Shown here: positions 1 through 64,000 of the stretch, one piece after another | Layout: each line of letters opens with the position of its first letter | How positions within the stretch are numbered: the first letter of the stretch is position 1 | NCBI GenBank assembly: GCA_027485645.1 | Contig: JAIXQR010000001.1 | Coordinates: forward strand, 363,632 to 427,631 | Direction of reading: 5' to 3' | DNA: 64,000 nucleotides | Source: a bacterium | GTDB lineage: Bacteria > Armatimonadota > Fimbriimonadia > Fimbriimonadales > Fimbriimonadaceae | The notes under the pieces: model-generated | Databases searched by the model: none | What the model was told of the DNA's origin: nothing | Seen by the model: the letters and a program-made list of their open reading frames with translations, nothing else | Program-made: the position numbers and the translations under genes

Positions 1-627
1 AAAGTTGGCGCGTAGCTGACTCAATAAATCATCGGCCGAAGACACCGCGAATGCCGCGGGAGCATAAAACCGGTGGCCGCGCGACTCGTTTCCGCTCGCC
101 ACGCCTTCGATGTCGAACGGCACAACAACCCCATCCAAAATCGCAAGCAGCCAGCGAATCGGTCGGGCGAACCGCATTCGCGTCGAGCCCCAGCGCATCG
201 ACTTTTGGAACTGCAATTCCCGAATCGTCTTCGGGAGAAGTGCTTCGAGAATGGCGGTCGCCGATTGTCCCGGAATCTGCTTCGTGATCCAAACGTATTG
301 GTCGTCCTTGCGAATGGTCGATACATCCACACCCTGGCCACGGCAGAAGCCAAGCAGCGCAGGAGTTGGCTCGCCTTCGGCGTTGAATGCTCCCTTGAGC
401 GCGGGGCCACGGACGTCCTTCTCCGTGTCTTCCTGCCGATCGAGCAATCCCGAGATTGAGACGATCAGTCGTCTTGGAGTGCCATAGGTCGCGACTTTGT
501 GGTCTGCACCAAGGAGTTGAGAAGCGTTCAACGCGCTGACCAGTTGCCCGGAGAGGTCGCCCAAAGCGCGCGCCACAAACGCCGCCGGCAACTCTTCGCA
601 TCCCACTTCCAGCAACAATTCCGCCAT
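1..627 (-). CDS. glyS: Glycine--tRNA ligase beta subunit, N-terminal part (runs off window start)
   Basis: Translated by hand from ATG at 627: MAELLLEVGCEELPAAF...TYGTPRRL...KSMRWGSTRMRFARPIRWL...SRGHRF; these are hallmark GlyS motifs. Missing from the ORF track because it has no stop in the window. Confidence 0.95.
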   Translation of the reverse strand, partial: MAELLLEVGCEELPAAFVARALGDLSGQLVSALNASQLLGADHKVATYGTPRRLIVSISGLLDRQEDTEKDVRGPALKGAFNAEGEPTPALLGFCRGQGVDVSTIRKDDQYVWITKQIPGQSATAILEALLPKTIRELQFQKSMRWGSTRMRFARPIRWLLAILDGVVVPFDIEGVASGNESRGHRFYAPAAFAVSSADDLLSQLRANF

Positions 628-688
628 CGCGAAAGAGGATACCGTTCGCCCGTTGCAGTAACCCCGTAAATCCTGTATCTTGGAGCCG

Positions 689-1636
689 ATGAGCAGGATG
701 CGAATCGATCTTTGGCTAGGGCTCGGCCTCGCCCTCTTTTTGACTACCGCGGGATGCTCAAAGCCAAGCTCAGGCCTGCCAAAGGTCGGCTTCGCCCAGT
801 TCACCAGCACCAGTAGCCTCGATCAGCTCCGCGAAGGATTCGTAAAGGGGCTCGCCGAAGAGGGATTTGTTGACGGGAAAACCGTCGAGATCGACTTCCA
901 AAATGCTCAAAGCGACGCCGGAACCATGAGCCTGGTGATGCAGAAGCTCGCGACTTCCGTTGACGTCGTCGGGCTATGCAGCACGCAGGCCCTCCAAGCC
1001 GCGATCAAAAGCGTCAAGGACAAACCGGTCATTTTCTGCGGCGTTATCGATCCCGTTGCCGCTGGTGCGGCCACCACAATTTCTGAACCAAAGCCGAACG
1101 TGACCGGCGTTTACAACCCATTCCCGGTTACCGAAGGGGTCGACATGATCCATAAGTTCATGCCGTCGGTGAAGAAGATCGGCACTCTCTACGATCCCAG
1201 CGAGCCGTTTTTTGGCGGAATGCATGAGGAGGCCAAGAAGGCTTGCGCCAAGAACGGGCTGGAGTTCATCGTTGTGACGGTCAACTCTTCCAACGACATC
1301 GTCACCGGCATGCAGGCGCTCAAGGCGAAGGGCGTTGAGGCGGTGCTGCAACTGCCCAGCAATACGGTGAACCAAGGGGTGGATGGACAGATCAAAACTG
1401 CCGGAAACCTGGGCCTGCCGATGTTCAGCCTTCAGCCGGACCAACTCGACAAAGGGATCGTTGCAACCGTCGGGGTTGACCTTGAAGAGGCCGGTGCCCA
1501 AGCCGGACGCATGGCGGGCAAAGTGTTGAAGGGCGAGAAGACATCGAAGTTTCCGCTAGAAACCGCGAAGCTGCAGCCCGTCGCGACCAACTCTGCGGCG
1601 GCAAAGCAGTTCGGAATTACCCTGCCCACGAACTAG
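689..1636 (+). CDS. ABC transporter substrate-binding lipoprotein (ABC_sub_bind type, putative aromatic amino acid uptake)
   Basis: Lipobox TAGC; 'VIFCGVIDPVAAG', 'NVTGV', 'KKIGTLY' typical of the family; first of three ABC genes. Start 689 preferred over 680 because TATCTT lies 7 nt upstream. Confidence 0.85.
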   Translation: MSRMRIDLWLGLGLALFLTTAGCSKPSSGLPKVGFAQFTSTSSLDQLREGFVKGLAEEGFVDGKTVEIDFQNAQSDAGTMSLVMQKLATSVDVVGLCSTQALQAAIKSVKDKPVIFCGVIDPVAAGAATTISEPKPNVTGVYNPFPVTEGVDMIHKFMPSVKKIGTLYDPSEPFFGGMHEEAKKACAKNGLEFIVVTVNSSNDIVTGMQALKAKGVEAVLQLPSNTVNQGVDGQIKTAGNLGLPMFSLQPDQLDKGIVATVGVDLEEAGAQAGRMAGKVLKGEKTSKFPLETAKLQPVATNSAAAKQFGITLPTN

Positions 1637-1640
1637 AAAG

Positions 1641-2456
1641 ATGGAACTCTGGATCGGAGCGATTACCCAAGGCGCGGCCTATGCCCTCTTGGCCCTCGCG
1701 GTATTCCTGTCCTTCCGCGTGCTTCGTTTTCCGGATATCTCCGTCGACGGCACGTTCACGAGCGGAGCGGCAATCTTTGGGGTGTTGGTCGCCCAGAGCC
1801 TCAACTTGTGGCTCGCGCTGGGCGTTGCCTTTCTCGTCGGCGTCGTCGGCGGAGCAATCACCGGACTCATCCACACCCGGTTCCAGATCAACGACCTGCT
1901 AAGCGGCATCATCACGATGACCGCGTTATACAGCATCAACCTCCGCGTCATGGGCCGCTCCAACTTGCCGGTAAGCGCGGCCGAGTTAGGCTACGCGGTC
2001 TTTGGAATTGCCCTCTTTGCCGTCGCAGTACTTTGGTGGTTCCTCCGGACCGATTACGGTTTGGCTTTGCGAGCGGTCGGCGATAACCCAGAAATGTCAT
2101 CGGCCCAAGGGATCAGCGTTCGAAACCTCAAAACCGTTGGCCTAAGCCTTTCGAACGGCTTCGCCGCCCTCGGCGGCGCGGTCATCGCTCAATACAACGG
2201 CTTCGCCGACATCACGATGGGCATCGGCGCCCTCGTGACGGGCATGGCCGGAGTGATGATCGGAGAGCGTTTCATGCCTCCCAAGTCGGTCCTCTTCGCC
2301 GTCGGTGGCGCGCTAGTTGGCTCGATCGTGTTCCGATTGCTCATCGCCGGTGCGCTCCAAGCGGGAATGAACCCGATTGACCTTAAGCTGATCACCGCGG
2401 CCTTCGTGCTCATTGCGCTTGCCTTGCCGAGATTATCGAAGGGGCGAGCGAGATGA
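1641..2456 (+). CDS. ABC transporter permease
   Basis: Hydrophobic; 'FRVLRFPDISVDGTF', 'LLSGII', 'ADITMGIG' motifs; lies between the SBP and ATPase genes. Confidence 0.9.
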   Translation: MELWIGAITQGAAYALLALAVFLSFRVLRFPDISVDGTFTSGAAIFGVLVAQSLNLWLALGVAFLVGVVGGAITGLIHTRFQINDLLSGIITMTALYSINLRVMGRSNLPVSAAELGYAVFGIALFAVAVLWWFLRTDYGLALRAVGDNPEMSSAQGISVRNLKTVGLSLSNGFAALGGAVIAQYNGFADITMGIGALVTGMAGVMIGERFMPPKSVLFAVGGALVGSIVFRLLIAGALQAGMNPIDLKLITAAFVLIALALPRLSKGRAR

Positions 2457-3217
2457 TCTCAATCCGAAATGTGATCCAGCGCTTTGAACGACCCGATGGT
2501 GGGGCAACTCTCGCGCTACAGGACATTTCGCTCGAGATCCCGCGCGGCGAGTTTTTGCTCCTCGCCGGCACGAATGGGTCCGGTAAGTCCACCCTGCTCA
2601 ACGTTCTCGCGGGCACTTTTCCACCAACATCGGGCCAGGTGCAGATCGACGGAGTTGACGTCACGCGCCAAGGACCCGAGCTACGAGCATCTAAGCTCGC
2701 GCGAGTCTTTCAGAACCCGTACCTAAGCACGGCTGGAACCCTGACCGTAGCGGAGAACATGCGACTCGCCGAGCTCCGGGGCGGAAAGCGCACCCTTCGG
2801 CTTGGCCTAAGCCGGTCCGCGAAAGCCCGCCACGCCGAAGCCCTCGCCGCGTGCGGAATGGGCCTCGAGAACTTCCTCGACCGCCCCACCAACACCCTCA
2901 GCGGCGGCCAGCGTCAAGCCCTCGCCGTCGTCATGGCAACGATCGTCACGCCGAAAGTGCTTCTTCTGGACGAGCACACCGCCGCGCTTGACCCCGAAGC
3001 CGCCGAGAAGGTGATGCAACTCACCGCCCGCCTCGTCGCGGATCACGGCATCACTACCGTCATGGTCACCCACTCCCTAGACCACCTCCCCCGCTTCGGC
3101 ACCCGCGCGGTGCTTCTACACCTCGGGAGGGTTCAGGAGGAGTGGAGCGGGGCGGCAAAGACGGCGTTAACGTCTGCGGAGCTACAGCGGCGATTTACTA
3201 GCTTGTACGGCGGTTGA
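2453..3217 (+). CDS. ABC transporter ATP-binding protein
   Basis: Walker A GTNGSGKS, signature LSGGQ, Walker B LLLDEHTAALD; ATGA overlap with the permease. Confidence 0.95.
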   Translation: MISIRNVIQRFERPDGGATLALQDISLEIPRGEFLLLAGTNGSGKSTLLNVLAGTFPPTSGQVQIDGVDVTRQGPELRASKLARVFQNPYLSTAGTLTVAENMRLAELRGGKRTLRLGLSRSAKARHAEALAACGMGLENFLDRPTNTLSGGQRQALAVVMATIVTPKVLLLDEHTAALDPEAAEKVMQLTARLVADHGITTVMVTHSLDHLPRFGTRAVLLHLGRVQEEWSGAAKTALTSAELQRRFTSLYGG

Positions 3218-3242
3218 GTCCAAACAAAAAACGCCACCAAGA

Positions 3243-4406
3243 TCACTTCTCTTCGACCGAAACCGCAACCAGCGGGCTGAACGCGCCGAAGTCGCCTTTG
3301 CCCGACCGGCGGAGTCGCCATTGGAAGTTGTACATCCCGGCAAGGGCGGGCGCTTTCACCGAGAAGTTGAACGTGTACGACTCGCCCGGAGCGACCGAGA
3401 CGGGCAGCAAAATCGACTGCTTGCCCCATCGGTTATTGCCCGCTGGACTCTGACTGTAAAGTGCGTAAGGTCCCGGTGTCCAGGTGTCTACGCCAGTGTT
3501 CGTAAACCGAACCGAGACGTCGTAGTCCCGCGTGACAAACATCGTGGTAGGAACGATTTGCGAGTCGCACGTCGAATTGTTTCGATACCGAACTTCGATC
3601 GGAACCGTCGGGCTGATCGGTCCAAAATTCGCCACGCTAGATCGGCGAAGCTGCCAAAGGTGGTTATAGACGCCTTCAGTCTTGGGCGCTTCCAGCCGAA
3701 AGTTGTAAGTCTTGAACTGACCCGGCGCAATACTCTCTCCGGGGTTCAGCGAGATGCTGTCCTTGCCGAAGACCTTTGCCGGACTGCTGAGGGACACGAG
3801 GCGGAAGGTGTCGTAGGTCCAAGTCGAAGAACCGCGGTTCTGGAAAACCAGCTGGACATCGAACTTGTTTCCTGGCTCAACAAAGGTCGGAACCGACTGG
3901 CTAATGAAATCAGCGGCGTCGCCAGAAAGGGCGGTTACAACCACGTTCGGGGTCATCGCGCCAAAGTTGGCTGGACTCCCTGGCGAGGTCTTGCGCATCT
4001 GCCACTGGAAGTTGTAGCGGCTCGGTCGAGTCGGAACGGTGATGTTGAAGTTAAACGTGTAGGTTGCGCCTGGAGCGACGGTCACACCGGAAGGCAGCTT
4101 CACATCGGTCCGGCCCCAAACGTCGTTGGCGTACGGGTTCATGGAAACCAGCCGGTGAGTGGCTTGTGTCCAGGTCGTCGTCCCGACGTTTGTCAGCGTG
4201 ATCGAGACTTGGTGAACGTTGCCCGCGTAATACTGCTCCTGAACCGTCTGGGACACAAACTCGGCGTTGTTTCCGTCGACCTGGGCCGTGACTGCCGTCG
4301 GATTTAGGCGCGAAGAGACCGGCTCAAGCCCACCGTGCTCTCCAAGAAAACTAACCAACAAAAGCAAACCAACGCGGCCCATCACGGCCGGAGTGTACGG
4401 TCGCAT
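3243..4406 (-). CDS. Secreted protein with three tandem NBR1-like Ig domains
   Basis: Three ~100-aa repeats of pattern 'F(V/I)SQ..P...G....V.....N.G..TW......L......W/FG...V.L....VAPG..YTF.F....P...G.YN.QW.LR'; hydrophobic N-terminus. Confidence 0.75.
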   Translation of the reverse strand: MRPYTPAVMGRVGLLLLVSFLGEHGGLEPVSSRLNPTAVTAQVDGNNAEFVSQTVQEQYYAGNVHQVSITLTNVGTTTWTQATHRLVSMNPYANDVWGRTDVKLPSGVTVAPGATYTFNFNITVPTRPSRYNFQWQMRKTSPGSPANFGAMTPNVVVTALSGDAADFISQSVPTFVEPGNKFDVQLVFQNRGSSTWTYDTFRLVSLSSPAKVFGKDSISLNPGESIAPGQFKTYNFRLEAPKTEGVYNHLWQLRRSSVANFGPISPTVPIEVRYRNNSTCDSQIVPTTMFVTRDYDVSVRFTNTGVDTWTPGPYALYSQSPAGNNRWGKQSILLPVSVAPGESYTFNFSVKAPALAGMYNFQWRLRRSGKGDFGAFSPLVAVSVEEK

Positions 4407-4473
4407 TTCGGGCCATAACCGACCCTTAACGCAAAAGTTGGATTTTTGTGATCACATTGGCTGACTAAACCAA

Positions 4474-5127
4474 CTACAGTTGACCAAGCTCAGCCTCGGC
4501 CTTCGTTTGTAGCCGGGTCATTTCGGTTTCTAGCTGCAAGCGAATGCGCTCGAGTGTCTCTTCGTCAGCGTCCATCGGAACGTAAATCGGCTCACCCGCA
4601 TAGCCAATGCATTTGGAGAACGGCCAAGGCACCATGTACCGGTCCCAAGACTTGGTGAGAATTCGAGGCTTCGCGCTCATCCCGGCGGGAATCAATGCGG
4701 CACCAGACTTTTGCGCAAGCATCAAAACTCCCGGCTGAACAACCTGAGAGGGGCCCCGAGGGCCATCTGGCGTCATCGCCATGCTCGTCCCGCTCTTCAA
4801 CATTCGGATCCCCTCCACCGCTGCCCGAATGCCACCACGGCCCGTACTGCCACGGATCACTTCAAAACCGAAGCTCTCAAAAATTCGGGTCTGGATTTCG
4901 CCATCTCGCGAGTGGCTGATGATGACCCCGTACTTTCGAGGCCAATTTCGAGTTACGAAAATGAACGTTCGGCCATGCCAGGCGCACATGATGTGCGGGT
5001 CAGGAAGCGCCTCAAACCCTTCCGACTTAAAGCGAACGGATCGCCCAACGACCTTAACCAAAAACGCGACCGCCCCAGAAATGATTTCTGGCCGCCGCTC
5101 TCGCCACCAGTACTTCAGCGAAGCCAT
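4474..5127 (-). CDS. DUF374 / lysophospholipid acyltransferase family protein
   Basis: 'AWHGR', 'ISHSRDGE', 'IRGSTGRGG', 'TPDGPRGP' and 'SWDRYMVPWPF' motifs. Confidence 0.9.
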   Translation of the reverse strand: MASLKYWWRERRPEIISGAVAFLVKVVGRSVRFKSEGFEALPDPHIMCAWHGRTFIFVTRNWPRKYGVIISHSRDGEIQTRIFESFGFEVIRGSTGRGGIRAAVEGIRMLKSGTSMAMTPDGPRGPSQVVQPGVLMLAQKSGAALIPAGMSAKPRILTKSWDRYMVPWPFSKCIGYAGEPIYVPMDADEETLERIRLQLETEMTRLQTKAEAELGQL

Positions 5128-6200
5128 CCACGTGTCCTTGCCACTTCGGTGGCACCGCTCAAAGGAAATTCTGCTTGCAACTGGGTCAACAGCTCGGAGG
5201 CTTTTTCTGCGTCGTGGTCACGCGCAAATTTTGCCCAGGCCAACAACGCATCTGGCTTCGCCCGGGCATCACTCGACTCCGCCACGCTCTGAAAAAGCTC
5301 ATCGGCAAGAATCGGATCCGAGTCGCTAAATCGATCCGCAAACTGAGATCTCTCCACGGCCGAGATTCGGTCGATCTGATTCAGCTCGATGAGTCGAGTC
5401 AGGCACTCGTGGGTTCGCGAGGCGTCTAGCACCATGAGCTTACAAATCGCTTCGGCCTCACCATCCACGTCGGAAAGCCCTCGGCAGGCAACGGCTAACT
5501 CGCTCACCGCGTGGGGATCCGAAGGGTAACGCTGCAGGTGCCGCTCAGCCGCCACCTTCATGGCCGCTGGGCCGCGAATGCTCATCTGGTCAAGCGCTTG
5601 CCGAGCGACTTGCCGCTGACCAAAGTCGGGCGTCCGGAAAACCAAGCTCAACATCACTCCCATGCCAAACCCGCCAATATGAGCCCAGTACGACGTTCCC
5701 CCCGCATCCCCAATCCGCACTACCGCGCCAACCAGCTGAAGTCCGAGCCAAACCAGCGTGATCACCAGGACCGGCAACGCAAGCCGTGGGACAACCGGGA
5801 CGCGCACTGCCTGGTATCGCAGCGCATAGTAGCCAATGCAGCCGGCAACGCAGCCGCTGGCCCCAATGTATGGCACCGGATTCTCGAGCGATCGAGTCAT
5901 GAAGTAATGAAGCATCAACCCCGCCCCTCCGCTCAGGAAGTAAACCAACGCGTACCGGAACCAACCGGTTGACATCTCCACGGCAGAACCAACCGCCGCC
6001 AAAAACAGCATGTTGCCCAAAAGGTGGATGACGTTTTGGTGCAGAAAGAGGCTGGTGATGTATGCCCGAAACACCGGATTGTGCGAGTCAAATCCGAACT
6101 GAAACACGAGGTCCGGATTGATCAGGACCGCGAAGGCAGCAAACAGATTTCCGGCCACCAGCAACAAGGTGATGACCGGTGGTCGGGGTTGAGCGGTCAA
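5115..6200 (-). CDS. Rhomboid family intramembrane serine protease with C-terminal helical (TPR-like) domain
   Basis: 'HLLGNMLFL', catalytic 'GASG' and 'AHIGG'. Confidence 0.9.
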   Translation of the reverse strand: MTAQPRPPVITLLLVAGNLFAAFAVLINPDLVFQFGFDSHNPVFRAYITSLFLHQNVIHLLGNMLFLAAVGSAVEMSTGWFRYALVYFLSGGAGLMLHYFMTRSLENPVPYIGASGCVAGCIGYYALRYQAVRVPVVPRLALPVLVITLVWLGLQLVGAVVRIGDAGGTSYWAHIGGFGMGVMLSLVFRTPDFGQRQVARQALDQMSIRGPAAMKVAAERHLQRYPSDPHAVSELAVACRGLSDVDGEAEAICKLMVLDASRTHECLTRLIELNQIDRISAVERSQFADRFSDSDPILADELFQSVAESSDARAKPDALLAWAKFARDHDAEKASELLTQLQAEFPLSGATEVARTRGWLR

Positions 6201-6940
6201 TCTTCTTCGTACGCATCCTCGCCGATGTCGACGTTCACGTAGGTTTCTTGAACATCGTCCAAATCGTCCAGGGCGTCAAGCAGTTTGAGCAACTTGATTT
6301 GGTCTTCCGGCGAAAGCTCGGTCTTGTTTGTTGCAAGGTACGTGAGCTGAACTTCGGTGGTCTTCACGCCAGCAGCTTCCAGTGCGGTGTTTACGCGGTG
6401 TAGATCTTCCATCGCGGTCGTCACCGTGAAGGTGTCTTCGTCAAGCTGAACGTCGTCCGCTCCGGCTTCGAGGGCGATGAGGGTGAAGTCGTCTTCCTCG
6501 TAGTTGCCCTTGGCGACTTGAATCTGGCCAACGTATTTGAACTGCCAGCTAACCGCGCCGTTTTCGGCCATGTTGCCGCCATTCTTGTTGAATGCCGTTC
6601 GAACGTCGCCTACGGTTCGGTTTCGGTTTTCCGAGTAGCACTGCAGGATGATTCCAGCCCCACCGGGTCCGTAGCCTTCGTAAATGATTTCTTCGTAGTT
6701 GGCCCCTTCTACCGCGCCTGAACCTCGGTCAATGGCGCGCTTGATGTTCTCGTTCGGCAAGGAAACCGACTTCGCCTTTTCAACCGCAACTCGAAGTCGG
6801 GGGTTCATCGCGACGTCGCCGCCCCCAAGTCGTGCAGCAACGATGATTTCTCGGGCGAGCTTGGTAAAGAGCTTTCCGCGAATCGCGTCCTGCTTACCTT
6901 TTCGGAGCCGAATGTTCTTCCATTTACTATGGCCAGCCAT
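6197..6940 (-). CDS. yebC: YebC/PmpR family protein
   Basis: MAGHSKWKNI, 'YEGYGPGG', 'DLDDVQETY'. Confidence 0.97.
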   Translation of the reverse strand: MAGHSKWKNIRLRKGKQDAIRGKLFTKLAREIIVAARLGGGDVAMNPRLRVAVEKAKSVSLPNENIKRAIDRGSGAVEGANYEEIIYEGYGPGGAGIILQCYSENRNRTVGDVRTAFNKNGGNMAENGAVSWQFKYVGQIQVAKGNYEEDDFTLIALEAGADDVQLDEDTFTVTTAMEDLHRVNTALEAAGVKTTEVQLTYLATNKTELSPEDQIKLLKLLDALDDLDDVQETYVNVDIGEDAYEED

Positions 6941-6971
6941 GGGTAACCGCTATTTTGGCATGGCTGGCCAT
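6929..6971. repeat. Perfect 13-bp inverted repeat whose stem contains the yebC start codon
   Basis: ATGGCCAGCCATG (6929-6941) and CATGGCTGGCCAT (6959-6971), 17-nt loop. Confidence 0.9.
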
Positions 6972-6977
6972 TCTCGG

Positions 6978-7574
6978 CTACTCAGCCGAAAGTTTGAGTT
7001 TCAGTCCGGCCAGAAAAGACTTCACGACAAAGAGGGAAGTCTGGTCCGGGCTGTGCCCGCCCGCGTGCCAGTGGACCTGAACATCGGCCCCAGCCGTCGC
7101 ATACTGGGTCGCGAGGGTTTGGGCATTCATCCGTGGAACCATCGGGTCGTGCTCGCCGCACACCATCAGGATTGGCATTCCAGTCAGCTCAGGCATCGGT
7201 TCTTCGGCGAACGGAACCATCGGTGCTAGCAGAACTGCCGCCGAGAACAACTCCGGATGTCGGATGACCAGCGCAGACGCCATGTTGGCCCCGTTTGAGA
7301 ATCCGAGCACGATTCGTTTTTCTGTCGGGAGCGTCGTCTGTACGAAGTCAGCCAACTGATCGGCGCGGAAGCGAAGGTTATCTTCATCGAAAACACCTTC
7401 CGCAAAGCGGCGGAACCACCGGTTCTGCCCGTTCTCCGGCTCTTCGCCGCGTACCGAAAGGTGACCGACCCCGGTTACCAACGACTGGCTGAAGGCAAGG
7501 AACTCTCGTTCATTACCACCCGTGCCGTGAAGCGCTACGACGGTCGGATTTCCGGTGACGTGTTGATGGATCAT
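6978..7574 (-). CDS. Alpha/beta hydrolase (phospholipase/carboxylesterase, MhqD-like)
   Basis: 'LHGTGG', nucleophile 'GFSNGA', Asp in 'GEHDP', His in 'GGHS'; coupled to a VOC dioxygenase gene as in mhq-type operons. Confidence 0.88.
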   Translation of the reverse strand: MIHQHVTGNPTVVALHGTGGNEREFLAFSQSLVTGVGHLSVRGEEPENGQNRWFRRFAEGVFDEDNLRFRADQLADFVQTTLPTEKRIVLGFSNGANMASALVIRHPELFSAAVLLAPMVPFAEEPMPELTGMPILMVCGEHDPMVPRMNAQTLATQYATAGADVQVHWHAGGHSPDQTSLFVVKSFLAGLKLKLSAE

Positions 7575-8497
7575 GCGTTTGGATACGTGATTTTTGGCAG
7601 GGCTGCTTCAATCTGCGCGCGTTTTGGCTCGTGCATCTTGGGCAGTTTCAGGCTCGTGCCGAGGGAATCGATGTCCTCATCGGTCGTGAATCCGGGGCCG
7701 TCAGTGGCGATTTCGAAAAGCACTCCGCCAGGCTCGCGGAAGTAGATGCTGTGGAAATAGTCGCGATCCCGAACGTCAGAAACGCTTGCCCCAACGCCGA
7801 CCAAATCGTTTCGCAGTTGCGCTTGAGTCTCGTCCGACGGAGTTCGGAAGGCGATGTGGTGCACCGTGCCCTTGCCGGGGCGCGCCGAAGCGAAGCCAAT
7901 CGTAGAGATGTCCACTCGCTGCCCCAGGCCGCGTTCTCCAGTGAAGAAAACGTACTCGGGGACTTCGATGTCCGGATCGTGATCAAATCCAAGCACCTTC
8001 ATCAAAAGGGCCGCCGTGCGCTCAACTTCGTTTTCGCGCAGCGTTACCGAGTGGATCCCGGCAATCTGGTGCTCAACCGGGACTGAACTCTTGTCCCAAG
8101 GAGCGACGAGCTTGTAGTTTGGATCTGGCACAAGTCGCAGCAGGAGCCCGTCCGGGTCGGCGAAATCGAGGGCATGCCCGTCTTCGCTCTCAACCGCGAG
8201 ACCATCGAGTCTTTCGCGCCAGAAGGCGAGCGACGACTCGGGAATGCTCAGCGAAGTAATGACGACCTGACCCGCGCCCTGTCGGCCTGACTGTGCCGTG
8301 GGGTAGGGGAAGAAGGTCAGGACCGTTCCGGGCGAACCTGCTCCATCACCATAGTAGAAGTGGTAAGCCGTCGGGTCGTCGAAGTTCACCGTCACCTTTA
8401 TGAGTCGCAGGCCAAGCACGCCAGCATAGAAGTCGATGTTTTCCTGGGCATCACCGCAAATCGCGGTCATGTGATGCAGGCCAAGAATGTTGTTCAT
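7571..8497 (-). CDS. Ring-cleaving dioxygenase, VOC family (MhqO/MhqA-like)
   Basis: 'GLHHMTA', 'KVTVNFDDP..YHFYYGD', 'GTVHHIAFR', 'RDYFHSIYFREPGGVLFEIATDGPGF'. Confidence 0.93.
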   Translation of the reverse strand: MNNILGLHHMTAICGDAQENIDFYAGVLGLRLIKVTVNFDDPTAYHFYYGDGAGSPGTVLTFFPYPTAQSGRQGAGQVVITSLSIPESSLAFWRERLDGLAVESEDGHALDFADPDGLLLRLVPDPNYKLVAPWDKSSVPVEHQIAGIHSVTLRENEVERTAALLMKVLGFDHDPDIEVPEYVFFTGERGLGQRVDISTIGFASARPGKGTVHHIAFRTPSDETQAQLRNDLVGVGASVSDVRDRDYFHSIYFREPGGVLFEIATDGPGFTTDEDIDSLGTSLKLPKMHEPKRAQIEAALPKITYPNA

Positions 8498-8641
8498 GCG
8501 TCCTTTCTACCGATAAATGGCTCTGATTGATGTGTTTTCGGACAAAACTATTGCCCGGACCTAGTAAATCTGGGCCCAAAATCCGACCAGACCGGCAAGT
8601 TCTCGCAATCCGCCCATGATTTCGCATGGTAAAACGCCAAC

Positions 8642-9688
8642 GTGTCCGTGTTTGAAATTTCCAACGAATACTTGCAGCGAACCTTGGTTGACCTGCTCAA
8701 CACGCCGAGTCCGACGGGAGATACCGACTATGCCATTGGCTTCCTGCAAGGGGAACTGGATGTCCTAGGCGTTCCGTGTCAGCGAACGGCAAAGGGCGCG
8801 TTGGTCGCGCAGTTGGAAGGCCATGACAGTAACCGGCCCCGCGCGCTTTCGGCACACATTGACACTCTTGGAGCAATGGTCGCAGAGATCAAGCCGAACG
8901 GACGCATTCGTCTCGCGGCAGTTGGCGGCGTCATGTGGCCAACCGTCGAGAGCGAGGGTGTCTACATCGCGACGCGATCCGGCCGGCGCATTCGAGGCTC
9001 GATCGTTCTTGAGAACGGTGCCGCCCATGTGAATCGCGACGCTCGGACCAAAGAACGAACCGCCGACACCCTGGAAGTCCGACTCGACGAACGCACGACC
9101 CGAGCGGACGAAACCCGATTGCTCGGAATTGAAGTTGGGGACTTCGTCTACTTCGACACCCGAACCGAAGTGTCTGACTCCGGATTCATTCGTTCCCGAT
9201 TCCTGGATGACAAGGCCTGCGTGGCCTGTCTCTTGGCCGCAGTTCAAGCGCTGAAGTCGATTGACATCACGCCCGGTCAGCGCACGTCGCTCCTGTTCTC
9301 AAATTTCGAAGAAGTCGGGCACGGCGGTATGGACGGGCTGCCTGATGATCTAGCCGAGTACGTGGTGCTCGATATGGCCTGCATTGGCAAAGGACTTCAG
9401 GGCGATGAATTCCACTGCTCGCTTTGCGTTGCCGACTCAAGCGGCCCATATAGTCGAAACCTTGGCGACAAGCTCCGCGGGCTCGCCAGCCAGCGCGGAA
9501 TCGACCTCGTCGCCGATGTCTATCCGTACTACGGATCGGACGGAAGCGCGTACTGGCGCTCGGGCGGACGGGCCGAAGTCGCGTTGATCGGCCCCGGCGT
9601 AGACACGAGCCACGGCTACGAGCGAACCCACATTGAGGCTCTGCGCGATACCGCCGAAGTCATTGCGGCGTATCTGATTTCGGATTAA
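8642..9688 (+). CDS. M42 family metallopeptidase
   Basis: Metal-ligand motifs 'AHIDT', 'LDDK', 'EEVG', 'LDM' and 'SHGYER'. Confidence 0.92.
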   Translation: MSVFEISNEYLQRTLVDLLNTPSPTGDTDYAIGFLQGELDVLGVPCQRTAKGALVAQLEGHDSNRPRALSAHIDTLGAMVAEIKPNGRIRLAAVGGVMWPTVESEGVYIATRSGRRIRGSIVLENGAAHVNRDARTKERTADTLEVRLDERTTRADETRLLGIEVGDFVYFDTRTEVSDSGFIRSRFLDDKACVACLLAAVQALKSIDITPGQRTSLLFSNFEEVGHGGMDGLPDDLAEYVVLDMACIGKGLQGDEFHCSLCVADSSGPYSRNLGDKLRGLASQRGIDLVADVYPYYGSDGSAYWRSGGRAEVALIGPGVDTSHGYERTHIEALRDTAEVIAAYLISD

Positions 9689-9966
9689 AGCAGCTCGATT
9701 CGCCCGGCGAGTTCGAAGTCGAGCTCGCTGATGCCATCAACATCGTGCGTGTTGAGGCTCACCCGGACTTTGCGGTAGCCGATGAAAAGGTCGGGATGGT
9801 GGTCAAGCTTGTCCGCCATGAACCCGACGGTTGAAGCAAACGCCAGTCCGGTTGCGTAGGACTCGAAGGCGTACTCCTTGGTGATCTGCCCGTTTTGGTA
9901 GCTCCAGCCCGGAAGTCCGCTGAGCCCACCGGCGATTTGCTCGTCCGAAAGTTTGGTTCGTGCCAT
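9685..9966 (-). CDS. phhB: 4a-hydroxytetrahydrobiopterin dehydratase (pterin carbinolamine dehydratase)
   Basis: 'DHHPD' and 'NTHDVDGISELDFELA'. Confidence 0.9.
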   Translation of the reverse strand: MARTKLSDEQIAGGLSGLPGWSYQNGQITKEYAFESYATGLAFASTVGFMADKLDHHPDLFIGYRKVRVSLNTHDVDGISELDFELAGRIELL

Positions 9967-9988
9967 CAAAAAGGTGTCTACCCGCGAA

Positions 9989-10798
9989 ATGGAAATCTTT
10001 AGCGAAAATCTGTCCGAAACTTGGCCAAAGCGGTACGGAACCGAGCCTCCTTCCGAATCGCATCCATTGGATCGATTCCTAACTCACCGATCGGTGCGCA
10101 AGTACTCCGGCCAACCGATCGAACCGGAGGTGAGAGAACTCCTGTTTGGTGCCGCCCAGAGCGCGGCTACGAGTAGCAACCTGTCGGCTTGGTCAGTTGT
10201 TGTGGTGGACGAACCGTCGCGCCGCGCACGGCTTGCCGAGCTCGTCGGAAACCAGAGCCAGGTTCGGGACGCTGCGATTTTCCTTGCGTTTCTTGCCGAC
10301 CACACAAAGCTTCGCGCTGCCGCAGAGTTTCACGGCGAATCACCTGACGGACTCCAGACCGTCGAGATGTTGCTCGTTAGTGCTATCGACGCTGCACTAG
10401 CCGCCGAGCGGCTGGTTTGCTCTGCCGAGTCGATCGGGATTGGAAGCTGCTACATCGGTTCCCTCCGAAACGACCCAGCCGGAGTCGCCGAAGCGCTGAA
10501 TCTTCCTCAAGGCACTTTTGGGTTGTTCGGCCTTTGTTTGGGTTATCCCGACTCTACGGCGCCGCCTTCGGTCAAACCGCGAATGAGCCAGAGCGAAGTT
10601 TTCCACCAAGATAGCTATCCCGACGGTTGGGATCCGAGCGACTTCAATGCACGGATGTCCGAGTTTTACGTGCAAGAGGGAATGAAGGGTGACGTCACTT
10701 GGACCATGCGAAGCGGCAAGCGCGTAACGATTCCCGGACTCAACGGAAGAGAAACCCTGCTTACGGCTTTGCAGCAGCAGGGTTTTGCGTTGCGCTAG
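9989..10798 (+). CDS. NADPH-dependent nitro/flavin reductase (NfsA/NfrA family)
   Basis: 'HRSVRKY', 'AATSSNL', 'YIGSLRN', 'KPRM'. Start moved to ATG 9989 because 9953 overlaps phhB. Confidence 0.9.
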   Translation: MEIFSENLSETWPKRYGTEPPSESHPLDRFLTHRSVRKYSGQPIEPEVRELLFGAAQSAATSSNLSAWSVVVVDEPSRRARLAELVGNQSQVRDAAIFLAFLADHTKLRAAAEFHGESPDGLQTVEMLLVSAIDAALAAERLVCSAESIGIGSCYIGSLRNDPAGVAEALNLPQGTFGLFGLCLGYPDSTAPPSVKPRMSQSEVFHQDSYPDGWDPSDFNARMSEFYVQEGMKGDVTWTMRSGKRVTIPGLNGRETLLTALQQQGFALR

Positions 10799-11691
10799 AG
10801 GCTCGTGATGAACTTGAGTGCCAGGTTAGTGGCCGAGTTATCAACCCGAAGAATTACGAACGGGCGTGTGATCATCTGAGCGGCGGGCCGACCAAACCCT
10901 GGGGCGGTTTCGCGGGCGACGATATAGGTTTCGCCAGTTTTGGCCCGGGCGATGGTATCAACGCTTAGGCTGTAGCCACCCGTAGGGCGCTCGCCAAGGG
11001 CAATCGCGATGATCTTGTATCGGCTCCAGTCAATCTGCTGGACCGGAGTGCGCGAGCCCGCGCCGAACATTCGTTGCAACAGCGCTTCGTACTCATCCTG
11101 ATTGTTTGCCACGGAGAAACCGCGCTCGGAGATGTTGCACTGCGAGCCGTAGCTCAGCGAAACGTAGCCGTACCGTGGCGCATTCGGGGCAAACCAGCTC
11201 GTGAAGTCGTCGACCTGCCCCGCAACCCCGTTCGGGCTGTAGAGTTGTGTCCAGTTCACGCGGATGTTGTGTGCGGACCGCTCAACACGAATGAGGCTGT
11301 ATGCGGATTGCTGGGCAACTCTCGCATTAGGGCTAAGCAAAGGACCTCGCTCTACTGCCGTGATCACGGTGGTGCCATCAACTTGTCGGTCAACGGCTCG
11401 CACGAAAAGCGCCGTACCAACTGGCTTTGGACCGGAAGTCAGCGCGATCACCTTGTAGCGCGTCCACTCCACTTTAAACCTCGCCGGGACTGACATCCCG
11501 GTGAGCTTTCGGTAATGCGCTTCAAGTTGGTCGGGTCCTGGGATCTCGGTGAAAGACTTGGTCGCAATATTGCAGTTTTGCCCAGCATCGATCGTGCCCC
11601 AGTCGACCCGACTTGGATCCGGACCGAATGTCTGACCGAAGGCTGCACTTAGACTGCAGATAAAGACAAAGACTAACCAAATTCTTCCCAT
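10795..11691 (-). CDS. Secreted protein with two tandem PrcB C-terminal-like domains
   Basis: Second repeat has 'IDWSRYKIIAIALGERPTGGYSLSVDTI...MITRPFVILRV'; the first repeat is a degenerate copy; signal peptide present. Confidence 0.75.
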   Translation of the reverse strand: MGRIWLVFVFICSLSAAFGQTFGPDPSRVDWGTIDAGQNCNIATKSFTEIPGPDQLEAHYRKLTGMSVPARFKVEWTRYKVIALTSGPKPVGTALFVRAVDRQVDGTTVITAVERGPLLSPNARVAQQSAYSLIRVERSAHNIRVNWTQLYSPNGVAGQVDDFTSWFAPNAPRYGYVSLSYGSQCNISERGFSVANNQDEYEALLQRMFGAGSRTPVQQIDWSRYKIIAIALGERPTGGYSLSVDTIARAKTGETYIVARETAPGFGRPAAQMITRPFVILRVDNSATNLALKFITSL

Positions 11692-11741
11692 GACTCAACC
11701 CATCTGACGCTTTTTCTGCAGGTTTGGTTATCATGGAGTGA

Positions 11742-12920
11742 ATGCGCGGGCTCCCGGTGACCGATCGGCTGCCTGCCTTAGAGGGTTTGCGCGGACTGTT
11801 GGCCCTGTACGTTCTCCTTGGCCACATCGCCAGCATGGCGGACCCGAGCGCCTTGGCCGGAAAAATCAGCACGGCGCCCGATTGGATTCGAAGCTTGTTT
11901 GCGCCGTTCGCGTACGGTCACCTCGCGGTAGCTGGCTTCATTGTTTTGTCTGGCTTCTGCCTGCAACTTTCGCTCTACGTGAATGGTGATGGCACGGTGA
12001 AGTCGGCCAGCAAGTTCTTCCGCCGTCGAGCTTGGCGGCTCTTGCCCGCCTACTACGGTTGCTTGGTGCTCAGCTGGCTCGTTTGCGAAACGGTGACCAA
12101 GAAGTTCAGCGGTATGCCGTTTGACCTCTACCTTCCGGTAACGACAGAGAACCTTCTGGCCCATGCCGCCCTCGTTCACAATCTCCGACCGGACTGGATG
12201 TACAAGATCAACGGGGTGCTCTGGAGCATCGCGATTGAGTGCCAAATCTATCTGGTTTTTCCGCTTCTAGCGTTGGTGATGCAGCGCGCGGGAAGGATCG
12301 TGGCTCTGCTTTCGGCTTGCATCGTGCCGGTTTGCGTCGCCTTGATGAGTCCGCAGTGGCTCAAGCTTTATGGTTGGTACGTCGTGCTCTTCGCGCTTGG
12401 GATGGTGGGTGCTTCCATGCTCTACCGACCCCCGGTGGCGCAGTCGCCAAGAGCAAGGTACGGCTACTTGGCCGGAGTCCTGGGCGCGGTTGGGGTTTGG
12501 CTAAGTATCAATCAAGCGGCTCTACTGCCGGTCCGGGACTTGGCGGGGGCGCTGGTGATCTCTGGCTTGAGCTATGCCGTCTGCACGAACCCAGAGAGCG
12601 TCCTAGCGCGGATTCTTGGCTGGCGACCGGTGGCGATGCTCGGCGCGATGTCCTACAGCCTGTATCTGATGCACCATCCGATTCAGCAGGTGGGATTCTT
12701 GGTGTTGAACGGTCGCGAAATGGATGCGGCCGGAAAGTTGGTGGTGTTACTGCAGTGGCTACCCGTGGTGTTGTTAGGTAGCTGGGTCTTCTATCTGCTG
12801 TTCGAAAGACCAGTGTTGTCAAACCGATCAGAGTCGGGGCAGGAACAGCGGAACGATTTTCCGCTGCACCTGCCCTTATCGGTTCTGGAACTTGAAGTGG
12901 ACCCTGCTCAGAGAGCGTGA
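11742..12920 (+). CDS. Acyltransferase 3 family (OafA-like) membrane O-acyltransferase
   Basis: 'LEGLRG', 'FIVLSGF', 'RRAWRLLPAY', 'LWSIAIE.Q.Y', 'SYSLYL.H', 'FERP'. Confidence 0.92.
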   Translation: MRGLPVTDRLPALEGLRGLLALYVLLGHIASMADPSALAGKISTAPDWIRSLFAPFAYGHLAVAGFIVLSGFCLQLSLYVNGDGTVKSASKFFRRRAWRLLPAYYGCLVLSWLVCETVTKKFSGMPFDLYLPVTTENLLAHAALVHNLRPDWMYKINGVLWSIAIECQIYLVFPLLALVMQRAGRIVALLSACIVPVCVALMSPQWLKLYGWYVVLFALGMVGASMLYRPPVAQSPRARYGYLAGVLGAVGVWLSINQAALLPVRDLAGALVISGLSYAVCTNPESVLARILGWRPVAMLGAMSYSLYLMHHPIQQVGFLVLNGREMDAAGKLVVLLQWLPVVLLGSWVFYLLFERPVLSNRSESGQEQRNDFPLHLPLSVLELEVDPAQRA

Positions 12921-12923
12921 TTC

Positions 12924-13469
12924 TTACTTCTTGCGTCGTCGAAGGAACAGACCGCCGAGGCCGAGAACGGCAAGGGAGGCTGGCTCTGGCACTGGGGCCG
13001 AGCTCTTGCTGTATGCGTAGAAGGTGTTGCTGCCCTTGTACGAACCGTTGATTCGAACGTGGAAGCCGTAGTCCGAAACCGTTCCCGTGGTGGTGGTGAG
13101 GTTCTTGAACTCGAAGTCCAGGGTCTCTCCGCCGCTAAGCGAATTGCCCTTGTCGTTGTCGTCCCAGCCAACCAAGTCCTTTGGACCGCTGATGCCGTCG
13201 TAGTTCCAAGACCAAGGAGCCGACTTGCTCGCTGCGCTGGTGTAGCCACCTACGGATGCTCGTTTGTAAACGCCGAAGATGTCTACGATGGTGTAGGTAG
13301 ATCCGCCAAGGGTGATGGTGGAGCCGCTGGCCAAAGAGACCGAGAACTTAAGCGGGTTGGATTCCGTAACGGTCAGTCCGTTAAAAGAAGCCAAGTTGAA
13401 CGACGACGCCGTTTGCGCGTTCGCTGCTGCAACCGTGGCAATGCAAGCAAGAATAAGAATTCGTTTCAT
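12924..13469 (-). CDS. PEP-CTERM sorting domain protein (paralog 1, 181 aa)
   Basis: Start reassigned to MKRILILACIAT; C-terminus VPEPASLAVLGLGGLFLRRRKK. Confidence 0.9.
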   Translation of the reverse strand: MKRILILACIATVAAANAQTASSFNLASFNGLTVTESNPLKFSVSLASGSTITLGGSTYTIVDIFGVYKRASVGGYTSAASKSAPWSWNYDGISGPKDLVGWDDNDKGNSLSGGETLDFEFKNLTTTTGTVSDYGFHVRINGSYKGSNTFYAYSKSSAPVPEPASLAVLGLGGLFLRRRKK

Positions 13470-13565
13470 AACAGAAGTTTCCTTCGGCCTAGGTTGCCAG
13501 ACCCGGTGGTGCTTTGCTATCCCACTTACTAGTTCCCTCTTTCGTGTGACTTGAGGCGATTTGCA

Positions 13566-13597
13566 TAAAAAGCCCGCTTCGAATACCGAAGCGGGCT
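13566..13597 (-). terminator. Intrinsic terminator between the two PEP-CTERM genes
   Basis: 11-bp stem AGCCCGCTTCG/CGAAGCGGGCT, followed by a T-run on the minus strand. Confidence 0.85.
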
Positions 13598-13631
13598 CAG
13601 TCAAGGAGTCAGAAACGCCGTTGAGCTTGGA

Positions 13632-14177
13632 TTACTTCTTGCGTCGTCGAAGGAACAATCCGCCCAGCCCGATCACGGCAAACGTGCCTGGTTCTGGGAC
13701 TGGCGCGCTGGTCTTGTTGATCACGTAGAACGTGTCGCAGTCGTTGTACTTGCCGTTGATCTTGACTTCGAAGCCGTTCGAGATCTTCGCTCCGCTGGTC
13801 GAAGTAAGGGCTTTGAAAGCAAACGTCTTGCTTGCGTTGGATTTGACGGCCTGCTTCTGGTCGCCGTCGCTCCAGCCGGTGACCTGCTTGTAGCCGCTGA
13901 GTCCCTTGAATCCCCAACCTGAAGGTGTGGTCTTGCTAGAAGAAGAAGTGAATGAACCGGTGGTGGCGACTTGGTAGAAGCCAACGACATCGGTGATCGT
14001 GTAAGTCTTGGTGCCGAGCTTCAAGGTGGCGCCGCTTGCGAGCGAGACCGTGAACGACAACGGGGACGATTGAGTTGCAGTCAAACCGGTGAGCTCAACC
14101 GTGGAGAACGAACTCCGGGTTTGCGCGCTCGAAACGGCGACGGTAGCCAAGGCAGCAAAAATAAGGATTCGCTTCAT
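13632..14177 (-). CDS. PEP-CTERM sorting domain protein (paralog 2, 181 aa)
   Basis: Signal peptide MKRILIFAALAT; C-terminus VPEPGTFAVIGLGGLFLRRRKK. Confidence 0.92.
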   Translation of the reverse strand: MKRILIFAALATVAVSSAQTRSSFSTVELTGLTATQSSPLSFTVSLASGATLKLGTKTYTITDVVGFYQVATTGSFTSSSSKTTPSGWGFKGLSGYKQVTGWSDGDQKQAVKSNASKTFAFKALTSTSGAKISNGFEVKINGKYNDCDTFYVINKTSAPVPEPGTFAVIGLGGLFLRRRKK

Positions 14178-14267
14178 AATTCCTCAGCGACAAGTTTGTG
14201 GCAACGATTGTGGTTTGCATGACACCTTTCTTCGTTACCGGAAATGGGTGACAGAGAAGTCGGCATA

Positions 14268-14807
14268 ATGAACCAACCCATGAGCGCACTTTTGATGGAC
14301 GCCGAGGACATTCGCCGAACCCTCGGAAGAATGGCCCACGAAATCATCGAAGCCAACCACGGCACCGAAAACCTCGTCGTGGTAGGAGTGCTGAGGCGCG
14401 GCTGGCCGATTGCAAAGCGGCTTGCTTTTAGTCTCACCCAAATTGAAGGCACGACCGTGCCGTGCGGAAAGGTGGATGCACGCCGGTTCCGTGACGATCG
14501 CAAACGCCCCGACGAAGACCTCACCGAAATTCCGTTTGAGATCACCGGCAAAACGGTCATCTTGGTCGACGAGGTGATCTTCACCGCACGAACGGCCAGA
14601 GCGGCCCTAGATGCCGTGATGAGCGCCGGCCGGCCAGAGAATGTCCAGCTTGCCGTGCTCGTCGATCGGGGACATCGAGAGCTTCCGATCGAGCCGAACT
14701 ATTGCGGCCGAAAGTTCTTCACTAACCGAACGGACCACATCATTGTTCGCGTAAACGAGATCGACGGCGAGGACGCCGTTGTTTTGGAATCGGGAGACAA
14801 ACCATGA
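14268..14807 (+). CDS. pyrR: PyrR pyrimidine regulator / UPRTase-fold protein (start uncertain: 14244, 14268 or 14280)
   Basis: 'RTLGRMAHEIIEAN', 'FRDD', 'VDRGHRELPI'; first gene before pyrB. Confidence 0.92.
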   Translation: MNQPMSALLMDAEDIRRTLGRMAHEIIEANHGTENLVVVGVLRRGWPIAKRLAFSLTQIEGTTVPCGKVDARRFRDDRKRPDEDLTEIPFEITGKTVILVDEVIFTARTARAALDAVMSAGRPENVQLAVLVDRGHRELPIEPNYCGRKFFTNRTDHIIVRVNEIDGEDAVVLESGDKP

Positions 14808-15730
14808 CCAACAATCTTCTCGGCATCCGACAGCTTGATATCGACCAGATTGAAACCCTGCTTGCCATTGCAGCAGATTTCAAAGTCCGAATCATCGAAG
14901 GGCGACCGGTGCCGAAAATCACCGATAAGGTCGTCGGCATGCTCTTCTTCGAAGACTCAACTCGAACCCGAGTCAGCTTCGAACAGGCAGCCCATTATCT
15001 CGGTCTGAAGACGGCTAACTTTGCCGCCGGAGCAAGTTCGATGAGTAAGGGCGAAACCCTGAAAGATACGATTCTCACCCTCCGCTACGAGCGGTTGGAT
15101 GGTTTAGTCATTCGACATCGAATGAGCGGCGCGCCGAACCTCGCCGCAAGATTCTTCGCTGGCCCCGTCCTGAACGCCGGCGATGGTATGCACGAGCACC
15201 CAACCCAGGCTCTAGGCGATGCCCTAACCATTCTTGAGCGGAAAGAAAAAATCGAGGGACTGCGGGTCGCCATCGTTGGCGACGTCGAGCACAGCCGAGT
15301 TGCTCGGTCAAACGCTTGGCTACTCACGAAACTCGGTGCCAGCGTGAACTTCGTTGGGCCAAGAACGTTGATGCCACCGAACTCCTCGCTGCTCCCGGGC
15401 CGGGTCTATCACGATTTGGAAGCAGGCATTGATGGGGCAGACGTCATCATCTGCCTGCGCTTACAGCGCGAGCGCATGGCCGAAGGTTTGCTCAGCTCGA
15501 GCGGAGAATACGCCGCGATGTATCAGATCAACCAACGGAATCTCGCTTGGGCCGCGCCGGACTGCTTAGTCATGCACCCGGGCCCGATCAACCGCGGAAT
15601 TGAGGTGGACGACTTCACCGCCGATGGCGACCAGAGTGCGATTACGGCGCAGATCGAAAACGGCATCTTTGTTCGAATGGCATCGCTCTACTGGGTCTTT
15701 GGCGGAACCGTAGCCGAGGTGATGGCGTAG
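14804..15730 (+). CDS. pyrB: Aspartate carbamoyltransferase catalytic subunit
   Basis: 'FFEDSTRTR', 'HEHPTQAL', 'LRLQRER', 'HPGPINRG'. Confidence 0.96.
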   Translation: MTNNLLGIRQLDIDQIETLLAIAADFKVRIIEGRPVPKITDKVVGMLFFEDSTRTRVSFEQAAHYLGLKTANFAAGASSMSKGETLKDTILTLRYERLDGLVIRHRMSGAPNLAARFFAGPVLNAGDGMHEHPTQALGDALTILERKEKIEGLRVAIVGDVEHSRVARSNAWLLTKLGASVNFVGPRTLMPPNSSLLPGRVYHDLEAGIDGADVIICLRLQRERMAEGLLSSSGEYAAMYQINQRNLAWAAPDCLVMHPGPINRGIEVDDFTADGDQSAITAQIENGIFVRMASLYWVFGGTVAEVMA

Positions 15731-15764
15731 CGACGCCAACGGCGATTAGGGATACTCACTAGGT

Positions 15765-17096
15765 ATGCGCACCCTCCTCCAGAACGGCAGAATCCTAGAT
15801 CCGGCCCAGAACATGGACCGGATTGGTAGCGTGCTGATCGAAAACGATCAGGTCGTTCAGGTGGGCGACGTCGAGCTTGGCAACGTTCCGGCCGACGAGA
15901 TTTATGACTGTACGGGGCTTTGGATTGCTCCTGGATTGGTAGACCCGCACGTCCACCTCCGCGAGCCAGGCTCAACGCATAAAGAAGACATCGCAACGGG
16001 CACGCAGGCTGCGGCCGCAGGCGGATACACGACGATCTGCTGCATGCCCAACACGAATCCGCCGCTGGACAACCCAGCCCTGGTGGATTTCATCCTAGAT
16101 CGGTCGGCCTCGCCCGATGCTGGTGGAGTATTCGTCGCGCCGGTTGGCGCACTTACGCGAGGGATGAAAGGCGAGACTTTAGCCGACCTCGCGGCAATGA
16201 AGCGCGCCGGAATCGTGGCCGCAAGCGACGAAGAATTCCCAATCCAAAACGCCAACATCATGATGCGGGCGATGGAGTTCTGCGTCCAGCTCGATTTGCC
16301 AATCATGGCGCACTGCGAGGACACCAACCTCAGCAATCGCGGCAGCATGAACGAAGGCGCAATGAGCGCCATGCTCGGCCTGCGCGGCATTCCACGTTCT
16401 TCCGAAGAGATCGCCATTGTCCGAAATGGTCTGCTCGCACTACACACCGGCTGTCGGCTCCACATCATGCGGGTCAGCACCTGGGGCGCGGTTGAAATGG
16501 TCCGCCAGTTGAAGTTCTTGGGCGCTCCGGTCACCTGCGAAATCTGCCCAATGCACTTCGCGTTGACCGAAGACATGATCGGCGACTTCGACACGCGCTA
16601 CAAAACCTTGCCGCCTCTTCGAACGCAGATCGATATTGACCTCTTGCTTCAGGGCATCAATGACGGCACCATCGACTGCATTGCAAGCGACCACTCGCCG
16701 CACGCTTCCTACGAGGTGGACGTTCCGTTCGAAGAAGCGCCGTTCGGGACCGCTCAACTCGAAAGCTCGGTGGCTGTGACCCTAACTTATCTCACGCACA
16801 AGGGAATCCTGTCCCCGCTCGAAACTATCCGGAAGCTGTCGACCGCACCCGCGAACATCCTCCGGCTCGAAGCCGGTTCGCTCAAGCCGGGCGACACGCC
16901 GGTCGCGCAGGTCACGGTCATCGATCCAAACCTCGAGTGGACTTTTGACCGAGACAAGACTTTCAGCAAGAGCAAGAACACACCGTTCCACGATTTCCGG
17001 CTGAAAGGAAAATCGCTCCTCACTTTCTGTGGCGGCGAGATTTACCGCGATGCGATGTTCGGCGCTGATCGCTACCAAATCGTGACCTCGGCATGA
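15765..17096 (+). CDS. pyrC: Dihydroorotase, long (type I) family; several active-site substitutions, possibly non-catalytic PyrC'
   Basis: 'DPHVHLREPG', 'MPNTNPP', 'SDHSPH', but 'HIMRVST' and 'KTLPPLR' in place of the usual HxxHVST and KxNPPLR. Confidence 0.88.
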   Translation: MRTLLQNGRILDPAQNMDRIGSVLIENDQVVQVGDVELGNVPADEIYDCTGLWIAPGLVDPHVHLREPGSTHKEDIATGTQAAAAGGYTTICCMPNTNPPLDNPALVDFILDRSASPDAGGVFVAPVGALTRGMKGETLADLAAMKRAGIVAASDEEFPIQNANIMMRAMEFCVQLDLPIMAHCEDTNLSNRGSMNEGAMSAMLGLRGIPRSSEEIAIVRNGLLALHTGCRLHIMRVSTWGAVEMVRQLKFLGAPVTCEICPMHFALTEDMIGDFDTRYKTLPPLRTQIDIDLLLQGINDGTIDCIASDHSPHASYEVDVPFEEAPFGTAQLESSVAVTLTYLTHKGILSPLETIRKLSTAPANILRLEAGSLKPGDTPVAQVTVIDPNLEWTFDRDKTFSKSKNTPFHDFRLKGKSLLTFCGGEIYRDAMFGADRYQIVTSA

Positions 17097-17875
17097 GAAC
17101 TCGGTACTTTGCTGCCCTCGGAGTCATCACGGTCGCTCTGATGTTCGGCGGCTGCCAGTCTCCCAAGCTCCCCGACCCGAACGATCCAAAGACGGTCGGT
17201 GTCATTGCGCCAGACGTTCTGCGAAACCTCCTGAAAGGTGCAGCGACGCAGTTCTACAGCCGCGTGCGGACTCGGGAAATCACCGATGCTGAGGCCCAGG
17301 AGTTCCTAACCGAGTACGCAAACGATCTGCTTAAGACCGTGCAGGCCAAGGATGTGCCCGCGGATCGAGCATGGGAATATGCAGAGGTTCTGATGACGGC
17401 CAAGCGCTGGAAAGATGCCCGCAAGTTCCTGGAACTCGCGGTGAAAAATCCGGAATCCGAAGACCGACGCGTCAACGACAACTTGCGACTAGCCCGCGTG
17501 CAGGCCATGCTGGGAGAGGTCGAGTTGGCCGCTAAAACAGCCCGATCCGTCTTCGATGCAAAGCCGGTCGATAAGGCCCCGATTCTCACGGCCGTCCTAC
17601 TCGAGATCGTGCCGGCGGGCGAAGGGAAGAAGAAGGACGCTGAGCTTGCACTGCTGCTTGAGGACGCGATTTACCAGAGCCGCGATGCCCAAGTGGACCC
17701 TAGCACCGAAGCCGGGGCGAAGTACTTAGCCGCGCGCCCTTTCCACGTGCGGAACGCCTGGGAAAAGATTCAGGAACTGTATGAGCGCGCCGGAAAGCCC
17801 GAAGAAGGGGTCAAAGCAGCGAAGCGCGGCATGAGCGCCGACAGGGCCGAGAGCCCCAACATTCAGTCGATATGA
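17093..17875 (+). CDS. Hypothetical helical (TPR-like) lipoprotein
   Basis: Lipobox FGGC; Ala-rich helical repeats; ATGA overlap with pyrC. Confidence 0.7.
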   Translation: MRTRYFAALGVITVALMFGGCQSPKLPDPNDPKTVGVIAPDVLRNLLKGAATQFYSRVRTREITDAEAQEFLTEYANDLLKTVQAKDVPADRAWEYAEVLMTAKRWKDARKFLELAVKNPESEDRRVNDNLRLARVQAMLGEVELAAKTARSVFDAKPVDKAPILTAVLLEIVPAGEGKKKDAELALLLEDAIYQSRDAQVDPSTEAGAKYLAARPFHVRNAWEKIQELYERAGKPEEGVKAAKRGMSADRAESPNIQSI

Positions 17876-18450
17876 CCGAGACGCCGGAGTTCTTCTTGAA
17901 CTCGTTCGATTGGGTAACCGATCACGTTGGTGCGTAGCCCGACAACCTCCTCCACGAATTCCGCACCGATGCCTTGCAGTCCGTAGGCACCGGCCTTGTC
18001 CATCGGATCGCCGGTCGCAATGTAGCTTTCGATCTGTTCGTCGGTGAGGCTCCGAAAAGTGACTTCGCTCCTTTCGACAAACGAAAAGTCACCGTCGGGC
18101 CAAATGATTGCGACTCCGGTCGCCACAACATGAGTTGTGCCGGACAGGGCATTGAGCATCCGCTTCGCGTCCTCGGTGCTCGTCGGTTTGCTGTACTGGA
18201 CAAAGCCAGCTTCTTCTCTCACAGCAACTACGGTGTCGCCGCCTAGCACGAGGTGATTTGGATGCTGCGAATACACCCACTTGGCCTTTGCCAGGGCCAA
18301 GTTTTGGGCCGTGAGGAACGGGTCGGGAACGGTCAGTGCGTCTTCATCCAAGTCGGCTGGAATCACCTTGAACTCGGGCAGGATCTGCTTGAGCAGGGAT
18401 TGGCGACGCGGAGAAGCGCTTGCGAGAATGACCGGCAGACCGAGAGACAC
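17863..18450 (-). CDS. maf: Maf nucleoside triphosphate pyrophosphatase (YhdE-like)
   Basis: 'ILASASPRR', 'GGDTVV', 'DKAGAYGLQG'. Confidence 0.95.
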   Translation of the reverse strand: MSLGLPVILASASPRRQSLLKQILPEFKVIPADLDEDALTVPDPFLTAQNLALAKAKWVYSQHPNHLVLGGDTVVAVREEAGFVQYSKPTSTEDAKRMLNALSGTTHVVATGVAIIWPDGDFSFVERSEVTFRSLTDEQIESYIATGDPMDKAGAYGLQGIGAEFVEEVVGLRTNVIGYPIERVQEELRRLGHID

Positions 18451-18563
18451 GCCATATTTTGCCGTTATCTTGAATATTTTCTGAAAGCCTGCTGGTATGG
18501 GCCCACGGGAGAGAAATGACGGAAGGTTAAGATTCGTTCACAATTAGAGGAAGGCCATCCTGA

Positions 18564-19676
18564 ATGAGAGTTCCCTTTTACGATATTAAGGCGCAGTACG
18601 ACGAGCTGAAATCCGAAATGGATCGCGCCACGCTAGAAGTCATTTCCAGCGGCAAGTACATGCTCGGTGCAAACCACAACGCATTCGAATCCGAGATGGC
18701 CGCTCGGCACCGATGTAAACACGGCATTGCGCTCAACTCGGGCACCGACGCATTGCGCATCCTGATGGACGCCGTCGGCATCGGCCCTGGTGATGAAGTC
18801 ATCACCACCGCGTTCACTTTTGTAGCCAGCACGGAGACCATCGTTCAAGTTGGGGCCAGACCCGTGTTTGTCGACATCGAGCGAGACCATTTCATGATGG
18901 ATCCGGCGAAGATTGAGGCCGCCATCACGCCGAAGACAAAGGCGATCCTGCCGATCCACTTGTTTGGCCAGCTTGCCAACGTTGCCGAGATTCAGCGAAT
19001 TGCCGAGAAGTACGAGCTGATCATCATCGAGGACTCCGCCCAAGCGGTGGATTGCACCTACCAAGGTGTCCAGACCGGTAACTTCGGCGTCGGAGCCGGA
19101 TTCAGTTTCTATGTCACCAAGAACCTCGGCGCCGCTGGCGATGCCGGCATGATCGTGACCAACGACGACGAGATTGCCGAAAAGTGCCGCGCGATCCGCA
19201 TCCACGGCATGGGCCGCGAGCGCTATTACTACGACTACGTCGGCTACACCTCACGAATGGACGAAGTCCAAGCCGCCGTGCTTCGGGTCAAGTTGACTCA
19301 GCTCGACACCTGGAACCGACGCCGAGCCCAACTCGCCGCCATTTACAACGAAGAGCTGCGCGACACCGGCATCAAGCTGCCTTTCACCGCAACCGGAAAC
19401 AATCACACGTGGCACCAGTACAGCGTGCTGACCGATCGACGAGACGAGCTTCAGGCGTTCCTCAAGAGTCACGAAGTCGACTCGATGATTTACTACCCGG
19501 TGCCGCTGCACTATCACGCCCCGTACCAGCACTTGGCCGAAGGGCATGGTTCGTTGCCAGTAACCGAAGAAGTGGCCCGCCAGATTTTGAACCTTCCGAT
19601 CCAACCGCACCTCACCGATGAACAAGTTCGGCACACCTGTGCAATGGTGCGGGAGTTCACCACCGTCCGCGCATAA
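18564..19676 (+). CDS. DegT/DnrJ/EryC1/StrS nucleotide-sugar aminotransferase
   Basis: 'NSGTDAL', 'EDSAQA', PLP lysine in 'SFYVTKNLG'. Confidence 0.94.
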   Translation: MRVPFYDIKAQYDELKSEMDRATLEVISSGKYMLGANHNAFESEMAARHRCKHGIALNSGTDALRILMDAVGIGPGDEVITTAFTFVASTETIVQVGARPVFVDIERDHFMMDPAKIEAAITPKTKAILPIHLFGQLANVAEIQRIAEKYELIIIEDSAQAVDCTYQGVQTGNFGVGAGFSFYVTKNLGAAGDAGMIVTNDDEIAEKCRAIRIHGMGRERYYYDYVGYTSRMDEVQAAVLRVKLTQLDTWNRRRAQLAAIYNEELRDTGIKLPFTATGNNHTWHQYSVLTDRRDELQAFLKSHEVDSMIYYPVPLHYHAPYQHLAEGHGSLPVTEEVARQILNLPIQPHLTDEQVRHTCAMVREFTTVRA

Positions 19677-19678
19677 GC

Positions 19679-20698
19679 ATGCTGAGGGTCGAAATCTGGG
19701 ACACCCTAGATTCCGGCTGGAATCGCGAGGAATGGAACGAGCTTGTCGCGGTTGATCCCCTGGCAACTGTCTTTCAGTCGTCCGAGTGGCTACAGGCTCA
19801 CGCAGAAACAGCGAACACACGTGTCCGCTGGGTCGTAGTTCGGCGCGATCGGCAACCGACCTGCGGGGCCGCCATTACGATGACAAGTTTTGGGTTGCGG
19901 TTTGCGGGTGGAACGTTCTCGGATGTTAGAGGACCCCTTGTTCGACCCGGCGCGGAGCAAGACCTTGATTTGCTTTACAGGCATCTATTCGAGACCCTGT
20001 CGTCGGTCGATTTGCGGGAAACCGTTCCCGAGCGTGGACCGCAGGGCACCTTGACTCTGCCAGATTCCGTGCGTTGGCAAATCCAGCTTCCTTCAACGTT
20101 CGAGGCGTACTTGGGAACGCTGGGCAAAAGCTTGCGGGCGGACATCAAGCGGGCTGCGCGGCCCAATGCGCTGGTGGTGGAGCCGATGGTTGGTAGCGAG
20201 AGGCTCGCGGGCTTTGAGCAGCTAGTCGCCCTGCATCAAGCTCGGTGGAAGAAGAGATGGATGCCCGGTTCTTTTCGCGGGCGGGCTTTAAAGTTCCACC
20301 GGCGGTTTTTGCAATTGGCAAGCGAAGAGCAGGCAATGATTTGGAGAGCCACCGACGCCGAATCCAAGCAGCCGGTCGGCTATCTGTACTCGCTTCGTCA
20401 TCAAAAGACCACCAGCTATTACCAAGCTGGAATCGATCCCGCGAACACGAAGTATTCCCCTGGTAGCTCGTTGGTGGCCGCCGCCATCCAAGACGCCATT
20501 TCTCGTGGAGACGATACGTTCGATCTGTTGCGAGGAGAAGAGCCGTACAAGCTCCGTTGGAAACCGCAACGACGAATCGTAAACCAGCGTTATCTCTTTC
20601 AAGGGGACGGATGGATCAATCAGCGGTCGTTGGCAATACGGCGCGAACTTGCCCTCTGGGAGCGCGGAGTCAAGTCCATCCTGGAGCGGGGACGGTGA
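19679..20698 (+). CDS. GNAT N-acetyltransferase (CelD/BcsL-like)
   Basis: 'TVFQSSEWL', 'YYQAGIDP', 'SPGSSL', 'FDLLRGEEPYK..W'. Confidence 0.85.
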   Translation: MLRVEIWDTLDSGWNREEWNELVAVDPLATVFQSSEWLQAHAETANTRVRWVVVRRDRQPTCGAAITMTSFGLRFAGGTFSDVRGPLVRPGAEQDLDLLYRHLFETLSSVDLRETVPERGPQGTLTLPDSVRWQIQLPSTFEAYLGTLGKSLRADIKRAARPNALVVEPMVGSERLAGFEQLVALHQARWKKRWMPGSFRGRALKFHRRFLQLASEEQAMIWRATDAESKQPVGYLYSLRHQKTTSYYQAGIDPANTKYSPGSSLVAAAIQDAISRGDDTFDLLRGEEPYKLRWKPQRRIVNQRYLFQGDGWINQRSLAIRRELALWERGVKSILERGR

Positions 20699-21366
20699 AC
20701 TGGGACCGCCGAGTGGCCGTTGTACTGCCTGCCTACAACGAGGAACCGCGAATCTCGTTCGTTTTACAAGGGGTTTTGTCCTCGAACGTGCCAGATGAAG
20801 TGATCGTGGTTTGCGATGGCTGCACGGACGGCACCGCGACCATCGCTAGGCGATTTGAAGGGGTCGGGGTCATCGAGCTCGAGGTGAACCACGGTAAAGC
20901 CGCCGCGATGATGAAGGCGGTGCAATCTTCGCAGGCCGACATTTTCTTGTTCCTTGATGCCGATCTTCTGGGCTTGCGGGCCCGGCACGTGCGCGACCTC
21001 TTAGAACCGGTGCTTGCCGGAGAAGTTGGAATGACGATCGGCATTTTTCAGGGCGGAAAGTTCTGGAGCGACCTGGGGCATAAAATTTCCCCAAACCTCA
21101 GCGGCCAGCGAGCCATGACCCGGGAGTTCATTTCGAAGCTGGACCAAGCCGAAACTCTCGGAATGGGAGTCGAGATCGCGTTGAACCAAATGGCCAATCG
21201 AGCGGGAATCGTGGTGCAACGCGTGACGCTGCACGGGGTCTCCAATTTTCACAAAGAAGCGAAGCTGGGGCTGCTCAGAGGACTTGGTGCCCGCGCGCGG
21301 ATGTATCGGGAAGTCGGCCGCTCTTGGCTAAAGAATCGTGGCGGCTGGCGAGTTCGACATCGTTGA
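20695..21366 (+). CDS. Glycosyltransferase family 2
   Basis: 'LPAYNEE', 'VCDGCTD', 'NHGKAAAM', DxD 'LDADL', 'LSGQRAM'; GTG start overlaps the GNAT stop. Confidence 0.9.
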   Translation: MNWDRRVAVVLPAYNEEPRISFVLQGVLSSNVPDEVIVVCDGCTDGTATIARRFEGVGVIELEVNHGKAAAMMKAVQSSQADIFLFLDADLLGLRARHVRDLLEPVLAGEVGMTIGIFQGGKFWSDLGHKISPNLSGQRAMTREFISKLDQAETLGMGVEIALNQMANRAGIVVQRVTLHGVSNFHKEAKLGLLRGLGARARMYREVGRSWLKNRGGWRVRHR

Positions 21367-21528
21367 TGTCCCCGAAAACCAGTCCCTGTACTCCGTACTT
21401 CTGCGAAGTCCAACTTCCTGAGCCCGTGCTGATCCCGTTCAACCCCTCCTCTCCCTAGCCGGGCTCAATCACCAATTCAAGAATCTGCCGTACATCTGAC
21501 CGGAGGCGCGACGTCTGGTAGCTTAACA

Positions 21529-23118
21529 ATGATGCTGGCGGCTTCGATTCTGTGTGCGGTGGCGATGGCTCCGAGGACCTTGAGCTTGCCTCCTTCGGTG
21601 CATCCGGAGTTTGCCAAAGCAGCGAAGGCGGTTGCCGGCGCAACGCAAGCTGGAGACTTCGATAAAGCCAAGAGACTTCTGAGCTGGCTTCCAGGCGAGG
21701 TTATCACCGTCGAATGGGACGATCAAAAGGTTCCAGCCAAGTACCGGCGCGAATACCGGCGCGGATTTGAGGATGCGCTCAAAGAATGGTCCTCGGTCCG
21801 CAATGGGCCGATGTTTGCCGAAGAGAAAGGCGGACTCGTCAAGTTCACCTTTGAGAAGGAACTCGCAGAATCGGATGTCCCGGGCGTGCCCCTCGGTGCA
21901 GCATCGTTCTTTAAGGATAAAGCGACTCCGCGGCTGGAAGTGGTGCTCGGCCTCAGCCGTGGGCCAGCGCGGGCCAGGACCGAAGGGATCGAGATTCGCA
22001 ACGAGGTTTTGGCAGGACTTGCTCAGGCCATGGGCTTTTCACCGAATCCTCTGTTTGGCTTTGCTTCTTCGCGAACGGACCTGAATGCCAATCTGCCGAT
22101 CGGGATATTTCCGGGCGATATTCGGCAATACCAAGCAAACCGCCTCCTCGTCTCCGAGCTTGCTGCGGCGGTGGAAGCTAAAGAGACCGTCAACATTCCG
22201 GACGGCAAGTACTCCCTAGATCGCGACTCCGTGGATGCCGGCACGGTGACCGAGGGTGACAAGGCGAACTTCACTTTCCAACTTTCGAACCCGGGAGACG
22301 GTCCTCTGATCTACCGAACCGGAGCAGACTGCGGTTGCGTGATCCCGCCGAAACCGGGCGAAGTTGCGCCGGGCGGATCCACCATTCTGGTCGCGCAGAT
22401 CGACACCCGCGGTTTTCCCGGCGATCTTCAGAAGAAGGTCATTCTTTACACAAACGATCCCGAGCGACCCACTCGCACGCTGAACTTGAGGGTGCGAAGT
22501 CGGCCCGTTTTTCGATGGATCATGCCTAGCGGCAACACCGTTTCGGTGGAAGACGGTTGGCCAGATTCGGCGATTTACTTCTTCGCTCCGGATACCGCCA
22601 CGCTGGACTGGAATGACCTGAAGGTCGAAGGAGTCGTGGCCACGGCGACCGCCGAACCTTGGTCCGGCGAACTTGCCGATCCCGAGATGAGTGAACCAGC
22701 AGTCGCACGAAAGGGCTGGAAAGTCAAGCTAGACGTGAAGCCAGAAACCGTCTTAGGAAAGACCTTAGTCACCGTCTCAATTCCAAACCCAGACCCAACA
22801 AAGGCGCGAATTTCGCTTCCGTTCTTCGTTCAGCGTGGGATTCTGGTGAGTCCGTCTGAGGTCTATTTTGGAGAGACTTCGGTCGGGCGAAGCGCGACCT
22901 TCTCGGTATCTCGACCGAAGCCATTTGTGGTCACGGAGGCGAAGAGCGAATCACCGTCTTTCAAAGTCGAAACGATCAAAGTTAGCCCGACGGAGCTCAC
23001 CTTCAAAGTGATCTATCAAGGGGCTCAGACCGGAGAGTTTCGCAGCCGGATCATCCTCAAGACGGACGATCCAAAGCAACCGGTCATCATCGTGCCCATT
23101 TCTGGAATCGCCGCATGA
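21529..23118 (+). CDS. Secreted DUF1573 domain protein (Ig-like domains; N-terminal degenerate metzincin-like region)
   Basis: 'FTFQLSNPGDGPL....ADCGC....APGGS...DTRGF.GD.QK...YTNDP' is typical of DUF1573; signal peptide; start 21529 or 21532. Confidence 0.75.
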   Translation: MMLAASILCAVAMAPRTLSLPPSVHPEFAKAAKAVAGATQAGDFDKAKRLLSWLPGEVITVEWDDQKVPAKYRREYRRGFEDALKEWSSVRNGPMFAEEKGGLVKFTFEKELAESDVPGVPLGAASFFKDKATPRLEVVLGLSRGPARARTEGIEIRNEVLAGLAQAMGFSPNPLFGFASSRTDLNANLPIGIFPGDIRQYQANRLLVSELAAAVEAKETVNIPDGKYSLDRDSVDAGTVTEGDKANFTFQLSNPGDGPLIYRTGADCGCVIPPKPGEVAPGGSTILVAQIDTRGFPGDLQKKVILYTNDPERPTRTLNLRVRSRPVFRWIMPSGNTVSVEDGWPDSAIYFFAPDTATLDWNDLKVEGVVATATAEPWSGELADPEMSEPAVARKGWKVKLDVKPETVLGKTLVTVSIPNPDPTKARISLPFFVQRGILVSPSEVYFGETSVGRSATFSVSRPKPFVVTEAKSESPSFKVETIKVSPTELTFKVIYQGAQTGEFRSRIILKTDDPKQPVIIVPISGIAA

Positions 23119-24374
23119 AAATCGGTCTGTGGCCGATTGCGGTCGTTTCAGCGCTGGCCTTGGGCTTGGCGGCTCGGCCGGTGGATGAAACTACCGTTGT
23201 AGTGTCCGGAGCGACGAGGGGCTATCTTGCCCCTTGCGGCTGCACCAAGCCCATGTCTGGCGGTCTTCGCCGCCGCATGGCGACCGTGCGGCAATTGAGC
23301 CAGGGCGGTAAAGCCCTCGTCCTCGATACCGGGGAGTTTGTAACGGGAATCGGGCCACAGGACGTGCTCAAGGCTCAAACCGTGGCGGCGGCCATGCGGA
23401 CCGCTCCGCTTGATCTTGTTGCCTACACCCCAAGTGAGGCCCGTTTGGGCAGCGACACCTTGGGTCAGATTCAAGAACTGGTCGGCGGAAAACTTCACTC
23501 CTCCACGTGTCTTGAATCGGCTTACTCGCTTCCGCAACCGATCGCGAAAGGGACGGTGCTCGCGATAAGCGTCGAAACCGGGGCAGGGGAAGCTCGCTCT
23601 TGGCGCGAAGTGCTTCGCGAGGTGGATGAACAGGCCGGGGAAGAGCGGCGCGGGGTTGTGGTGCTGTTCGGCGGGGACCGAGACTTGGCAAAGGAGGCCG
23701 CCGCATCGATTCAAGCACCCACGGTTTTGGTCTATCGAAGTAAGGAAGATGCCCCTACGGAGCCGATCCGAGTAGGCAAGAACTGGCTCGTGACCCCAGG
23801 AGACCTTGGCAAGACCGTTCTCGGTTTCGCTTTCCGGGATGGGGAGTGGCAGCAGTACCGCGTGCACCGCCTCGGGCCAGACGTGAATGATGATCCACAG
23901 ACCGCGCGGTTATACCGGCAGTACCTACAGCGAGTCGGCGATGCGGGCCTTTTCGAAAAACTTGCTCGCACCGCCGCGCAAGGGTTCGTTGGCTCGGATA
24001 AGTGCGCCTCATGCCACAAAGAAATCTACAAGCACTGGCAAAAGACCGCTCACGCATCGGCGATGCCGACGCTCAAGCGAGATGGTCACGACCGTGATCC
24101 GGATTGCGTTTCTTGCCACGCGGTTGGAACTCACGCCGCTGACGGATACTTCTCAGAAGAGCGGACCCCTGCGCTGGCTAACGTTGGCTGCGAATCTTGC
24201 CACGGTCCTGGAAAGGCGCATGTCACCGATTGGAGGCAGAAAACGATATCTCAATCCGCCGAAACTTGCACTCAATGCCACTCGCGACAAACGAGTCCAA
24301 ATTTTGATTTCTTAACATATTGGAATAAGGTCAAACATCCGCTGGGGAAAACCGGGGGAAAACCAAAGCGATAG
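23115..24374 (+). CDS. Tetraheme c-type cytochrome (c554-like) with N-terminal UshA/5'-nucleotidase-like domain
   Basis: Four CxxCH motifs (CASCH, CVSCH, CESCH, CTQCH); N-terminal 'GYLAPCGCTKPMSGGLRRR'; signal peptide. Confidence 0.85.
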   Translation: MKIGLWPIAVVSALALGLAARPVDETTVVVSGATRGYLAPCGCTKPMSGGLRRRMATVRQLSQGGKALVLDTGEFVTGIGPQDVLKAQTVAAAMRTAPLDLVAYTPSEARLGSDTLGQIQELVGGKLHSSTCLESAYSLPQPIAKGTVLAISVETGAGEARSWREVLREVDEQAGEERRGVVVLFGGDRDLAKEAAASIQAPTVLVYRSKEDAPTEPIRVGKNWLVTPGDLGKTVLGFAFRDGEWQQYRVHRLGPDVNDDPQTARLYRQYLQRVGDAGLFEKLARTAAQGFVGSDKCASCHKEIYKHWQKTAHASAMPTLKRDGHDRDPDCVSCHAVGTHAADGYFSEERTPALANVGCESCHGPGKAHVTDWRQKTISQSAETCTQCHSRQTSPNFDFLTYWNKVKHPLGKTGGKPKR

Positions 24375-24383
24375 AAATTTACT

Positions 24384-24420
24384 GAAAATCGAGAATAACG
24401 TCGAAAATCGCTGATAATCG
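24384..24420. repeat. Four phased 8-bp direct repeats (GAAAATCG-like)
   Basis: GAAAATCG 24384, GAATAACG 24393, GAAAATCG 24403, GATAATCG 24413. Confidence 0.65.
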
Positions 24421-24467
24421 ATCATATTTTGAGACCGTTGAAGCTAATGAATTCCGATAAACCGCCC

Positions 24468-24496
24468 TTGACGCCCGATTATTCACCGTGCACAAT
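24468..24496 (+). promoter_or_regulatory. Sigma70-like promoter of the DnaA-like gene, with a near-DnaA box in the spacer
   Basis: TTGACG-17 nt-tgCACAAT; TTATTCACC (24479-24487) is one mismatch from TTATNCACA. Confidence 0.55.
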
Positions 24497-24519
24497 ATGA
24501 GGCGGGGGAGATTTCCAAT

Positions 24520-25527
24520 TTGGAAATCGTTAATAGAATGGCATTGCTTAATGAAGAATCATCAGAAGGCGGTCCCAAACTTTCCGATGTATTGTTCGAT
24601 GCGCCTAGCGAAGCCACCTCGTTAGCAACCCTTGGTTCGAACTACGAAGCCATCGAGGCAGGCCGCCTTTTTTCTGCTGGGCACGAGAGCTTTCTCGCCA
24701 TCGTCGGCCCAAGCGGCTGGGGGAAGAGCCACCTTCTCGACGTCCTCGCAAAGCGAATGGATATCGCCGAATCCAACTTGGTGCGCCGTTGGACGGCAAG
24801 TGATTACTTGCACTCGCCGAGCAAGCACGATCCTGCGTTGCCGCTATTGCTGGACGACGTTCAGGAAGTTCTTGCCAGGACCAAAGCGCGAATTGAACTT
24901 CGAGTGGTCCTGGAGCGGCGCGTCCGTGCTGGCCGGCCAACCGCGCTCTCCTTCACGATGGATGAGCCGAACCGAACGCTCCGGTCGTTCTTGCCCAACT
25001 CTCGCAGCTGGTCGATCGCAAAGATTCGCGAAGCCAATGCTCACGAGCGGATCACTTTGATCGAACGGATGGGCGCGGCGGAAGGGCTGTACATGTCTGG
25101 CTCGCTTGTTAAAATCATCGCGCACCACATGAACGGCGACGGACGAACTCTAGCTGGTGCACTCAAGCGGCTGCGGTTGTCTGGCCATGCCTGGCTCGAC
25201 GCCCGTGCAACGCTACGGGCGCTTGGCGTTCTGGATCCGTACTTTGCCGACAACCCAACTTGGGACCTGCGAATGCGCATTGCGAAAGTCGGCGGACAGC
25301 TGCTGGACCGGCTTGGCGGAATCGAGGCGTTTGACCTGGCGGTTTACACGATGTTGTATGAGGCTGGCTTGGCCGAATCGGGAATCTCCGGAACCCTCGG
25401 GCTGAAGCCGGTCGAGGTTTATCAGCGCGCTTCTCGCGTGCAGCAGGAGATCTGCATCAATCCCGACGTCCACCGAGCTGTGCTCCACTTCGTGGGTCTT
25501 GTGGTGGATTCGTTCACTTTTCCCTAA
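24520..25527 (+). CDS. DnaA/Hda-family AAA+ protein (N-terminally truncated DnaA paralog)
   Basis: Walker A GPSGWGKSHLL, Walker B LLLDDVQ, 'R.L.GAL.RL', degenerate domain-IV-like helix-turn-helix; no domain I/II. Confidence 0.75.
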   Translation: MEIVNRMALLNEESSEGGPKLSDVLFDAPSEATSLATLGSNYEAIEAGRLFSAGHESFLAIVGPSGWGKSHLLDVLAKRMDIAESNLVRRWTASDYLHSPSKHDPALPLLLDDVQEVLARTKARIELRVVLERRVRAGRPTALSFTMDEPNRTLRSFLPNSRSWSIAKIREANAHERITLIERMGAAEGLYMSGSLVKIIAHHMNGDGRTLAGALKRLRLSGHAWLDARATLRALGVLDPYFADNPTWDLRMRIAKVGGQLLDRLGGIEAFDLAVYTMLYEAGLAESGISGTLGLKPVEVYQRASRVQQEICINPDVHRAVLHFVGLVVDSFTFP

Positions 25528-25564
25528 AAATTTAAGGAAAAACGGTTGGTTTTCCTCGACAATA

Positions 25565-25582
25565 TGATATAACCGTATATCA
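25565..25582. promoter_or_regulatory. Palindromic operator candidate, LacI module 1
   Basis: TGATATA-ACCG-TATATCA, a perfect 7-4-7 inverted repeat ending 3 nt before the LacI ATG; recurs at 27868. Confidence 0.75.
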
Positions 25583-25585
25583 GGA

Positions 25586-26620
25586 ATGTCGAAGAAGACT
25601 TCGGTTACGATGCGTGACGTGGCGTTAGCTGCAGGAGTGAGTCCTATGTCGGTCTCAAAGGTCCTCCATGGTCGCGGCGTTAACGTTCGGGTCAGTGAGG
25701 GCACGGCGGCCACAATTCGCAAAATCGCGCTGGAGCTGGACTATCGTCCAAACGTGCTCGCAAGAAATCTCCGAAGTCGCAGCACTCGGACCATCGGTCT
25801 TGTCCTAGAAACTGTCCCTGATCTCACCGGAACCGTTCGATATTTCGCCGAACTTCTCGATGGCGTCACTCGGATGGCCTTCCAGAGCGACTATAGCCTG
25901 ACGCTTTGCAACAGTCTTATCGGTGCCGGGACCGTTAGCCAGATGAGCGATGGACGCTTTGATGGGCTGCTTTGGTGCCGAGGAAACTACGGCGACGATT
26001 TGGTCCAAGCCGCAAGAAACGCGAACTTGCCGGTCGTGATCATGCACCAGCCAGACCGGATTCTTAATCCGGATATTTCGTGCATTTCTTGGGACAACAT
26101 CGGCGCGGCGAAGCTTGCCACGGAGCACTTGATCGGCCTAGGCCATCGAAAGATCGCCTTTATGGTTCCGACGCGATCGATGAAGAACCCAGAAGCTTGC
26201 CTCCGCAAGGCGTCTTTCTTCGAAACCGCGGCGCAACATGGTGTTGAAGCCGGCGAAGCTGACGTACTCAATTGGTCCGATGACGCTTCCGAGTTTGGCG
26301 AGTGGTGGAAAGCAAATCGCGACTACACCGCAATCATGTCTTGGAACGAGTCCTGCGCCATCGCCATTCTGGGGCAAGCTCGTCTCCATGGTGTCAGCGT
26401 GCCGGAGCAGCTTTCGGTCCTTGGCTTCGACAGCTCCAGCCAGTGCGACCTCACGCAGCCCCGCCTCACTTGTGTACACCAACCGCTCAGTGAGATGGCA
26501 ACTAAGGCCACCGAGATTTTAATCCACCGGATCGAATCGAAAGAAGCAGATCCACAGCACTTCGTCTATCCCAGTAGCCTGGACATCCGGGAATCTACTG
26601 CACGTCCGCCTCAAGGTTGA
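25586..26620 (+). CDS. LacI family transcriptional regulator (copy 1)
   Basis: HTH 'TMRDVALAAGVSPMSVSKVL', hinge 'LDYRPNVLARNL', 'VLGFDSS', 'LTCVHQP'. Confidence 0.96.
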   Translation: MSKKTSVTMRDVALAAGVSPMSVSKVLHGRGVNVRVSEGTAATIRKIALELDYRPNVLARNLRSRSTRTIGLVLETVPDLTGTVRYFAELLDGVTRMAFQSDYSLTLCNSLIGAGTVSQMSDGRFDGLLWCRGNYGDDLVQAARNANLPVVIMHQPDRILNPDISCISWDNIGAAKLATEHLIGLGHRKIAFMVPTRSMKNPEACLRKASFFETAAQHGVEAGEADVLNWSDDASEFGEWWKANRDYTAIMSWNESCAIAILGQARLHGVSVPEQLSVLGFDSSSQCDLTQPRLTCVHQPLSEMATKATEILIHRIESKEADPQHFVYPSSLDIRESTARPPQG

Positions 26621-26629
26621 GGACATTGC

Positions 26630-27457
26630 ATGAAAAAAGCATTCACACTTATCGAACTTCTCGTTGTCATCGCGATCATCGCGATCCTCGCAGCTATCCT
26701 CTTCCCAGTCTTCGCTCAGGCCAAGGCTGCTGCTAAGAAGACGCAGTCGCTCTCGAACGCTAAGCAGACCGGTCTCGCCGCTCTCATTTACTCTGGCGAC
26801 TATGACGACGTATTTCCTTTCGGTTCCGGTAACGACTGGTACTACCCGAACGGATCGTGGATCTGGTCCACCCAGCCATACATCAAGAACTACCCAATGC
26901 TCTTGGACCCATCGGACCCGAAGAGCAAGGCTTTCTGGCCAACTTGGTTCCCAGCAAACGCTCTCTCGATCTCTTACGCGGCTAACTCCGTGATCAAGTG
27001 GAACGGCACCGGCAACCAGGTCGTTGGTGTTATCAACATGCAGCAGACGTGGTACGGCGGTCCTTACACGGTCAGCCAGACGCAGGTTAACCGAGTTGCT
27101 GACACGGTTATGTTCGCGTCGCACTACTACGGAAACAACATCTGGGGCATGGGCGGTCTCATCACCGGCGCTCCATTCTGGGACTTCGCTGGCCCAACGA
27201 CTCACCCACAGGGTACGCCTCCTCCAGGCGCACCAGCTCGAACCGGTGGCAACTACACCGTTACGGGCATGAACGGCAGCACGGTCATCGTTAACAAGAA
27301 CGACCGATTCGGCTCCGTTGCTGTTTACGGCGACCAGGGAATCTTCGTATTCACCGACGGCCACGCCAAGACGATGAATCCGGTGGCGACGAACCCAGCT
27401 GAGCAGTATCAGCCAAACCTCGACACCCAGAACATGTGGAACTACACCCGAGATTGA
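26630..27457 (+). CDS. Prepilin-type N-terminal cleavage/methylation protein with H-X9-DG-like C-terminus (DUF1559-like)
   Basis: MKKA|[28 protein letters not shown]; C-terminal 'Y-x9-DGHAK'. Confidence 0.92.
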
Positions 27458-27699
27458 TGTTCAAGTTGGACTCAATTCGTAAGAACGCATTTCTTGCCCT
27501 TTCTGCGGTCGCCCTCGTGGCGGCCGTAGGCTGCGGTTCAGAATCTGGAGCTACGGCTGCAGAGGAAGCAACCTTCAAGGACGGCAAGAAGCCAGTAGTC
27601 ACGATTCCACCTGACGCAAACAAGCCACCAGCAAACTTCAAGAGCAGTCTTGATATGGGTGGCACCCCAGGCGGACCACCTCCTGGACAATCGAAGTAA
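27457..27699 (+). CDS. Small Pro/Gly-rich lipoprotein
   Basis: ATG overlaps the pilin TGA; lipobox AVGC; low-complexity mature part. Confidence 0.75.
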   Translation: MFKLDSIRKNAFLALSAVALVAAVGCGSESGATAAEEATFKDGKKPVVTIPPDANKPPANFKSSLDMGGTPGGPPPGQSK

Positions 27700-27726
27700 C
27701 TTCGGTTATCTCGTAAAAGGCATTGA

Positions 27727-27760
27727 AAGCCTCCGCCAGTTTGGCGGAGGCTTCTTTTTT
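27727..27760 (+). terminator. Intrinsic terminator ending module 1
   Basis: 12-bp stem AAGCCTCCGCCA/TGGCGGAGGCTT plus T6. Confidence 0.9.
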
Positions 27761-27867
27761 GTGCCGTAGGTTCTAAGTATCTTGGAAGACACCTGAAAAG
27801 CGACATTGCCAAAAAGTTCGCCGATTTTCAGATTTTTCAAAAAAAGTCTTGGCAAACCTTGCCGACT

Positions 27868-27885
27868 TAATATAACCTTATATCA
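27868..27885. promoter_or_regulatory. Palindromic operator candidate, LacI module 2
   Basis: TAATATA-ACCT-TATATCA (16/18 identical to site 1), same spacing to ATG; TTGGCA-16-TATAAC promoter overlaps it. Confidence 0.72.
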
Positions 27886-27888
27886 GCA

Positions 27889-28923
27889 ATGTCAAAGAGG
27901 ACATCTGTTACCTTGCGTGATGTCGCACTTGCGGCTGGAGTGAGTCCGATGTCGGTCTCGAAAGTGCTCCACGGCCGTGGCGTAAACGTCCGGATCGGCG
28001 CCGAGACGGCCGAAACTATTCGTCGAGTTGCAAAAGAACTCGAGTACCGGCCGAACGTCATCGCGCGCAACCTGCGATCGAAGCAGACCAACACCATCGG
28101 CCTCGTCTTCGACGAAACTCCGTTGTTCGGAGGAACCACCCGCTACTTCTCTGACCTCATGAACGGGGTTACCCGGGCCGCATTCTCCGAAGGCTACAGC
28201 GTGATGCTGTGTGACTCGCTGATCGGACCTAAAGACAGCAATCGACTTTCAGACGGCCGCTTCGACGGCCTGCTTTGGGTTCGAATGACGGCCGGACAAC
28301 AGATTCTTCAGGATGCATTCCGCCTGAACCTGCCGAGCCTGCTGTTCGCCGATGCTTCCCTCGTAACCGATCCTTCGACCTCCTTTATCGGCTGGGACAA
28401 CCAAGGAGCGGCCCGACAAGTCGCGGAACATTTATATTCTCTCGGTCATCGGAAAGTTGGATTCGTGATCGCTGAACACTCTATCGTCAATCCAGAAGCT
28501 CGCGTTCGAGCAGGACACTTCCGGGAGTCCTGGCTCCGCTGCGGCGGCAGCAACGATCAGGTCGAGACCCTGATTTGGGCGGCCAACGCGTCGGATTTTG
28601 AAGATTGGTACCCCAACCGCAAGGGTGTCACCGCTTTAGTTTCTTGGAGCGAGTCGGGTGCGATTTCCATTCTTGAGCGCGCCCGGGCATGTAACGTTCA
28701 AGTACCGGCCGATCTTTCCGTTGTTGGCTTTGACTCCTCCTCCCTTTGCGATCTCACCCAACCCAAGCTCACCGCCGCCCGCCAACCGGTTGAAGAGATG
28801 GCCGCAAAAGCCACTGAGTTTTTAATCCGCATGATCCATTCGTCAGATACGGATCCGTTGCACTTCGTCTTCCCCAGTAGCCTGGATATCCGGGAATCTA
28901 CTGCACGTCCGCCTCAACGCTGA
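27889..28923 (+). CDS. LacI family transcriptional regulator (copy 2)
   Basis: Same HTH 'RDVALAAGVSPMSVSKVLHGRGVNVR'; 'VVGFDSS', 'LTAARQP'. Confidence 0.96.
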   Translation: MSKRTSVTLRDVALAAGVSPMSVSKVLHGRGVNVRIGAETAETIRRVAKELEYRPNVIARNLRSKQTNTIGLVFDETPLFGGTTRYFSDLMNGVTRAAFSEGYSVMLCDSLIGPKDSNRLSDGRFDGLLWVRMTAGQQILQDAFRLNLPSLLFADASLVTDPSTSFIGWDNQGAARQVAEHLYSLGHRKVGFVIAEHSIVNPEARVRAGHFRESWLRCGGSNDQVETLIWAANASDFEDWYPNRKGVTALVSWSESGAISILERARACNVQVPADLSVVGFDSSSLCDLTQPKLTAARQPVEEMAAKATEFLIRMIHSSDTDPLHFVFPSSLDIRESTARPPQR

Positions 28924-28932
28924 GAGCACTGC

Positions 28933-29808
28933 ATGAAAAAAGCATTTACACTCATTGAACTTCTTGTAGTTATCGCGATCATTGCGATCCTTGCCGCTAT
29001 CCTCTTCCCAGTCTTCGCTCAGGCGAAGGAAGCTGCGAAGAAGACTCAGGACCTTTCCAACGCCAAGCAACACTCGCTCGGCATCATCTTGTACGCGACC
29101 GACAACGACGACACGTTCGCTCGTCAGGTCTACAAGCGACCAAACTCGGCTGTTTGGGGATGGAACACGCCATTCACTTGGCGAGAAGCCGTTCACCCAT
29201 ACATCAAGAGCGGTCAGCGAACCTACGCAGACGGTACCAACAGCATTCAGCTCGCGGAAGGCGGTCTTTGGGACACGCCAGCCAAGGTTGGAGCTCGAGG
29301 CGTTTACAACTCGAACCGAATCCTGATGCCAGGACACTGCTACTGGAACGCTACGGCCTCGACTTGGATGTGCGACTCCTCCGATGATGGAATTCGCAAC
29401 AACAACCCGGTCATGCCATCGGTCTCCGCGACCTCGCTGGACGCACCAGCGCAGATCACGACCGAGTGGACGGTCGGTGTCAATCCAGACTGGAACGCTT
29501 CCGGCGACTTCGCTGAAGTCTCTTGGTGGTGGTTCGGTGGAGCGCAGTTCCCACCAGTCTTCACGGGTACGACCTCGGGACAGAAGTGGGATGCGGACTC
29601 TAACGTGTTTCCAAACTGGTCCATGCCACGCTACCGCTACGCGGGTGGCTTGAACAACTCCTTCGCAGACGGACACGCAAAGTTTGTCAAGAAGGGCGCG
29701 TTCAACTGGTGCAGCATGGTCTACGTGAAGGGAATCACGTCGGATTACGGCGAGAACTGGGATTGGCTGTTCACGCCTGGAAACGCTTGCGCCGCTTTCG
29801 CACGATAA
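28933..29808 (+). CDS. Prepilin-type N-terminal cleavage/methylation protein with H-X9-DG-like C-terminus
   Basis: MKKA|FTLIE...; 'RYRYAGGLNNSFADGHAK'; Trp-rich variable middle. Confidence 0.92.
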   Translation: MKKAFTLIELLVVIAIIAILAAILFPVFAQAKEAAKKTQDLSNAKQHSLGIILYATDNDDTFARQVYKRPNSAVWGWNTPFTWREAVHPYIKSGQRTYADGTNSIQLAEGGLWDTPAKVGARGVYNSNRILMPGHCYWNATASTWMCDSSDDGIRNNNPVMPSVSATSLDAPAQITTEWTVGVNPDWNASGDFAEVSWWWFGGAQFPPVFTGTTSGQKWDADSNVFPNWSMPRYRYAGGLNNSFADGHAKFVKKGAFNWCSMVYVKGITSDYGENWDWLFTPGNACAAFAR

Positions 29809-29812
29809 TCGG

Positions 29813-30061
29813 ATGAAGAATCTTCTTCCGGTTCTTGTCGGGATCTTGCTCGTAGGCTGTTCTGGCTCGGACAATGGAGACGTCGAGGCAGCTAACAAAG
29901 CTGCCGCCGAAGCTCCAAAGTCAGCCGACCAGCTGCCTGCGGACATGTCTCCGGAAGCACGCAGAAGCGCCGAGGCTGCCATGAAGCAGTCTCAGGCAAT
30001 GCAACAGCAGATGGACTCTCAGGCTGCTGCAATGAAGAAAGCCCGCGAGAATTCGCGGTAG
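29813..30061 (+). CDS. Small Ala/Gln-rich lipoprotein
   Basis: Lipobox LVGC; 4 nt after the pilin stop. Confidence 0.78.
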   Translation: MKNLLPVLVGILLVGCSGSDNGDVEAANKAAAEAPKSADQLPADMSPEARRSAEAAMKQSQAMQQQMDSQAAAMKKARENSR

Positions 30062-30068
30062 AACGATC

Positions 30069-30091
30069 GGGTCACGCCTTCCGCGTGACCC
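30069..30091. other. 9-bp GC-rich hairpin without a U-tract inside the operon
   Basis: GGGTCACGC-cttcc-GCGTGACCC followed by AAAAA. Confidence 0.6.
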
Positions 30092-30100
30092 AAAAACCTC

Positions 30101-30487
30101 ATGAGAAAATTCCTCATTTTGGGTGCCGTTGCACTCGTCGCAATTGGCTGCCAGCCTTCTGACGATTACGTTGAGCCGGAGCGAAAGGTCGTTAGCTTTG
30201 AGGGCGAAACAGACAAACGCCTGGTTGGAGATTGGAAAACCTCCGATGGAAAGGGCGATTACAGCTTCAAGGAAGATGGAAACTTTTCTTTGAAGTCGAA
30301 GATTGGAACTCCCAGCGGCGTCATTGACTCAACGGTGAAAGGTCAATGGAAAGTTAAGAACGAACAACTTTTGATCAAGGATCAGAACGGCAACGTCGTT
30401 CCTTACAGTCTCAAAGTTGACGGGAAGTCAGTTACCCTTGCGCTCACCGGGTCACTTAAAAACGAAGTTACGCTGGTACGGAAGTAA
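30101..30487 (+). CDS. Hypothetical beta-rich lipoprotein (lipocalin-like)
   Basis: Lipobox AIGC; 'LVGDWKT...Y.FKEDG.F...GQWKVKNEQL'. Confidence 0.7.
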   Translation: MRKFLILGAVALVAIGCQPSDDYVEPERKVVSFEGETDKRLVGDWKTSDGKGDYSFKEDGNFSLKSKIGTPSGVIDSTVKGQWKVKNEQLLIKDQNGNVVPYSLKVDGKSVTLALTGSLKNEVTLVRK

Positions 30488-30494
30488 AAAGATT

Positions 30495-30524
30495 TAGGCT
30501 CCTCCAGTGGAGGAGCCTATTTTT
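30495..30524. terminator. Intrinsic (probably bidirectional) terminator between convergent genes
   Basis: 11-bp stem TAGGCTCCTCC/GGAGGAGCCTA, T-run after it and A-run shortly before it. Confidence 0.85.
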
Positions 30525-30526
30525 GT

Positions 30527-31783
30527 TTACTGCAGTCGTGACGCGTTCGATGTGTCTTCCCAAGGGAACTTAGAGTGACCGAAGTGGCCGTTTTCGGCGG
30601 TCATGTGGTAGTTCCAGCCACCCTCTGGCGCATCCCCGATCGCGACCTTGCCTTCGCTCTTCAGCTTCGCCAGACCAGGCGAAAGGGCGCCGGCGGTTGG
30701 CTTGAGCAAGCTCAAGAGCTCGATAATGCCAGAAGGCGTCAGGTCGTAGGCTTCTCGTACTCGGCGAGAAATTTCCGCTGGATCGACGGTCTCGGTTCCG
30801 AAAGTCTCGATGTTGATGGCAACTGGCTCCGCAACGCCAATGGCGTAAGCCAACTGAACCACGCAGCGGTCGGCAAGTCCAGCAACGACAACGTTCTTTG
30901 CGATGTATCGCGCGACGTACGCAGCTGATCGGTCAACCTTCGTGGGATCCTTGCCGCTAAATGCTCCACCGCCGTGCGGGGCCATGCCGCCGTAGGTGTC
31001 GACGATGATCTTTCGTCCGGTAACCCCGGTATCGCCCTGTGGGCCGCCGATTACGAACTTGCCCGTTGGGTTGATGTGCATGATCGGATCGCCATCAACG
31101 TAGTTGGCGAACTGGGCAAGCACCGGGTTGATAATGCGCTCGCGTACCATTGCCTGAACTTCCGGCAATCGGAGCTTCTCAACGTGCTGGTGGGACAGCA
31201 CGACAGTGTTGACTCGAACTGGCTTTCCGTCTTCCGAATATTCGACCGAAACCTGGCTCTTGGCATCGGGAAGAAGCAGCGCATCCTTGTGCAGTGGATC
31301 GATTTCCTTGCGGACCTTGACCGATTGAGCCGTAAGTGCGTGGGCAATCGCGAGCGGCAAAGGCATCAGCGATTCGGTTTCTCGGGTTGCGTAGCCGAAC
31401 ATCATGCCCTGGTCGCCGGCACCGATCTTCTGCTGCGAATTCGTGCTGGAGTCCACGCCAAGCGCGATGTCTGCGCTTTGCTCCTGAATCGCAACCATAA
31501 CGCCGCAAGTGCGTCCATCGAAGCCGTAATCGGTGTGCACGTACCCGGTGTTCGCGATCGTTTCGCGAACCACTTCGGCAACGTCGACGTAGCTTTCGGT
31601 TCGAACTTCGCCTGCAACCACCGCGAGACCGCGAGTCAACAGGGTTTCGATGGCTACGCGCGTGGTGCCACGGTATTGCTCGGGTTCGAGCGCCAAAAAT
31701 GCATCAAGTAGGGCGTCCGAAATTTGGTCAGCGAGCTTATCTGGGTGGCCAACGCTAACGCTTTCGGAGGTGTAAATCTTCAT
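30527..31783 (-). CDS. metK: S-adenosylmethionine synthetase
   Basis: 'SESVSVGHPDK', 'GAGDQG', 'GGPQGDTGVTGRKI', 'GGAFSGKDPTKVDRS'. Confidence 0.98.
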   Translation of the reverse strand: MKIYTSESVSVGHPDKLADQISDALLDAFLALEPEQYRGTTRVAIETLLTRGLAVVAGEVRTESYVDVAEVVRETIANTGYVHTDYGFDGRTCGVMVAIQEQSADIALGVDSSTNSQQKIGAGDQGMMFGYATRETESLMPLPLAIAHALTAQSVKVRKEIDPLHKDALLLPDAKSQVSVEYSEDGKPVRVNTVVLSHQHVEKLRLPEVQAMVRERIINPVLAQFANYVDGDPIMHINPTGKFVIGGPQGDTGVTGRKIIVDTYGGMAPHGGGAFSGKDPTKVDRSAAYVARYIAKNVVVAGLADRCVVQLAYAIGVAEPVAINIETFGTETVDPAEISRRVREAYDLTPSGIIELLSLLKPTAGALSPGLAKLKSEGKVAIGDAPEGGWNYHMTAENGHFGHSKFPWEDTSNASRLQ

Positions 31784-31881
31784 TTCTTCACCGAAAGGGT
31801 ACCCGTGCAGTGCGAAAAATCAGGAATCCTGAAAGAAGATACTGGGACCGCAAAGCGAAAGCAAAGAAAATTTTGCGGTGC

Positions 31882-31912
31882 CGGGAGTTGGGCTCGACGA
31901 AACCAACTCCCG
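31882..31912 (-). terminator. Hairpin downstream of the stalk-domain gene, probable terminator
   Basis: Perfect 10-bp stem CGGGAGTTGG/CCAACTCCCG; the U-rich tract is offset by about 10 nt. Confidence 0.55.
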
Positions 31913-31922
31913 AACGGCCGAA

Positions 31923-33080
31923 TTATCGAACTTGGATTCGATTTTCGGTGAGAGCTTGGAAGACCTTCACCGGAATGAAGACGATTCCGTTTCGGTCTAC
32001 CGAAATCGTCGACAGGCTCTGTCGGTCACCGTTGATGCGGAACCAAATATTGCCCTTGTCGTACTGAGCCTCTCGGCCGCGCCAGCGAATCCACATTCTT
32101 TTGCCGTCGTCGGTTCGCTCGAAGCTCGCTCCGATTCGGCTGGCCAATGCTCGAGCTGGCACAAGCAAAGTGGACCCTTTCACGATTGGGCGCTCATCGC
32201 CTAGGAAAGTAACGCTCCGGCCATCGTAATACAGCTCCTGAGAGTTGTTTGAATATTCGTCGTTGTAGCTGCCGCCGCTACCGCCAAACAGCCCACCGCC
32301 GCTGCCTCCGCTCGTGGAAAGGTCTCGACCCGCCAGAGCTTGGAAGATTTCGATGGGAACGAACAGAACGCCGTCTCGTTCCTGACTCGAGGTTCGGAGA
32401 GATCGTCGTTCGTCGTTCAGGCGGAAGTAGTTCGCACCCTTCACGTATTCAACTCGGTCGTAGTCCTTCCAAACCGAGATCGTGCGTCCGTCGCTGGAAC
32501 GATCGGTGTTGTAGCCCAGTCGGTCGCCCATGGCTCGGAATGGAACCTGAACCGTACCGTTACTTCGGAATGGCCGTTCGTTTCCGGAGAAGGAAAGCGG
32601 TCGTCCGTTGTAATAGACCGATGCGGAACCGTTGTTCGAGTTGTTATTGCCGCTGCCACCGAATAGGCCGCCGTCGCTACCGGAATTCCCGTTGTTGCGG
32701 TACGAAACCGCGCCACCCGTGAGCAGTTCGAAGAACCGAACCGGAATGAAAAGCACATCGTTCCGTTCGCGAGCCGGTCGATTGATCTTGTTGATCCGGC
32801 CCTCGAGAATCATCTCGTTCGTTCCCTTGCGGTACTGGCCAATCTTGTTGCGCCAAGTCACCCGAATGGTTTCTCCAGATTCGGATCGCTCGAATCGTGC
32901 CCCGATTCGGTCCGACATCGCGCGGAACGGCACGAAGGTCACGTTTGATTCGACGAACGAGCGCTCATCTCCAGAGAACGTGACTCGATCTCCGTTGTAG
33001 TAGACGTTCTGGGCAAAGCTTGAAGCAGTCAGCGCACCAGCAAAAACCATCACAGCGGTGTGAATTCCAAATTTCTTCAT
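31923..33080 (-). CDS. Secreted protein with three copper amine oxidase N-terminal (stalk) domains
   Basis: Three repeats 'YY.G..V.F.G.ERP.......VP.R.....G...R.......I.....Y.KG........R.......R.G.LFIP...F..L' with G/S/N linkers. Confidence 0.8.
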   Translation of the reverse strand: MKKFGIHTAVMVFAGALTASSFAQNVYYNGDRVTFSGDERSFVESNVTFVPFRAMSDRIGARFERSESGETIRVTWRNKIGQYRKGTNEMILEGRINKINRPARERNDVLFIPVRFFELLTGGAVSYRNNGNSGSDGGLFGGSGNNNSNNGSASVYYNGRPLSFSGNERPFRSNGTVQVPFRAMGDRLGYNTDRSSDGRTISVWKDYDRVEYVKGANYFRLNDERRSLRTSSQERDGVLFVPIEIFQALAGRDLSTSGGSGGGLFGGSGGSYNDEYSNNSQELYYDGRSVTFLGDERPIVKGSTLLVPARALASRIGASFERTDDGKRMWIRWRGREAQYDKGNIWFRINGDRQSLSTISVDRNGIVFIPVKVFQALTENRIQVR

Positions 33081-33112
33081 AACGTTCTTTAGAACCTTAA
33101 GCGACTTTACCG

Positions 33113-33811
33113 TTACTCCCGGTCAAACCAACGATCCATCGGGGTTTGATTGGTGTAGAACTGAGACAGTTTCTTTTTCGAAGCGTGAGTATCGAGCCAA
33201 GTCACGGTCGCTTGCTCAAAGTGGACCGGGTCGGGGCGTCCCCAGCAGTCGGCGGTTGGCCAACTCGGCGGCAGCATCAGCTTGCCGTCATCACCACAAA
33301 AACTGGTCTCCGGAAACAGGCTGCTTCTTGCCGAGGAGAAGAGTACGGACTCACTCGGGGCGGCAAAGTCCGACGGGCTAAATGCCGTGTGGTCGTTGGC
33401 GTTAGAAAAGTCGATTGAGAACGTGGTGATGTAGCCCACGTTGTAGCCAAAGTGGCTCGTGATCGCGCCGGTGGTGTCGGTCTCCTTCACCTGGCTGCCG
33501 GGGCAGTGCCAAATCTGCTTATTCTTCACGTACGGATCGGTGAGATCGTGCCAGAGCAGGAAGGCGGTATCGGTGCCATACGCGGCCAGCGCAAATCGGT
33601 CGTCGTAATCCTGCTGGTAAAGCACCATTGCCAGCCCCAGGTTTCGCTCGTTCGACATGCACTGCGTCTGCTTAGCACTCTGTTTCGCCTGGGCAAAAAC
33701 GGGAAACAGGATCGCCGCAAGGATGGCGATGATGGCAATGACAACGAGGAGTTCGATCAAAGTGAACGCCCCGGATCGCTTGATCCGAGGCGTTGGTGCG
33801 CTGAGTATCAC
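33113..33811 (-). CDS. Prepilin-type N-terminal cleavage/methylation protein (DUF1559-like), last gene of the sugar ABC operon
   Basis: 'GA|[13 protein letters not shown]...[12 protein letters not shown]...Y.QDYD'; 'H-x9-DTH' variant. Confidence 0.9.
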
Positions 33812-33814
33812 TTC

Positions 33815-34822
33815 TTAATAGACGCTGTCTGGGAAGTAGTAGTTCTTCGCGTTCTCAGGAGTTACGAGTTCAACGTCAAGCAGGATGTGCTTTGGCATGA
33901 ACTGGCTTCGCTCTTTGGCCTTTCCGTCTCGGAGCGATGCTGCCGCAAGGTGCATTCCAACCGCGATCATCGACGGTGGGTAGGTGATGTCGGCAGGGAA
34001 CAGTGGGTCCTTGTCCATCACTCGCTTGATGACGTCCTTCATGCCGGCGCCGCCGAGCATCCAAACGTTCTTGCGATTTGCTTCCTTGAGGGCCTGTTCG
34101 GCGCCAAGGGCCATGTCATCGTCGCTCGCCCAAATCGCATCGATTTCGGCGTGCTTCAGCAACATGCTCTGGGTGACGTTGAGGGCCTTTTCTTTGCTCC
34201 AGTTTCCGGCCTGCGAGTCGAGAATGCTGATTCCTGGGAATCGCTTCATCACTTCGCGGAATCCGGCAACGCGGTCGCTGTTGACCGTGCTTGGGATGCC
34301 TTCGAGAATGACGATCTTGCCCTTGCCGCCAAGCTTTTCGGCCATGAATTCGGCGGACTTTCGACCAAAGGCCTTGTTGTCGCCTTCAACAAAAATGTCT
34401 GCAACTGGCTCCAAGAAGCCGCGGTCAACGTTCACGAGGAAGATTCCTTTCTCGTGGACCTGCTTTGCAACCGGCGTTAGCGGAGCGGACTCGGTGGCCA
34501 GGACAACCATTCCGTCCAAGCCTTCCAGCATCATCGTTTCGATGTCCTTGATCTGCTTGTCTGGGTTCTGAGCGGTCGCAATCTTCCACTCAACATCTGG
34601 GTAGAGAGCCTTGGCTTGCTCGGCCCAATAGCCAACGCCCGCCGTCCAGCCATGGTCGGCGGCTGGAATCGAAACGCCGATCTTCAGCTTCTTGCCGGTT
34701 GATGCTGCTGGAGCCTCTGTTCCGCCGGTCGAAGAAGCCGCGTCTTTGGTGGCCGTTGGGGTGCACCCGAAAAGCGCGCCGAGAAGGCCGGCTGCCACAA
34801 GAATTTTTGTTGTTAACTTCAT
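33815..34822 (-). CDS. Monosaccharide ABC transporter substrate-binding lipoprotein (RbsB-like)
   Basis: Lipobox LFGC; 'VNVDR', 'GDNKAFGR', 'DDDMALGA'. Confidence 0.9.
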   Translation of the reverse strand: MKLTTKILVAAGLLGALFGCTPTATKDAASSTGGTEAPAASTGKKLKIGVSIPAADHGWTAGVGYWAEQAKALYPDVEWKIATAQNPDKQIKDIETMMLEGLDGMVVLATESAPLTPVAKQVHEKGIFLVNVDRGFLEPVADIFVEGDNKAFGRKSAEFMAEKLGGKGKIVILEGIPSTVNSDRVAGFREVMKRFPGISILDSQAGNWSKEKALNVTQSMLLKHAEIDAIWASDDDMALGAEQALKEANRKNVWMLGGAGMKDVIKRVMDKDPLFPADITYPPSMIAVGMHLAAASLRDGKAKERSQFMPKHILLDVELVTPENAKNYYFPDSVY

Positions 34823-34833
34823 AGTTAGTTCCG

Positions 34834-35835
34834 TTAGTCGCTTCGACCGCGCTGAATGAGCACGGCAAGCAAGATGATAACTCCCTTGACGAATCCTTGC
34901 CAGTAGACGGATACGTCAGAGGCGGTGAGAATGTTCGTGATGATGCCGAGCATGAGAACGCCAAACACCGTTCCGGTGATGCGGGCATAGCCGCCACTCA
35001 TGCGCGCCCCGCCAATCACGACGGCGGCGATAGCATCCAACTCGGCGTTGTTGCCCAACTGGCCCGAGGTGACGCTATTCATTCGCGAACTGACGCAGAG
35101 GGAAGCGATTCCCGCACAAAGCCCGACGATCACGTACGTCCACAGCTTGATTCGATTCGTGTTGATGGCCGAATACTTGGCAGCCAACTCGTTCGCGCCG
35201 ACGGCGATGCAGTAACGGCCAAACGGCGTTCGGTTCAGCACAAAGCCAATGACTCCGGCCATCACGAAGAAGATGAAAATCGGCCACTGGACAACCAGCG
35301 GTGTGGTGACCCAGAACGGCAAGGCCGGAATGGTCAATCCGTCTTGGCCCAGCGCGGCAAAAGTGCTTCCGAACGCGCGAACTTCGCCGCCATCCGCAAA
35401 GGCTTGGGCCATCGAGCGGAATCCGACAAGCCCAGCCAGGGTGACGATGAAGGGGGCAATTTTGCCGTGCGTCACGAGCAGGCCGTTAATGAATCCCACA
35501 ACTCCGCCGATGGCAATACAGCTGGCAGCGGCAATCCATATTCCTTTGGGATCGGCCGCATTGGTTCCGAGGGCTTGGTTCATCCACTGAACGCCGAGCA
35601 CCCCGGCAAGGGCCATGAGCGAACCGACACTCAGGTCAATTCCGCCTGCGACAATGACGAGGGTCATGCCGAGGGCGAGAATTCCGACACTCGCGTTCTG
35701 GTTCAGGATGTTCCGAATCGACTCTGGCTGAAGGAAGATTCCCGGCTTCCAGAGCGCGCTGCCGATAAACAGGATGAGGAAGGCGAACAAGGCGCCATTG
35801 CGCTCAACCGTAGATTTCATGGACTGGGTGTTCAT
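34834..35835 (-). CDS. Monosaccharide ABC transporter permease (RbsC-like)
   Basis: 'GGIDLSVGS', 'PFIVTL', 'FGRYCIAVGAN', 'ELDAIAAVVIGG'. Confidence 0.93.
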   Translation of the reverse strand: MNTQSMKSTVERNGALFAFLILFIGSALWKPGIFLQPESIRNILNQNASVGILALGMTLVIVAGGIDLSVGSLMALAGVLGVQWMNQALGTNAADPKGIWIAAASCIAIGGVVGFINGLLVTHGKIAPFIVTLAGLVGFRSMAQAFADGGEVRAFGSTFAALGQDGLTIPALPFWVTTPLVVQWPIFIFFVMAGVIGFVLNRTPFGRYCIAVGANELAAKYSAINTNRIKLWTYVIVGLCAGIASLCVSSRMNSVTSGQLGNNAELDAIAAVVIGGARMSGGYARITGTVFGVLMLGIITNILTASDVSVYWQGFVKGVIILLAVLIQRGRSD

Positions 35836-35836
35836 C

Positions 35837-37318
35837 TTAGGCTTGCTTCTCCAACCCTGCGGCGGAGGTCATGATCGTTTTTTCGTTGAGCTGTTCGCCG
35901 GCTAGTTCGGCTTCGCATGTTCCATTTCGAAGAACAAGAACGCGATGACAAAGCCCGATGACTTCGGGCAATTCGCTAGATACCAAAATCACGGCAAGAC
36001 CTTGCTTGGCCAGATCCACGATCAGGTTGTAGATTTCTCGCTTGGCGCCGACGTCAACACCGCGAGTCGGTTCGTCGAAGATGATAACCTTTGGATCGCA
36101 CTGAAGCCATTTCGCGATGGCAACTTTCTGCTGGTTTCCGCCGCTGAGCGACTTGACCGGAGCGTGGATGTTGGAGGTCTTGATCCCGAGCTTCTCCACC
36201 CAACTACTGGCAATCGAATCGACTTGAGCGTCGTTCACGCGGAAGCGATTGGCATCGGCCAAAGTTGGCATGCTCGCGTTTTCTGAAATGCGCAACGTGA
36301 GGTGAAGGCCGCGACCTTTGCGGTCTTCGCTGACGTACACCAGCCCACGCTTTCGGCGGGCGCTTGGGGACAGTTTATCGATGGCCTCGCCCGCGAGCTT
36401 CACCTGTCCGGACGACCGCCGGAATCCAGCAAGGGCCTCGGAAATCTCGGTTCGGCCAGCACCAATAAGGCCCGCCATGCCCAAAATTTCGCCCGCTCGA
36501 AGCTGAAAACTAACCGGTTGATGGTGCGGAGTCGTGCTGAGATCGGTGACTTCGAGCACAATCTGGTCCGAAGTTCGCTCCCCGACCGGCGGAAACACTT
36601 CGCCAAGTTCGCGGCCAACCATACTTTCCGCCAGAATCTGCGGCGTCGCGGTTTTCGGGTCAAGCTCGCCCACAAACTCGCCATCTCGCAAAACCGAGAT
36701 CCGGTCAGAAATCTCGAGAATCTCCGGCAGCAAGTGCGAGATGTAGATCACGGAGACGTTCCGCGATTTGAGGTCGCGAATGAGAGCGAAAAGACTTCGA
36801 ACTTCTGGGCCGGTCAAGACCGCCGTCGGCTCGTCCATGATCAAGTACTTCGCATCGTAGCTCAGAGATTTCGCGATTTCGACAAGTTGCTTGTCGGCGA
36901 TGCTGAGTCCCCGAACGCTGGCATCCGGGCCGAATTTTGCGTTCACCTTGGTCAAGAGACCGGCACATTCTTCGCGCATTTTGCCGTAGTCGATCGCCAA
37001 GCCCTTGCGCGGCTCGCGGCCAAGGAAAACGTTTTCGGCCACCGAAAGGTCATCTACAAGATTGAGCTCTTGGTGGATCATGACGATGCCACGATCAATC
37101 GCTGATTGGACACCTTTCAGGTTGAGTGCCGTGCCATCGAGCCGAACCTCACCAACCGTCGGCTGCTCCAATCCGCTGAGCAGTTTCATCAGCGTGCTTT
37201 TGCCTGCGCCGTTCTCGCCAATGAGGCCATGCACCTCCCCTGGACGAAATTGGAGGCTCACGCCGCGAAGGGCGATGACCGTGCCAAACTCCTTGCGTAC
37301 ACCGACGACGTCAAGCAT
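35837..37318 (-). CDS. Monosaccharide ABC transporter ATP-binding protein (RbsA-like)
   Basis: GENGAGKST, 'MDEPT', second domain 'SGGNQQK..DEPTRGVDVGAK'; start set at MLDVV. Confidence 0.94.
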   Translation of the reverse strand: MLDVVGVRKEFGTVIALRGVSLQFRPGEVHGLIGENGAGKSTLMKLLSGLEQPTVGEVRLDGTALNLKGVQSAIDRGIVMIHQELNLVDDLSVAENVFLGREPRKGLAIDYGKMREECAGLLTKVNAKFGPDASVRGLSIADKQLVEIAKSLSYDAKYLIMDEPTAVLTGPEVRSLFALIRDLKSRNVSVIYISHLLPEILEISDRISVLRDGEFVGELDPKTATPQILAESMVGRELGEVFPPVGERTSDQIVLEVTDLSTTPHHQPVSFQLRAGEILGMAGLIGAGRTEISEALAGFRRSSGQVKLAGEAIDKLSPSARRKRGLVYVSEDRKGRGLHLTLRISENASMPTLADANRFRVNDAQVDSIASSWVEKLGIKTSNIHAPVKSLSGGNQQKVAIAKWLQCDPKVIIFDEPTRGVDVGAKREIYNLIVDLAKQGLAVILVSSELPEVIGLCHRVLVLRNGTCEAELAGEQLNEKTIMTSAAGLEKQA

Positions 37319-37368
37319 TCCCGTGATGTTGGCGAATTCGTGGACAAAATTGCTAAGGGATCGGAACA

Positions 37369-38025
37369 ATGAACGTCCTGATTTTTACTAAAACCACTGG
37401 CTATCGCCACTCCAGCATCGAATTCGCCGTAGCCCGATTGGTTGAAGAACTCGGAGACCTTGGCATTAATGCCGATCACTCCGAGGACGAGCAACTCTTC
37501 CGTCCCGACTCGCTCTCGAAGTACGAGGGTGTTGTTTGGCTAAACACCACCGGAGAGGTACTTGACGACGAAGGCCGCGCGGCCTTTGAATCGTTCGTCC
37601 GGGCAGGGGGCGCGTGGATCGGCGTGCACGGCGCAACGATTACCGAGCCGAATTGGCCGTTTTATCAGGAGCTTTCTGGTGCTTACTTCGCGGGGCATCC
37701 GGAAGGCGAGCACGAAGCCACCGTCCAGATTGAGCTTTTGAGCCATCCAACCATGGCGGGGATCCCGTTTCTTTGGAAGTTCAAGGACGAGTGGTACGAC
37801 TTCGTTGAGAACCCACGGTCAAAGAAGGTCACGGTTCTGGCGACCGTCGATGAAAAGACGTATCCCGCCGGTGGCATGGGCGAAGATCACCCGATCATTT
37901 GGTGCCACGAAAAGTTTGCCGGCAAAGCTTGGTACACCGGCTTGGGCCACCTAGCGGAAGCCTACGAGGATGAGTTCTTTATGAACCACCTCATCCTAGG
38001 CATCCGCTGGGCCATCGACGTTTAA
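37369..38025 (+). CDS. ThuA domain protein
   Basis: 'FTKTTGYRHSSI', 'GVHGA', 'DEWY', 'HPIIWC', 'YTGLGH'. Confidence 0.9.
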   Translation: MNVLIFTKTTGYRHSSIEFAVARLVEELGDLGINADHSEDEQLFRPDSLSKYEGVVWLNTTGEVLDDEGRAAFESFVRAGGAWIGVHGATITEPNWPFYQELSGAYFAGHPEGEHEATVQIELLSHPTMAGIPFLWKFKDEWYDFVENPRSKKVTVLATVDEKTYPAGGMGEDHPIIWCHEKFAGKAWYTGLGHLAEAYEDEFFMNHLILGIRWAIDV

Positions 38026-38041
38026 GCCGTCGGTCTCGCGC

Positions 38042-39307
38042 TTATTGAGTCGTCGCCTTGGCGACGACGGTTGGCGTGTTGATGCTGAACTCTTTGCCGT
38101 CGATGCGATACCGGACTTCGGCAAAGACCGCGACGTTCTCGCTTGGCATGAGATCCTTTCTAGGCTCAAAAGTAGCCGAGGAGGCACCCGGTTCGAGCAT
38201 CGTCGGCCGCGCACGGTAGACGCGCTGTCGGAAGTCGGTGTTGACGCTTACCGCGGTCCAGAACTTCAGTCCAACAACGTCCTTTGGTTCAAACCGAACG
38301 GTGTAAGCATCTTTGCGGAGGTCGTAGGTTCCGGACGGGTTGACCGGAAGGGTCTTGCCCTTCGCAATGGCTCGCGCCATAGCGCTGACGGCCTCCACGG
38401 CTTGAACCTTGTTGCCGAGGCTGTGCCCGGCGTTTGGCATCGTGACGAGCCACTTGGGCTGCTTCAGCTCCTTCCAGTAAATGCTGGTGGCATCTGCCGC
38501 CCAATAGGCGTCGTTCGCTCCGTTCACGATCATCGTTGGCACCTTGATGTTGCCTCGATACTCGAACGGGTCGACCATCTTCTGCAACACCTGACCATCC
38601 TTCGTAGCAAGCTTCTGTTGAAGTCCGCGACGGGTGTAGTCCTCAATCTGCTCACTGTAGGCACCCCAGTGTTCGAGCTGGTGGGCCATTTGAGGAGTGA
38701 AGTTCAAGTTGTCAAAAACGAGTGGAGCGATGCCAACAACTCGCTTGTCCCGGGTTGCGGCGGTGAGCCAGGTCGTCCAGCCGCGCTTGCTGGCCCCAGT
38801 TACGATGAACTTCGTCACCGGATGCCCAGTTCTCGCGGAAAAGTCTTGGATCGCGTCCATGGCTTTGATCGCCGATTTTGTCATCGGGAAGAGCAAAGGC
38901 CAAGTCGGGTCCTTCGTTTCTAAATACTTATTGAAGGTGTGAGCAATCAGATCGTCTTCTTTCATGTCCCAAAGAGGCTGATTTGGGATGTTGAAGAGCA
39001 TATAAACGGGGAGCTGAGTTGCGCCAGAGATCAGCCCGAGGTCAATGTTGTCTCCCGGTCGAGGTCCATCGCCCGTGATAAAGAGAATCGCCGTGTCGGT
39101 TGGCATATCTTTCGAGCCAGCCTGGTACAGCACGTTGTGCTTCCAGGTGGTTCCTTGCCAGACTTGGGAGGTGACTTCGAGTTGCGTGCGCGGACCAGAC
39201 GAGTCCACGACACGATACGCATAAGCGGGTTCAGGCCGTTGAATATACGCCTCAAGGGGCGACATCGCGGGCGCAAAGAGTGCAAGTGTCACGCATGAAC
39301 TCAGCAT
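38042..39307 (-). CDS. PhoPQ-activated pathogenicity-related (PqaA) family alpha/beta hydrolase
   Basis: 'EDDLIAHT', 'PMTKSA', 'GASKRGWTTW', 'VDPFEY', 'GANDAYW', 'PNAGH'. Start 39307 supported by TACAAT 8 nt upstream. Confidence 0.88.
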   Translation of the reverse strand: MLSSCVTLALFAPAMSPLEAYIQRPEPAYAYRVVDSSGPRTQLEVTSQVWQGTTWKHNVLYQAGSKDMPTDTAILFITGDGPRPGDNIDLGLISGATQLPVYMLFNIPNQPLWDMKEDDLIAHTFNKYLETKDPTWPLLFPMTKSAIKAMDAIQDFSARTGHPVTKFIVTGASKRGWTTWLTAATRDKRVVGIAPLVFDNLNFTPQMAHQLEHWGAYSEQIEDYTRRGLQQKLATKDGQVLQKMVDPFEYRGNIKVPTMIVNGANDAYWAADATSIYWKELKQPKWLVTMPNAGHSLGNKVQAVEAVSAMARAIAKGKTLPVNPSGTYDLRKDAYTVRFEPKDVVGLKFWTAVSVNTDFRQRVYRARPTMLEPGASSATFEPRKDLMPSENVAVFAEVRYRIDGKEFSINTPTVVAKATTQ

Positions 39308-39434
39308 CGAACGGGATTGTACGCGCGTCCCGTCATTAAAAAGGTTAAGAAATGGCCAGGAAGGTTGACAACCAACGGCCATTATGAAAGAATGTAGACG
39401 CCACCTTGGGGGGTGGTTGTTGAGGGACGACCAA

Positions 39435-40877
39435 ATGAAGTTTTGGAACACAAAGAGTATTAGTGTAACTGCGGTAGCCGCCGCGCTTGCGACTACGGCG
39501 ATTGCGGTGCCACTGGACGCAAAGATCACAATCGATCGAGCGTTGGGGAACTCGACCCTGACCATCAAGTATTCGGGCGCATCTGCAAACCTGGCTGAGC
39601 TCCGCTTGAATGGTGAGAGCCTCGGCACGAGAACGCTTTCCGCCGACAAATCGGCCGGCGAAACGAATTTCACTCTGAACCCAGCTGACCTTAAGGACGG
39701 CGAGAACACCGTTGAGGTCCGACTCTTCGATCGAACTGGTCGAACCGTGGGAATTCAGAAGCAGGTCATCCTTGCTGAACAGAGCAGCGGTAGCGCGGTC
39801 TTCATGGCCAAGCCTAAGCTCGGACAGACCGTTCTTGGCCTCGTTGACGTCCAGATCGGATTCAACGCTTCGCTTAAGAACACGTACGTCAGCTACTTCG
39901 TTGATGGCCAGTTCAAGGGCATGACGAACTATCCACCGTACAGCCTGACTTGGGACACTTCGAAGGAAACCAACGGCTGGCACGAAGTCGAAGCATGGGC
40001 CGTCGATGAGTCGAGCAACACTTACAAGACCCGAAAGGTCCGACTCTTCGTTAACAACCCAAGCGGTCGAACTGACCGAACGGGCGTTGAGGAAGTAACG
40101 CCAGTTGCTAACGGCGTTTCTGGCTCCACTTTCGTAGTCGCTCCAAGCGGCATGAAGTCGGTCAAGCTTGGCCGACCTGGTGTTGCCGGTGCCGCGATGA
40201 CGGGCGTAACGCCAAAGACCACCATGCCGGCCGCGAAGTCCGCTTCTTCGGCCAAGCCAACCGCCGTTCCTAAGGCAGTTGCCGCTGGTCCTAAGCTAAT
40301 GGTTCCAACCGGAACCCGCGTTGCCGTTGCGAAGCCACTCGTCAAGCCGATCGTGATCGTTAAGCCAGTCGCCAAGAAGGCAACGAAGCAGATCGTCAAC
40401 CTCGGCGCAGTCAAGACCGCTACGGTTGCCGGAAGCAACGCTTCGGTCTCCGCTGCCGTCGGTGCGATGCGCACCGCCGCAACCCTCGCGATCAGCAAGG
40501 GAACTCGACTTCCAAACGTTGGGACTTTCGCAGTTGCTCTCAACTCGAAGTTCGTCAACTTCGACGTGGCTCCTCGCGTTGAGAACGGAATCCCAATGAC
40601 TCCGTTCCGACACCTGTTCGAAGCCGCCGGTGGAAAGGTCAAGTGGGAAAATCTCACCAAGTCAGTCACCGCATCGGCCGATGGAAGCCAGATCATGATT
40701 TTGATCGGCGATCCAAACGCGAAGGTCAACGAACTCTCGATCAAGATGGAAGCGATTCCTTACCTTGAGCGAGGCCGAACGATCATTCCGGTGAGCTTCC
40801 TCCGAGATGCTCTTAAGGTCGAAGTCGAATACGACAAGGCCACCAATCACGTTCTGATCACCACGAAGAAGAACTAA
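39435..40877 (+). CDS. Secreted protein: Ig-like domains, P/A/K/V-rich linker, C-terminal copper amine oxidase stalk domain
   Basis: SD GAGGGA before ATG 39435; 'PPYSLTWDT...NGWHEVEA.AVD'; C-terminal 'APRVENG...PFR...GG.V.W...P.LERGRT.IPVSF'. Confidence 0.8.
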   Translation: MKFWNTKSISVTAVAAALATTAIAVPLDAKITIDRALGNSTLTIKYSGASANLAELRLNGESLGTRTLSADKSAGETNFTLNPADLKDGENTVEVRLFDRTGRTVGIQKQVILAEQSSGSAVFMAKPKLGQTVLGLVDVQIGFNASLKNTYVSYFVDGQFKGMTNYPPYSLTWDTSKETNGWHEVEAWAVDESSNTYKTRKVRLFVNNPSGRTDRTGVEEVTPVANGVSGSTFVVAPSGMKSVKLGRPGVAGAAMTGVTPKTTMPAAKSASSAKPTAVPKAVAAGPKLMVPTGTRVAVAKPLVKPIVIVKPVAKKATKQIVNLGAVKTATVAGSNASVSAAVGAMRTAATLAISKGTRLPNVGTFAVALNSKFVNFDVAPRVENGIPMTPFRHLFEAAGGKVKWENLTKSVTASADGSQIMILIGDPNAKVNELSIKMEAIPYLERGRTIIPVSFLRDALKVEVEYDKATNHVLITTKKN

Positions 40878-40890
40878 GATCCAAAGAAAC

Positions 40891-40923
40891 GCCCCGGCCC
40901 AGGCATTGGGCCGGGGCTTTTTT
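40891..40923 (+). terminator. Intrinsic terminator
   Basis: 11-bp stem GCCCCGGCCCA/TGGGCCGGGGC plus T6. Confidence 0.88.
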
Positions 40924-41752
40924 ACGCCTGAAGCTTGCAGATCGCGAGCGCCAAATCGGTTGGGAAGGCAGCTTGAGTCAGCGGTAAGCGCACCACGTCG
41001 TTCTCGATCACTCCGATCGACTTCAATATCGCCTTATGCGCCATCGGCTGCCCGGCCGCGCGAATCTGGTCTAGAACGTCGGCAATCATCATGCTCGCTG
41101 CCATGCCTCCGGGCAGAACGGCTCGGGACAACCAAAGGGGCAACACATTTGCCGCCCCGCTAATGCTTCCGCTCCAGCCTTGCGATAACGCATCAGGAAT
41201 CAAACGCTCGTCGCCAACAAATAACTTGCCCTCCGGGAAGGCCTGCCGATAGCTCGCCAGGTTTGCTGCCTCGCCGCTGCTGTCCTTTAAGCCAACGATG
41301 CTGTCCATTCTTGCGAGTGCGGCTACGAGTTCAGGAGAAAGCGTAATGCCGGTTCGCTTCGGAAAGTTGTAAAGCAGGATTGGCGAAGCTGTTCGGCGCG
41401 CTAACTCCTCGAACCAAAGTTGAATGTTCGCTTCCGGCGCTTCGCGGAAATACGCCGGAGGCATCACAAGGACACCAGCCGCGCCCGACTTACGCGCTTG
41501 TTCGCTCAACCAAACCGCTTCTTCCAGGCTCGGGGTCGCAATCCCAAGGATGACTGGGAGCTCGGTGAGCCGCACCGCTTCGCGGACAAGATCACGCTTT
41601 TCGACCGCGCTCAGCGAAGGTCCCTCACCGTTCGTTCCTGCCAGAACAACCCCGGTGCACTCGTTTGCCCGAAACCAGCTCAGAAGCTTCAGGAGGCTGA
41701 CGTAATCAATTTGGCCCGCTTCCGTAAACGGAGTCACCGCCGCCGGATACAA
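40922..41752 (-). CDS. Dihydrodipicolinate synthase-family aldolase/dehydratase
   Basis: 'GTNGEG', 'LYNFP', Schiff-base lysine in 'GLKDSSG'. Confidence 0.88.
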   Translation of the reverse strand: MYPAAVTPFTEAGQIDYVSLLKLLSWFRANECTGVVLAGTNGEGPSLSAVEKRDLVREAVRLTELPVILGIATPSLEEAVWLSEQARKSGAAGVLVMPPAYFREAPEANIQLWFEELARRTASPILLYNFPKRTGITLSPELVAALARMDSIVGLKDSSGEAANLASYRQAFPEGKLFVGDERLIPDALSQGWSGSISGAANVLPLWLSRAVLPGGMAASMMIADVLDQIRAAGQPMAHKAILKSIGVIENDVVRLPLTQAAFPTDLALAICKLQA

Positions 41753-41760
41753 GCCCGGCT

Positions 41761-42918
41761 TTACGATGGAACCACCAGCCCGCGCACTTCGCCGAGACTG
41801 ATGAAATGGCCGTCCTTAGATCCGTAGCCTCGTAGCACAACCTCGTCGCCGTCCTGCAAGAACGTCCGCGTTTGCTCGCCAACTGAGATAGGCTGACTTC
41901 CGCGCACCGTTAGCTCAAGCAACGAGCCGTATGTTCCCGGTTCGGTGCCGCTAATCGTGCCCGTCGCGTAAAGATCGCCGGGTTCAAGCGCCGTGCCGTT
42001 CGAGGACTGATGCGCAAACTGCTGAGCAAAGCTCCAATACAGCTCCGCGCTGCTTGTCCGACAAATGACGTGCTCGGCACCATCGAGCACCAGAGCAACT
42101 TCGAGTTTCAGATCATAGTGCTGCGGTCCAGAGATGGCAAGGTGAGGCAGAACCGCCGGTTCCTGAACCGGACCTTGAATTCGAAACGGCTCCAAGGCCT
42201 CCAGCGACACGAGCCAGGGCGAGATGCTGGTGGCAAACGACTTCGCCAAGAATGGTCCGAGCGGTTGGTACTCGAACCGCTGTACGTCTCTTGAAGACCA
42301 ATCGTTAACCAGCACGACGCCAGCAATGCTCGCGCTAGCCTCGTCGATGGGCAACACTTCACCAAGGTCCGTCGAGCGGCCTAGGTAGAAGCCAAGCTCC
42401 AACTCGAAATCGAGCTCTTGCGTCGGACCAAAAATCGGAGGCACATCGCCGGCCGGCTTCGTGATGCCGTTTGGTCGTGTAATCGGCGTTCCCGACGGGA
42501 CCACCGTCGAAGCGCGGCCGTTGTACGCCACCGGCAAGTGGCGGTAGTTTGGCAAAAGCGGCGGTTGGTCTGGGCGGAACATGCGCCCAACGTTGCTGGC
42601 GTGGTTAATGCCGCTGTAGAAATCCGCAAACGCCCGGACCGGCATTGGGGTCAGCAGTTCCAGTTTGGAGATCGAGATCAACTCTCGGGGCTCATCCAGA
42701 TAAGCACGCGCGGCTTTTCTCGCTGCCTGAATCTGCGGCGTCGTCAGTGGCAGAAGGGGGTCTAGCCACTCCAGAAGCCCGGCGCTGGAAAGGTCATCGG
42801 TCGCAAGCGCGTGGTCTTCGATGCGGATGACGTAGCCATAGTTCTTGCACCGTCCGAGCGGTAAGTTGTCGAGCCCAAAACCTTCGGCCCCTGGGGTCAG
42901 CCAAGCTGGATGTCTCAT
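41761..42918 (-). CDS. fahA: Fumarylacetoacetase
   Basis: 'DFYSGINHASNVG', 'HLPVAYNGRAS', 'ELDFELE', 'NDWSSRD.Q..EYQPLGPF.AKSF', 'GTISG'; start at the ATGA overlap. Confidence 0.93.
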   Translation of the reverse strand: MRHPAWLTPGAEGFGLDNLPLGRCKNYGYVIRIEDHALATDDLSSAGLLEWLDPLLPLTTPQIQAARKAARAYLDEPRELISISKLELLTPMPVRAFADFYSGINHASNVGRMFRPDQPPLLPNYRHLPVAYNGRASTVVPSGTPITRPNGITKPAGDVPPIFGPTQELDFELELGFYLGRSTDLGEVLPIDEASASIAGVVLVNDWSSRDVQRFEYQPLGPFLAKSFATSISPWLVSLEALEPFRIQGPVQEPAVLPHLAISGPQHYDLKLEVALVLDGAEHVICRTSSAELYWSFAQQFAHQSSNGTALEPGDLYATGTISGTEPGTYGSLLELTVRGSQPISVGEQTRTFLQDGDEVVLRGYGSKDGHFISLGEVRGLVVPS

Positions 42919-43754
42919 ACCATCCATCCTAGCTTGCTCAAGCCTTCCGCAGGATCTTCCACCGAACACGAGCCAAACGAGGCGAACAGGGCTCGCGCGT
43001 CCTCGATTGCATCTCGAGAAACATCCCAATCTTGGAAGAAAAGCTGACGATCCTCAAATCGCCACTCGGTAGGGTCGGCCGAGTCTAGGATCTTGCGGAT
43101 TTCGGAGACCGAAAGATCGTGCTGGATCGCGGCGGCGGTTGAGGCTAGAACATTCACAAACCCTAGTCGACCGTTGCCGGTCAGCGGATCGTGCAAACCA
43201 GCCGTCAACTTGAAGGGAAGTTCGAGGGCGACGCACTCCCAAATAAAGGTCGCTACGATCTCACTCGGCGGAGGCGTCGGGCCAGTGCGAAGCTTGGCCC
43301 CAAAAGCGTCGGCATCGGCCAGCGCGTCCAGGATCATCGGAAACGGTCGATCAGGGTTTAGTTCGACCATCACTTCGTCGGCGGCGCTGAAGCCACGCAA
43401 CTGCCCCAGAACTTCCTCGACATCGTCCGTATCGGGCAATTCGCACTCATAGGAGCCCACTTTCCCGCCCGCATGGAGGAAGGCGTTGAGGTCGTGAGCG
43501 TCTTCCGCGCGATCGTTTTCCCAGTCGCCGCCGCGGCGGCCAATCACCGCTACTGGTTCTTCGCCAAGGGATAGAACCGCCGGATGAGCAAGCGCACTCA
43601 TGGGTGCGGAGAACCGATGAAGCATCCAATTGAGGTCCGAAGACTGCAACGCGCGGTACACGCCGACGGCTTCTTCGGCGCTCAATTTTGCCGGTGGGAA
43701 CATGCCACTGTAATCAATGCCTCTACGCAATAGGTCTCGCAAGGATGCTTTCAT
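42915..43754 (-). CDS. Conserved hypothetical protein ('DYxGxFPP...FKxTAGLH' family) coupled to fahA
   Basis: 'IDYSGMFPPA', 'GAKLRTG', 'PFKLTAGLH', 'F.SFGSCS..DP'. Confidence 0.75.
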   Translation of the reverse strand: MKASLRDLLRRGIDYSGMFPPAKLSAEEAVGVYRALQSSDLNWMLHRFSAPMSALAHPAVLSLGEEPVAVIGRRGGDWENDRAEDAHDLNAFLHAGGKVGSYECELPDTDDVEEVLGQLRGFSAADEVMVELNPDRPFPMILDALADADAFGAKLRTGPTPPPSEIVATFIWECVALELPFKLTAGLHDPLTGNGRLGFVNVLASTAAAIQHDLSVSEIRKILDSADPTEWRFEDRQLFFQDWDVSRDAIEDARALFASFGSCSVEDPAEGLSKLGWMV

Positions 43755-43758
43755 ATCA

Positions 43759-43786
43759 TTGGCTCACAACTTTTGAAAGGTATACT
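43759..43786 (+). promoter_or_regulatory. Sigma70-like promoter of the ANTAR regulator gene
   Basis: TTGGCT-16 nt-TATACT. Confidence 0.5.
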
Positions 43787-43835
43787 CCCTCTTTCAGACC
43801 GTTGGCGTTACGGCGTCGTAGCCCTCAGGGAAAAT

Positions 43836-44411
43836 ATGGCAACGATGAGAGTTTTGATTGCGGACGACGATCCGATTATTCGTTTGGATCTTCGTCAAAT
43901 GCTGGAAAGCCTCGGCTATGAAGTCGTGGCGGAAGGCGGCGACGGAAAGCAGGCAGTAGATCTGGCCCGCGAGACCCAGCCTGATGTGTGCATCCTCGAC
44001 GTGAAGATGCCCGTGATGGACGGAATCGAAGCCGTCAGCATTATCACCGAAGAGAATATCGCGCCGACGATTCTTCTAACTGCTTACTCCGACAAGGAAC
44101 TGGTTGACCGAGCCAAGGATGCGGGCGTGTTCGCCTACCTCGTGAAGCCGTTCAAGCCAAGTGACCTGCCTCCGAGCATCGAAGTCGCACGCAGCCGATT
44201 TGAGCAAAACCAGCAGCTTAATGGCGAAGTCTCGAACCTTCAGGAAAAGCTTGAAGCGCGAAAGCTGATTGATCGCGCCAAGGGAATTCTGATGGACGAG
44301 TACAAGGTCGGCGAGTCCGAAGCGTACCGACGCATCCAGATGCAGAGCATGAACCTGCGAAAGTCAATGCGAGAAGTTGCCGAGGCGATCATCCTCGCAA
44401 AATCGATCTGA
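43836..44411 (+). CDS. REC-ANTAR response regulator (PdtaR/EutV-like)
   Basis: Receiver 'ADDD...ILDVKMP...LTAY...KP'; ANTAR 'RKLIDRAKGILM......EAYRRIQ..SM..RKSMREVAE'. Confidence 0.95.
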   Translation: MATMRVLIADDDPIIRLDLRQMLESLGYEVVAEGGDGKQAVDLARETQPDVCILDVKMPVMDGIEAVSIITEENIAPTILLTAYSDKELVDRAKDAGVFAYLVKPFKPSDLPPSIEVARSRFEQNQQLNGEVSNLQEKLEARKLIDRAKGILMDEYKVGESEAYRRIQMQSMNLRKSMREVAEAIILAKSI

Positions 44412-44433
44412 TCATTAGAGTCAAAATGACGTC

Positions 44434-44934
44434 ATGAACGACGTCTTGTGGGCTCCGTGGCGCTTAACCTATATCGAAAAGCCCGCGTCGTCGTCCGGCA
44501 CGGGAGATATCTTCGTGGATCTCCCGGCCGAGAACGAAGATCGGAAAAACTCCATTCTGCACCGTGGTGAAACCGCGTTCGTGATGCTCAACGCGTATCC
44601 GTACACGAACGGCCACCTCCTCATTGCGCCCTTCCGTCAAGTTGCGGAGATCGACTTGCTGAATGACGCCGAATTGCTAGAGATCAATCAGCTTCTCGCC
44701 CAGGGCGTTCGGTGGTTGCGAGCGGCGTACAACCCGGATGGCTTTAACCTCGGCGTCAACATGGGCAAAGCCGCGGGGGCGGGGATTCCGATTCACATTC
44801 ACTGGCACGTGGTGCCGCGCTGGAACGGCGACACAAACTTCATGACCGCCGTTGGCGAAGTCCGAGTGATGCCGCAATCACTGGAAGCAAGCTACGACCG
44901 TCTGCGCGGGGTGATCGATGGAATCGCTCGCTGA
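44434..44934 (+). CDS. HIT family protein (Ap4A phosphorylase-like)
   Basis: 'LWAPWR..YI', 'NAYPYTNGHL', 'HIHWHVVPRW.GD.NFM'. Confidence 0.92.
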   Translation: MNDVLWAPWRLTYIEKPASSSGTGDIFVDLPAENEDRKNSILHRGETAFVMLNAYPYTNGHLLIAPFRQVAEIDLLNDAELLEINQLLAQGVRWLRAAYNPDGFNLGVNMGKAAGAGIPIHIHWHVVPRWNGDTNFMTAVGEVRVMPQSLEASYDRLRGVIDGIAR

Positions 44935-45517
44935 ACTACGTTCCCGTGCATTAGCCTGCACCGCCTGTCCGCTTTCTGAGCGGCGAACGAATGTCGTTTT
45001 TGGCGAGGGAGATCCGAAATCCCCGTTGGTGCTGGTTGGAGAAGGGCCAGGCGAGAACGAGGATAAGCAGGGGAGGCCGTTCATTGGCCGTGCTGGGCAG
45101 CTTCTGGACCGCGCGCTTGTCGATGCTGGGCTGACCCGCGAAATGGTCTACATCACGAATACGGTGAAATGTCGCGCCGCCGATTGGAGCACCGGAAAGC
45201 CAGTCAACCGCGCGCCGACAGAATTGGAAGCGGTCACTTGCCGAGAGTGGCTGGTGCCCCAGCTCGCTTCGATCGCGCCCAAAGTGATTCTCTGCATTGG
45301 AGCGCCGAGCGCAAAGAACCTGATCAAAAAGAACTTTCAGATCACCAAGGAGCGAGGCAAGTATTTTCCTTGCGAGTTTGCCAAGACGGCGATCGCGACG
45401 TTGCACCCGGCGTACATTCTGCGTCAGGCGAACATCAGCGGCGATGGCGGCTACAGCCTGCTCGTGGCAGATATCGCCCGCGCATGGGAAGCGGCAACCC
45501 GCTTGGTCCAAGCCTAG
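44918..45517 (+). CDS. Uracil-DNA glycosylase, family 4 (Fe-S)
   Basis: CTAC...'GEGPG', 'TNTVKCR', a fourth Cys, 'HPAYILR'. Confidence 0.92.
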   Translation: MESLAELRSRALACTACPLSERRTNVVFGEGDPKSPLVLVGEGPGENEDKQGRPFIGRAGQLLDRALVDAGLTREMVYITNTVKCRAADWSTGKPVNRAPTELEAVTCREWLVPQLASIAPKVILCIGAPSAKNLIKKNFQITKERGKYFPCEFAKTAIATLHPAYILRQANISGDGGYSLLVADIARAWEAATRLVQA

Positions 45518-45586
45518 AGGACACTATTTTCCCGCGCCGGGGTCGATGACGGAACGTTGTGTGATGGTTTTGGCATACTGTGACTC

Positions 45587-47887
45587 ATGCTCGGTGCCAT
45601 CACCCCGTTAATGCTTGCATCCGCCGTCGCGGATCGTCGGCCACCCCGAACGTATGATCTTCTCCACGTCAAGTGGCAGATTGCGATCAACAAGAACAAG
45701 CCTGGGCAGATTGCTGGCACGGTTACGAACCGCCTCCAACTCATGCCGGGACAGCGATCGGTCAGTTTCGATTGTCAGCGACTATCGGTTCAAAGCGTCA
45801 TGGTCGACGGCAAGCCGAAGTCGTTCGTCCTGCAAAACAATCGCCTCTCTATTCCAAACGCCGGCAAGAGCCTGAGGCCGATCAACGTCACGATCACATA
45901 CACCGGCGCTCCAGAAGCTGGCGTCTACTACATTCCAGCCGAACGCGCCTATCCGGCAAAAACGCCCGTTTACTACACCCAGGGCGAAATGGAAGACACC
46001 CGAAACTGGCTTCCAACCTACGACTACCCAGATGATAAAGCCACGTCTGAAGGCACCCTCATTCTTCCAAAGGGTTGGAGCGGCCTCAGCAATGGCAAGT
46101 TGGTCCGAAAAGTCACCGGCAAGGCGAACGATGTCTTCAGCTGGAAGATGGATCAGGCCCACTCGACCTATCTGATCAGTTTCGTAGCGGGACCGTATTC
46201 CGAAGTCTTTGAGCAGCGCTCGCCGCTTCCGGTGAGCTATTGGGTGCCCAAGGGGCTAGAAGCCCAAGGTAAAGTCTCGTTCGAAGGCACTGCCCGCAAC
46301 GTGGCGTTCTTCGAAAAGCTGACCGGCTTCAAATATCCGTACGCAAAGTACAGCCAGTCGGCGGTCCCCGATTTCATGTTCGGCGGAATGGAGAACATCA
46401 CCGCGACAACCCAGACCATCGATACGCTCCACCCGCAGCACATCCACCCGCTGGAAGATTCGACAGGTCTCGTGGCGCACGAGTTGGCGCACCAGTGGTT
46501 CGGCGACACCGTGACGACGCCAAACTGGTCGCACATCTGGATCAACGAAGGCTGGGCGAGCTTCCTCCCTTCGTTCTACACGCGTGAGATTGCCGGACAA
46601 GACGCATTTGACCTGCAGCGCGTCGACGTTTTGGCTGGCGGCCTTGGCGCACATGCGGGCGGAAACCGCCCGATGGTCTGGTTCGACTATAAAGACCCCA
46701 TCGAGATGTTTGATGGCTTCGCCTATCCGGGCGGCGCTTCGCGAATGTTTATGTTGATGCGAATGGTCGGCGAGCCTGCCTTCTGGGATGCGACCAAAAA
46801 GTATCTCAACGCCTACAAGTACAAGAACGTCGATACCGAACAGTTCTTCACGTTCTATTCCAAGACTCTTGGCACGAATCTCGACTGGTTCCGAAAGCAG
46901 TGGTTCTATGAAAACGCGGCTCCGAAGCTGACGGTGAAGCGAGACGGCAAGAAGTGGACAATTGAGCAGTCCGGGACCAACTTCCGGATTCCAACGGAAG
47001 TTCTGCTGATCAATGGCGAACAGATCGGCATTGAGAAAGTCACCCTTACCGGTCCGAAGACGGAGGTCAACTTCCCGGCCGAGCTCGTTCAGCTCGACCC
47101 AGCCGCTTGGCAAATGGCGGACATTCGGTACGAAGCGAATCTGACCCCCGCCGAGTGGATGAAGATGTACCGCTTCGCTCGCAATGCAGGTCAGCGCGCG
47201 CGACTTGCGCCGGTTGCCTTCCCAGCGCTCTCCGAGCCGCAGAAGGTCGAGCTCGCCAAGCTGAGCGCGAGCAACGCTCTCCGAAGCCGATTGATTCCGT
47301 TGATCTCCGACGAGGCCTACCTTGCGAGCTTGCTGACCAGCGCCAGCCCATTCGAGCGACGCGAAGCGGCGAACCGACTTGGCAACTTGAAGCCAAGCGA
47401 GGCAACGATCGCGAAGCTTCGCGAGCTGATGCAGTCGGATAAGAATGACCTGATCCGCCTCGACTGTCTGCGAGCGGTATTCCAACTCACAAAGGACAAC
47501 TCGCTTGTTGAAGATGCCTGGGTGACCGATTCGCACCAAGACGAGTTCCGCAAGTTCGCGATGAATCAGTTCGCGGAGTCAGACAAAGACCGCGCGCGTG
47601 GGATCTGCTTGAGCCAGCTGAAGTCCCCAAGAAACGAAGCCTTGCGCGTACTAGCGATTCGGATCCTCGGCCGCGTTAAGGACCAGCCAGGGCAAACCGA
47701 AGCGTACGATGCGCTCGTGAAGGTGACGAAGGAGAAGTCCTTCGGTGCCCGAGCCGCGGCGATTGATGCACTGGCAGAATACGGCGACAAAAAAGCGATT
47801 CCAGTACTGGAACCGCTTTTGAATCACCCGCTTTCGTTCCTCAGGAACAACGTTCAGGGAGCCGTGGCAAGGCTCAAAGGCCGCTAG
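45587..47887 (+). CDS. M1 family aminopeptidase with C-terminal HEAT repeats
   Basis: 'GGMEN', 'HELAHQW-x-INEG', 'YPGG'; signal peptide. Confidence 0.93.
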   Translation: MLGAITPLMLASAVADRRPPRTYDLLHVKWQIAINKNKPGQIAGTVTNRLQLMPGQRSVSFDCQRLSVQSVMVDGKPKSFVLQNNRLSIPNAGKSLRPINVTITYTGAPEAGVYYIPAERAYPAKTPVYYTQGEMEDTRNWLPTYDYPDDKATSEGTLILPKGWSGLSNGKLVRKVTGKANDVFSWKMDQAHSTYLISFVAGPYSEVFEQRSPLPVSYWVPKGLEAQGKVSFEGTARNVAFFEKLTGFKYPYAKYSQSAVPDFMFGGMENITATTQTIDTLHPQHIHPLEDSTGLVAHELAHQWFGDTVTTPNWSHIWINEGWASFLPSFYTREIAGQDAFDLQRVDVLAGGLGAHAGGNRPMVWFDYKDPIEMFDGFAYPGGASRMFMLMRMVGEPAFWDATKKYLNAYKYKNVDTEQFFTFYSKTLGTNLDWFRKQWFYENAAPKLTVKRDGKKWTIEQSGTNFRIPTEVLLINGEQIGIEKVTLTGPKTEVNFPAELVQLDPAAWQMADIRYEANLTPAEWMKMYRFARNAGQRARLAPVAFPALSEPQKVELAKLSASNALRSRLIPLISDEAYLASLLTSASPFERREAANRLGNLKPSEATIAKLRELMQSDKNDLIRLDCLRAVFQLTKDNSLVEDAWVTDSHQDEFRKFAMNQFAESDKDRARGICLSQLKSPRNEALRVLAIRILGRVKDQPGQTEAYDALVKVTKEKSFGARAAAIDALAEYGDKKAIPVLEPLLNHPLSFLRNNVQGAVARLKGR

Positions 47888-48497
47888 CGCGGGCTTTCTT
47901 GTCTAGGTCGAGAAGAATGTCATAAGCCAGCGGATCTAGGAAAATGACGCGGATAAAGAACTTCATCTTTTCCGCGTCGGATTTCCCGGTGAGGTCAGCG
48001 GTCGGATCGAGTTCCTTCCAGTCGATGCTCGTCATGACCTTTTTCTGGCCAGCATCGAAGCACTCGTCGATCGTCTTGTAGAGCATTTCCGAAAGTTCGC
48101 CGCGAGCCATGATTCGGCGAAAGCCGAGGGCTCGAACGAGCAGGATGCACTTCTTGACAAGGTCTTTCTTGGGAAAGACGCCGTTCTCGCGGGCCTTCTT
48201 CAGCGACTCATTTACTTCCGCTTCAAGCGCCAGGAGCTGCTTGTCTTCGTCTTCCAGAACCTTTCGTTGCTCCGCTTTGATCTTCGCGTAGACGGGAAGG
48301 ATCTTGTCGAACTGGTCCTTTCGGATGATCAGCGGCATCAATTGCATCAGCAAGTCGATCCGGCGCATGTTCTCCTGAACCTTCTGGCTACGCGCCGCAA
48401 TTTCAGGGTCTTGGAGTTTGGGGGAGGTTCCGGCCGATGCCGAAGCACCGATCACGAACATCGCAGCGATGGTGATTGCAACACGTGAAAAGCTCAT
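47874..48497 (-). CDS. Hypothetical secreted helical protein
   Basis: Start reassigned to MSFSRVAITIAAM (ATGA overlap); signal peptide. Confidence 0.65.
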   Translation of the reverse strand: MSFSRVAITIAAMFVIGASASAGTSPKLQDPEIAARSQKVQENMRRIDLLMQLMPLIIRKDQFDKILPVYAKIKAEQRKVLEDEDKQLLALEAEVNESLKKARENGVFPKKDLVKKCILLVRALGFRRIMARGELSEMLYKTIDECFDAGQKKVMTSIDWKELDPTADLTGKSDAEKMKFFIRVIFLDPLAYDILLDLDKKARASGL

Positions 48498-48862
48498 TTC
48501 AAATTCTCGTTCTGGTTGGACGATTGTATGGCATCGCCGGTTTGTCTTGCATCCATAGCAAGTGAAACGGCGACGCTCATCGCCGCGGTTTGGAGCCAAA
48601 CGAACGTTGATCCCGAGAGAGCCAGCAGCAGCCAAGCCCATGGAGCGAGCCCCGTCGGGGCCAAGCCATTGAATGCGGCGATGCAGGCGATGCCGCCGCC
48701 GAGGATCAAGATTGCGACCGGGAAGAGCAGAATGAGCGCGCTCAGACGCTGCTTGCGAGGTCGCTTCCGTAGCTCGTGCGGCGACAGAAGCGCCACCCGG
48801 CGTACGGAAAGGCCAGCCGCAATCCAAATGACAAAAGCTAAGCCTGTTTGAATCCAGAACAC
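48494..48862 (-). CDS. Hypothetical membrane protein (3 TM)
   Basis: Three hydrophobic segments; stop overlaps the next start. Confidence 0.6.
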   Translation of the reverse strand: MFWIQTGLAFVIWIAAGLSVRRVALLSPHELRKRPRKQRLSALILLFPVAILILGGGIACIAAFNGLAPTGLAPWAWLLLALSGSTFVWLQTAAMSVAVSLAMDARQTGDAIQSSNQNENLK

Positions 48863-48884
48863 GAATCGGTATTATGCGTCCACT

Positions 48885-49814
48885 TTGATCCTTGTTTTTG
48901 GAACAATCTGCATCGACCGGCTGCGGCGGGTTTCGCGCCTCCCAGAGCCCGGTGGCTATGTGGAAGTCGAGCAAGAGCAGTTAATGCTCGGCGGTGAGGC
49001 CGCGAATACCGCGACAGCTCTTCTGCAATGGGGCGACGCTCCGGTTCTAACCGGAAATGCGATCGGGACCTCGCTCGAGTCGGACGTTCTATGGTCGGCG
49101 CTGCGCGCAAAGAAGCTGCCGGTTGAGAATCTGCGAGCACTGCCGGAAGGACGTCAATCCGGGCCGATGCTGTCCCCGGTCTGCGATGTTTACATCACGC
49201 CAGACGGACAGCGCACGATGTTCGGAACGGGATTTGGCCGCATGGGTCCCGGCATCCCGGTCTCTCTGTTGCCGTACGTCGAGGGAAGCTGGTTTACCGC
49301 TGAGTCGAATATGTCCGGACCATCGCGCGACGCCGTACGCGCAGCGGCTGCCGCCGGAATGAAGGTTTACATGATGGATTTCTTTCGGGAGGAGGAGCCA
49401 ATCGAAGAGAACATGTTTTGGCAGAGCAGCACCGACTGGGTCGGCGTCCGCGGAAATACGCAGCGGAACGTTCGCTGGGTCAAAGACTGGGTTGCGAAGT
49501 ACGGTTGCTTTGCCATCTTGAGCGATGGCCCGAACGGATTTGTCGCCGGCTCACCGAGCCATCCGGTACGCATGTATCCACCGTTTCCAGCGCCTGACAT
49601 GGTGGACAGCACGGGAGCCGGGGACATGTTCCGCGCCGGGATGCTGCACGGCCTCTCTCGCGGATGGGCGATTCCCGATTGCTTGCGCTTTGCCGCCGCG
49701 GCGGGCTGTCTGAAGTGCGGATACTTCGGTGCGACCTCGCATATTCCACCGATTACGGATATCGAGCATCTGATAACAGAAAACCCGGATGTCGCCGCTC
49801 AGTACGAGCGTTGA
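48885..49814 (+). CDS. PfkB family carbohydrate kinase
   Basis: 'GGEAANTA', 'DSTGAGD..RAG'. Confidence 0.9.
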   Translation: MILVFGTICIDRLRRVSRLPEPGGYVEVEQEQLMLGGEAANTATALLQWGDAPVLTGNAIGTSLESDVLWSALRAKKLPVENLRALPEGRQSGPMLSPVCDVYITPDGQRTMFGTGFGRMGPGIPVSLLPYVEGSWFTAESNMSGPSRDAVRAAAAAGMKVYMMDFFREEEPIEENMFWQSSTDWVGVRGNTQRNVRWVKDWVAKYGCFAILSDGPNGFVAGSPSHPVRMYPPFPAPDMVDSTGAGDMFRAGMLHGLSRGWAIPDCLRFAAAAGCLKCGYFGATSHIPPITDIEHLITENPDVAAQYER

Positions 49815-49827
49815 CATCCGGGTTTTC
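49779..49827. terminator. Long hairpin overlapping the pfkB 3' end (possible bidirectional terminator)
   Basis: Perfect 15-bp outer stem GAAAACCCGGATGTC/GACATCCGGGTTTTC plus inner CGCTC/GAGCG. Confidence 0.65.
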
Positions 49828-49838
49828 GAGTTGCGTAG

Positions 49839-51248
49839 TTAGCGGACTTGGCAGAAGTCGGCGACGATAACATCGCCGTCGAGTCGGCCCTTAGCCTTTA
49901 CAACCGCTCCTGGAGCTGCGATCAGTTCAAGGAAGGCGGCTGCCGAGATCATGTCTCCCGACCGGTTCTTGAACTGCGACTCAGCCGCGTTCACTGACAT
50001 GACCTTGCCGACGGCGCCAGGGAATCCTTCCCACTCCGAAAGAGTGATCTTGAATTTCTTTTCCAGAACATTGATGTCCGAAACGGCGCCCTTGCCTTCG
50101 ACTTCGTTGCCAGGACCATCATCGTCTGCACCCTCGAAGTGAACGGACTTCGCGGTCAGAGTGTTGGTTTCAGCGTTGTAGACGCCTTCTGCTTCGACCG
50201 GAGCTGCTGGCTTCGCAAGAGCGAACCACTCAGCTTTGGTCGTTGTGAGGCCGCGTCGTAGTCGGAAGCGGGTCGTATCGGAAGTTTGAACCTTGACCAT
50301 GCTGGCGGAAGGAATGAATCCGCGCACGAGCTTCGCTTCAACAAAGAAGCTACCAGCGTCGGCGTTGATCTCCGACATCGGGCCGAATACCTTTGGCTCT
50401 TCGGCTCGGGCATCCTCGATCTTGATGCTCTTCGCGGTGATCGTTCGGGTTGAAATGTTGAACTTGCCTCGGATCTCCGCTCGCTGGCCGTTAGCCAAGA
50501 CCGGATTCACACCGCCATCTTCTCGGAAGATGACCGTGTCGGCGGTGGTAACAACGTTGATCGCTGCGCCTCGACCACTCAGGGTGAAAGTTTGGGTTGG
50601 AACGGTGCCCGCTAGGGAGCCGACGGTGCCCTTATAGTCTTCTTCTCGATGCCGAGCGTCGTTGCCGAGGTTCGGATCTTCGATTCGCTTTGCGGAAGGG
50701 GTGACGTGGGTCGCCGTTTCTGTCCAGTTCTCCAGGTCAAAGTCCACGATGACGTTCGTGGTGCTGCTCACTTCCGCCTCGATCGAGACCGGGATGTGAG
50801 TCTTGCCGTCTGGAGCATCAAACGAAGCCGCGAACTGCTTTGTCACGCCAACGCCCGCGAGATTGACCAAAGAAACGGAGTGATCAACGATCACGTCGGC
50901 TCGGCGGTAGCGGCCAATCGGAATGTTTCCTTGAGCTAGGAACGAGAACTGTCGGGCGCCACCCTGGTTCAGAGCGCGAAGGTCGGTGACCGTGCCAGCG
51001 GCATCTTCGAAAACCGTGACGGCGGTGCCATCAGGTCGAACGAGTCGGATACCGTGAACCTTAACCCACACCTGGGCATAGTCGTTAACCGCGTCGGTGG
51101 CAAACATAGCAACAGGAACGGTTCCAGAGGCTGCTGCCTCGGACCCGCCACCACCACAGCCAGCCAACAAAGCGGTTGTGAGGATCGCAGCACCTGCCAC
51201 GAAAGAGTGGAAGCCAATTAGCTTCTTAGTGAAGCAATGAAATCTCAT
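49839..51248 (-). CDS. DUF4382 + 3x DUF5666 lipoprotein
   Basis: Lipobox LAGC; 'FATDA...Y.QVWV.V'; three OB-like repeats 'G.V..I......F......V....T.F'. Confidence 0.75.
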   Translation of the reverse strand: MRFHCFTKKLIGFHSFVAGAAILTTALLAGCGGGGSEAAASGTVPVAMFATDAVNDYAQVWVKVHGIRLVRPDGTAVTVFEDAAGTVTDLRALNQGGARQFSFLAQGNIPIGRYRRADVIVDHSVSLVNLAGVGVTKQFAASFDAPDGKTHIPVSIEAEVSSTTNVIVDFDLENWTETATHVTPSAKRIEDPNLGNDARHREEDYKGTVGSLAGTVPTQTFTLSGRGAAINVVTTADTVIFREDGGVNPVLANGQRAEIRGKFNISTRTITAKSIKIEDARAEEPKVFGPMSEINADAGSFFVEAKLVRGFIPSASMVKVQTSDTTRFRLRRGLTTTKAEWFALAKPAAPVEAEGVYNAETNTLTAKSVHFEGADDDGPGNEVEGKGAVSDINVLEKKFKITLSEWEGFPGAVGKVMSVNAAESQFKNRSGDMISAAAFLELIAAPGAVVKAKGRLDGDVIVADFCQVR

Positions 51249-51289
51249 CCCCTCTACGATATCGCACGGAATTTTCGCGCGCAAGCTGA

Positions 51290-51318
51290 TTTCTGAGATA
51301 TCAATCGACTTTCTGAGA
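51290..51318. repeat. 9-bp perfect direct repeat, 20-bp period
   Basis: TTTCTGAGA at 51290 and 51310. Confidence 0.6.
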
Positions 51319-51405
51319 AAAATTGCGCTTTACCTGCTAGAAAACTCATAAATTCACGTGCCATACGCGATAAAGGCGTAGCCAGTTTTGCGAATTGATC
51401 TTCCG

Positions 51406-51966
51406 CTATTTTGGAGAGACCGGCTTCGCCTGCGTCCCCGATGTATTCGATTTGTCCTTAAGGAACTTTCGCTTCCTCAAGATCGGAGTGAAGAACATCC
51501 CGATACCACTGATCGCGAGAGCTAACAAGCCCAAGGCGGTGATCGGAAGTCCGTACTCGTGCATCAGGTCAGAAAAGATGCTGAAGTCGTGGATATCTTC
51601 CGCAAGCTGGTCATTCCGGAACGACACGGTCAGGACCTTGCCGGTCTTGCCATCTACCTGGACTTCCTGATACCCCTCTTTGCTTATGACCTTAAAAATG
51701 TTTGACTTTGGCCGGTAGTCCACCCGGTCAACATCTTTCATGCTCCGAAGCTCTGGGATCCCTTTGGCAAAGGCGGCTTCTGCGGCGGCTTGTACCGAGA
51801 TGATCTCGGCGGGAGACTCGACCTTTTCCGCCTTGGCCTCTGGAGGTCGCATCCACTCGATCTTGCCCTTCGTGGCCAGCAGGAACCCGGTGGTCGCCAG
51901 GATCACGAGCAGCAGTGAGGCAAGGATGCCTACCCATTTGTGAGATTGCCGAAGGATTCGGAACAC
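51406..51966 (-). CDS. PepSY-associated TM / PepSY domain protein
   Basis: 'HKWVGI...ATTG.LL', 'EVQVDGKTGKV', 'DIHD'. Confidence 0.85.
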   Translation of the reverse strand: MFRILRQSHKWVGILASLLLVILATTGFLLATKGKIEWMRPPEAKAEKVESPAEIISVQAAAEAAFAKGIPELRSMKDVDRVDYRPKSNIFKVISKEGYQEVQVDGKTGKVLTVSFRNDQLAEDIHDFSIFSDLMHEYGLPITALGLLALAISGIGMFFTPILRKRKFLKDKSNTSGTQAKPVSPK

Positions 51967-52060
51967 GCCTTACAATACGTCAAACTTTCTCCTACTCGCT
52001 TCGCCGCGAAAGTGCTCTCCCTCGGAGACTGACTGGGGCGGGGCGTAGTAAGAATCCAGC

Positions 52061-53905
52061 ATGGCCAGACGATCCTTGAACGAAACCGTGAACGAGCGGC
52101 TGGAAAAGCTGCCGGCCACCCCTGGCTGCTACATCTACAAGGATGAGAAGGGAGCCGTGCTGTACGTGGGCAAGGCGATCTCCCTCAAGAATCGGGTTCG
52201 AAGCTACTTCCAGGCTTCCGCCAAACATGGCCCGCGCATCGCGCGATTAGTTGGCAAAGTTCGCGATATCGAGTGGATCGTTGTTGATACCGAGCTGGAG
52301 GCGCTCGTGCTTGAGTGCAACCTCATCAAGCAGTACCGACCTCCGTACAACGTCCGCCTTCGCGATGACAAATCGTATCCATATGTTGCCATCACGAACG
52401 AAGCCTATCCACGATTGATCTTCACCCGGAAGGTGCGCAAGGACGGCGCGAAGTACTTCGGACCGTTTACGAGTGCGTTCGCGGTTCGAGACACGATCCA
52501 ACTGCTCCACAAGATCTTCCCGTTGATCCCTTGCGGAAAGAGCTGGACCGGGGCAGATGTGCAAAAGCCGTGTCTCTACTTCCACCTCGGGAGATGTCTT
52601 GCTCCGTGTGCGGGCAAGAGCGACAAAGCCGAATACGGAAAGATTCTCGACAAAGTCGAGCGGTTCCTCCAAGGCAAAGAGGAGAGCATCGTGGCCGACT
52701 TGACCGCCGAGATGGAAAAGGCGGCGGAGAATTTGGACTTTGAGAAAGCTGCCGGCATCCGAGACCAAATTCTCGCGATCGAAAAGGTCCTCCAGCGCCA
52801 AAAGGTGCTCAGTACGGATGCGGTGGACCAAGACGTAATTGCCGTGGTGAAGGACGAGCGTGGCGCCGCGATCCAGATGCTCTATATCCGTGGTGGAAAG
52901 CTCATCGGTCAGCGACAGTACATGCTCGATGGCGCGATGGAAGTGCCGCCCGCCGAGGCGGTCCAGGAGTTTGTCAAGCAGTACTATGCCGACGCGCCGG
53001 AGATCCCACGCGAGGTTCTGCTTCCACTTGAGATCGAAGAACGCAACATCGTCCAGACCTGGCTGCGCCAAAAGCGCGGCTCAACCATGACGGTTGAAGT
53101 GCCGCAGACCGGGGAAAAGGCACGCTTGGTTGATCTCGCAGCCGCAAATGCGGAACAGGCACTCAACCAGTTTTCGCAGGAGATGGCCAAGAAGGAAGCG
53201 TGGATGGAAGAAGCGCTGGCACAACTTCAGGAAGCCCTCAACCTGCCCACCTTGCCGTCCCGCATCGAGGGTTACGACATTTCCAACATTCAGGGCACCG
53301 CGCCGGTGGGGAGCATGGTCGTGACCGAGAATGGCGAGCCGGCAAAGGCGGAGTACCGCCGGTTCAAGATCAAATGGCTGCCTGAAGCCCCGAACGATTT
53401 CGCGATGATGAACGAAGTCTTGATGCGGCGGCTCCGCGCCTATACCGACGGCGATGAGAAGTTCGCAAAACTGCCCGATTTGATTCTCATCGATGGTGGA
53501 AAGCCGCAGCTTAGCGCCGCCCTCAAGGCGCGAGACGAATTTTCCATGACCGTCCCCATGGTCGGCTTGGCCAAGCGGCATGAACTGCTTTACATGCTGG
53601 ATGAGACCGGGTTCCGAGAGATCGAATTACCCCTCAACTCTCCAGGTTTGATGCTGCTACGCCGACTTCGAGACGAGGCTCACCGGTTCGCCTTGAGCTT
53701 CCACCGAAAGATTCGGGACAAGCGAATGGGGGGATCAGCCCTCGAAGAGATTCCTGGCGTTGGCCCTCGGCGACGCCGGTTGCTCTTGCGAACATTTGGC
53801 TCGATTGATGCCATCCGGCGAGCGACCATTGAGGACCTCGCTTCCGTGCCCACGATGACCCACGCCTTGGCCACAAAAGTTAAGGATTATCTTCAAGAAG
53901 CCTAA
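52061..53905 (+). CDS. uvrC: Excinuclease ABC subunit C
   Basis: GIY-YIG 'PGCY...YVGKA.SL..RVRSYF', 'IEGYDISN', 'LILIDGG..QL', 'RDEAHRFA', HhH 'IPGVGP.RR'. Confidence 0.98.
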   Translation: MARRSLNETVNERLEKLPATPGCYIYKDEKGAVLYVGKAISLKNRVRSYFQASAKHGPRIARLVGKVRDIEWIVVDTELEALVLECNLIKQYRPPYNVRLRDDKSYPYVAITNEAYPRLIFTRKVRKDGAKYFGPFTSAFAVRDTIQLLHKIFPLIPCGKSWTGADVQKPCLYFHLGRCLAPCAGKSDKAEYGKILDKVERFLQGKEESIVADLTAEMEKAAENLDFEKAAGIRDQILAIEKVLQRQKVLSTDAVDQDVIAVVKDERGAAIQMLYIRGGKLIGQRQYMLDGAMEVPPAEAVQEFVKQYYADAPEIPREVLLPLEIEERNIVQTWLRQKRGSTMTVEVPQTGEKARLVDLAAANAEQALNQFSQEMAKKEAWMEEALAQLQEALNLPTLPSRIEGYDISNIQGTAPVGSMVVTENGEPAKAEYRRFKIKWLPEAPNDFAMMNEVLMRRLRAYTDGDEKFAKLPDLILIDGGKPQLSAALKARDEFSMTVPMVGLAKRHELLYMLDETGFREIELPLNSPGLMLLRRLRDEAHRFALSFHRKIRDKRMGGSALEEIPGVGPRRRRLLLRTFGSIDAIRRATIEDLASVPTMTHALATKVKDYLQEA

Positions 53906-53953
53906 CAAAGATTTCGTACCTCGGGGCCAAAACTTGCTGTAATATGTGCGAGC

Positions 53954-53990
53954 CTCGGCAACGGTGACGAGCGGATTCCCAACGACGGGA
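53954..53990 (+). ncRNA. Candidate ANTAR-binding dual stem-loop in the gltB 5' leader
   Basis: P1 CTCGGC-[AACGGT]-GACGAG, 5-nt linker, P2 TCCC-[AACGAC]-GGGA; both loops are 6 nt with A1, G4 and a C-G closing pair. Confidence 0.65.
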
Positions 53991-54004
53991 CGTTCTGAGC
54001 CTCA

Positions 54005-57000
54005 ATGTTTCAAGTTATTCGTCACGGACGCCCTCATCTCGAAGCCGACGCTTGCGGCATCGGATTTCTTGCAAGTCGGAAAGGAGTTGCCGACCGCGCG
54101 GTAGTTGAAAACGCCCTCGAACTCTGCCGCCAATTCGACCACCGTGGTGCGCCGGGACACGGAGCGGGTGTGCAATTGGATATCCCGTGGCCCCTGCTGC
54201 TTGATCGTTTTCCGGACCATGCGAAGCTCATTGCGCAGCAAGACCTTGCGCTGGGCATGTTCTTCCTTCCGTTGGAGCCGACGGACCGACGTCGCTGCAC
54301 TGCGATCGTAGAGGAACTTGCGCACCTTGCCGGGTCGGAGGTTCTGCAGTGGGCAGAAGTGCCGATCAATCCGGATGCATTGCCCGAAGGCAGCTCCGCC
54401 CGCATGACGATGCCGAAGGTTAGACAGGCGATCTTCCGGCGACCCGAGGGAATGAGTGAAGACGGTTGGTTTGCTTGTCGGTACTTGCTACGTCTCGCCA
54501 TAGATGAGGAGGCAAACAAGATGTATGGCGACAACTTTGCCATCGTCAGTCTTTCGAACCGAACGGTTGTATATAAGGGCCTCGCCGAACTATCAAAAAT
54601 CGGCGACCTTTATCCCGACCTCCAAGACCCGCATTTCCGCTCTCGGTACGTTCTTTTCCACAGCCGGTACTGCACGAACACCACCACCGCATGGCGTCGC
54701 GCTCAGCCGTTCTGGGCCCTTGCGCACAACGGAGAAATCTCGACGATCCAAGGCAACGTCGCGTGGATGCAGGCCATCGGCCGCGACTTGATCGCCAACT
54801 TGGTCGAACAATTCCCGTCGATTCAAAAGCTGGCCAGCCGCATCACGAGCGTCGTGTGTCCGGGTGGCTCGGATACGGCAAATCTGGATGACATGCTCAT
54901 CGCCCTGCTCGCCGGAGGCATGAACGTTCCGCAGGCGATTTTGGCCCTGTTGCCGCAGGCCACCAGCACCCTGCCGGACGCGTCGCCGCTTAGGAAGTTT
55001 AACGAGGCAATGGAAGTGTTCCTCGGTGCCTGCGACGGTCCGGCGGCGATTGTCGCTTGCGATGGTGACGACGCGGTGGCCCACCTCGACCGAAACGGCC
55101 TCCGCCCGCTTTGGATGACCGTCACGAAGGACTTTGCCTTTGCAAGCAGCGAGCCAACAGGCACGTTCCCTCTTGGGCCGTTCCAGTCTCAGCGCATCAT
55201 GGGTCCCGGCGAAACCATGCTCGTCCACCTTGCCGATGGCGCGATTCTGACGAACGAGCAGGTTCACGACGAAGTTGGCCGCAAGGACTATCCTCGACTG
55301 CCGCAAGATGTTGTTCCGCTCTCGACCGTCGAGGCGCTGCCCGAATTTGGAGACCTCACTCGGCTCCAAAGAGCGTTTGGCATGGGGAAAGAAGACATTG
55401 ACGTCGTTCTGACTCCGCTGCTCAAGACGGGCAAGCCCGCCGTTGGCTCCATGGGAGACGACACGTCGCCGGCCGCCATGCTGGACCAGTATCCTCGGCG
55501 CATTGAGGACTACTTCGCGCTTCGGTTTGCGCAAGAAACGAGCCCGCCCATTGACCCGATTCGCGACGCCTGGGTGTTCGATTCAAGCGCTTCGATCGGG
55601 AATCGATCCGGGTTGTTCGGCGGAGAAGAAGGACTCGTCTATCGATCCGAGCATCGAGTGATCTCGCTGGGCGAATGTGCTTGGCTTTCGGCCCAGCAAA
55701 GCGTGACCGTGATTGACGCGACCTTTGAGGCTGCTTCCGGCGCAGAGGGGCTCGAAGTAAGGCTTTCTGAGTTGGTGGCCGAGGCGACGGCGATTGAATC
55801 CACCGTTCTCGTTTTGAGCGACCGAAAAGTAGATGCCGATCGCGTTGCGGTGCCGATGCTTCGCCTCGTATCGCGGCTTCACGAAGCCCTGATTCGAGAA
55901 AATCGGCGTCACCGGGTCGGTCTCGTCGCGGATGCCGGGGTTTGGGATATTCATCACTGCGCCCTCCTCGTGAGCGTCGGCGCAGACGTGGTGTGTCCTT
56001 GGCTCGGAGCGGCTTCGGCGGGAGAGGAGGAATACAACTTCCTCAAGGGAATCCGTTCTGGCTTCATTGAGGCGATGTCGATGATGGGCGTTACGCCTTC
56101 TTCGGCATATTGCGGTGCCCGGCTCATTGAGGCCATCGGGCTCGACAAAGCATTCCTCGCCCAAGAGTTTCCGAACGTGCCCGGGCACCTTGAGGGCATC
56201 GCGGTGGAGACCCTCAACGAGGAATGGCTTCAGTTCCACCAGGAAGCCTTCGTTGAAGAATGCACGTTGCCCGACTTTGGCGAGTACCGGCACACCAAGT
56301 CCGGACGGGCGCACGCGAACAACGCCGACATTGTCCGAAATCTCCAATCCGCCACCGGATATTCAAAGAAGATCCACGAAGGAAAGCCAGGAACCTATGA
56401 GGCGTACCAGACCTACGCAAAGCTGGTCACCGATCGATCCCCGATCACCCTTCTGGACTGCCTTCATTTGAAGCCAGGAACTCCGATTCCGATCGAGGAA
56501 GTGGAGTCCGAGCTTTCGATCGCATGGCGATTCATGGCTCCCGGCATGAGCGAAGGCGCCTTGAGCTCGCCCGCGCACATGGCGGTTGCCAGCGGTCTCA
56601 ACCTCCTGCGGCGCTATATCTCGGTATTCGAGAAGTCAGCGACCCTTAGCGGCATCGGGCCGATTGCGAATAGTGGCGAAGGCGGATTTGAGAAGGAGCG
56701 CATTGGAACCCGGTTTGGCAATCGCAGCGTGCAGTACTCCGGCGGTCGGTTCACGATCACCCCTTGGACGGCGGCGACCGCCTTAGAAGCCGAAGTCAAG
56801 TTCGCTCAGGGGGCAAAGCCAGGTAAGGGCGGTCAGCTTCCGGGCAAAAAGGTGTCTGTTCAAGTGGCACGGCAGCGCGGTTGCGAGCCCGGGTACGAGC
56901 TCATCAGCCCGCCGATCAACCACAACCTGTACTCCATCGAGGACGTGAAGCTGATGATTGAGAGCTGGCGTCACCTCAACCCGAGCGTGAACTGTGCCCT

Positions 57001-58432
57001 CAAGTTTGTCGCTACCCACGGCATCGAAATGGTCGTGATGGGTGGTGTAAATGCCGGTGCAAACCGATTGCACATCAGCGACGGCTGCGGAGGCACCGGG
57101 GCCGCCAAGCGAGTTGACCAAAAGCATGCCGGCATTCCCGTGGCAGCGGTTCTGCCAAACGTTCACGAAACGTTGCTGGAAGAAGGGGTTCGCCACCTAG
57201 TCGAAATCAGCGTTGACGGTGGCGTGCAGAATGGCGAGCAAGCGCTGAAGTTGATGCACCTTGGGGCGGACCGCGTTGGGATCGGCACGAGTTTGCTCAT
57301 TGCCGTTGGCTGCTCGATGCTTCGAAAGTGCCACCTTGCGGGACCAGACCCGGCGGATCCGACCGGTAAGCGGCGGCTCGGCTGCGCGCCGGGAGTTGCG
57401 ACGCAGGATCCGGCATTGGTAGCCAAGTTCCAGGGCAAAGGCAAGCACGTCGCGCGGTACCTGCTGTTCATGGCCCGAGAAGTTCGCGAACTCATGGCGG
57501 CAAACGGCATTCGAAGCCTGAGCGAGATCATCGGACGACGTGATCGACTAGAGTCGAAACCCTCGCTGTGCGGAAAGTCGGCCCAACTTGACTTCGGTGT
57601 ACTCCTGGCCCCTCCGATCTCTCGGGAAAGCCAACGGGACTACGCCCTTCAATCCTCGATGCACGCTCCAACGTTGCGAGCCGAAGAGATTGCTGCGGCA
57701 GAGGCGGCTCTGCGCGGAGAGAGCCAATTGCTCACCGAGAAGCTGACCAACATCGATCGCTGTGTCGGCATCGCGGCGGCTGGTTACATTGCGCGGGCGA
57801 AAGGTGACCTTGGGTTGACGGCAGGGAAGGTTTCAATGAACCACACCGGTGCGGCCGGGCATTACTACGGCGCTTACCTCGTCAATGGAATGGACCTGCG
57901 GTTGACCGGCTCGGTTGCCGATTCGGCGTTCACCGCCGCCTATGGTGGGACCCTCGTGGTTCGACAGCCGGAGGGGCAGACTGGCTTGACCGTTGTCGGA
58001 AACGCGTTCGGGTACGGCGCACGCGGCGGCACCGCCTTCATCGCCGGCAGAGCCGGAAATCGGTTCGGCGTGTGTTTCAGAAAGAACCCGGAAGGAGGAG
58101 GTCCCACGGTGGTCGTGGAAGGCGTTGAATCGAACGCGTTCCAGTACATGACGGGTGGCGTAGCGTTGGTTCTCGGGCCAACCGGGTTCAACTTGGGGGC
58201 CGGAATGACGGGCGGAAAGGTGTATCTGATGGACGGCGATCTTTCGACTTTGAACCCGGACTACGTTCACGCCGTCGCCCTGGAGGAATCAGATCTTCAG
58301 TTGGTGACTGAGTTGATTCAGAGACATGCAGACGAAACTGGCAGCAAAGTTGCCGTTCAGGCTTTGAAGAATGTTTCCCCACAGCATTTCGTGAAAGTGG
58401 TCACTAAACTGCTGCCCGAGTCGCTCGAGTGA
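54005..58432 (+). CDS. gltB: Glutamate synthase large subunit (divergent; no gltD adjacent)
   Basis: Propeptide then 'CGIGF'; 'HNGEI', 'SMGDD', 'QGAKPG.GGQLPG', 'YSIED', 'GGTGA', GXGXG C-terminal domain 'YMTGG'. Confidence 0.93.
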   Translation: MFQVIRHGRPHLEADACGIGFLASRKGVADRAVVENALELCRQFDHRGAPGHGAGVQLDIPWPLLLDRFPDHAKLIAQQDLALGMFFLPLEPTDRRRCTAIVEELAHLAGSEVLQWAEVPINPDALPEGSSARMTMPKVRQAIFRRPEGMSEDGWFACRYLLRLAIDEEANKMYGDNFAIVSLSNRTVVYKGLAELSKIGDLYPDLQDPHFRSRYVLFHSRYCTNTTTAWRRAQPFWALAHNGEISTIQGNVAWMQAIGRDLIANLVEQFPSIQKLASRITSVVCPGGSDTANLDDMLIALLAGGMNVPQAILALLPQATSTLPDASPLRKFNEAMEVFLGACDGPAAIVACDGDDAVAHLDRNGLRPLWMTVTKDFAFASSEPTGTFPLGPFQSQRIMGPGETMLVHLADGAILTNEQVHDEVGRKDYPRLPQDVVPLSTVEALPEFGDLTRLQRAFGMGKEDIDVVLTPLLKTGKPAVGSMGDDTSPAAMLDQYPRRIEDYFALRFAQETSPPIDPIRDAWVFDSSASIGNRSGLFGGEEGLVYRSEHRVISLGECAWLSAQQSVTVIDATFEAASGAEGLEVRLSELVAEATAIESTVLVLSDRKVDADRVAVPMLRLVSRLHEALIRENRRHRVGLVADAGVWDIHHCALLVSVGADVVCPWLGAASAGEEEYNFLKGIRSGFIEAMSMMGVTPSSAYCGARLIEAIGLDKAFLAQEFPNVPGHLEGIAVETLNEEWLQFHQEAFVEECTLPDFGEYRHTKSGRAHANNADIVRNLQSATGYSKKIHEGKPGTYEAYQTYAKLVTDRSPITLLDCLHLKPGTPIPIEEVESELSIAWRFMAPGMSEGALSSPAHMAVASGLNLLRRYISVFEKSATLSGIGPIANSGEGGFEKERIGTRFGNRSVQYSGGRFTITPWTAATALEAEVKFAQGAKPGKGGQLPGKKVSVQVARQRGCEPGYELISPPINHNLYSIEDVKLMIESWRHLNPSVNCALKFVATHGIEMVVMGGVNAGANRLHISDGCGGTGAAKRVDQKHAGIPVAAVLPNVHETLLEEGVRHLVEISVDGGVQNGEQALKLMHLGADRVGIGTSLLIAVGCSMLRKCHLAGPDPADPTGKRRLGCAPGVATQDPALVAKFQGKGKHVARYLLFMAREVRELMAANGIRSLSEIIGRRDRLESKPSLCGKSAQLDFGVLLAPPISRESQRDYALQSSMHAPTLRAEEIAAAEAALRGESQLLTEKLTNIDRCVGIAAAGYIARAKGDLGLTAGKVSMNHTGAAGHYYGAYLVNGMDLRLTGSVADSAFTAAYGGTLVVRQPEGQTGLTVVGNAFGYGARGGTAFIAGRAGNRFGVCFRKNPEGGGPTVVVEGVESNAFQYMTGGVALVLGPTGFNLGAGMTGGKVYLMDGDLSTLNPDYVHAVALEESDLQLVTELIQRHADETGSKVAVQALKNVSPQHFVKVVTKLLPESLE

Positions 58433-58525
58433 GCCAGTTGAATCGGGCGCCGGAAGAGGCGTTGAGTGTTTTAGTGCCGTTTTAGCGGTACCTGCATTTA
58501 ATGCCTTGTCGCCAATAGCTTCCTT

Positions 58526-61447
58526 GTGTTGCGCGCTTTTCTTTCGGCATTTTGCTCTTTGTCTTTGTTTGCCACGGCCTGCATTTCAAGTGGTCAAGCG
58601 GTTCGTCCGACGCAAACCGGTAGCTTGTCCGACATTTCCGACCGCCTAGCGCGTAGCTTTGAGCCCACAGGAGCAGGGTTCGCCGCGCGACAGCCAGATC
58701 GGTTCTCGGCAGAAATCTCAGCCACAGGCGCCCTCAAATTAACCGCGAATGCTGCCAGCCTGGCCATTCGAACGGTGGCTTACGGGAGCGGAGCAAATCG
58801 CGTTGCCACAAGCGCACCGCAACTTGGTCGCGGCGTAGACGACGCAGGTTGGCCACGTCTGAACCTTGCGCGGCCGAACTTCAACGAGTGGTTCGTTAAT
58901 GAGCGAGCCGGAATGCACCACTGGATGCAGGTTCAAAGCAAGCCTGGGATTGGACAAAACCTCTGGGTCAAGCTCGCAGTCAGTGGCGCCACCGGGCTTC
59001 AACAGATAGACGAGGAGACGGTAGAGCTCAAAACCGCAACCGCCAAGTTCTCTTATGCCGGACTTTCCGTTTGGGACGCAAACGGCACGATGCTTCCTGC
59101 ACACATTGAGACCGCCAACGATGCAATGTATGTCGTGGTCGATGACCAGAACGCGCAGTATCCCGTCACCATCGACCCGGTTTGGACTCAGCAGACGAAG
59201 CTCATCGCGAGCGATGGCGCAAACAGCGACCAGTTTGGATTCAGCGTGAGCGTTTCTGGCGACCTCGCCGTAATTGGCGCGCCCTACGCGAACGTGACCG
59301 GAAACGATCTTGGCGCAGCCTATGTCTTTCGACGCACCGGAGTCTCGTGGACCCAAGAAGCCAAGCTCTCAGCCTCGGACGGCGCGAACGGCGACTACTT
59401 CGGTTACAGTGTGGGCATCTCCGGCAGCACGGTGGTTGTGGGAGCTTACGGCGATGCTGGTGGCTCCGCCTACGTCTTCGTGAGAAATGGCACAAGCTGG
59501 TCCCAGCAGCAAAAGCTGGTCGGTAGCGGCCTCGGTTCATCCGACCAGTTCGGATCGGCAGTTGCTATTTCTGGAAACTCGATTGTTGTCGGCGCGCGAA
59601 ACGCCGACCCGGGTGGATCGAACCGTGGAGCCGGATTTGTCTTTGTCCGAAACGGTAGCACCTGGACCCAAGAAGCCCGCCTTCTCGCAAGTGACGCTCG
59701 GAATTCCGACCAGCTTGGCTACAGCGTCGGAATCTCGGGAGACCGCGTCGTGCTCGGAGCATACGGGGCAGATGCCGGAGCATCGAACGGAGGCGCGGCC
59801 TACGTGTACGAGCGATCCGGTTCAACCTGGACCCAGGTTCTCAAATTTGTTGCGCCCGACGCCGGAATTAACGATCGCCTCGGCTTTAGCTCTTCGATTT
59901 CGGGAGACACTTTCATCACCGGTGCGCGATTCGCCGATGCCGGCGGAACCGACCGTGGCGCGGCTTATGTGGTCTCGAAGGCCACCGGCTCCTGGGTAAT
60001 GCAAGCGAAACTGACTGCAAGTAGTGCAACGAACGGCGACAACTTCGGCTTTGCTGTAAGCATCTCTGGCGACCTTGCTTTGGTCGGTGCTTTCAGCTCC
60101 GACATTGGCGGCTCAAACCGTGGTGCGGCTTACTCGTACACTCGAACTGCGGGAACCTGGGGATCTGAATCTCTGATCCTAGGTGCCGATAATGCCAACG
60201 GGAACCAGTTTGGTTGCAGCGTCAGCATCGACGGTGAGACCGCCTTGGTTGGCGCTCGCCTTGCCGATCCAGGTGGTTCAAATCGCGGCGCGGCTTACAC
60301 GTTTGCCGTTTACCGAACCATGGCGATTAGCTTTGCAAACCAAGGCGTCACTACCGGCAAGGTTGCTACCGGCACCGTCACAATCAGCAGTGTATCGGCG
60401 ACCGATACCGTCATCAGCCTTGCAAGCAGCACCCCGGCCCTCACATTGCCCAGCACGGTGACCGTTCCCGCGGGTTCCACTTCCGCCACCTTCACCGCTA
60501 CTGCTGGAAGCGTCAACTCGGATACGACCGCGACCATCACCGGTTCGGCGACCGCGTTCACTTCCGGTACAGGCTCGATCTTTGTTCGAATTCCTCGCGT
60601 AGGCGCGATCTCGTTTGACCGCGCTCAAGTCGAAACCGGACAAACTGCGCTGGCAACGATTGCCCTGCAGTCCCCGGCTCCAGCCGGAGGCATAACGGTC
60701 AACTTGGATAACTCCATCCCGGCGGCCCTTGCTTGCCCAGCCACGGTTATCGTTCCGGCAGGCGCAACTCGCGTGTCGGTGACGGTCACGGGACAACTCG
60801 TGCCCGCCGACATGACGGCCAAGGTGACCGCAACGCCAACCTTCAGCGAAAAGTCCGCGACGATCTTGGTTAAGCACGGTGCGGTTCTGAGCACCTTCAC
60901 CTTGCAAGACGCCAGCATCTCGACGTACGGAAGCACGATCGGATCACTCTCGCTGACCGCCCCAGCGCCTGCTGGGGGCGTTTCGATTGCCCTGAGCGCA
61001 AACTCCAACCGATTGACCCTTCCGGCCACGGTGACGGTGCCTGAAGGCGAAACGTCCGCCACCTTCGTGCTGGAGAGCGGTGCGCTTCCTCATCCGTCGA
61101 TCGTGGTCCAAGCCGCAGGAAGTGGCGTCACCCGCACTGCCTCCGTAGCGATCATCCGAAGCTCGATTGCCACGGTGACGGCGCCAGAAACCGTTGTCGC
61201 CGGGAATTCGGTTGTCATGACGGTTACGCTGTCTGGGGTCGCGCCGGCGAGTGGCGTCACGGTTATGCTGAACTCAGATGCTCAGTCGGTCGTCACGATG
61301 CCAGCGTCGGTTGTCATTCCGGCCGGAGAGAGTTCAGCTCAGGTAACGGTAAGCACGAATGCCGGTAAGCGCGGGCGGATCAACTTGTATGCATGCCTGC
61401 GTGGCCAGGGCACCAAGAGCGCCCGGGTCGAAGTCACCGAGAACTAA
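58526..61447 (+). CDS. Secreted FG-GAP (7-blade propeller) protein with four C-terminal Ig-like repeats
   Basis: Seven 'W.Q..KL.A.D....D.FG.SV.ISG....VGA.....G...GAAY' repeats; four 'PAPAGG..V.L.S.....P..V..PAG..SA' repeats. Confidence 0.88.
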   Translation: MLRAFLSAFCSLSLFATACISSGQAVRPTQTGSLSDISDRLARSFEPTGAGFAARQPDRFSAEISATGALKLTANAASLAIRTVAYGSGANRVATSAPQLGRGVDDAGWPRLNLARPNFNEWFVNERAGMHHWMQVQSKPGIGQNLWVKLAVSGATGLQQIDEETVELKTATAKFSYAGLSVWDANGTMLPAHIETANDAMYVVVDDQNAQYPVTIDPVWTQQTKLIASDGANSDQFGFSVSVSGDLAVIGAPYANVTGNDLGAAYVFRRTGVSWTQEAKLSASDGANGDYFGYSVGISGSTVVVGAYGDAGGSAYVFVRNGTSWSQQQKLVGSGLGSSDQFGSAVAISGNSIVVGARNADPGGSNRGAGFVFVRNGSTWTQEARLLASDARNSDQLGYSVGISGDRVVLGAYGADAGASNGGAAYVYERSGSTWTQVLKFVAPDAGINDRLGFSSSISGDTFITGARFADAGGTDRGAAYVVSKATGSWVMQAKLTASSATNGDNFGFAVSISGDLALVGAFSSDIGGSNRGAAYSYTRTAGTWGSESLILGADNANGNQFGCSVSIDGETALVGARLADPGGSNRGAAYTFAVYRTMAISFANQGVTTGKVATGTVTISSVSATDTVISLASSTPALTLPSTVTVPAGSTSATFTATAGSVNSDTTATITGSATAFTSGTGSIFVRIPRVGAISFDRAQVETGQTALATIALQSPAPAGGITVNLDNSIPAALACPATVIVPAGATRVSVTVTGQLVPADMTAKVTATPTFSEKSATILVKHGAVLSTFTLQDASISTYGSTIGSLSLTAPAPAGGVSIALSANSNRLTLPATVTVPEGETSATFVLESGALPHPSIVVQAAGSGVTRTASVAIIRSSIATVTAPETVVAGNSVVMTVTLSGVAPASGVTVMLNSDAQSVVTMPASVVIPAGESSAQVTVSTNAGKRGRINLYACLRGQGTKSARVEVTEN

Positions 61448-61950
61448 AATAGGCTTGCCTGGGGAGCCACCGATTCCGCTTCGACCGTTCGTTGCGGAAT
61501 CGGTTCTCCTTGATCGTTCAGGTGCATCAACTCCACGCCCCGAGCCAGGAGGGCGGGGCCCAGCAGTCGAGAACGATGGCACCGGTGCGGGCGCAAGCAT
61601 CCGCACGTTAGGCACAGGAAGCGGTCCTCGCTTTCGGCCGCTTTCAAGAGGCGATCTAAACCGAGCGCCAGTTTAGGCTCATCGAATAGAGGCGGGAGTT
61701 CCACGGCCTCTGGGTCCTTACAAAGCACCGGACTATCGGCAATGCCGCCCAAGGTGTCGCCCATGTAGACATAGCGAAGTCCGGTCGGCGGGACCAGCCG
61801 TTCAAGGTTTTCGCGCCGAAAGTCGGTCCAGTAGCTGGATTGAGGCACGCTCCGCACATCGACCAAATGGGTGACCCGGTGCCGCTTCATCAGTTCAATG
61901 AAGGCTGGAAATCCGCGATTGCCATATCCTGCGGTCAGGATCGGGTTCAA
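61444..61950 (-). CDS. DUF488 family protein
   Basis: 'TAGYG', 'LVDVRSVP.S', 'Y..MGDTLGG', 'C....P..CHRS'. Confidence 0.85.
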   Translation of the reverse strand: MNPILTAGYGNRGFPAFIELMKRHRVTHLVDVRSVPQSSYWTDFRRENLERLVPPTGLRYVYMGDTLGGIADSPVLCKDPEAVELPPLFDEPKLALGLDRLLKAAESEDRFLCLTCGCLRPHRCHRSRLLGPALLARGVELMHLNDQGEPIPQRTVEAESVAPQASLF

Positions 61951-62505
61951 CTACTTGACCTTAACGTTCTGCGGTGCCGGTTTGGCTTCCACCGATGGAG
62001 CCATTTCTTGCTTGCCAGCGTTCACGGTGGTCATGGCCTTGCTGAGCACGTGCTCAAGCTGTGAAAGCACATCGTAGGCGTACTTTTCGGCCCCGCGTCG
62101 CATCTGCAGTGAGTCACGGTCTGCGGCGTTACGAATCTCTTCGCTTTGGGCTTTGCTCAGCTTCAGGACTTCGCTTTCCGCCACCATCTGCTGCTGCTTC
62201 AGTCTTGCCTGTTCGAGGATGCGTTCTGCCTCCTGCTGGGCCTCGACAAGAATTCTCTCGGCATCTTTCTGTGCGTTCAGCAGGGTAAGTGCGACGTCCT
62301 CTTTTGCGCTTTCTAGAAGTCGTTCGCTTTCGCGGGCCGTGTTGGCCGCCGTTTTCATTTCTTGCGGCAAGCTAGCGCGAATTTTCGTGATGAGCAGGGA
62401 AATTTCGTCTTTATCTAAACCCCAGTAGAGCGGAATGAAGGGCAGATGCGACGGCTTCTCAATCGTTAAATCGTGTAGTTGATCTAGGAGGCGAAGAGTG
62501 TCCAT
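61951..62505 (-). CDS. Conserved coiled-coil protein found downstream of coaD (DivIVA/ATP-synthase-b-like)
   Basis: 'I.KIRASLP.E...A', heptad A/E/Q repeats, 'GA..YA..VL..LE'. Confidence 0.7.
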   Translation of the reverse strand: MDTLRLLDQLHDLTIEKPSHLPFIPLYWGLDKDEISLLITKIRASLPQEMKTAANTARESERLLESAKEDVALTLLNAQKDAERILVEAQQEAERILEQARLKQQQMVAESEVLKLSKAQSEEIRNAADRDSLQMRRGAEKYAYDVLSQLEHVLSKAMTTVNAGKQEMAPSVEAKPAPQNVKVK

Positions 62506-62523
62506 TGAAAGCGGTGGTCTAGT

Positions 62524-63048
62524 TTAGCCGTGTTGCGATGTTTCCATCGCCGAATTGTGATTGCGCACCTCGAGAGCCGCCGCAACAATGGGGACAACCG
62601 GCTCGGGGACGAGGGTGGAGTAGTCGCCGCCGAGGACCGCAACTTCGCGAACCATCGAGCTGCTGAGATAGCTGTAATCCCACCGCGTCATGAGAAAGAC
62701 GCTGTCCACGTCGCTTGCGAGGCGGCGATTGATCATCGCCATCTGAAATTCGTACTCGAAGTCGGCAGTGGCCCGAAGTCCTCGCACGATTGACTTCGCG
62801 CCCACGCTCCGCGCGTACTCAACGAGAAGTCCGCTAAAACTTGAGACTTCGACGTTTGGAAAGTGTGCGGTGGAAAGCCGAAGCGCCTCGATCCTTTGAT
62901 CCGTAGTGAGCAAGGGCCGCTTTGCCGAGTTTGCTCCGACCGCCACGATCAAGCGGTCGAAAAGGTGGGTGGCCCGCTCAATGACATCAAGATGCCCCAG
63001 AGTCGGCGGGTCGAAACTCCCGGGGTAGATGGCAAGCATTTTCATCAC
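62524..63048 (-). CDS. coaD: Pantetheine-phosphate adenylyltransferase
   Basis: 'YPGSFDPPTLGH', 'RGLR...DFEYE', 'LSSSMVRE'. Confidence 0.97.
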   Translation of the reverse strand: MMKMLAIYPGSFDPPTLGHLDVIERATHLFDRLIVAVGANSAKRPLLTTDQRIEALRLSTAHFPNVEVSSFSGLLVEYARSVGAKSIVRGLRATADFEYEFQMAMINRRLASDVDSVFLMTRWDYSYLSSSMVREVAVLGGDYSTLVPEPVVPIVAAALEVRNHNSAMETSQHG

Positions 63049-64000
63049 TTCTCGGCAATTTCTACCGTGGTATGAACCATAGTGCCAAAAAGGTTTGTGC
63101 GCAAGCCCTTAACCTGAGGCTTGACCAAAATCATGTCTCGCCCAAAGTAAGCCGGAATCCGTGCCGCATCTTCGAGCAAGAGATCTTCGGCCTCTTGATA
63201 CATCGCCTTTCGCTTTTCCGGGTCCGCTTCAACGTCAGCCTTGGCACACAGTTCATCTACCTTCGCGTTCGAGTACCCGTCTCTGTTTTCGACCGCTTTG
63301 GTCGTCAAAAGGAAGCTGATGAAGTTCTCTGGATCGAGGTAGTCCGCGAACCAACTCAAGCCTACAAACTGGAGTTTCTTGGCGTTACGCGCTTCAAGGA
63401 AGGTCCGCCACTCCATCGCTCGCGTCGCGACTTCGACGCCGAGGTTCTTCTTCAGGTCGGTTACGGTGGATACGGCAAGAAGCTGGCTATCGGGCCGGCC
63501 TTCTCGGTACGTGATGGTCAACGGCGGAAGCCCTTTGCCCCCTGGATATCCAGCCTGAGCGAGAAGGTCTCGTGCGGTGGTGGGGTCGAACGGAATTCCT
63601 TTGATGTCTGGACGATGTCCGTCAATTCCTGCTGGGATGAAGCCTTTCGCTTCGGGCAGATGAATGATGTCGCCCGCAATCTTTGCGCGGTTAATCGCCA
63701 TCGCAAACGCCTTCCGAACGCGTACGTCCTTGAATGGCGCATACAGCCCCTGGTTCATTCCGATGTAATAAATTGCGGGCCGGTCTACGGCCTTCAACTC
63801 GGCCTTGAGGGTGGCGTCCCCTTCGACCGCCGGCAGGTCTTGCCGCTCAAGCGTGAGAATATCGAGCTCGTTGTTGCGATACTTCAACAGCCGCGTAGAA
63901 GCGTCCTTGATGACTGGTCGGACGAGCTTTCCGATTTTTGGCGGGCCGAGGTAGTAGTCCTCGAACGGAGTCATTTCTAACTGCTGGTCCTTGTCGTACT
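63045..64000 (-). CDS. Peptide ABC transporter substrate-binding protein (OppA/family 5), C-terminal part; start lies outside the window
   Basis: 'FKDVRVRKAFAMAINR', 'A..LLAQAGY', 'W.ADYLDPENF', 'R..MYQEAE'; frame stays open to 64000. Confidence 0.92.
   Translation of the reverse strand, partial: YDKDQQLEMTPFEDYYLGPPKIGKLVRPVIKDASTRLLKYRNNELDILTLERQDLPAVEGDATLKAELKAVDRPAIYYIGMNQGLYAPFKDVRVRKAFAMAINRAKIAGDIIHLPEAKGFIPAGIDGHRPDIKGIPFDPTTARDLLAQAGYPGGKGLPPLTITYREGRPDSQLLAVSTVTDLKKNLGVEVATRAMEWRTFLEARNAKKLQFVGLSWFADYLDPENFISFLLTTKAVENRDGYSNAKVDELCAKADVEADPEKRKAMYQEAEDLLLEDAARIPAYFGRDMILVKPQVKGLRTNLFGTMVHTTVEIAEK

Follow-up and report, generated by a model that had tools for sequence, protein, structure and literature searches.

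Why would a bacterium place a type IV pilin-like protein under the control of its own LacI-type repressor, and do so twice in a row? The window that we analysed, a 64,000-nt stretch of the genome of a member of the Fimbriimonadaceae (phylum Armatimonadota), contains such an arrangement between a DnaA-like AAA+ gene and metK. The two copies of operator, LacI gene, gene for a protein with a class III signal and gene for a lipoprotein of about 80 residues described in the original prediction are all present (Table 1), and form two tandem, self-contained and paralogous repressor operons, with module B offset from module A by exactly 2303 bp in window coordinates. The genes are closely packed: 9 nt separate the repressor from the pilin-like gene in either module and 4 nt separate pilin B from lipoprotein B, and the gap between pilin A and lipoprotein A is −1 nt, as the stop codon of the former and the ATG of the latter overlap by one base (TGATG). 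From this overlap, lipoprotein A is predicted to be translationally coupled to pilin A. Terminators are confined to the module ends; the strong terminator reported to close each module follows the lipoprotein gene in module A, but in module B it sits after a fourth gene, encoding a DUF5640 lipoprotein.

Table 1 Features of modules A and B (window coordinates; a slash within a motif marks the cleavage site)
Feature	Position	Strand	Details
Promoter-like site A	25546-25582	+	TTGGTT, 16 nt, TATAAC; putative promoter
Operator A	25565-25582		TGATATAACCGTATATCA, 18 bp; over −10 box; ends 3 nt before LacI-A ATG; from sequence
LacI-A	25586-26620	+	LacI/GalR-family repressor, 344 aa; PF00356 45.5 bits, PF13377 108.6 bits
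Pilin-like protein A	26630-27457	+	Prepilin-type, 275 aa; PF07963 30.4 bits, TIGR02532 31.8 bits
Mini-lipoprotein A	27457-27699	+	80 aa; lipobox VAAVG/C; mature part ~55 aa, low-complexity
Intrinsic terminator, module A	27727-27763	+	12-bp stem, 8 GC pairs, T run
Promoter-like site B	27849-27885	+	TTGGCA, 16 nt, TATAAC; putative promoter
Operator B	27868-27885	+	TAATATAACCTTATATCA; over −10 box; from sequence; 2 mismatches vs operator A
LacI-B	27889-28923	+	Repressor paralogous to LacI-A, 344 aa
Pilin-like protein B	28933-29808	+	291 aa; PF07963 30.2 bits
Mini-lipoprotein B	29813-30061	+	82 aa; lipobox LLVG/C; mature part Ala/Gln/Lys-rich
Hairpin downstream of lipoprotein B	30069-30091		No T run
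DUF5640 lipoprotein	30101-30487	+	Module B gene 4, 128 aa; PF18692 28.7 bits vs cut-off 28.5
Bidirectional terminator	30495-30519		Common to module B and convergent metK; 11-bp stem, T run on each strand

We examined the regulatory elements of the two operons. A genome-wide search of the 3.19-Mb genome found operators A and B to be the sole two copies at three or fewer mismatches; the remaining LacI paralogues each have their own distinct palindrome, and GATATA-N4-TATATC also precedes the orthologous genes in the sister genome G014 and in G008. LacI-A and LacI-B are 57% identical overall, and the proposal that their ligand domains had diverged while their helix–turn–helix (HTH) motifs had not is borne out by a single difference at 23 HTH positions (residues 8–30), against about 52% identity across residues 61–344. 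Because the recognition helices and operators are near-identical and the sensor domains have diverged, LacI-A and LacI-B probably cross-regulate both operons. In G014 the LacI-A orthologue is 96% identical (dN/dS 0.02); the LacI-B copy is 81% identical and has moved to the module end. The effector is most likely a carbohydrate, but LacI-family members can sense nucleobases or nucleosides too, and no curated equivalog for LacI sensor domains matched at its cut-off (best score 173 against 382 bits).

The presence of two copies side by side could reflect a local accident. Among the 12 LacI-type regulators of this genome, which encodes 57 pilin-like paralogues, 8 lie directly upstream of a pilin-like gene (p about 1e-11), and a ninth heads a LacI–GH13–pilin–lipoprotein array. 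Of 36 small lipobox genes, 16 come immediately after a pilin-like gene, where 0.7 would be expected (p about 2e-17). In relatives the module arrangement is kept at 16 of 20 loci, and a LacI gene precedes a pilin-like gene for 15 of the 24 LacI genes of Fimbriimonas ginsengisoli and at 12 of 30 LacI loci sampled from 30 Armatimonadota genomes. Both F. ginsengisoli and a Capsulimonadales metagenome-assembled genome keep module B in synteny, with a recognisable lipoprotein B orthologue after the pilin B orthologue. Relative to G014, dN/dS is 0.02–0.12 for five of the six module genes, among them both small lipoproteins (pilin A, 0.12; lipoprotein A, 0.12; pilin B, 0.04; lipoprotein B, 0.07), and these genes are under purifying selection; dS of LacI-B is saturated, so no ratio was computed for it. 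The genome-wide census and the conservation in relatives thus both came out in favour of the predicted triplet and support a real, recurrent and conserved module. We found no published description of it in the literature. Among 65 pilin-like genes sampled across phyla, LacI lies directly upstream only at the two Armatimonadota loci. Most of the 57 pilin-like genes here adjoin unrelated housekeeping genes, and therefore a single glycan-related role for the family is not required. The recurrence of this layout across Armatimonadota, often near sugar-cutting enzymes, makes a large family of proteins of unknown function testable.

What kind of protein does each module deliver? Pilin-like protein A comprises a class III signal (MKKA/FTLIE), a long α1 helix, a Trp/Asn/Tyr-rich head and the motif Y233-x9-D243-G-H245; protein B has the same N-terminus and Y-x9-DGH motif, with a C-terminal extension carrying invariant Cys260 and Cys286. 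The conserved N-terminal helix and Y-x9-DGH motif are as originally noted, but the middles, taken to be unrelated, are instead diverged: BLASTP similarity is limited to the first ~90 residues and a C-terminal DGHAK motif, whereas a profile–profile alignment spans 241 columns and the AF2 models (pLDDT 91.4 for A and 91.7 for B) follow a common plan of a long α1 helix and then β-strands. Trp, Asn and Tyr are enriched about 1.9-fold in the heads of the pilin-like proteins, and comparison of the confident A and B head models with the PDB matched no carbohydrate-binding module, lectin, solute-binding protein or other solved fold. The residue at −1 of the predicted cleavage site is Ala where Gly is canonical, which counts against the reading that we favour below. 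About 50 paralogues carry the same 30-residue helix without a single change, as expected if all of them must fit one machine or filament core.

That helix could alternatively serve purely as an inner-membrane anchor, with the heads acting in the periplasm, binding oligosaccharides or escorting them to ABC or MFS importers, and no filament being formed. Pilins awaiting assembly are normally inner-membrane proteins, a third pilin-like gene in the window closes a sugar ABC operon 3 nt after the gene for the sugar-binding protein, an MFS transporter adjoins the module B orthologue in F. ginsengisoli, and DUF1559 carries the Pfam name SBP_bac_10. Yet neither confident model shows similarity to the PBP fold, a mere anchor would need no 30 identical residues, Glu5 among them, in so many paralogues and in several phyla, and passage across the outer membrane would be left unsolved in a genome where no TonB-dependent receptor was matched. 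We regard such periplasmic helpers as rather unlikely.

The original prediction linked these proteins to the DUF1559/H-X9-DG group. Pilin A scores 22.0 bits against PF07596 (cut-off 23.3), pilin B scores 17.3 bits against TIGR04294 (cut-off 19), and the DUF1559 profile matches only over the first ~60 of its 268 positions; since neither protein reaches the curated thresholds, the relationship is one of resemblance. DUF1559 (PF07596) and H-X9-DG (TIGR04294) proteins of Planctomycetota and Verrucomicrobiota have the same prepilin-type N-terminus and helix sequence, the helix being common to PVC genomes, as well as a conserved stretch past the helix, a C-terminal x9-DG(H) motif and dozens of paralogues per genome (68 in P. 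limnophila, two of them essential; PMC10632474). They differ in that the first motif residue here is Tyr rather than His, and the lipoproteins encoded downstream at PVC loci are larger, about 125–150 aa. Homologues of pilin A number 59, all of Armatimonadota type, and those of pilin B number 135, across Armatimonadota.

The genome encodes machinery to process and assemble such proteins, with four GspE/PilB-type and four PilT-type ATPases, three secretins and one prepilin peptidase. Its T2SS-like cluster (C1:531-542 kb) is complete and includes a GspG-like gene. Type IV pilus and competence pseudopilus machines use DNA-binding minor pilins and PilT retraction through a secretin, and are thus a precedent for a specialised pilin that captures its ligand and for passage through a secretin. 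Together with the T2SS minor pseudopilins GspH–K, they share with the present system the class III signal, Glu5, the long α1 helix and the accompanying peptidase, PilB/PilT-type ATPases and secretins. In contrast to ordinary pilins, the heads here are twice as large and have no fold match; the system would also differ in its dozens of alternative subunits, their separate repressors and the proposed glycan cargo.

The gene neighbourhoods of related modules point to carbohydrates. Four other LacI/GntR-PBP–pilin(–lipoprotein) modules of this genome carry glycoside hydrolases (GH13/CBM48; PF10091; GH95 and GH44; GH35), and the F. ginsengisoli homologues are accompanied by GH2/GH44 and an MFS transporter. 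The predicted sugar link thus holds for gene context, including the ABC operon, but neither a glycoside hydrolase nor a transporter is encoded within modules A and B. In Verruconatronum alginivorum, of another phylum (Verrucomicrobiota), one of 67 PulG-like pseudopilin paralogues is encoded inside an alginate-induced CAZyme cluster and a further pseudopilin is over-expressed on alginate; unlike here, no dedicated LacI-first operon or mini-lipoprotein was described there (PMC13274419). Dextran, moreover, binds pili-like fibres of Planctomycetes (PMC5394234).

The V. alginivorum authors suggest T2SS (type II secretion system) export of alginases beside the pulG-like paralogue (PMC13274419). The pilin-like paralogues here could likewise act in a T2SS as minor or tip pseudopilins, each specific for its substrate and made alongside particular exo-enzymes so that the pseudopilus recognises and exports these, with A and B serving enzymes encoded elsewhere. 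The T2SS-like cluster, the hydrolases sharing operons with the four sister modules and weak NCBIfam matches to GspG/H/J N-termini agree with this view. It is nonetheless improbable: the A/B operator occurs nowhere else in the genome, so no enzyme is co-regulated; the GspG-family score is 26 against an 88.85-bit cut-off; and the cognate mini-lipoproteins are left unexplained. Fifty-seven adaptors would also be without precedent, as known T2SS, to our knowledge, employ one fixed minor-pseudopilin set.

A further alternative casts the proteins as variable adhesive subunits of fimbriae that serve in attachment or in forming biofilms. Metabolic state would switch them, LacI would provide nutritional control of adhesion only, and no glycan would be acquired. 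Fimbriimonas takes its name from fimbriae, the heads are variable and aromatic-rich, and the F. ginsengisoli Gsoil 348 genome paper, on an organism of the same class with genes of the same family, credits 79 PulG-like (COG2165) genes to attachment pili and T2SS; LacI has 0 occurrences in that paper and the lipoprotein pairing is also unmentioned (PMC4072686). However, canonical short PilA-type pilins are encoded separately (seven tandem genes, C4:95-99 kb), glycoside hydrolases are repeatedly co-operonic, and one regulator per pilin with distinct operators fits substrate-specific induction better than general control of adhesion, which makes a purely adhesive role very unlikely.

We favour, at roughly even chances, a reading in which the modules are effector-induced, substrate-specific envelope components that work with type IV filament machinery in glycan capture, uptake or secretion of enzymes. 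Each repressor would bind the GATATA-N4-TATATC operator that overlaps the −10 box of its promoter until a small effector molecule, most likely a carbohydrate, releases it. Release would turn on the repressor itself, one pilin-like protein and one cognate mini-lipoprotein, which may act as an accessory partner, and in module B also the DUF5640 lipoprotein. The single prepilin peptidase would cut the pilin-like protein at A/FTLIE and a type IV filament machine of the cell would handle the product, its variable aromatic/Asn-rich head acting in glycan capture, import or enzyme secretion in a bacterium with no detected TonB-dependent outer-membrane transporter.

The original prediction, which is partly supported as a whole, likened this scheme to SusC/D systems. 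Bacteroidota polysaccharide utilisation loci, in which SusC/SusD pairs come with a locally encoded sugar sensor, follow a similar general plan. Their envelope proteins form many paralogous pairs that are each specific for a substrate and include one lipoprotein, and each pair has its own sensor and often its own glycoside hydrolases. These loci differ in their TonB-dependent barrel and in using HTCS or ECF/anti-sigma regulators rather than a LacI type, and there is no homology; the likeness would be a functional analogy at best. Because no TonB-dependent receptor (TonB_dep_Rec or Plug) was matched anywhere in the genome (98.4% completeness), a function like that of SusC/D would close a genuine gap.

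Among the lipoproteins, profile searches returned no family match for mini-lipoprotein A and a weak Lpp/OprI-like match for mini-lipoprotein B (24.9 bits, cut-off 43). The DUF5640 lipoprotein of module B is lipocalin-like, and a similar 140-aa lipoprotein occupies its position in F. ginsengisoli.

The pilin-like genes also stand out in codon usage. Of the suggested preference for T-ending Ala, Gly and Ser codons, the Ala (GCT) and Gly (GGT) parts hold and the Ser part does not; the Ala-GCT fraction is 0.57 and 0.31 in the two genes, compared with 0.11–0.19 in their neighbours. Genome-wide, pilin-like genes also prefer CCA and shun GGG.

The window is G000:C3:363632-427631 of a genome that named homologues assign to Fimbriimonadaceae, Armatimonadota. 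In it, a DnaA-like AAA+ gene and a convergent metK flank two sets of genes that run in one direction. The second set lies exactly 2303 bp beyond the first, the offset given in the original prediction. Genes within the modules are separated by 9, −1 (TGATG), 9 and 4 nt. Measured against the sister species G014, dN/dS is 0.02 for LacI-A, 0.12 for both pilin A and lipoprotein A, 0.04 for pilin B, 0.07 for lipoprotein B and 0.08 for the DUF5640 lipoprotein (dS is saturated for LacI-B, leaving no ratio); these low values indicate that the small module ORFs are real genes. Long antisense ORFs on the minus strand (26519-27364 and 28843-29982) were rejected as genes because coding scores, homologues and dN/dS favour the plus-strand genes. 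Recent duplication of the modules was likewise rejected, since their best-conserved DNA is just 70-77% identical and the tandem pair by metK is common to a further relative, G008, where LacI is about 50% identical. Pilin A (26630-27457) has a dS of 0.38 against G014, compared with 0.8-1.9 for its neighbours, which could reflect strong codon selection linked to high expression or recent gene conversion. The DnaA-like AAA+ protein immediately upstream of module A (24520-25527, plus strand) has weak P-loop Pfam matches only and is kept in G014 at 95% identity and a dN/dS of 0.03.

Features of the tandem modules A and B
Feature	Position	Strand	Remark
Operator A	25565-25582	+	TGATATAACCGTATATCA; 18-bp inverted repeat, direct reading of DNA
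LacI-A	25586-26620	+	
Pilin-like A	26630-27457	+	
Lipoprotein A	27457-27699	+	
Terminator of module A	27727-27753		
Operator B	27868-27885	+	TAATATAACCTTATATCA
LacI-B	27889-28923	+	
Pilin-like B	28933-29808	+	
Lipoprotein B	29813-30061	+	
DUF5640 lipoprotein, module B	30101-30487	+	
Bidirectional terminator	30495-30519		After DUF5640 gene

Judged by their sequences, both regulators are clear members of the LacI/GalR family, scoring 45.5 bits (LacI-A) and 44.1 bits (LacI-B) for the LacI-type helix-turn-helix (HTH; PF00356, cut-off 27) and 108.6 and 91.7 bits for the PBP-like effector domain PF13377. They fall below every NCBIfam equivalog cut-off, the best being RbsR-like NF047341 at 173 and 156 bits versus 382. 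The proposed divergence of the sensor beside a conserved HTH is borne out: the two proteins are 57% identical overall, with a single difference in residues 8-30 and about 52% identity in the sensor part.

The predicted operator ends 3 nt before each LacI ATG and spans the −10 element of a putative promoter (TTGGTT-16-TATAAC in A, TTGGCA-16-TATAAC in B), suggesting that repression would occur by promoter occlusion and that the LacI message may be nearly leaderless. GATATA-N4-TATATC is also found ahead of the module orthologues of G014 and G008, and different palindromes are found at other LacI paralogues of the source genome, G000. Beyond the two LacI starts, a search of the whole 3.19-Mb genome (57% GC, 98.4% complete) found no further operator copy at up to three mismatches, indicating that this site brings no enzyme or transporter under the same control and that each operon would be a closed, autoregulated unit. 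Because they share the same recognition helix and half-sites, both repressors probably bind both operators; with such cross-binding, expression would hinge on the two effectors together. In G014 (locus L033, G014:C1:2368000-2383000; 9254-9845 and 6291-7358 of the locus), only a short remnant of LacI-B is left behind the module B operator, while a copy with 81% identity follows the DUF5640 gene. The operator that precedes pilin B there matches operator A at every position.

Both pilin-like proteins begin with a prepilin motif (PF07963, 30.4 bits for A and 30.2 for B, cut-off 21.2; TIGR02532, 31.8 and 31.5 bits, cut-off 16.3) that reads FTLIE, with Glu at +5. Gly is absent at −1 of the cleavage site in both and Ala stands in its place (MKKA↓F), as it does in 54 of the 66 motif-bearing genes of G000, canonical short PilA-like genes among them, so the local peptidase probably accepts Ala. 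By sequence the proteins are best described as DUF1559/H-X9-DG-like. The DUF1559 profile (PF07596, SBP_bac_10) gives pilin A 22.0 bits versus 23.3, from a match limited to positions 2-60 of its 268, and does not match pilin B; just 5 of the paralogues in G000 reach its gathering score. The H-X9-DG profile (TIGR04294) gives pilin B 17.3 bits versus 19 and does not match pilin A, the C-terminal motif of A and B being Tyr-x9-Asp-Gly-His; a homologue, P0048, has His at the Tyr position. The GspG equivalog TIGR01710 scores 26.0 and 26.3 bits versus 88.85, through the N-terminal helix only, and a profile search of PDB sequences returned matches to N-terminal pilin helices only.

The middles of the two proteins had been called unrelated. 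BLASTP similarity is indeed confined to about 90 N-terminal residues and DGHAK, but profiles of 42 and 45 homologues can be aligned across 241 columns, and the AlphaFold models (pLDDT 91.4 and 91.7) share one plan of a helix at 7-57, beta strands and DGH in the last hairpin, indicating that the middles have diverged and are not unrelated. An impression that T-ending Ala, Gly and Ser codons are over-represented in the pilin genes held for GCT and GGT but not for Ser. Genome-wide, the pilin-like genes prefer CCA and avoid GGG, and the heads of their products are enriched about 1.9-fold in Trp, Asn and Tyr.

The module lipoproteins are predicted as such from lipoboxes with a Cys (AAVG↓C, LLVG↓C and AIG↓C), and lipoproteins A and B are alike in the signal peptide only. 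Their mature parts, at 30-80 aa, match no family and are too small for SusD. The Lpp/OprI alanine-zipper profile NF040598 scores lipoprotein B at 24.9 bits versus 43 and does not match lipoprotein A.

Across G000, the LacI-pilin-lipoprotein association proposed from these two modules recurs far above chance. G000 carries 57 pilin-like genes whose products reach 180 aa or more, and in about 50 of these the 30-residue helix is the same. Twelve regulators have a sensor domain of the LacI type, 11 of them with a LacI HTH and the other a GntR hybrid. Eight of the 12 sit directly upstream of a pilin-like gene at a spacing of −25 to +10 nt, where 2% per gene is expected by chance (p ~1e-11), and a ninth LacI heads a LacI-GH13/CBM48-pilin-lipoprotein operon. 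Small lipobox genes show the same bias, with 16 of the 36 in the gene set lying directly after a pilin-like gene (0.7 expected, p ~2e-17). A Pfam tally of the 90 operon neighbours of all pilin-like genes returned LacI as the sole recurrent family; glycoside hydrolases occur as singletons (GH30, GH13, GH44, PF10091, GH95, GH35 and NamZ) and many neighbours are housekeeping genes. We therefore dropped the idea that all 57 pilin-like genes belong to glycan loci.

Conservation in relatives, which the original prediction set as a test of the triplet, was found for the LacI-pilin pairing and the module B lipoprotein in the loci examined. In 16 of 20 loci of relatives the LacI homologue stands next to a pilin-like gene, in a set that takes in two other families of the order and the tandem pair by metK in G008. 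Among 30 LacI loci from 30 Armatimonadota genomes, 12 have a pilin-like gene directly downstream, and 15 of the 24 LacI genes of the F. ginsengisoli type strain are followed by one. Module B is syntenic in F. ginsengisoli Gsoil 348 (CP007139, within 1,563,288-1,576,157: MFS, LacI, pilin, an 80-aa lipoprotein and a 140-aa DUF5640-like lipoprotein) and in a Capsulimonadales MAG. The lipoproteins of these loci can be recognised as related by sequence (DQL..M.PEAR), indicating that the lipoprotein travels with its pilin subfamily. A pilin-A-like gene of F. ginsengisoli lies in a LacI-pilin-95 aa-GH44 arrangement beside GH2. Among 65 pilin-like genes with this helix that were sampled across phyla, chiefly Verrucomicrobiota, Planctomycetota and Lentisphaerota, LacI is directly upstream of two, both in Armatimonadota, so a LacI-first pairing general to all phyla with this helix was dropped. 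Two loci from Planctomycetota, Verrucomicrobiota and allies (PVC) have a divergent LacI, and about five PVC loci in the sample have larger downstream lipoproteins. In Armatimonadota, most LacI-type sensors are wired one-to-one to a pilin-like protein and a cognate mini-lipoprotein, often with a glycoside hydrolase, and this wiring gives each paralogue a specific regulator and operator and a candidate class of substrate.

G000 encodes one prepilin peptidase (Peptidase_A24), four GspE/PilB-type and four PilT-type ATPases, and three secretins. A complete type IV filament cluster lies outside the window at G000:C3:575050-607816, running from PilB-like, PilT-like and PilC-like genes through the sole prepilin peptidase and a pilin-like gene with a DUF1559-type helix to giant minor-pilin-like proteins (654, 745 and 1060 aa), two giant secreted proteins (1587 and 2315 aa), PilM/N/O-like genes and, last, a secretin. 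The 57 paralogues may be served by the machine encoded in this cluster. Elsewhere (G000:C4:95474-99354), seven tandem short PilA-type pilin genes (130-143 aa) with near-identical N-termini and variable C-termini adjoin a PilB-like ATPase and a secretin. Neither the TonB-dependent receptor barrel (PF00593) nor Plug (PF07715) was matched anywhere in the 98.4%-complete genome, and control genomes were matched. The original prediction had likened the modules to SusC/D systems; a SusC/SusD polysaccharide utilisation locus has a TonB-dependent barrel with Plug, whereas none was found in G000. The same genome has many glycoside hydrolases.

The best-supported explanation, to which we give an even chance, is an effector-induced, pilin-like envelope component for glycan acquisition. 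An effector would induce the autoregulated operon, whose product would be a substrate-specific pilin-like envelope component with its cognate lipoprotein, and the pilin-like component would act through the type IV filament machinery. One of the 67 pulG-like paralogues of V. alginivorum falls within its alginate-induced cluster, and alginate also brings over-expression of another pseudopilin (PMC13274419); dextran is bound by pili-like fibres of Planctomycetes, for which fibre-mediated uptake has been proposed (PMC5394234, PMC12673574). The 79 PulG-like genes of F. ginsengisoli have been ascribed to attachment pili and a T2SS, with LacI unmentioned (PMC4072686). A role for the pilin-like proteins as adhesive fimbriae seems improbable to us, and one as secretion adaptors, while still unlikely, deserves more weight. 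That they are periplasmic helpers anchored in the inner membrane by the prepilin-type helix is a minority reading that we take at least as seriously. Beyond the preferred reading of effector-induced glycan acquisition lies a speculative and rather doubtful generalization: Armatimonadota would use a shared retractile type IV filament as a general glycan importer replacing TonB-dependent SusC/D, and the PVC phyla perhaps likewise. Each sugar-sensing repressor would control its own interchangeable pilin-like receptor and cognate outer-membrane mini-lipoprotein, and the filament would capture one polysaccharide and pull it through the secretin into the periplasm.

Prepilin-type DUF1559/H-X9-DG-like proteins are among the largest function-unknown paralogue families of Planctomycetota, Verrucomicrobiota and Armatimonadota, for which the literature offers only counts; in P. 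limnophila no paralogue group is larger than DUF1559, a family of unknown function with 68 genes there, two of them essential (PMC10632474). Literature searches (DUF1559+LacI, H-X9-DG, prepilin+LacI+polysaccharide) found no description of a LacI-pilin-mini-lipoprotein module. The wiring bears on how glycans pass the outer membrane in bacteria where no TonB-dependent transporter can be detected, and also on the fibres of Planctomycetes that bind dextran. As it holds in the culturable type strain F. ginsengisoli, the question of function is open to ordinary experiments.

Pilin-like genes also occur in other surroundings. Two Trp-halogenase-like FAD proteins adjoin pilin-like genes (G000:C6:609794-611539 and G000:C3:681857-683557); in Proteobacteria, Trp-halogenase-like genes accompany TonB-receptor carbohydrate loci. 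A third pilin-like gene of the window (33113-33811, minus strand; 232 aa, H-x9-DTH motif) starts 3 nt past the stop of a sugar-binding protein in an ABC operon (33815-37369, minus strand), giving the order ATPase, permease, sugar-binding protein and pilin-like, which is kept in G014 (L033). Directly downstream, 31923-33080 (minus strand) encodes a 385-aa secreted protein made of three repeats of about 120 aa with Gly/Ser/Asn-rich linkers between them.

Follow-up and report, generated by a model that had tools for sequence, protein, structure and literature searches.

In the genome analysed here (G000, a member of the Fimbriimonadaceae) the large subunit of glutamate synthase is encoded by a gltB gene whose short leader carries two adjacent hairpins, P1 and P2, just downstream of a predicted promoter. 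These and the other features discussed below are listed in Table 1 by their positions in the window, the 64,000-nt stretch of DNA that was analysed. The gltB product matches the NCBIfam model for the glutamate synthase large subunit at E 5.6e-268, below the curated cut-off; no gltD lies adjacent, and gltB is followed by a gene for a protein with FG-GAP repeats. The loops of P1 and P2 are each of six nucleotides, with A at position 1 (A1), G at position 4 (G4) and a C-G closing pair. The hairpins are separated by a linker of 5 nt, the G.A mismatch of P1 adjoins the closing pair, and P2 can be extended by pairing of GGAU (53973–53976) with GUUC (53992–53995). Transcription probably starts some 6–8 nt past the -10 box, at roughly 53951–53953; a consensus scan upstream of gltB gave no passing match to a -35 element, and a scan of the window found no terminator between P2 and the gltB ATG.

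P1, P2, the linker, the loops, their closing pairs and the TAATAT box are all present as described in an earlier note on this DNA. The same note took GGGA, the 3′ arm of P2, for the only Shine-Dalgarno-like run: this we reject, since a GAG lies nearer the ATG. Nor is the arm the ribosome-binding site: 14 nt separate its end from the ATG, and in some 30 orthologues the Shine-Dalgarno sequence lies downstream of P2. The 3′ end of the 16S rRNA (...GAUCACCUCCUUA) is a canonical anti-Shine-Dalgarno.

Table 1. Features of the gltB leader, its gene and the candidate regulator, in window coordinates.
Feature	Position	Strand	Remarks
REC-ANTAR response regulator, PdtaR/EutV type	43836..44411	+	PF00072 + PF03861; candidate trans-acting partner
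TAATAT -10-like box, predicted promoter	53940..53945	+	TAnnnT kept in relatives
P1 hairpin CUCGGC-AACGGU-GACGAG	53954..53971	+	loop 53960-53965; 5 pairs, G58.A67 mismatch
Alternative helix, 5′ strand GUGACGAG	53964..53971	+	last two P1 loop bases and P1 3′ arm
P2 hairpin UCCC-AACGAC-GGGA	53977..53990	+	loop 53981-53986; 4 pairs
Weak Shine-Dalgarno-like GAG	53997..53999	+	5 nt before ATG; aligns with orthologous GGAGG, AAGG or GAGG
gltB, glutamate synthase large subunit, 1475 aa	54005..58432	+	ATG at 54005; Pfam GATase_2, Glu_syn_central, Glu_synthase, GXGXG
Alternative helix, 3′ strand UUCGUCAC	54018..54025	+	gltB codons 5-7

Judged from the G000 sequence alone, the hairpins are not above chance. 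The predicted fold of a 125-nt leader is no better than that of shuffled sequences (-32.8 vs -33.6 ± 3.5 kcal/mol, z +0.24); P1 is missing from the minimum-free-energy fold of the leader, and P2 is in every predicted fold. A strict pattern of two ANNGNN hairpins (4 or more consecutive pairs, linker no longer than 8 nt) occurs 112 times in the genome vs 97, 104 and 127 times in three shuffles, a density of about 2 per 64-kb window. P1 of G000, the weakest in the family (-3.9 kcal/mol), fails this pattern because of its mismatch. With the single-sequence tests null, the case rests on comparison with relatives.

Among 39 distinct gltB leaders from Fimbriimonadaceae (GltB identity 61–99%), about 33 keep the -10 box, P1, P2, the Shine-Dalgarno sequence and the start at fixed spacing, and in about 30 related species of Armatimonadota the hairpins are retained through base changes that compensate one another. 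Nearly all orthologous leaders have a TAnnnT box equally far from P1, and in an alignment trimmed by reference to the ATG alone the A and T of the box do not vary. When arms were swapped between leaders, matched arms paired more stably than mismatched ones: -8.3 vs -6.1 kcal/mol for P1 and -6.6 vs -3.7 kcal/mol for P2 (0/5000 permutations in each case). On a MAFFT alignment of the leaders 76.7% of cells are paired, as against 59% in shuffles and 35–47% with slid partners, and 11 of 14 pairs have changes on both sides; for P2 the figures are 96% of cells paired and covariation in three of four pairs. RNAalifold recovers P1 and P2 unaided on two MAFFT subsets and returns no consensus for all 30 leaders jointly, because bulges and 7-nt loops shift the register (the loop-to-loop distance from P1 to P2 ranges from 13 to 20 nt in the 30 leaders). 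The gltB homologues of Acidobacteriota/Vicinamibacteria (about 70% identity) have short leaders that lack the motif, which is thus not merely carried along with the gene. Both outcomes on which the earlier note had staked its reading – presence of the motif in orthologous leaders and compensatory changes in their stems – are seen: conservation and covariation in related species lift the observation above chance, and on this comparative evidence the P1/P2 element is a genuine conserved RNA structure.

A further expectation, that A1 and G4 would be invariant, holds in one part. G4 is present in both loops of all 29 curated leaders, a figure that is partly ascertained because the set was picked by eye for G4 loops; in the alignment cut only by the ATG, G4 of loop 1 is conserved at 90% or more. 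Position 1 varies (A in 21 and G in 8 leaders for P1; A in 16, T in 7, G in 4 and C in 2 for P2), and positions 3, 5 and 6 are free to vary. The P1 loop is of six nucleotides in 30/30 curated leaders; that of P2 has 7–8 nt in about 12 of 30 orthologous leaders.

In published targets of ANTAR proteins two stems, each of 3 bp or more, carry hexaloops with A1 and G4 and are joined by a linker of 2–25 nt (PMC8164766, PMC3369931), with one point variation tolerated in the hexaloop (PMC3369931, PMC8164766). The gltB leader of the window falls within these limits: P1 has 5 pairs plus a mismatch and P2 has 4, the loops are AACGGU and AACGAC, the linker is of 5 nt, and an ANTAR protein is encoded in the same genome; across the family the hexaloop rule is relaxed, P2 loops reaching 7–8 nt. 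The leader fits neither known class by position. Antitermination targets (eut, nas, ami) have a P2 that shares sequence with the 5′ arm of an intrinsic terminator, and there is no terminator before the gltB ATG; in mycobacterial targets of translational control the motif extends over the ribosome-binding site or start codon, and P2 ends short of both.

The genome holds a single ANTAR gene (PF03861, 79.5 bits), 10 kb upstream of the gltB leader; in 14 control genomes PF03861 matched nothing. Its product combines a receiver (PF00072, E 7e-29) with a C-terminal ANTAR domain (PF03861, E 7.5e-22), and residues 3–186 match the solved structures of Rv1626 (PDB 1S8N, E 9e-57) and EutV (6WSH, E 3e-46): in full-length similarity and in its RNA-contact residues it belongs with the REC-ANTAR regulators. 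By our own count of the alignment, in which the chain numbering is offset by 2 residues, EutV Tyr164 has a Tyr as its counterpart in the regulator, and K143/K147 have K/R. Tyr164 of EutV stacks on loop base G4 (PMC8934654). There is one HisKA_2 kinase in the genome, a GAF-GAF kinase at G000:C1:557293-558885 with a GAF domain closest to the nitrogen-sensing GAF of PtsP. This GAF-GAF-HisKA_2 kinase may drive the REC-ANTAR regulator; its assignment to the regulator and the signal that it would sense are both presumptive.

The hairpins compete with a second structure. In the minimum-free-energy fold of the G000 leader plus first codons, the two strands of the alternative helix (Table 1) pair with one another: this fold reaches -21.0 kcal/mol, vs -14.5 kcal/mol with P1 and P2 enforced, excludes P1 and encloses P2, the Shine-Dalgarno-like GAG and the AUG. 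In other species the 3′ half of P1 pairs not with codons 5–7 but with the Shine-Dalgarno or pre-AUG region, and this competing pairing covaries: matched sequences reach -11.5 kcal/mol vs -8.3 kcal/mol for mismatched ones (0/5000), and the controls (P1 5′ arm vs pre-AUG and P2 vs pre-AUG, across the family) are not significant. In 24 of the 29 leaders the equilibrium ensemble, as predicted, lacks P1. The best fold with P1 in it lies about 5.9 kcal/mol above the minimum-free-energy fold. If P1 is enforced, the predicted unpaired probability of positions -14 to +3 goes up from 0.37 to 0.49, with accessibility up in 18 leaders and down in none; the gain is modest, and is a thermodynamic prediction only. 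Five leaders (L028, L042, L044, L048 and L063) have a P1 that is stable on its own, and in three of them (L028, L042 and L044, a small subclade) the strand that pairs with the pre-AUG region is the 3′ side of P2. Of the leaders inspected by eye, G011 only has a run of seven T (T7) after the alternative helix, which resembles a terminator. Since the start region is paired with P1's 3′ half, a stabilised P1 should open the start: the prediction is translational activation.

We propose that gltB mRNA would begin a few bases before P1 and that its leader of some 55 nt would be a protein-responsive switch. Without the regulator, the 3′ half of P1 would pair with the initiation region (codons 5–7 in G000, the Shine-Dalgarno or pre-AUG region in most relatives), so that P2 would lie inside a long-range helix and the start region would be partly closed. 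P1 and P2 would present their R-A-Y-G-N-N hexaloops to a phosphorylated dimer of the single REC-ANTAR regulator; once bound, P1 would be stabilised, the sequestering helix broken and the translation of glutamate synthase raised. Such a mechanism would be the translational counterpart of ANTAR antitermination. That the ligand is an ANTAR protein and that the direction of control is activation are both presumptive: we think it probable that the gltB leader is an ANTAR target in one mode or another, and give this specific, activating mechanism an even chance. As to mode, the earlier note placed control at translation, and this is the likeliest, because orthologues keep the motif and no terminator follows it.

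A close parallel is with the eut targets of EutV/EutW in Enterococcus faecalis (PMC3369931, PMC8934654), which share adjacent short stem-loops, A1/G4 hexaloops, a short linker, a REC-ANTAR partner in which the Tyr stacking on G4 is kept, and a stabilised hairpin that excludes an alternative helix. In eut, however, part of P2 coincides with the 5′ arm of an intrinsic terminator, giving antitermination, whereas the gltB leader has no terminator, stands at the predicted 5′ end of the mRNA and has a P1 that is predicted to compete with a helix closing the translation start; the P2 loops of gltB relatives, moreover, are often of 7 nt.

An ANTAR target might also act in another mode: by repression (through an occluded start or a locked closed fold), by altering mRNA stability, or by Rho-dependent termination. 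Translational ANTAR control has been published, and the only documented cases are repressive (PMC12591593, PMC8164766); the regulator is nearest to Rv1626/PdtaR, the logic is not uniform (P1 self-stable in five leaders, P2 pairing with the pre-AUG region in three), and the terminator-like T7 run of orthologue G011 points the same way. The Rv1626/PdtaR system of mycobacteria and actinobacteria (PMC8164766, bioRxiv 10.1101/660928, PMC12591593) is indeed similar in its unlinked kinase and regulator genes, in a control of translation rather than termination (predicted for gltB) and in providing, with 1S8N, the closest solved homologue of the regulator. There, however, binding to a motif that covers part of the ribosome-binding site or start is repressive, and the targets are lipid and redox genes; the gltB motif stops 14 nt upstream of the AUG, overlapping neither the Shine-Dalgarno sequence nor the start, with predicted activation and targets in nitrogen assimilation. 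Moreover, P1 competes with a covarying partner in the start region, as would be expected if binding opened the start, and the window has no terminator, the U-run being found in one orthologue among the leaders read by eye. We regard these other modes as rather unlikely.

Also unlikely, in our judgement, is a conserved switch that answers to something other than an ANTAR protein: a different RNA-binding protein, a small RNA or, in the manner of a riboswitch, a metabolite (glutamine or 2-oxoglutarate, for instance). A conserved structure with an alternative pairing would suit such a switch, the link to the ANTAR protein being drawn from sequence, and co-occurrence of protein and motif is uninformative because the protein occurs throughout the order (all 41 relatives searched have it, including relatives without this gltB); P2 loops of 7–8 nt and bases other than A at position 1 also depart from the canonical motif. 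Yet A1/G4 hexaloops are specific to ANTAR (PMC3369931, PMC8934654), and conserved loop bases on covarying short stems mark hairpins that are bound by protein. The element consists of about 40 nt of simple hairpins, without the conserved internal loop or junction that would form a ligand pocket, and a search of positions 53500–54500 against Rfam 15 gave no match to any family, glutamine riboswitch families included, at E up to 10 (nor did seven orthologous gltB loci at E up to 1). CsrA requires GGA in its RNA target, and the loops of the curated leaders often lack it. Should the ANTAR reading fail, the element would still be a well-supported new conserved structure of gltB leaders.

If instead the hairpins were constitutive 5′ structures, stabilising the mRNA or fixing its rate of translation with no dedicated regulator, then their position right where the predicted transcripts begin would be readily explained: 5′-terminal stem-loops protect mRNA from decay. 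Comparable hairpins are also not rare, a loosely defined -10 box plus R..G.. hexaloop hairpin preceding 107 of 1,597 candidate genes in G000 (6.7%). Protection alone, however, needs no invariant G4/R1 loop, no second hairpin obeying the same rule and no covarying alternative pairing with the start region, and the signature recurs on amtB and glnA, core genes of nitrogen assimilation; we consider this explanation improbable. That the inverted repeats serve as operators in the DNA, bound by a transcription factor just past the promoter, is very improbable: they do begin 6–9 bp beyond the -10 box, where repressors typically bind, and both the outer CCGG...CCGG of P1 and the glnA stem are conserved in sequence, but the closing pair of P1 is U.G (a mismatch in DNA) in 12 of 29 leaders and A.C in none, which favours recognition of RNA rather than DNA, the stems contain bulges and asymmetric internal loops and vary in sequence while pairing stays, and gltB, amtB and glnA have no common half-site, sharing only the hairpin shape and the loop rule.

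The evidence for a wider regulon comes from the leaders of other genes. A covariance model (R1) built from 13 seed leaders matched no second leader in G000: its four other matches in the genome (17–27 bits) all lie within coding sequence, as does a weaker match in the window (38369–38425). R1 gives low scores (17–20 bits) to a 'CCGG-NN-GGY' subgroup of leaders and misses several leaders, and was thus not used for mapping the distribution of the motif. Defining a regulon from loose hairpin scans of all G000 leaders was dropped, the background of such hairpins in one genome being too high; for the same reason the amtB hairpin, as seen in G000 only, is weak evidence. By eye and by hairpin scan, the leader of the ANTAR gene itself and those of two P-II genes lack the motif. 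In this genus the amtB and glnA leaders carry RNNGNN hexaloop hairpins right after their -10 boxes, that of glnA being a single conserved hexaloop hairpin whose stem hardly varies; a single hexaloop is the minimal ANTAR site (PMC8934654). Compared across these leaders, the hexaloop hairpins of gltB, amtB and glnA suggest one nitrogen-assimilation regulon.

Armatimonadota are widespread and barely studied, and to our knowledge nothing is known of how they regulate nitrogen assimilation. If the proposal is true, glutamine synthetase (GS), glutamate synthase (GOGAT) and AmtB would share RNA-level control by one ANTAR response regulator, and translational activation by anti-sequestration would stand as a third ANTAR output beside antitermination and translational repression. 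A bolder version, which we put forward tentatively and think doubtful, is that a PdtaS/PdtaR-like pair, made up of the GAF-GAF-HisKA_2 kinase (a cytoplasmic one in this reading) and the REC-ANTAR regulator, is the master nitrogen regulator of Fimbriimonadaceae, perhaps of the whole order, activating the translation of glnA, gltB and amtB through one or two hexaloop hairpins at the outermost 5′ ends of their mRNAs. Such a regulator would act not on transcription but by means of a hairpin that captures the anti-Shine-Dalgarno strand, would be the first ANTAR translational activator, and would be an RNA-level replacement for control of the NtrC, GlnR or NtcA type. The roughly 30 natural variants of a compact switch of about 40 nt could, in addition, widen models used to search for ANTAR targets beyond matches that are linked to a terminator or overlap the ribosome-binding site.

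Neither an ANTAR target in Armatimonadota nor this arrangement of the output was found in the literature searched. The earlier note nevertheless put the novelty too high, ANTAR motifs having been predicted upstream of glutamate synthase genes in Desulfotomaculum (PMC3369931). Against that literature the lineage is new, and the arrangement of the output is probably a new variant. The Desulfotomaculum predictions also resemble the present case in their targets (glutamate synthase, glutamine synthetase and ammonium transporter) and in regulon-like use within one genome; unlike it, the predictions of that study were filtered for an overlapping terminator and fall mainly in Firmicutes and Proteobacteria. 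With NasR/NasT and AmiR (PMC3369931; for NasT also PMC10783516) the proposed control shares positive regulation of nitrogen genes through hairpins in leader RNA. Those systems sense through a NIT domain or an AmiC partner and act by transcription antitermination, whereas the system described here has a REC domain, possibly a GAF kinase, and probably a translational output.

The gltB gene of this 3.19 Mb genome (Armatimonadota, family Fimbriimonadaceae) stands alone, with no adjacent gltD for the small subunit. The GltB N-terminus is 99% identical to those of 'Fimbriimonadaceae bacterium MsE-15' and a MAG labelled Chthonomonas calidirosea; because the protein scores 892 bits against the NCBIfam GltB model, below the equivalog cut-off of 1047, a divergent subfamily is suggested. 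The leader features proposed in an earlier note (the TAATAT box, hairpins P1 and P2, their linker and the ATG) are all present as described, and no terminator was found between P2 and the ATG, as that note had said. In this sequence taken alone the dual-hairpin motif does not stand out from chance: shuffled sequence folds as well as the leader (z +0.24), the leader's minimum-free-energy fold does not include P1, the genome contains 112 instances of a stricter dual ANNGNN-hexaloop pattern against 97-127 in shuffles, and an Rfam search of the leader gave zero matches. No -35 element was found upstream of the -10 box. TTGnYG directly abutting TAnnnT is common to many gltB leaders (for example TTGCTGTAATAT and TTGGCGTATAGT; window 53934-53945 and orthologues), and the promoter may be an extended -10-like type of this lineage.

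Features of the gltB locus and of related loci in the same genome (window positions unless a contig is named)
Feature	Position	Strand	Description
REC-ANTAR protein gene	43836-44411		10 kb upstream of gltB; sole ANTAR gene of the genome
uvrC	end at 53905		upstream neighbour of gltB
-10-like box	53940-53945		TAATAT
P1	53954-53971		CUCGGC-AACGGU-GACGAG; G.A mismatch beside closing pair
P1-P2 linker			5 nt
P2	53977-53990		UCCC-AACGAC-GGGA
gltB	54005-58432		ATG at 54005; 1475 aa; all four glutamate synthase large-subunit domains
FG-GAP repeat protein gene	58526-61447		next after gltB; 973 aa, seven FG-GAP repeats
amtB leader hairpin	contig C6:493819-493836	-	UUCCCC-AAAGGC-GUGGAA; outside window
glnA leader hairpin	contig C1:143831-143854	-	UCGUUCGGC-AGUGUA-GGCGAGCGG; after GATAAT box; outside window
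HisKA_2 kinase gene	contig C1:557293-558885 (locus L114, 499-2091)	+	sole HisKA_2 kinase of the genome; 530 aa, cytoplasmic, GAF-GAF-HisKA_2-HATPase

Leaders of gltB were gathered from 18 same-genus genomes and 45 named loci; removal of duplicates and of nine Acidobacteriota loci left 39 distinct Fimbriimonadaceae leaders. About 33 of these share one layout: a TAnnnT box, then after 6-9 nt an extended P1 (often CCGG..GGY-loop-GCC..CCGG in relatives) joined by a short linker to P2, and finally a Shine-Dalgarno (GGAGG, AAGG or GAGG in orthologues) 5-9 nt before the start. Six leaders are divergent or degenerate (L016, L017, L024, L056, L058, L060). Loop-to-loop distance in relatives is 13-20 nt, and the P2 loop lies mostly 22-32 nt from the start (16 in one leader, L018). 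Among 29 curated leaders, picked by eye, loop position 4 is invariably G in both loops, A predominates at position 2, and positions 3, 5 and 6 are unconstrained; at position 1 the counts are A21/G8 for P1 and A16/T7/G4/C2 for P2; the P2 loop of relatives is often 7-8 nt, with position 1 sometimes G or U. When the leaders were aligned with the ATG as the sole reference for cutting them, the A and T of the -10 box showed no variation and G4 of the first loop was at least 90% conserved.

The motif is wholly absent from the leaders of Acidobacteriota gltB homologues (~70% identity). In nine Acidobacteriota/Vicinamibacteria MAG loci (L036, L040, L043, L047, L049-L051, L062, L064) the gltB N-termini share 64-70% identity with the Fimbriimonadaceae gene, as near as many Fimbriimonadaceae are to one another, and the leaders are short and unrelated, with a promoter of the type TTGACC-N17-TATTCT. 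The near-equal identity combined with unrelated leaders suggests that gltB moved between the two phyla without its regulatory leader.

Stem sequences vary between species while complementarity is kept. Exchange of 3' arms between species weakened both hairpins, leaving P1 at -6.1 instead of -8.3 kcal/mol and P2 at -3.7 instead of -6.6 kcal/mol, the observed value being reached in 0 of 5000 permutations for either hairpin. When 13 leaders were aligned with MAFFT, 76.7% of cells were paired, compared to 59% when shuffled and 35-47% with slid partners, and 11 of 14 pairs show changes on both sides. Without a supplied structure RNAalifold recovered both hairpins on two subsets; on all 30 leaders together it did not, because bulges and 7-nt loops shift the register. 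The earlier note had called for compensatory changes with invariant A1 and G4: covarying stems and G4 (29/29 curated leaders) are borne out, A1 is not, G, T and C also occurring there. The P1 closing pair is U.G in 12 of the 29 leaders and A.C in none, which makes the conserved object plus-strand RNA rather than a DNA palindrome. Judged by these comparisons, the gltB leader structure is real and conserved.

The 3' arm of P2, previously proposed as the Shine-Dalgarno, is rejected as ribosome-binding site: its GGGA ends 14 nt before the ATG, and the orthologues' Shine-Dalgarno lies downstream of P2. The 16S 3' end is the canonical CCUCC, and GAG at 53997-53999 aligns with the orthologous Shine-Dalgarno position. 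The 3' half of P1 covaries with the start region (matched -11.5 vs mismatched -8.3 kcal/mol; 0/5000 permutations), with which it can form an alternative helix that excludes P1 (for example GGUGCC:GGCACC; GCCACCG:CGGUGGC; GCCUU:AAGGC vs GCCUA:UAGGC); the P1 5' arm and P2, tested against the start region as controls, gave no significant result. In the source genome the partner is codons 5-7 (GUGACGAG, 53964-53971, with UUCGUCAC, 54018-54025), and the predicted fold with this helix reaches -21.0 kcal/mol vs -14.5 with P1 and P2 enforced. P1 is missing from the predicted equilibrium ensemble in 24 of 29 leaders, and the minimum-free-energy fold lies on average 5.9 kcal/mol below the best P1-containing fold. 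With P1 enforced, the probability that -14..+3 is unpaired goes up from 0.37 to 0.49, accessibility being higher in 18 of these leaders and lower in none; P2 is formed in both predicted states. P1 is stable on its own in five leaders; three of these (L028, L042, L044) instead pair the pre-AUG region with the 3' side of P2.

On these predicted thermodynamics, the simplest reading is a start region that by default would be partly closed by the alternative helix and would open once a factor stabilised P1, giving translational activation by anti-sequestration. That an ANTAR protein drives such activation we consider an evenly balanced proposition. In one relative (L006, genome G011) the alternative helix CCACC...GGUGG encloses P2, and a U7 run abutting the AUG comes after it; given this U7, the same switch could act there as an intrinsic terminator.

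By the published description an ANTAR target has two stems, each 3 bp or longer, that carry hexaloops with A1 and G4 and stand 2-25 nt apart (PMC8164766; PMC3369931). P1 and P2 in the window agree with it on every point; the hairpins are likely an ANTAR target, whatever the mode. Full-length alignments match the REC-ANTAR protein to Rv1626/PdtaR (1S8N, E 9e-57) and EutV (6WSH, E 3e-46). Tyr164 of EutV makes a stacking contact with the flipped-out G4 of the RNA loop (PMC8934654); a hand-counted alignment, allowing a 2-residue chain-numbering offset, places an equivalent tyrosine in our protein and basic residues at EutV K143/K147. ANTAR is present in 41 of 41 relatives searched, including those lacking this gltB; co-occurrence thus cannot test the link to the motif, though it implies other targets for the regulator. 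The sole HisKA_2 kinase, whose GAF domain has that of PtsP (EI-Ntr; 3TRC) as nearest PDB match, could serve the orphan regulator as a PdtaS-like partner and may sense nitrogen; its gene is unlinked to the REC-ANTAR gene, as pdtaS is to pdtaR.

A link between ANTAR and nitrogen is already in the literature, where ANTAR motifs were predicted ahead of genes for glutamate synthase, glutamine synthetase and ammonium transporters (PMC3369931). In mycobacteria ANTAR translational control is repression, the motif overlapping the RBS (PMC8164766; PMC12591593), whereas the gltB motif in the window overlaps neither the RBS nor a terminator, so that its output arrangement fits neither described class. The literature searched held no paper coupling ANTAR with Armatimonadota. 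By sequence and structure criteria, then, the gltB leader is a member of the ANTAR-target class with an output arrangement of its own.

Leaders of amtB in the genus carry an RNNGNN-hexaloop hairpin directly after the -10 box, two in several cases (G003, G009, G019/G010/G012), with stems that covary among nine distinct versions. In the source genome 6 nt separate it from a TATAAT box upstream and 14 nt from the amtB ATG, and its 5' arm is complementary to the AGGAGGA Shine-Dalgarno. The glnA hairpin is kept in 11 genus members (loops AACGGC, AGCGUC, AAUGUC and others), and in three genomes of a sister family glnA is preceded by GUCGGC-AAYGNN-GCCGCC. G4 and R1 are kept throughout the amtB and glnA loops, and according to the EutV-RNA structure paper one hexaloop suffices as the minimal ANTAR site (PMC8934654). 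It is possible that gltB, amtB and glnA form one regulon, with the caution that a loose version of the hairpin signature precedes 6.7% of candidate genes in the source genome and that the glnA stem hardly varies. Neither P-II gene nor the ANTAR gene's own leader has the motif, and a covariance model of the gltB leader found no second leader site in this genome. Outside the window, on the - strand of contig C1 (~698,070-701,810), several clustered small paralogous ORFs of 124-190 aa are preceded by a recurring element made up of a promoter and a hairpin (GTGTACGATAGT..GAGCAUG-ACGGCA-UGUUU); they look like a family of co-regulated genes.
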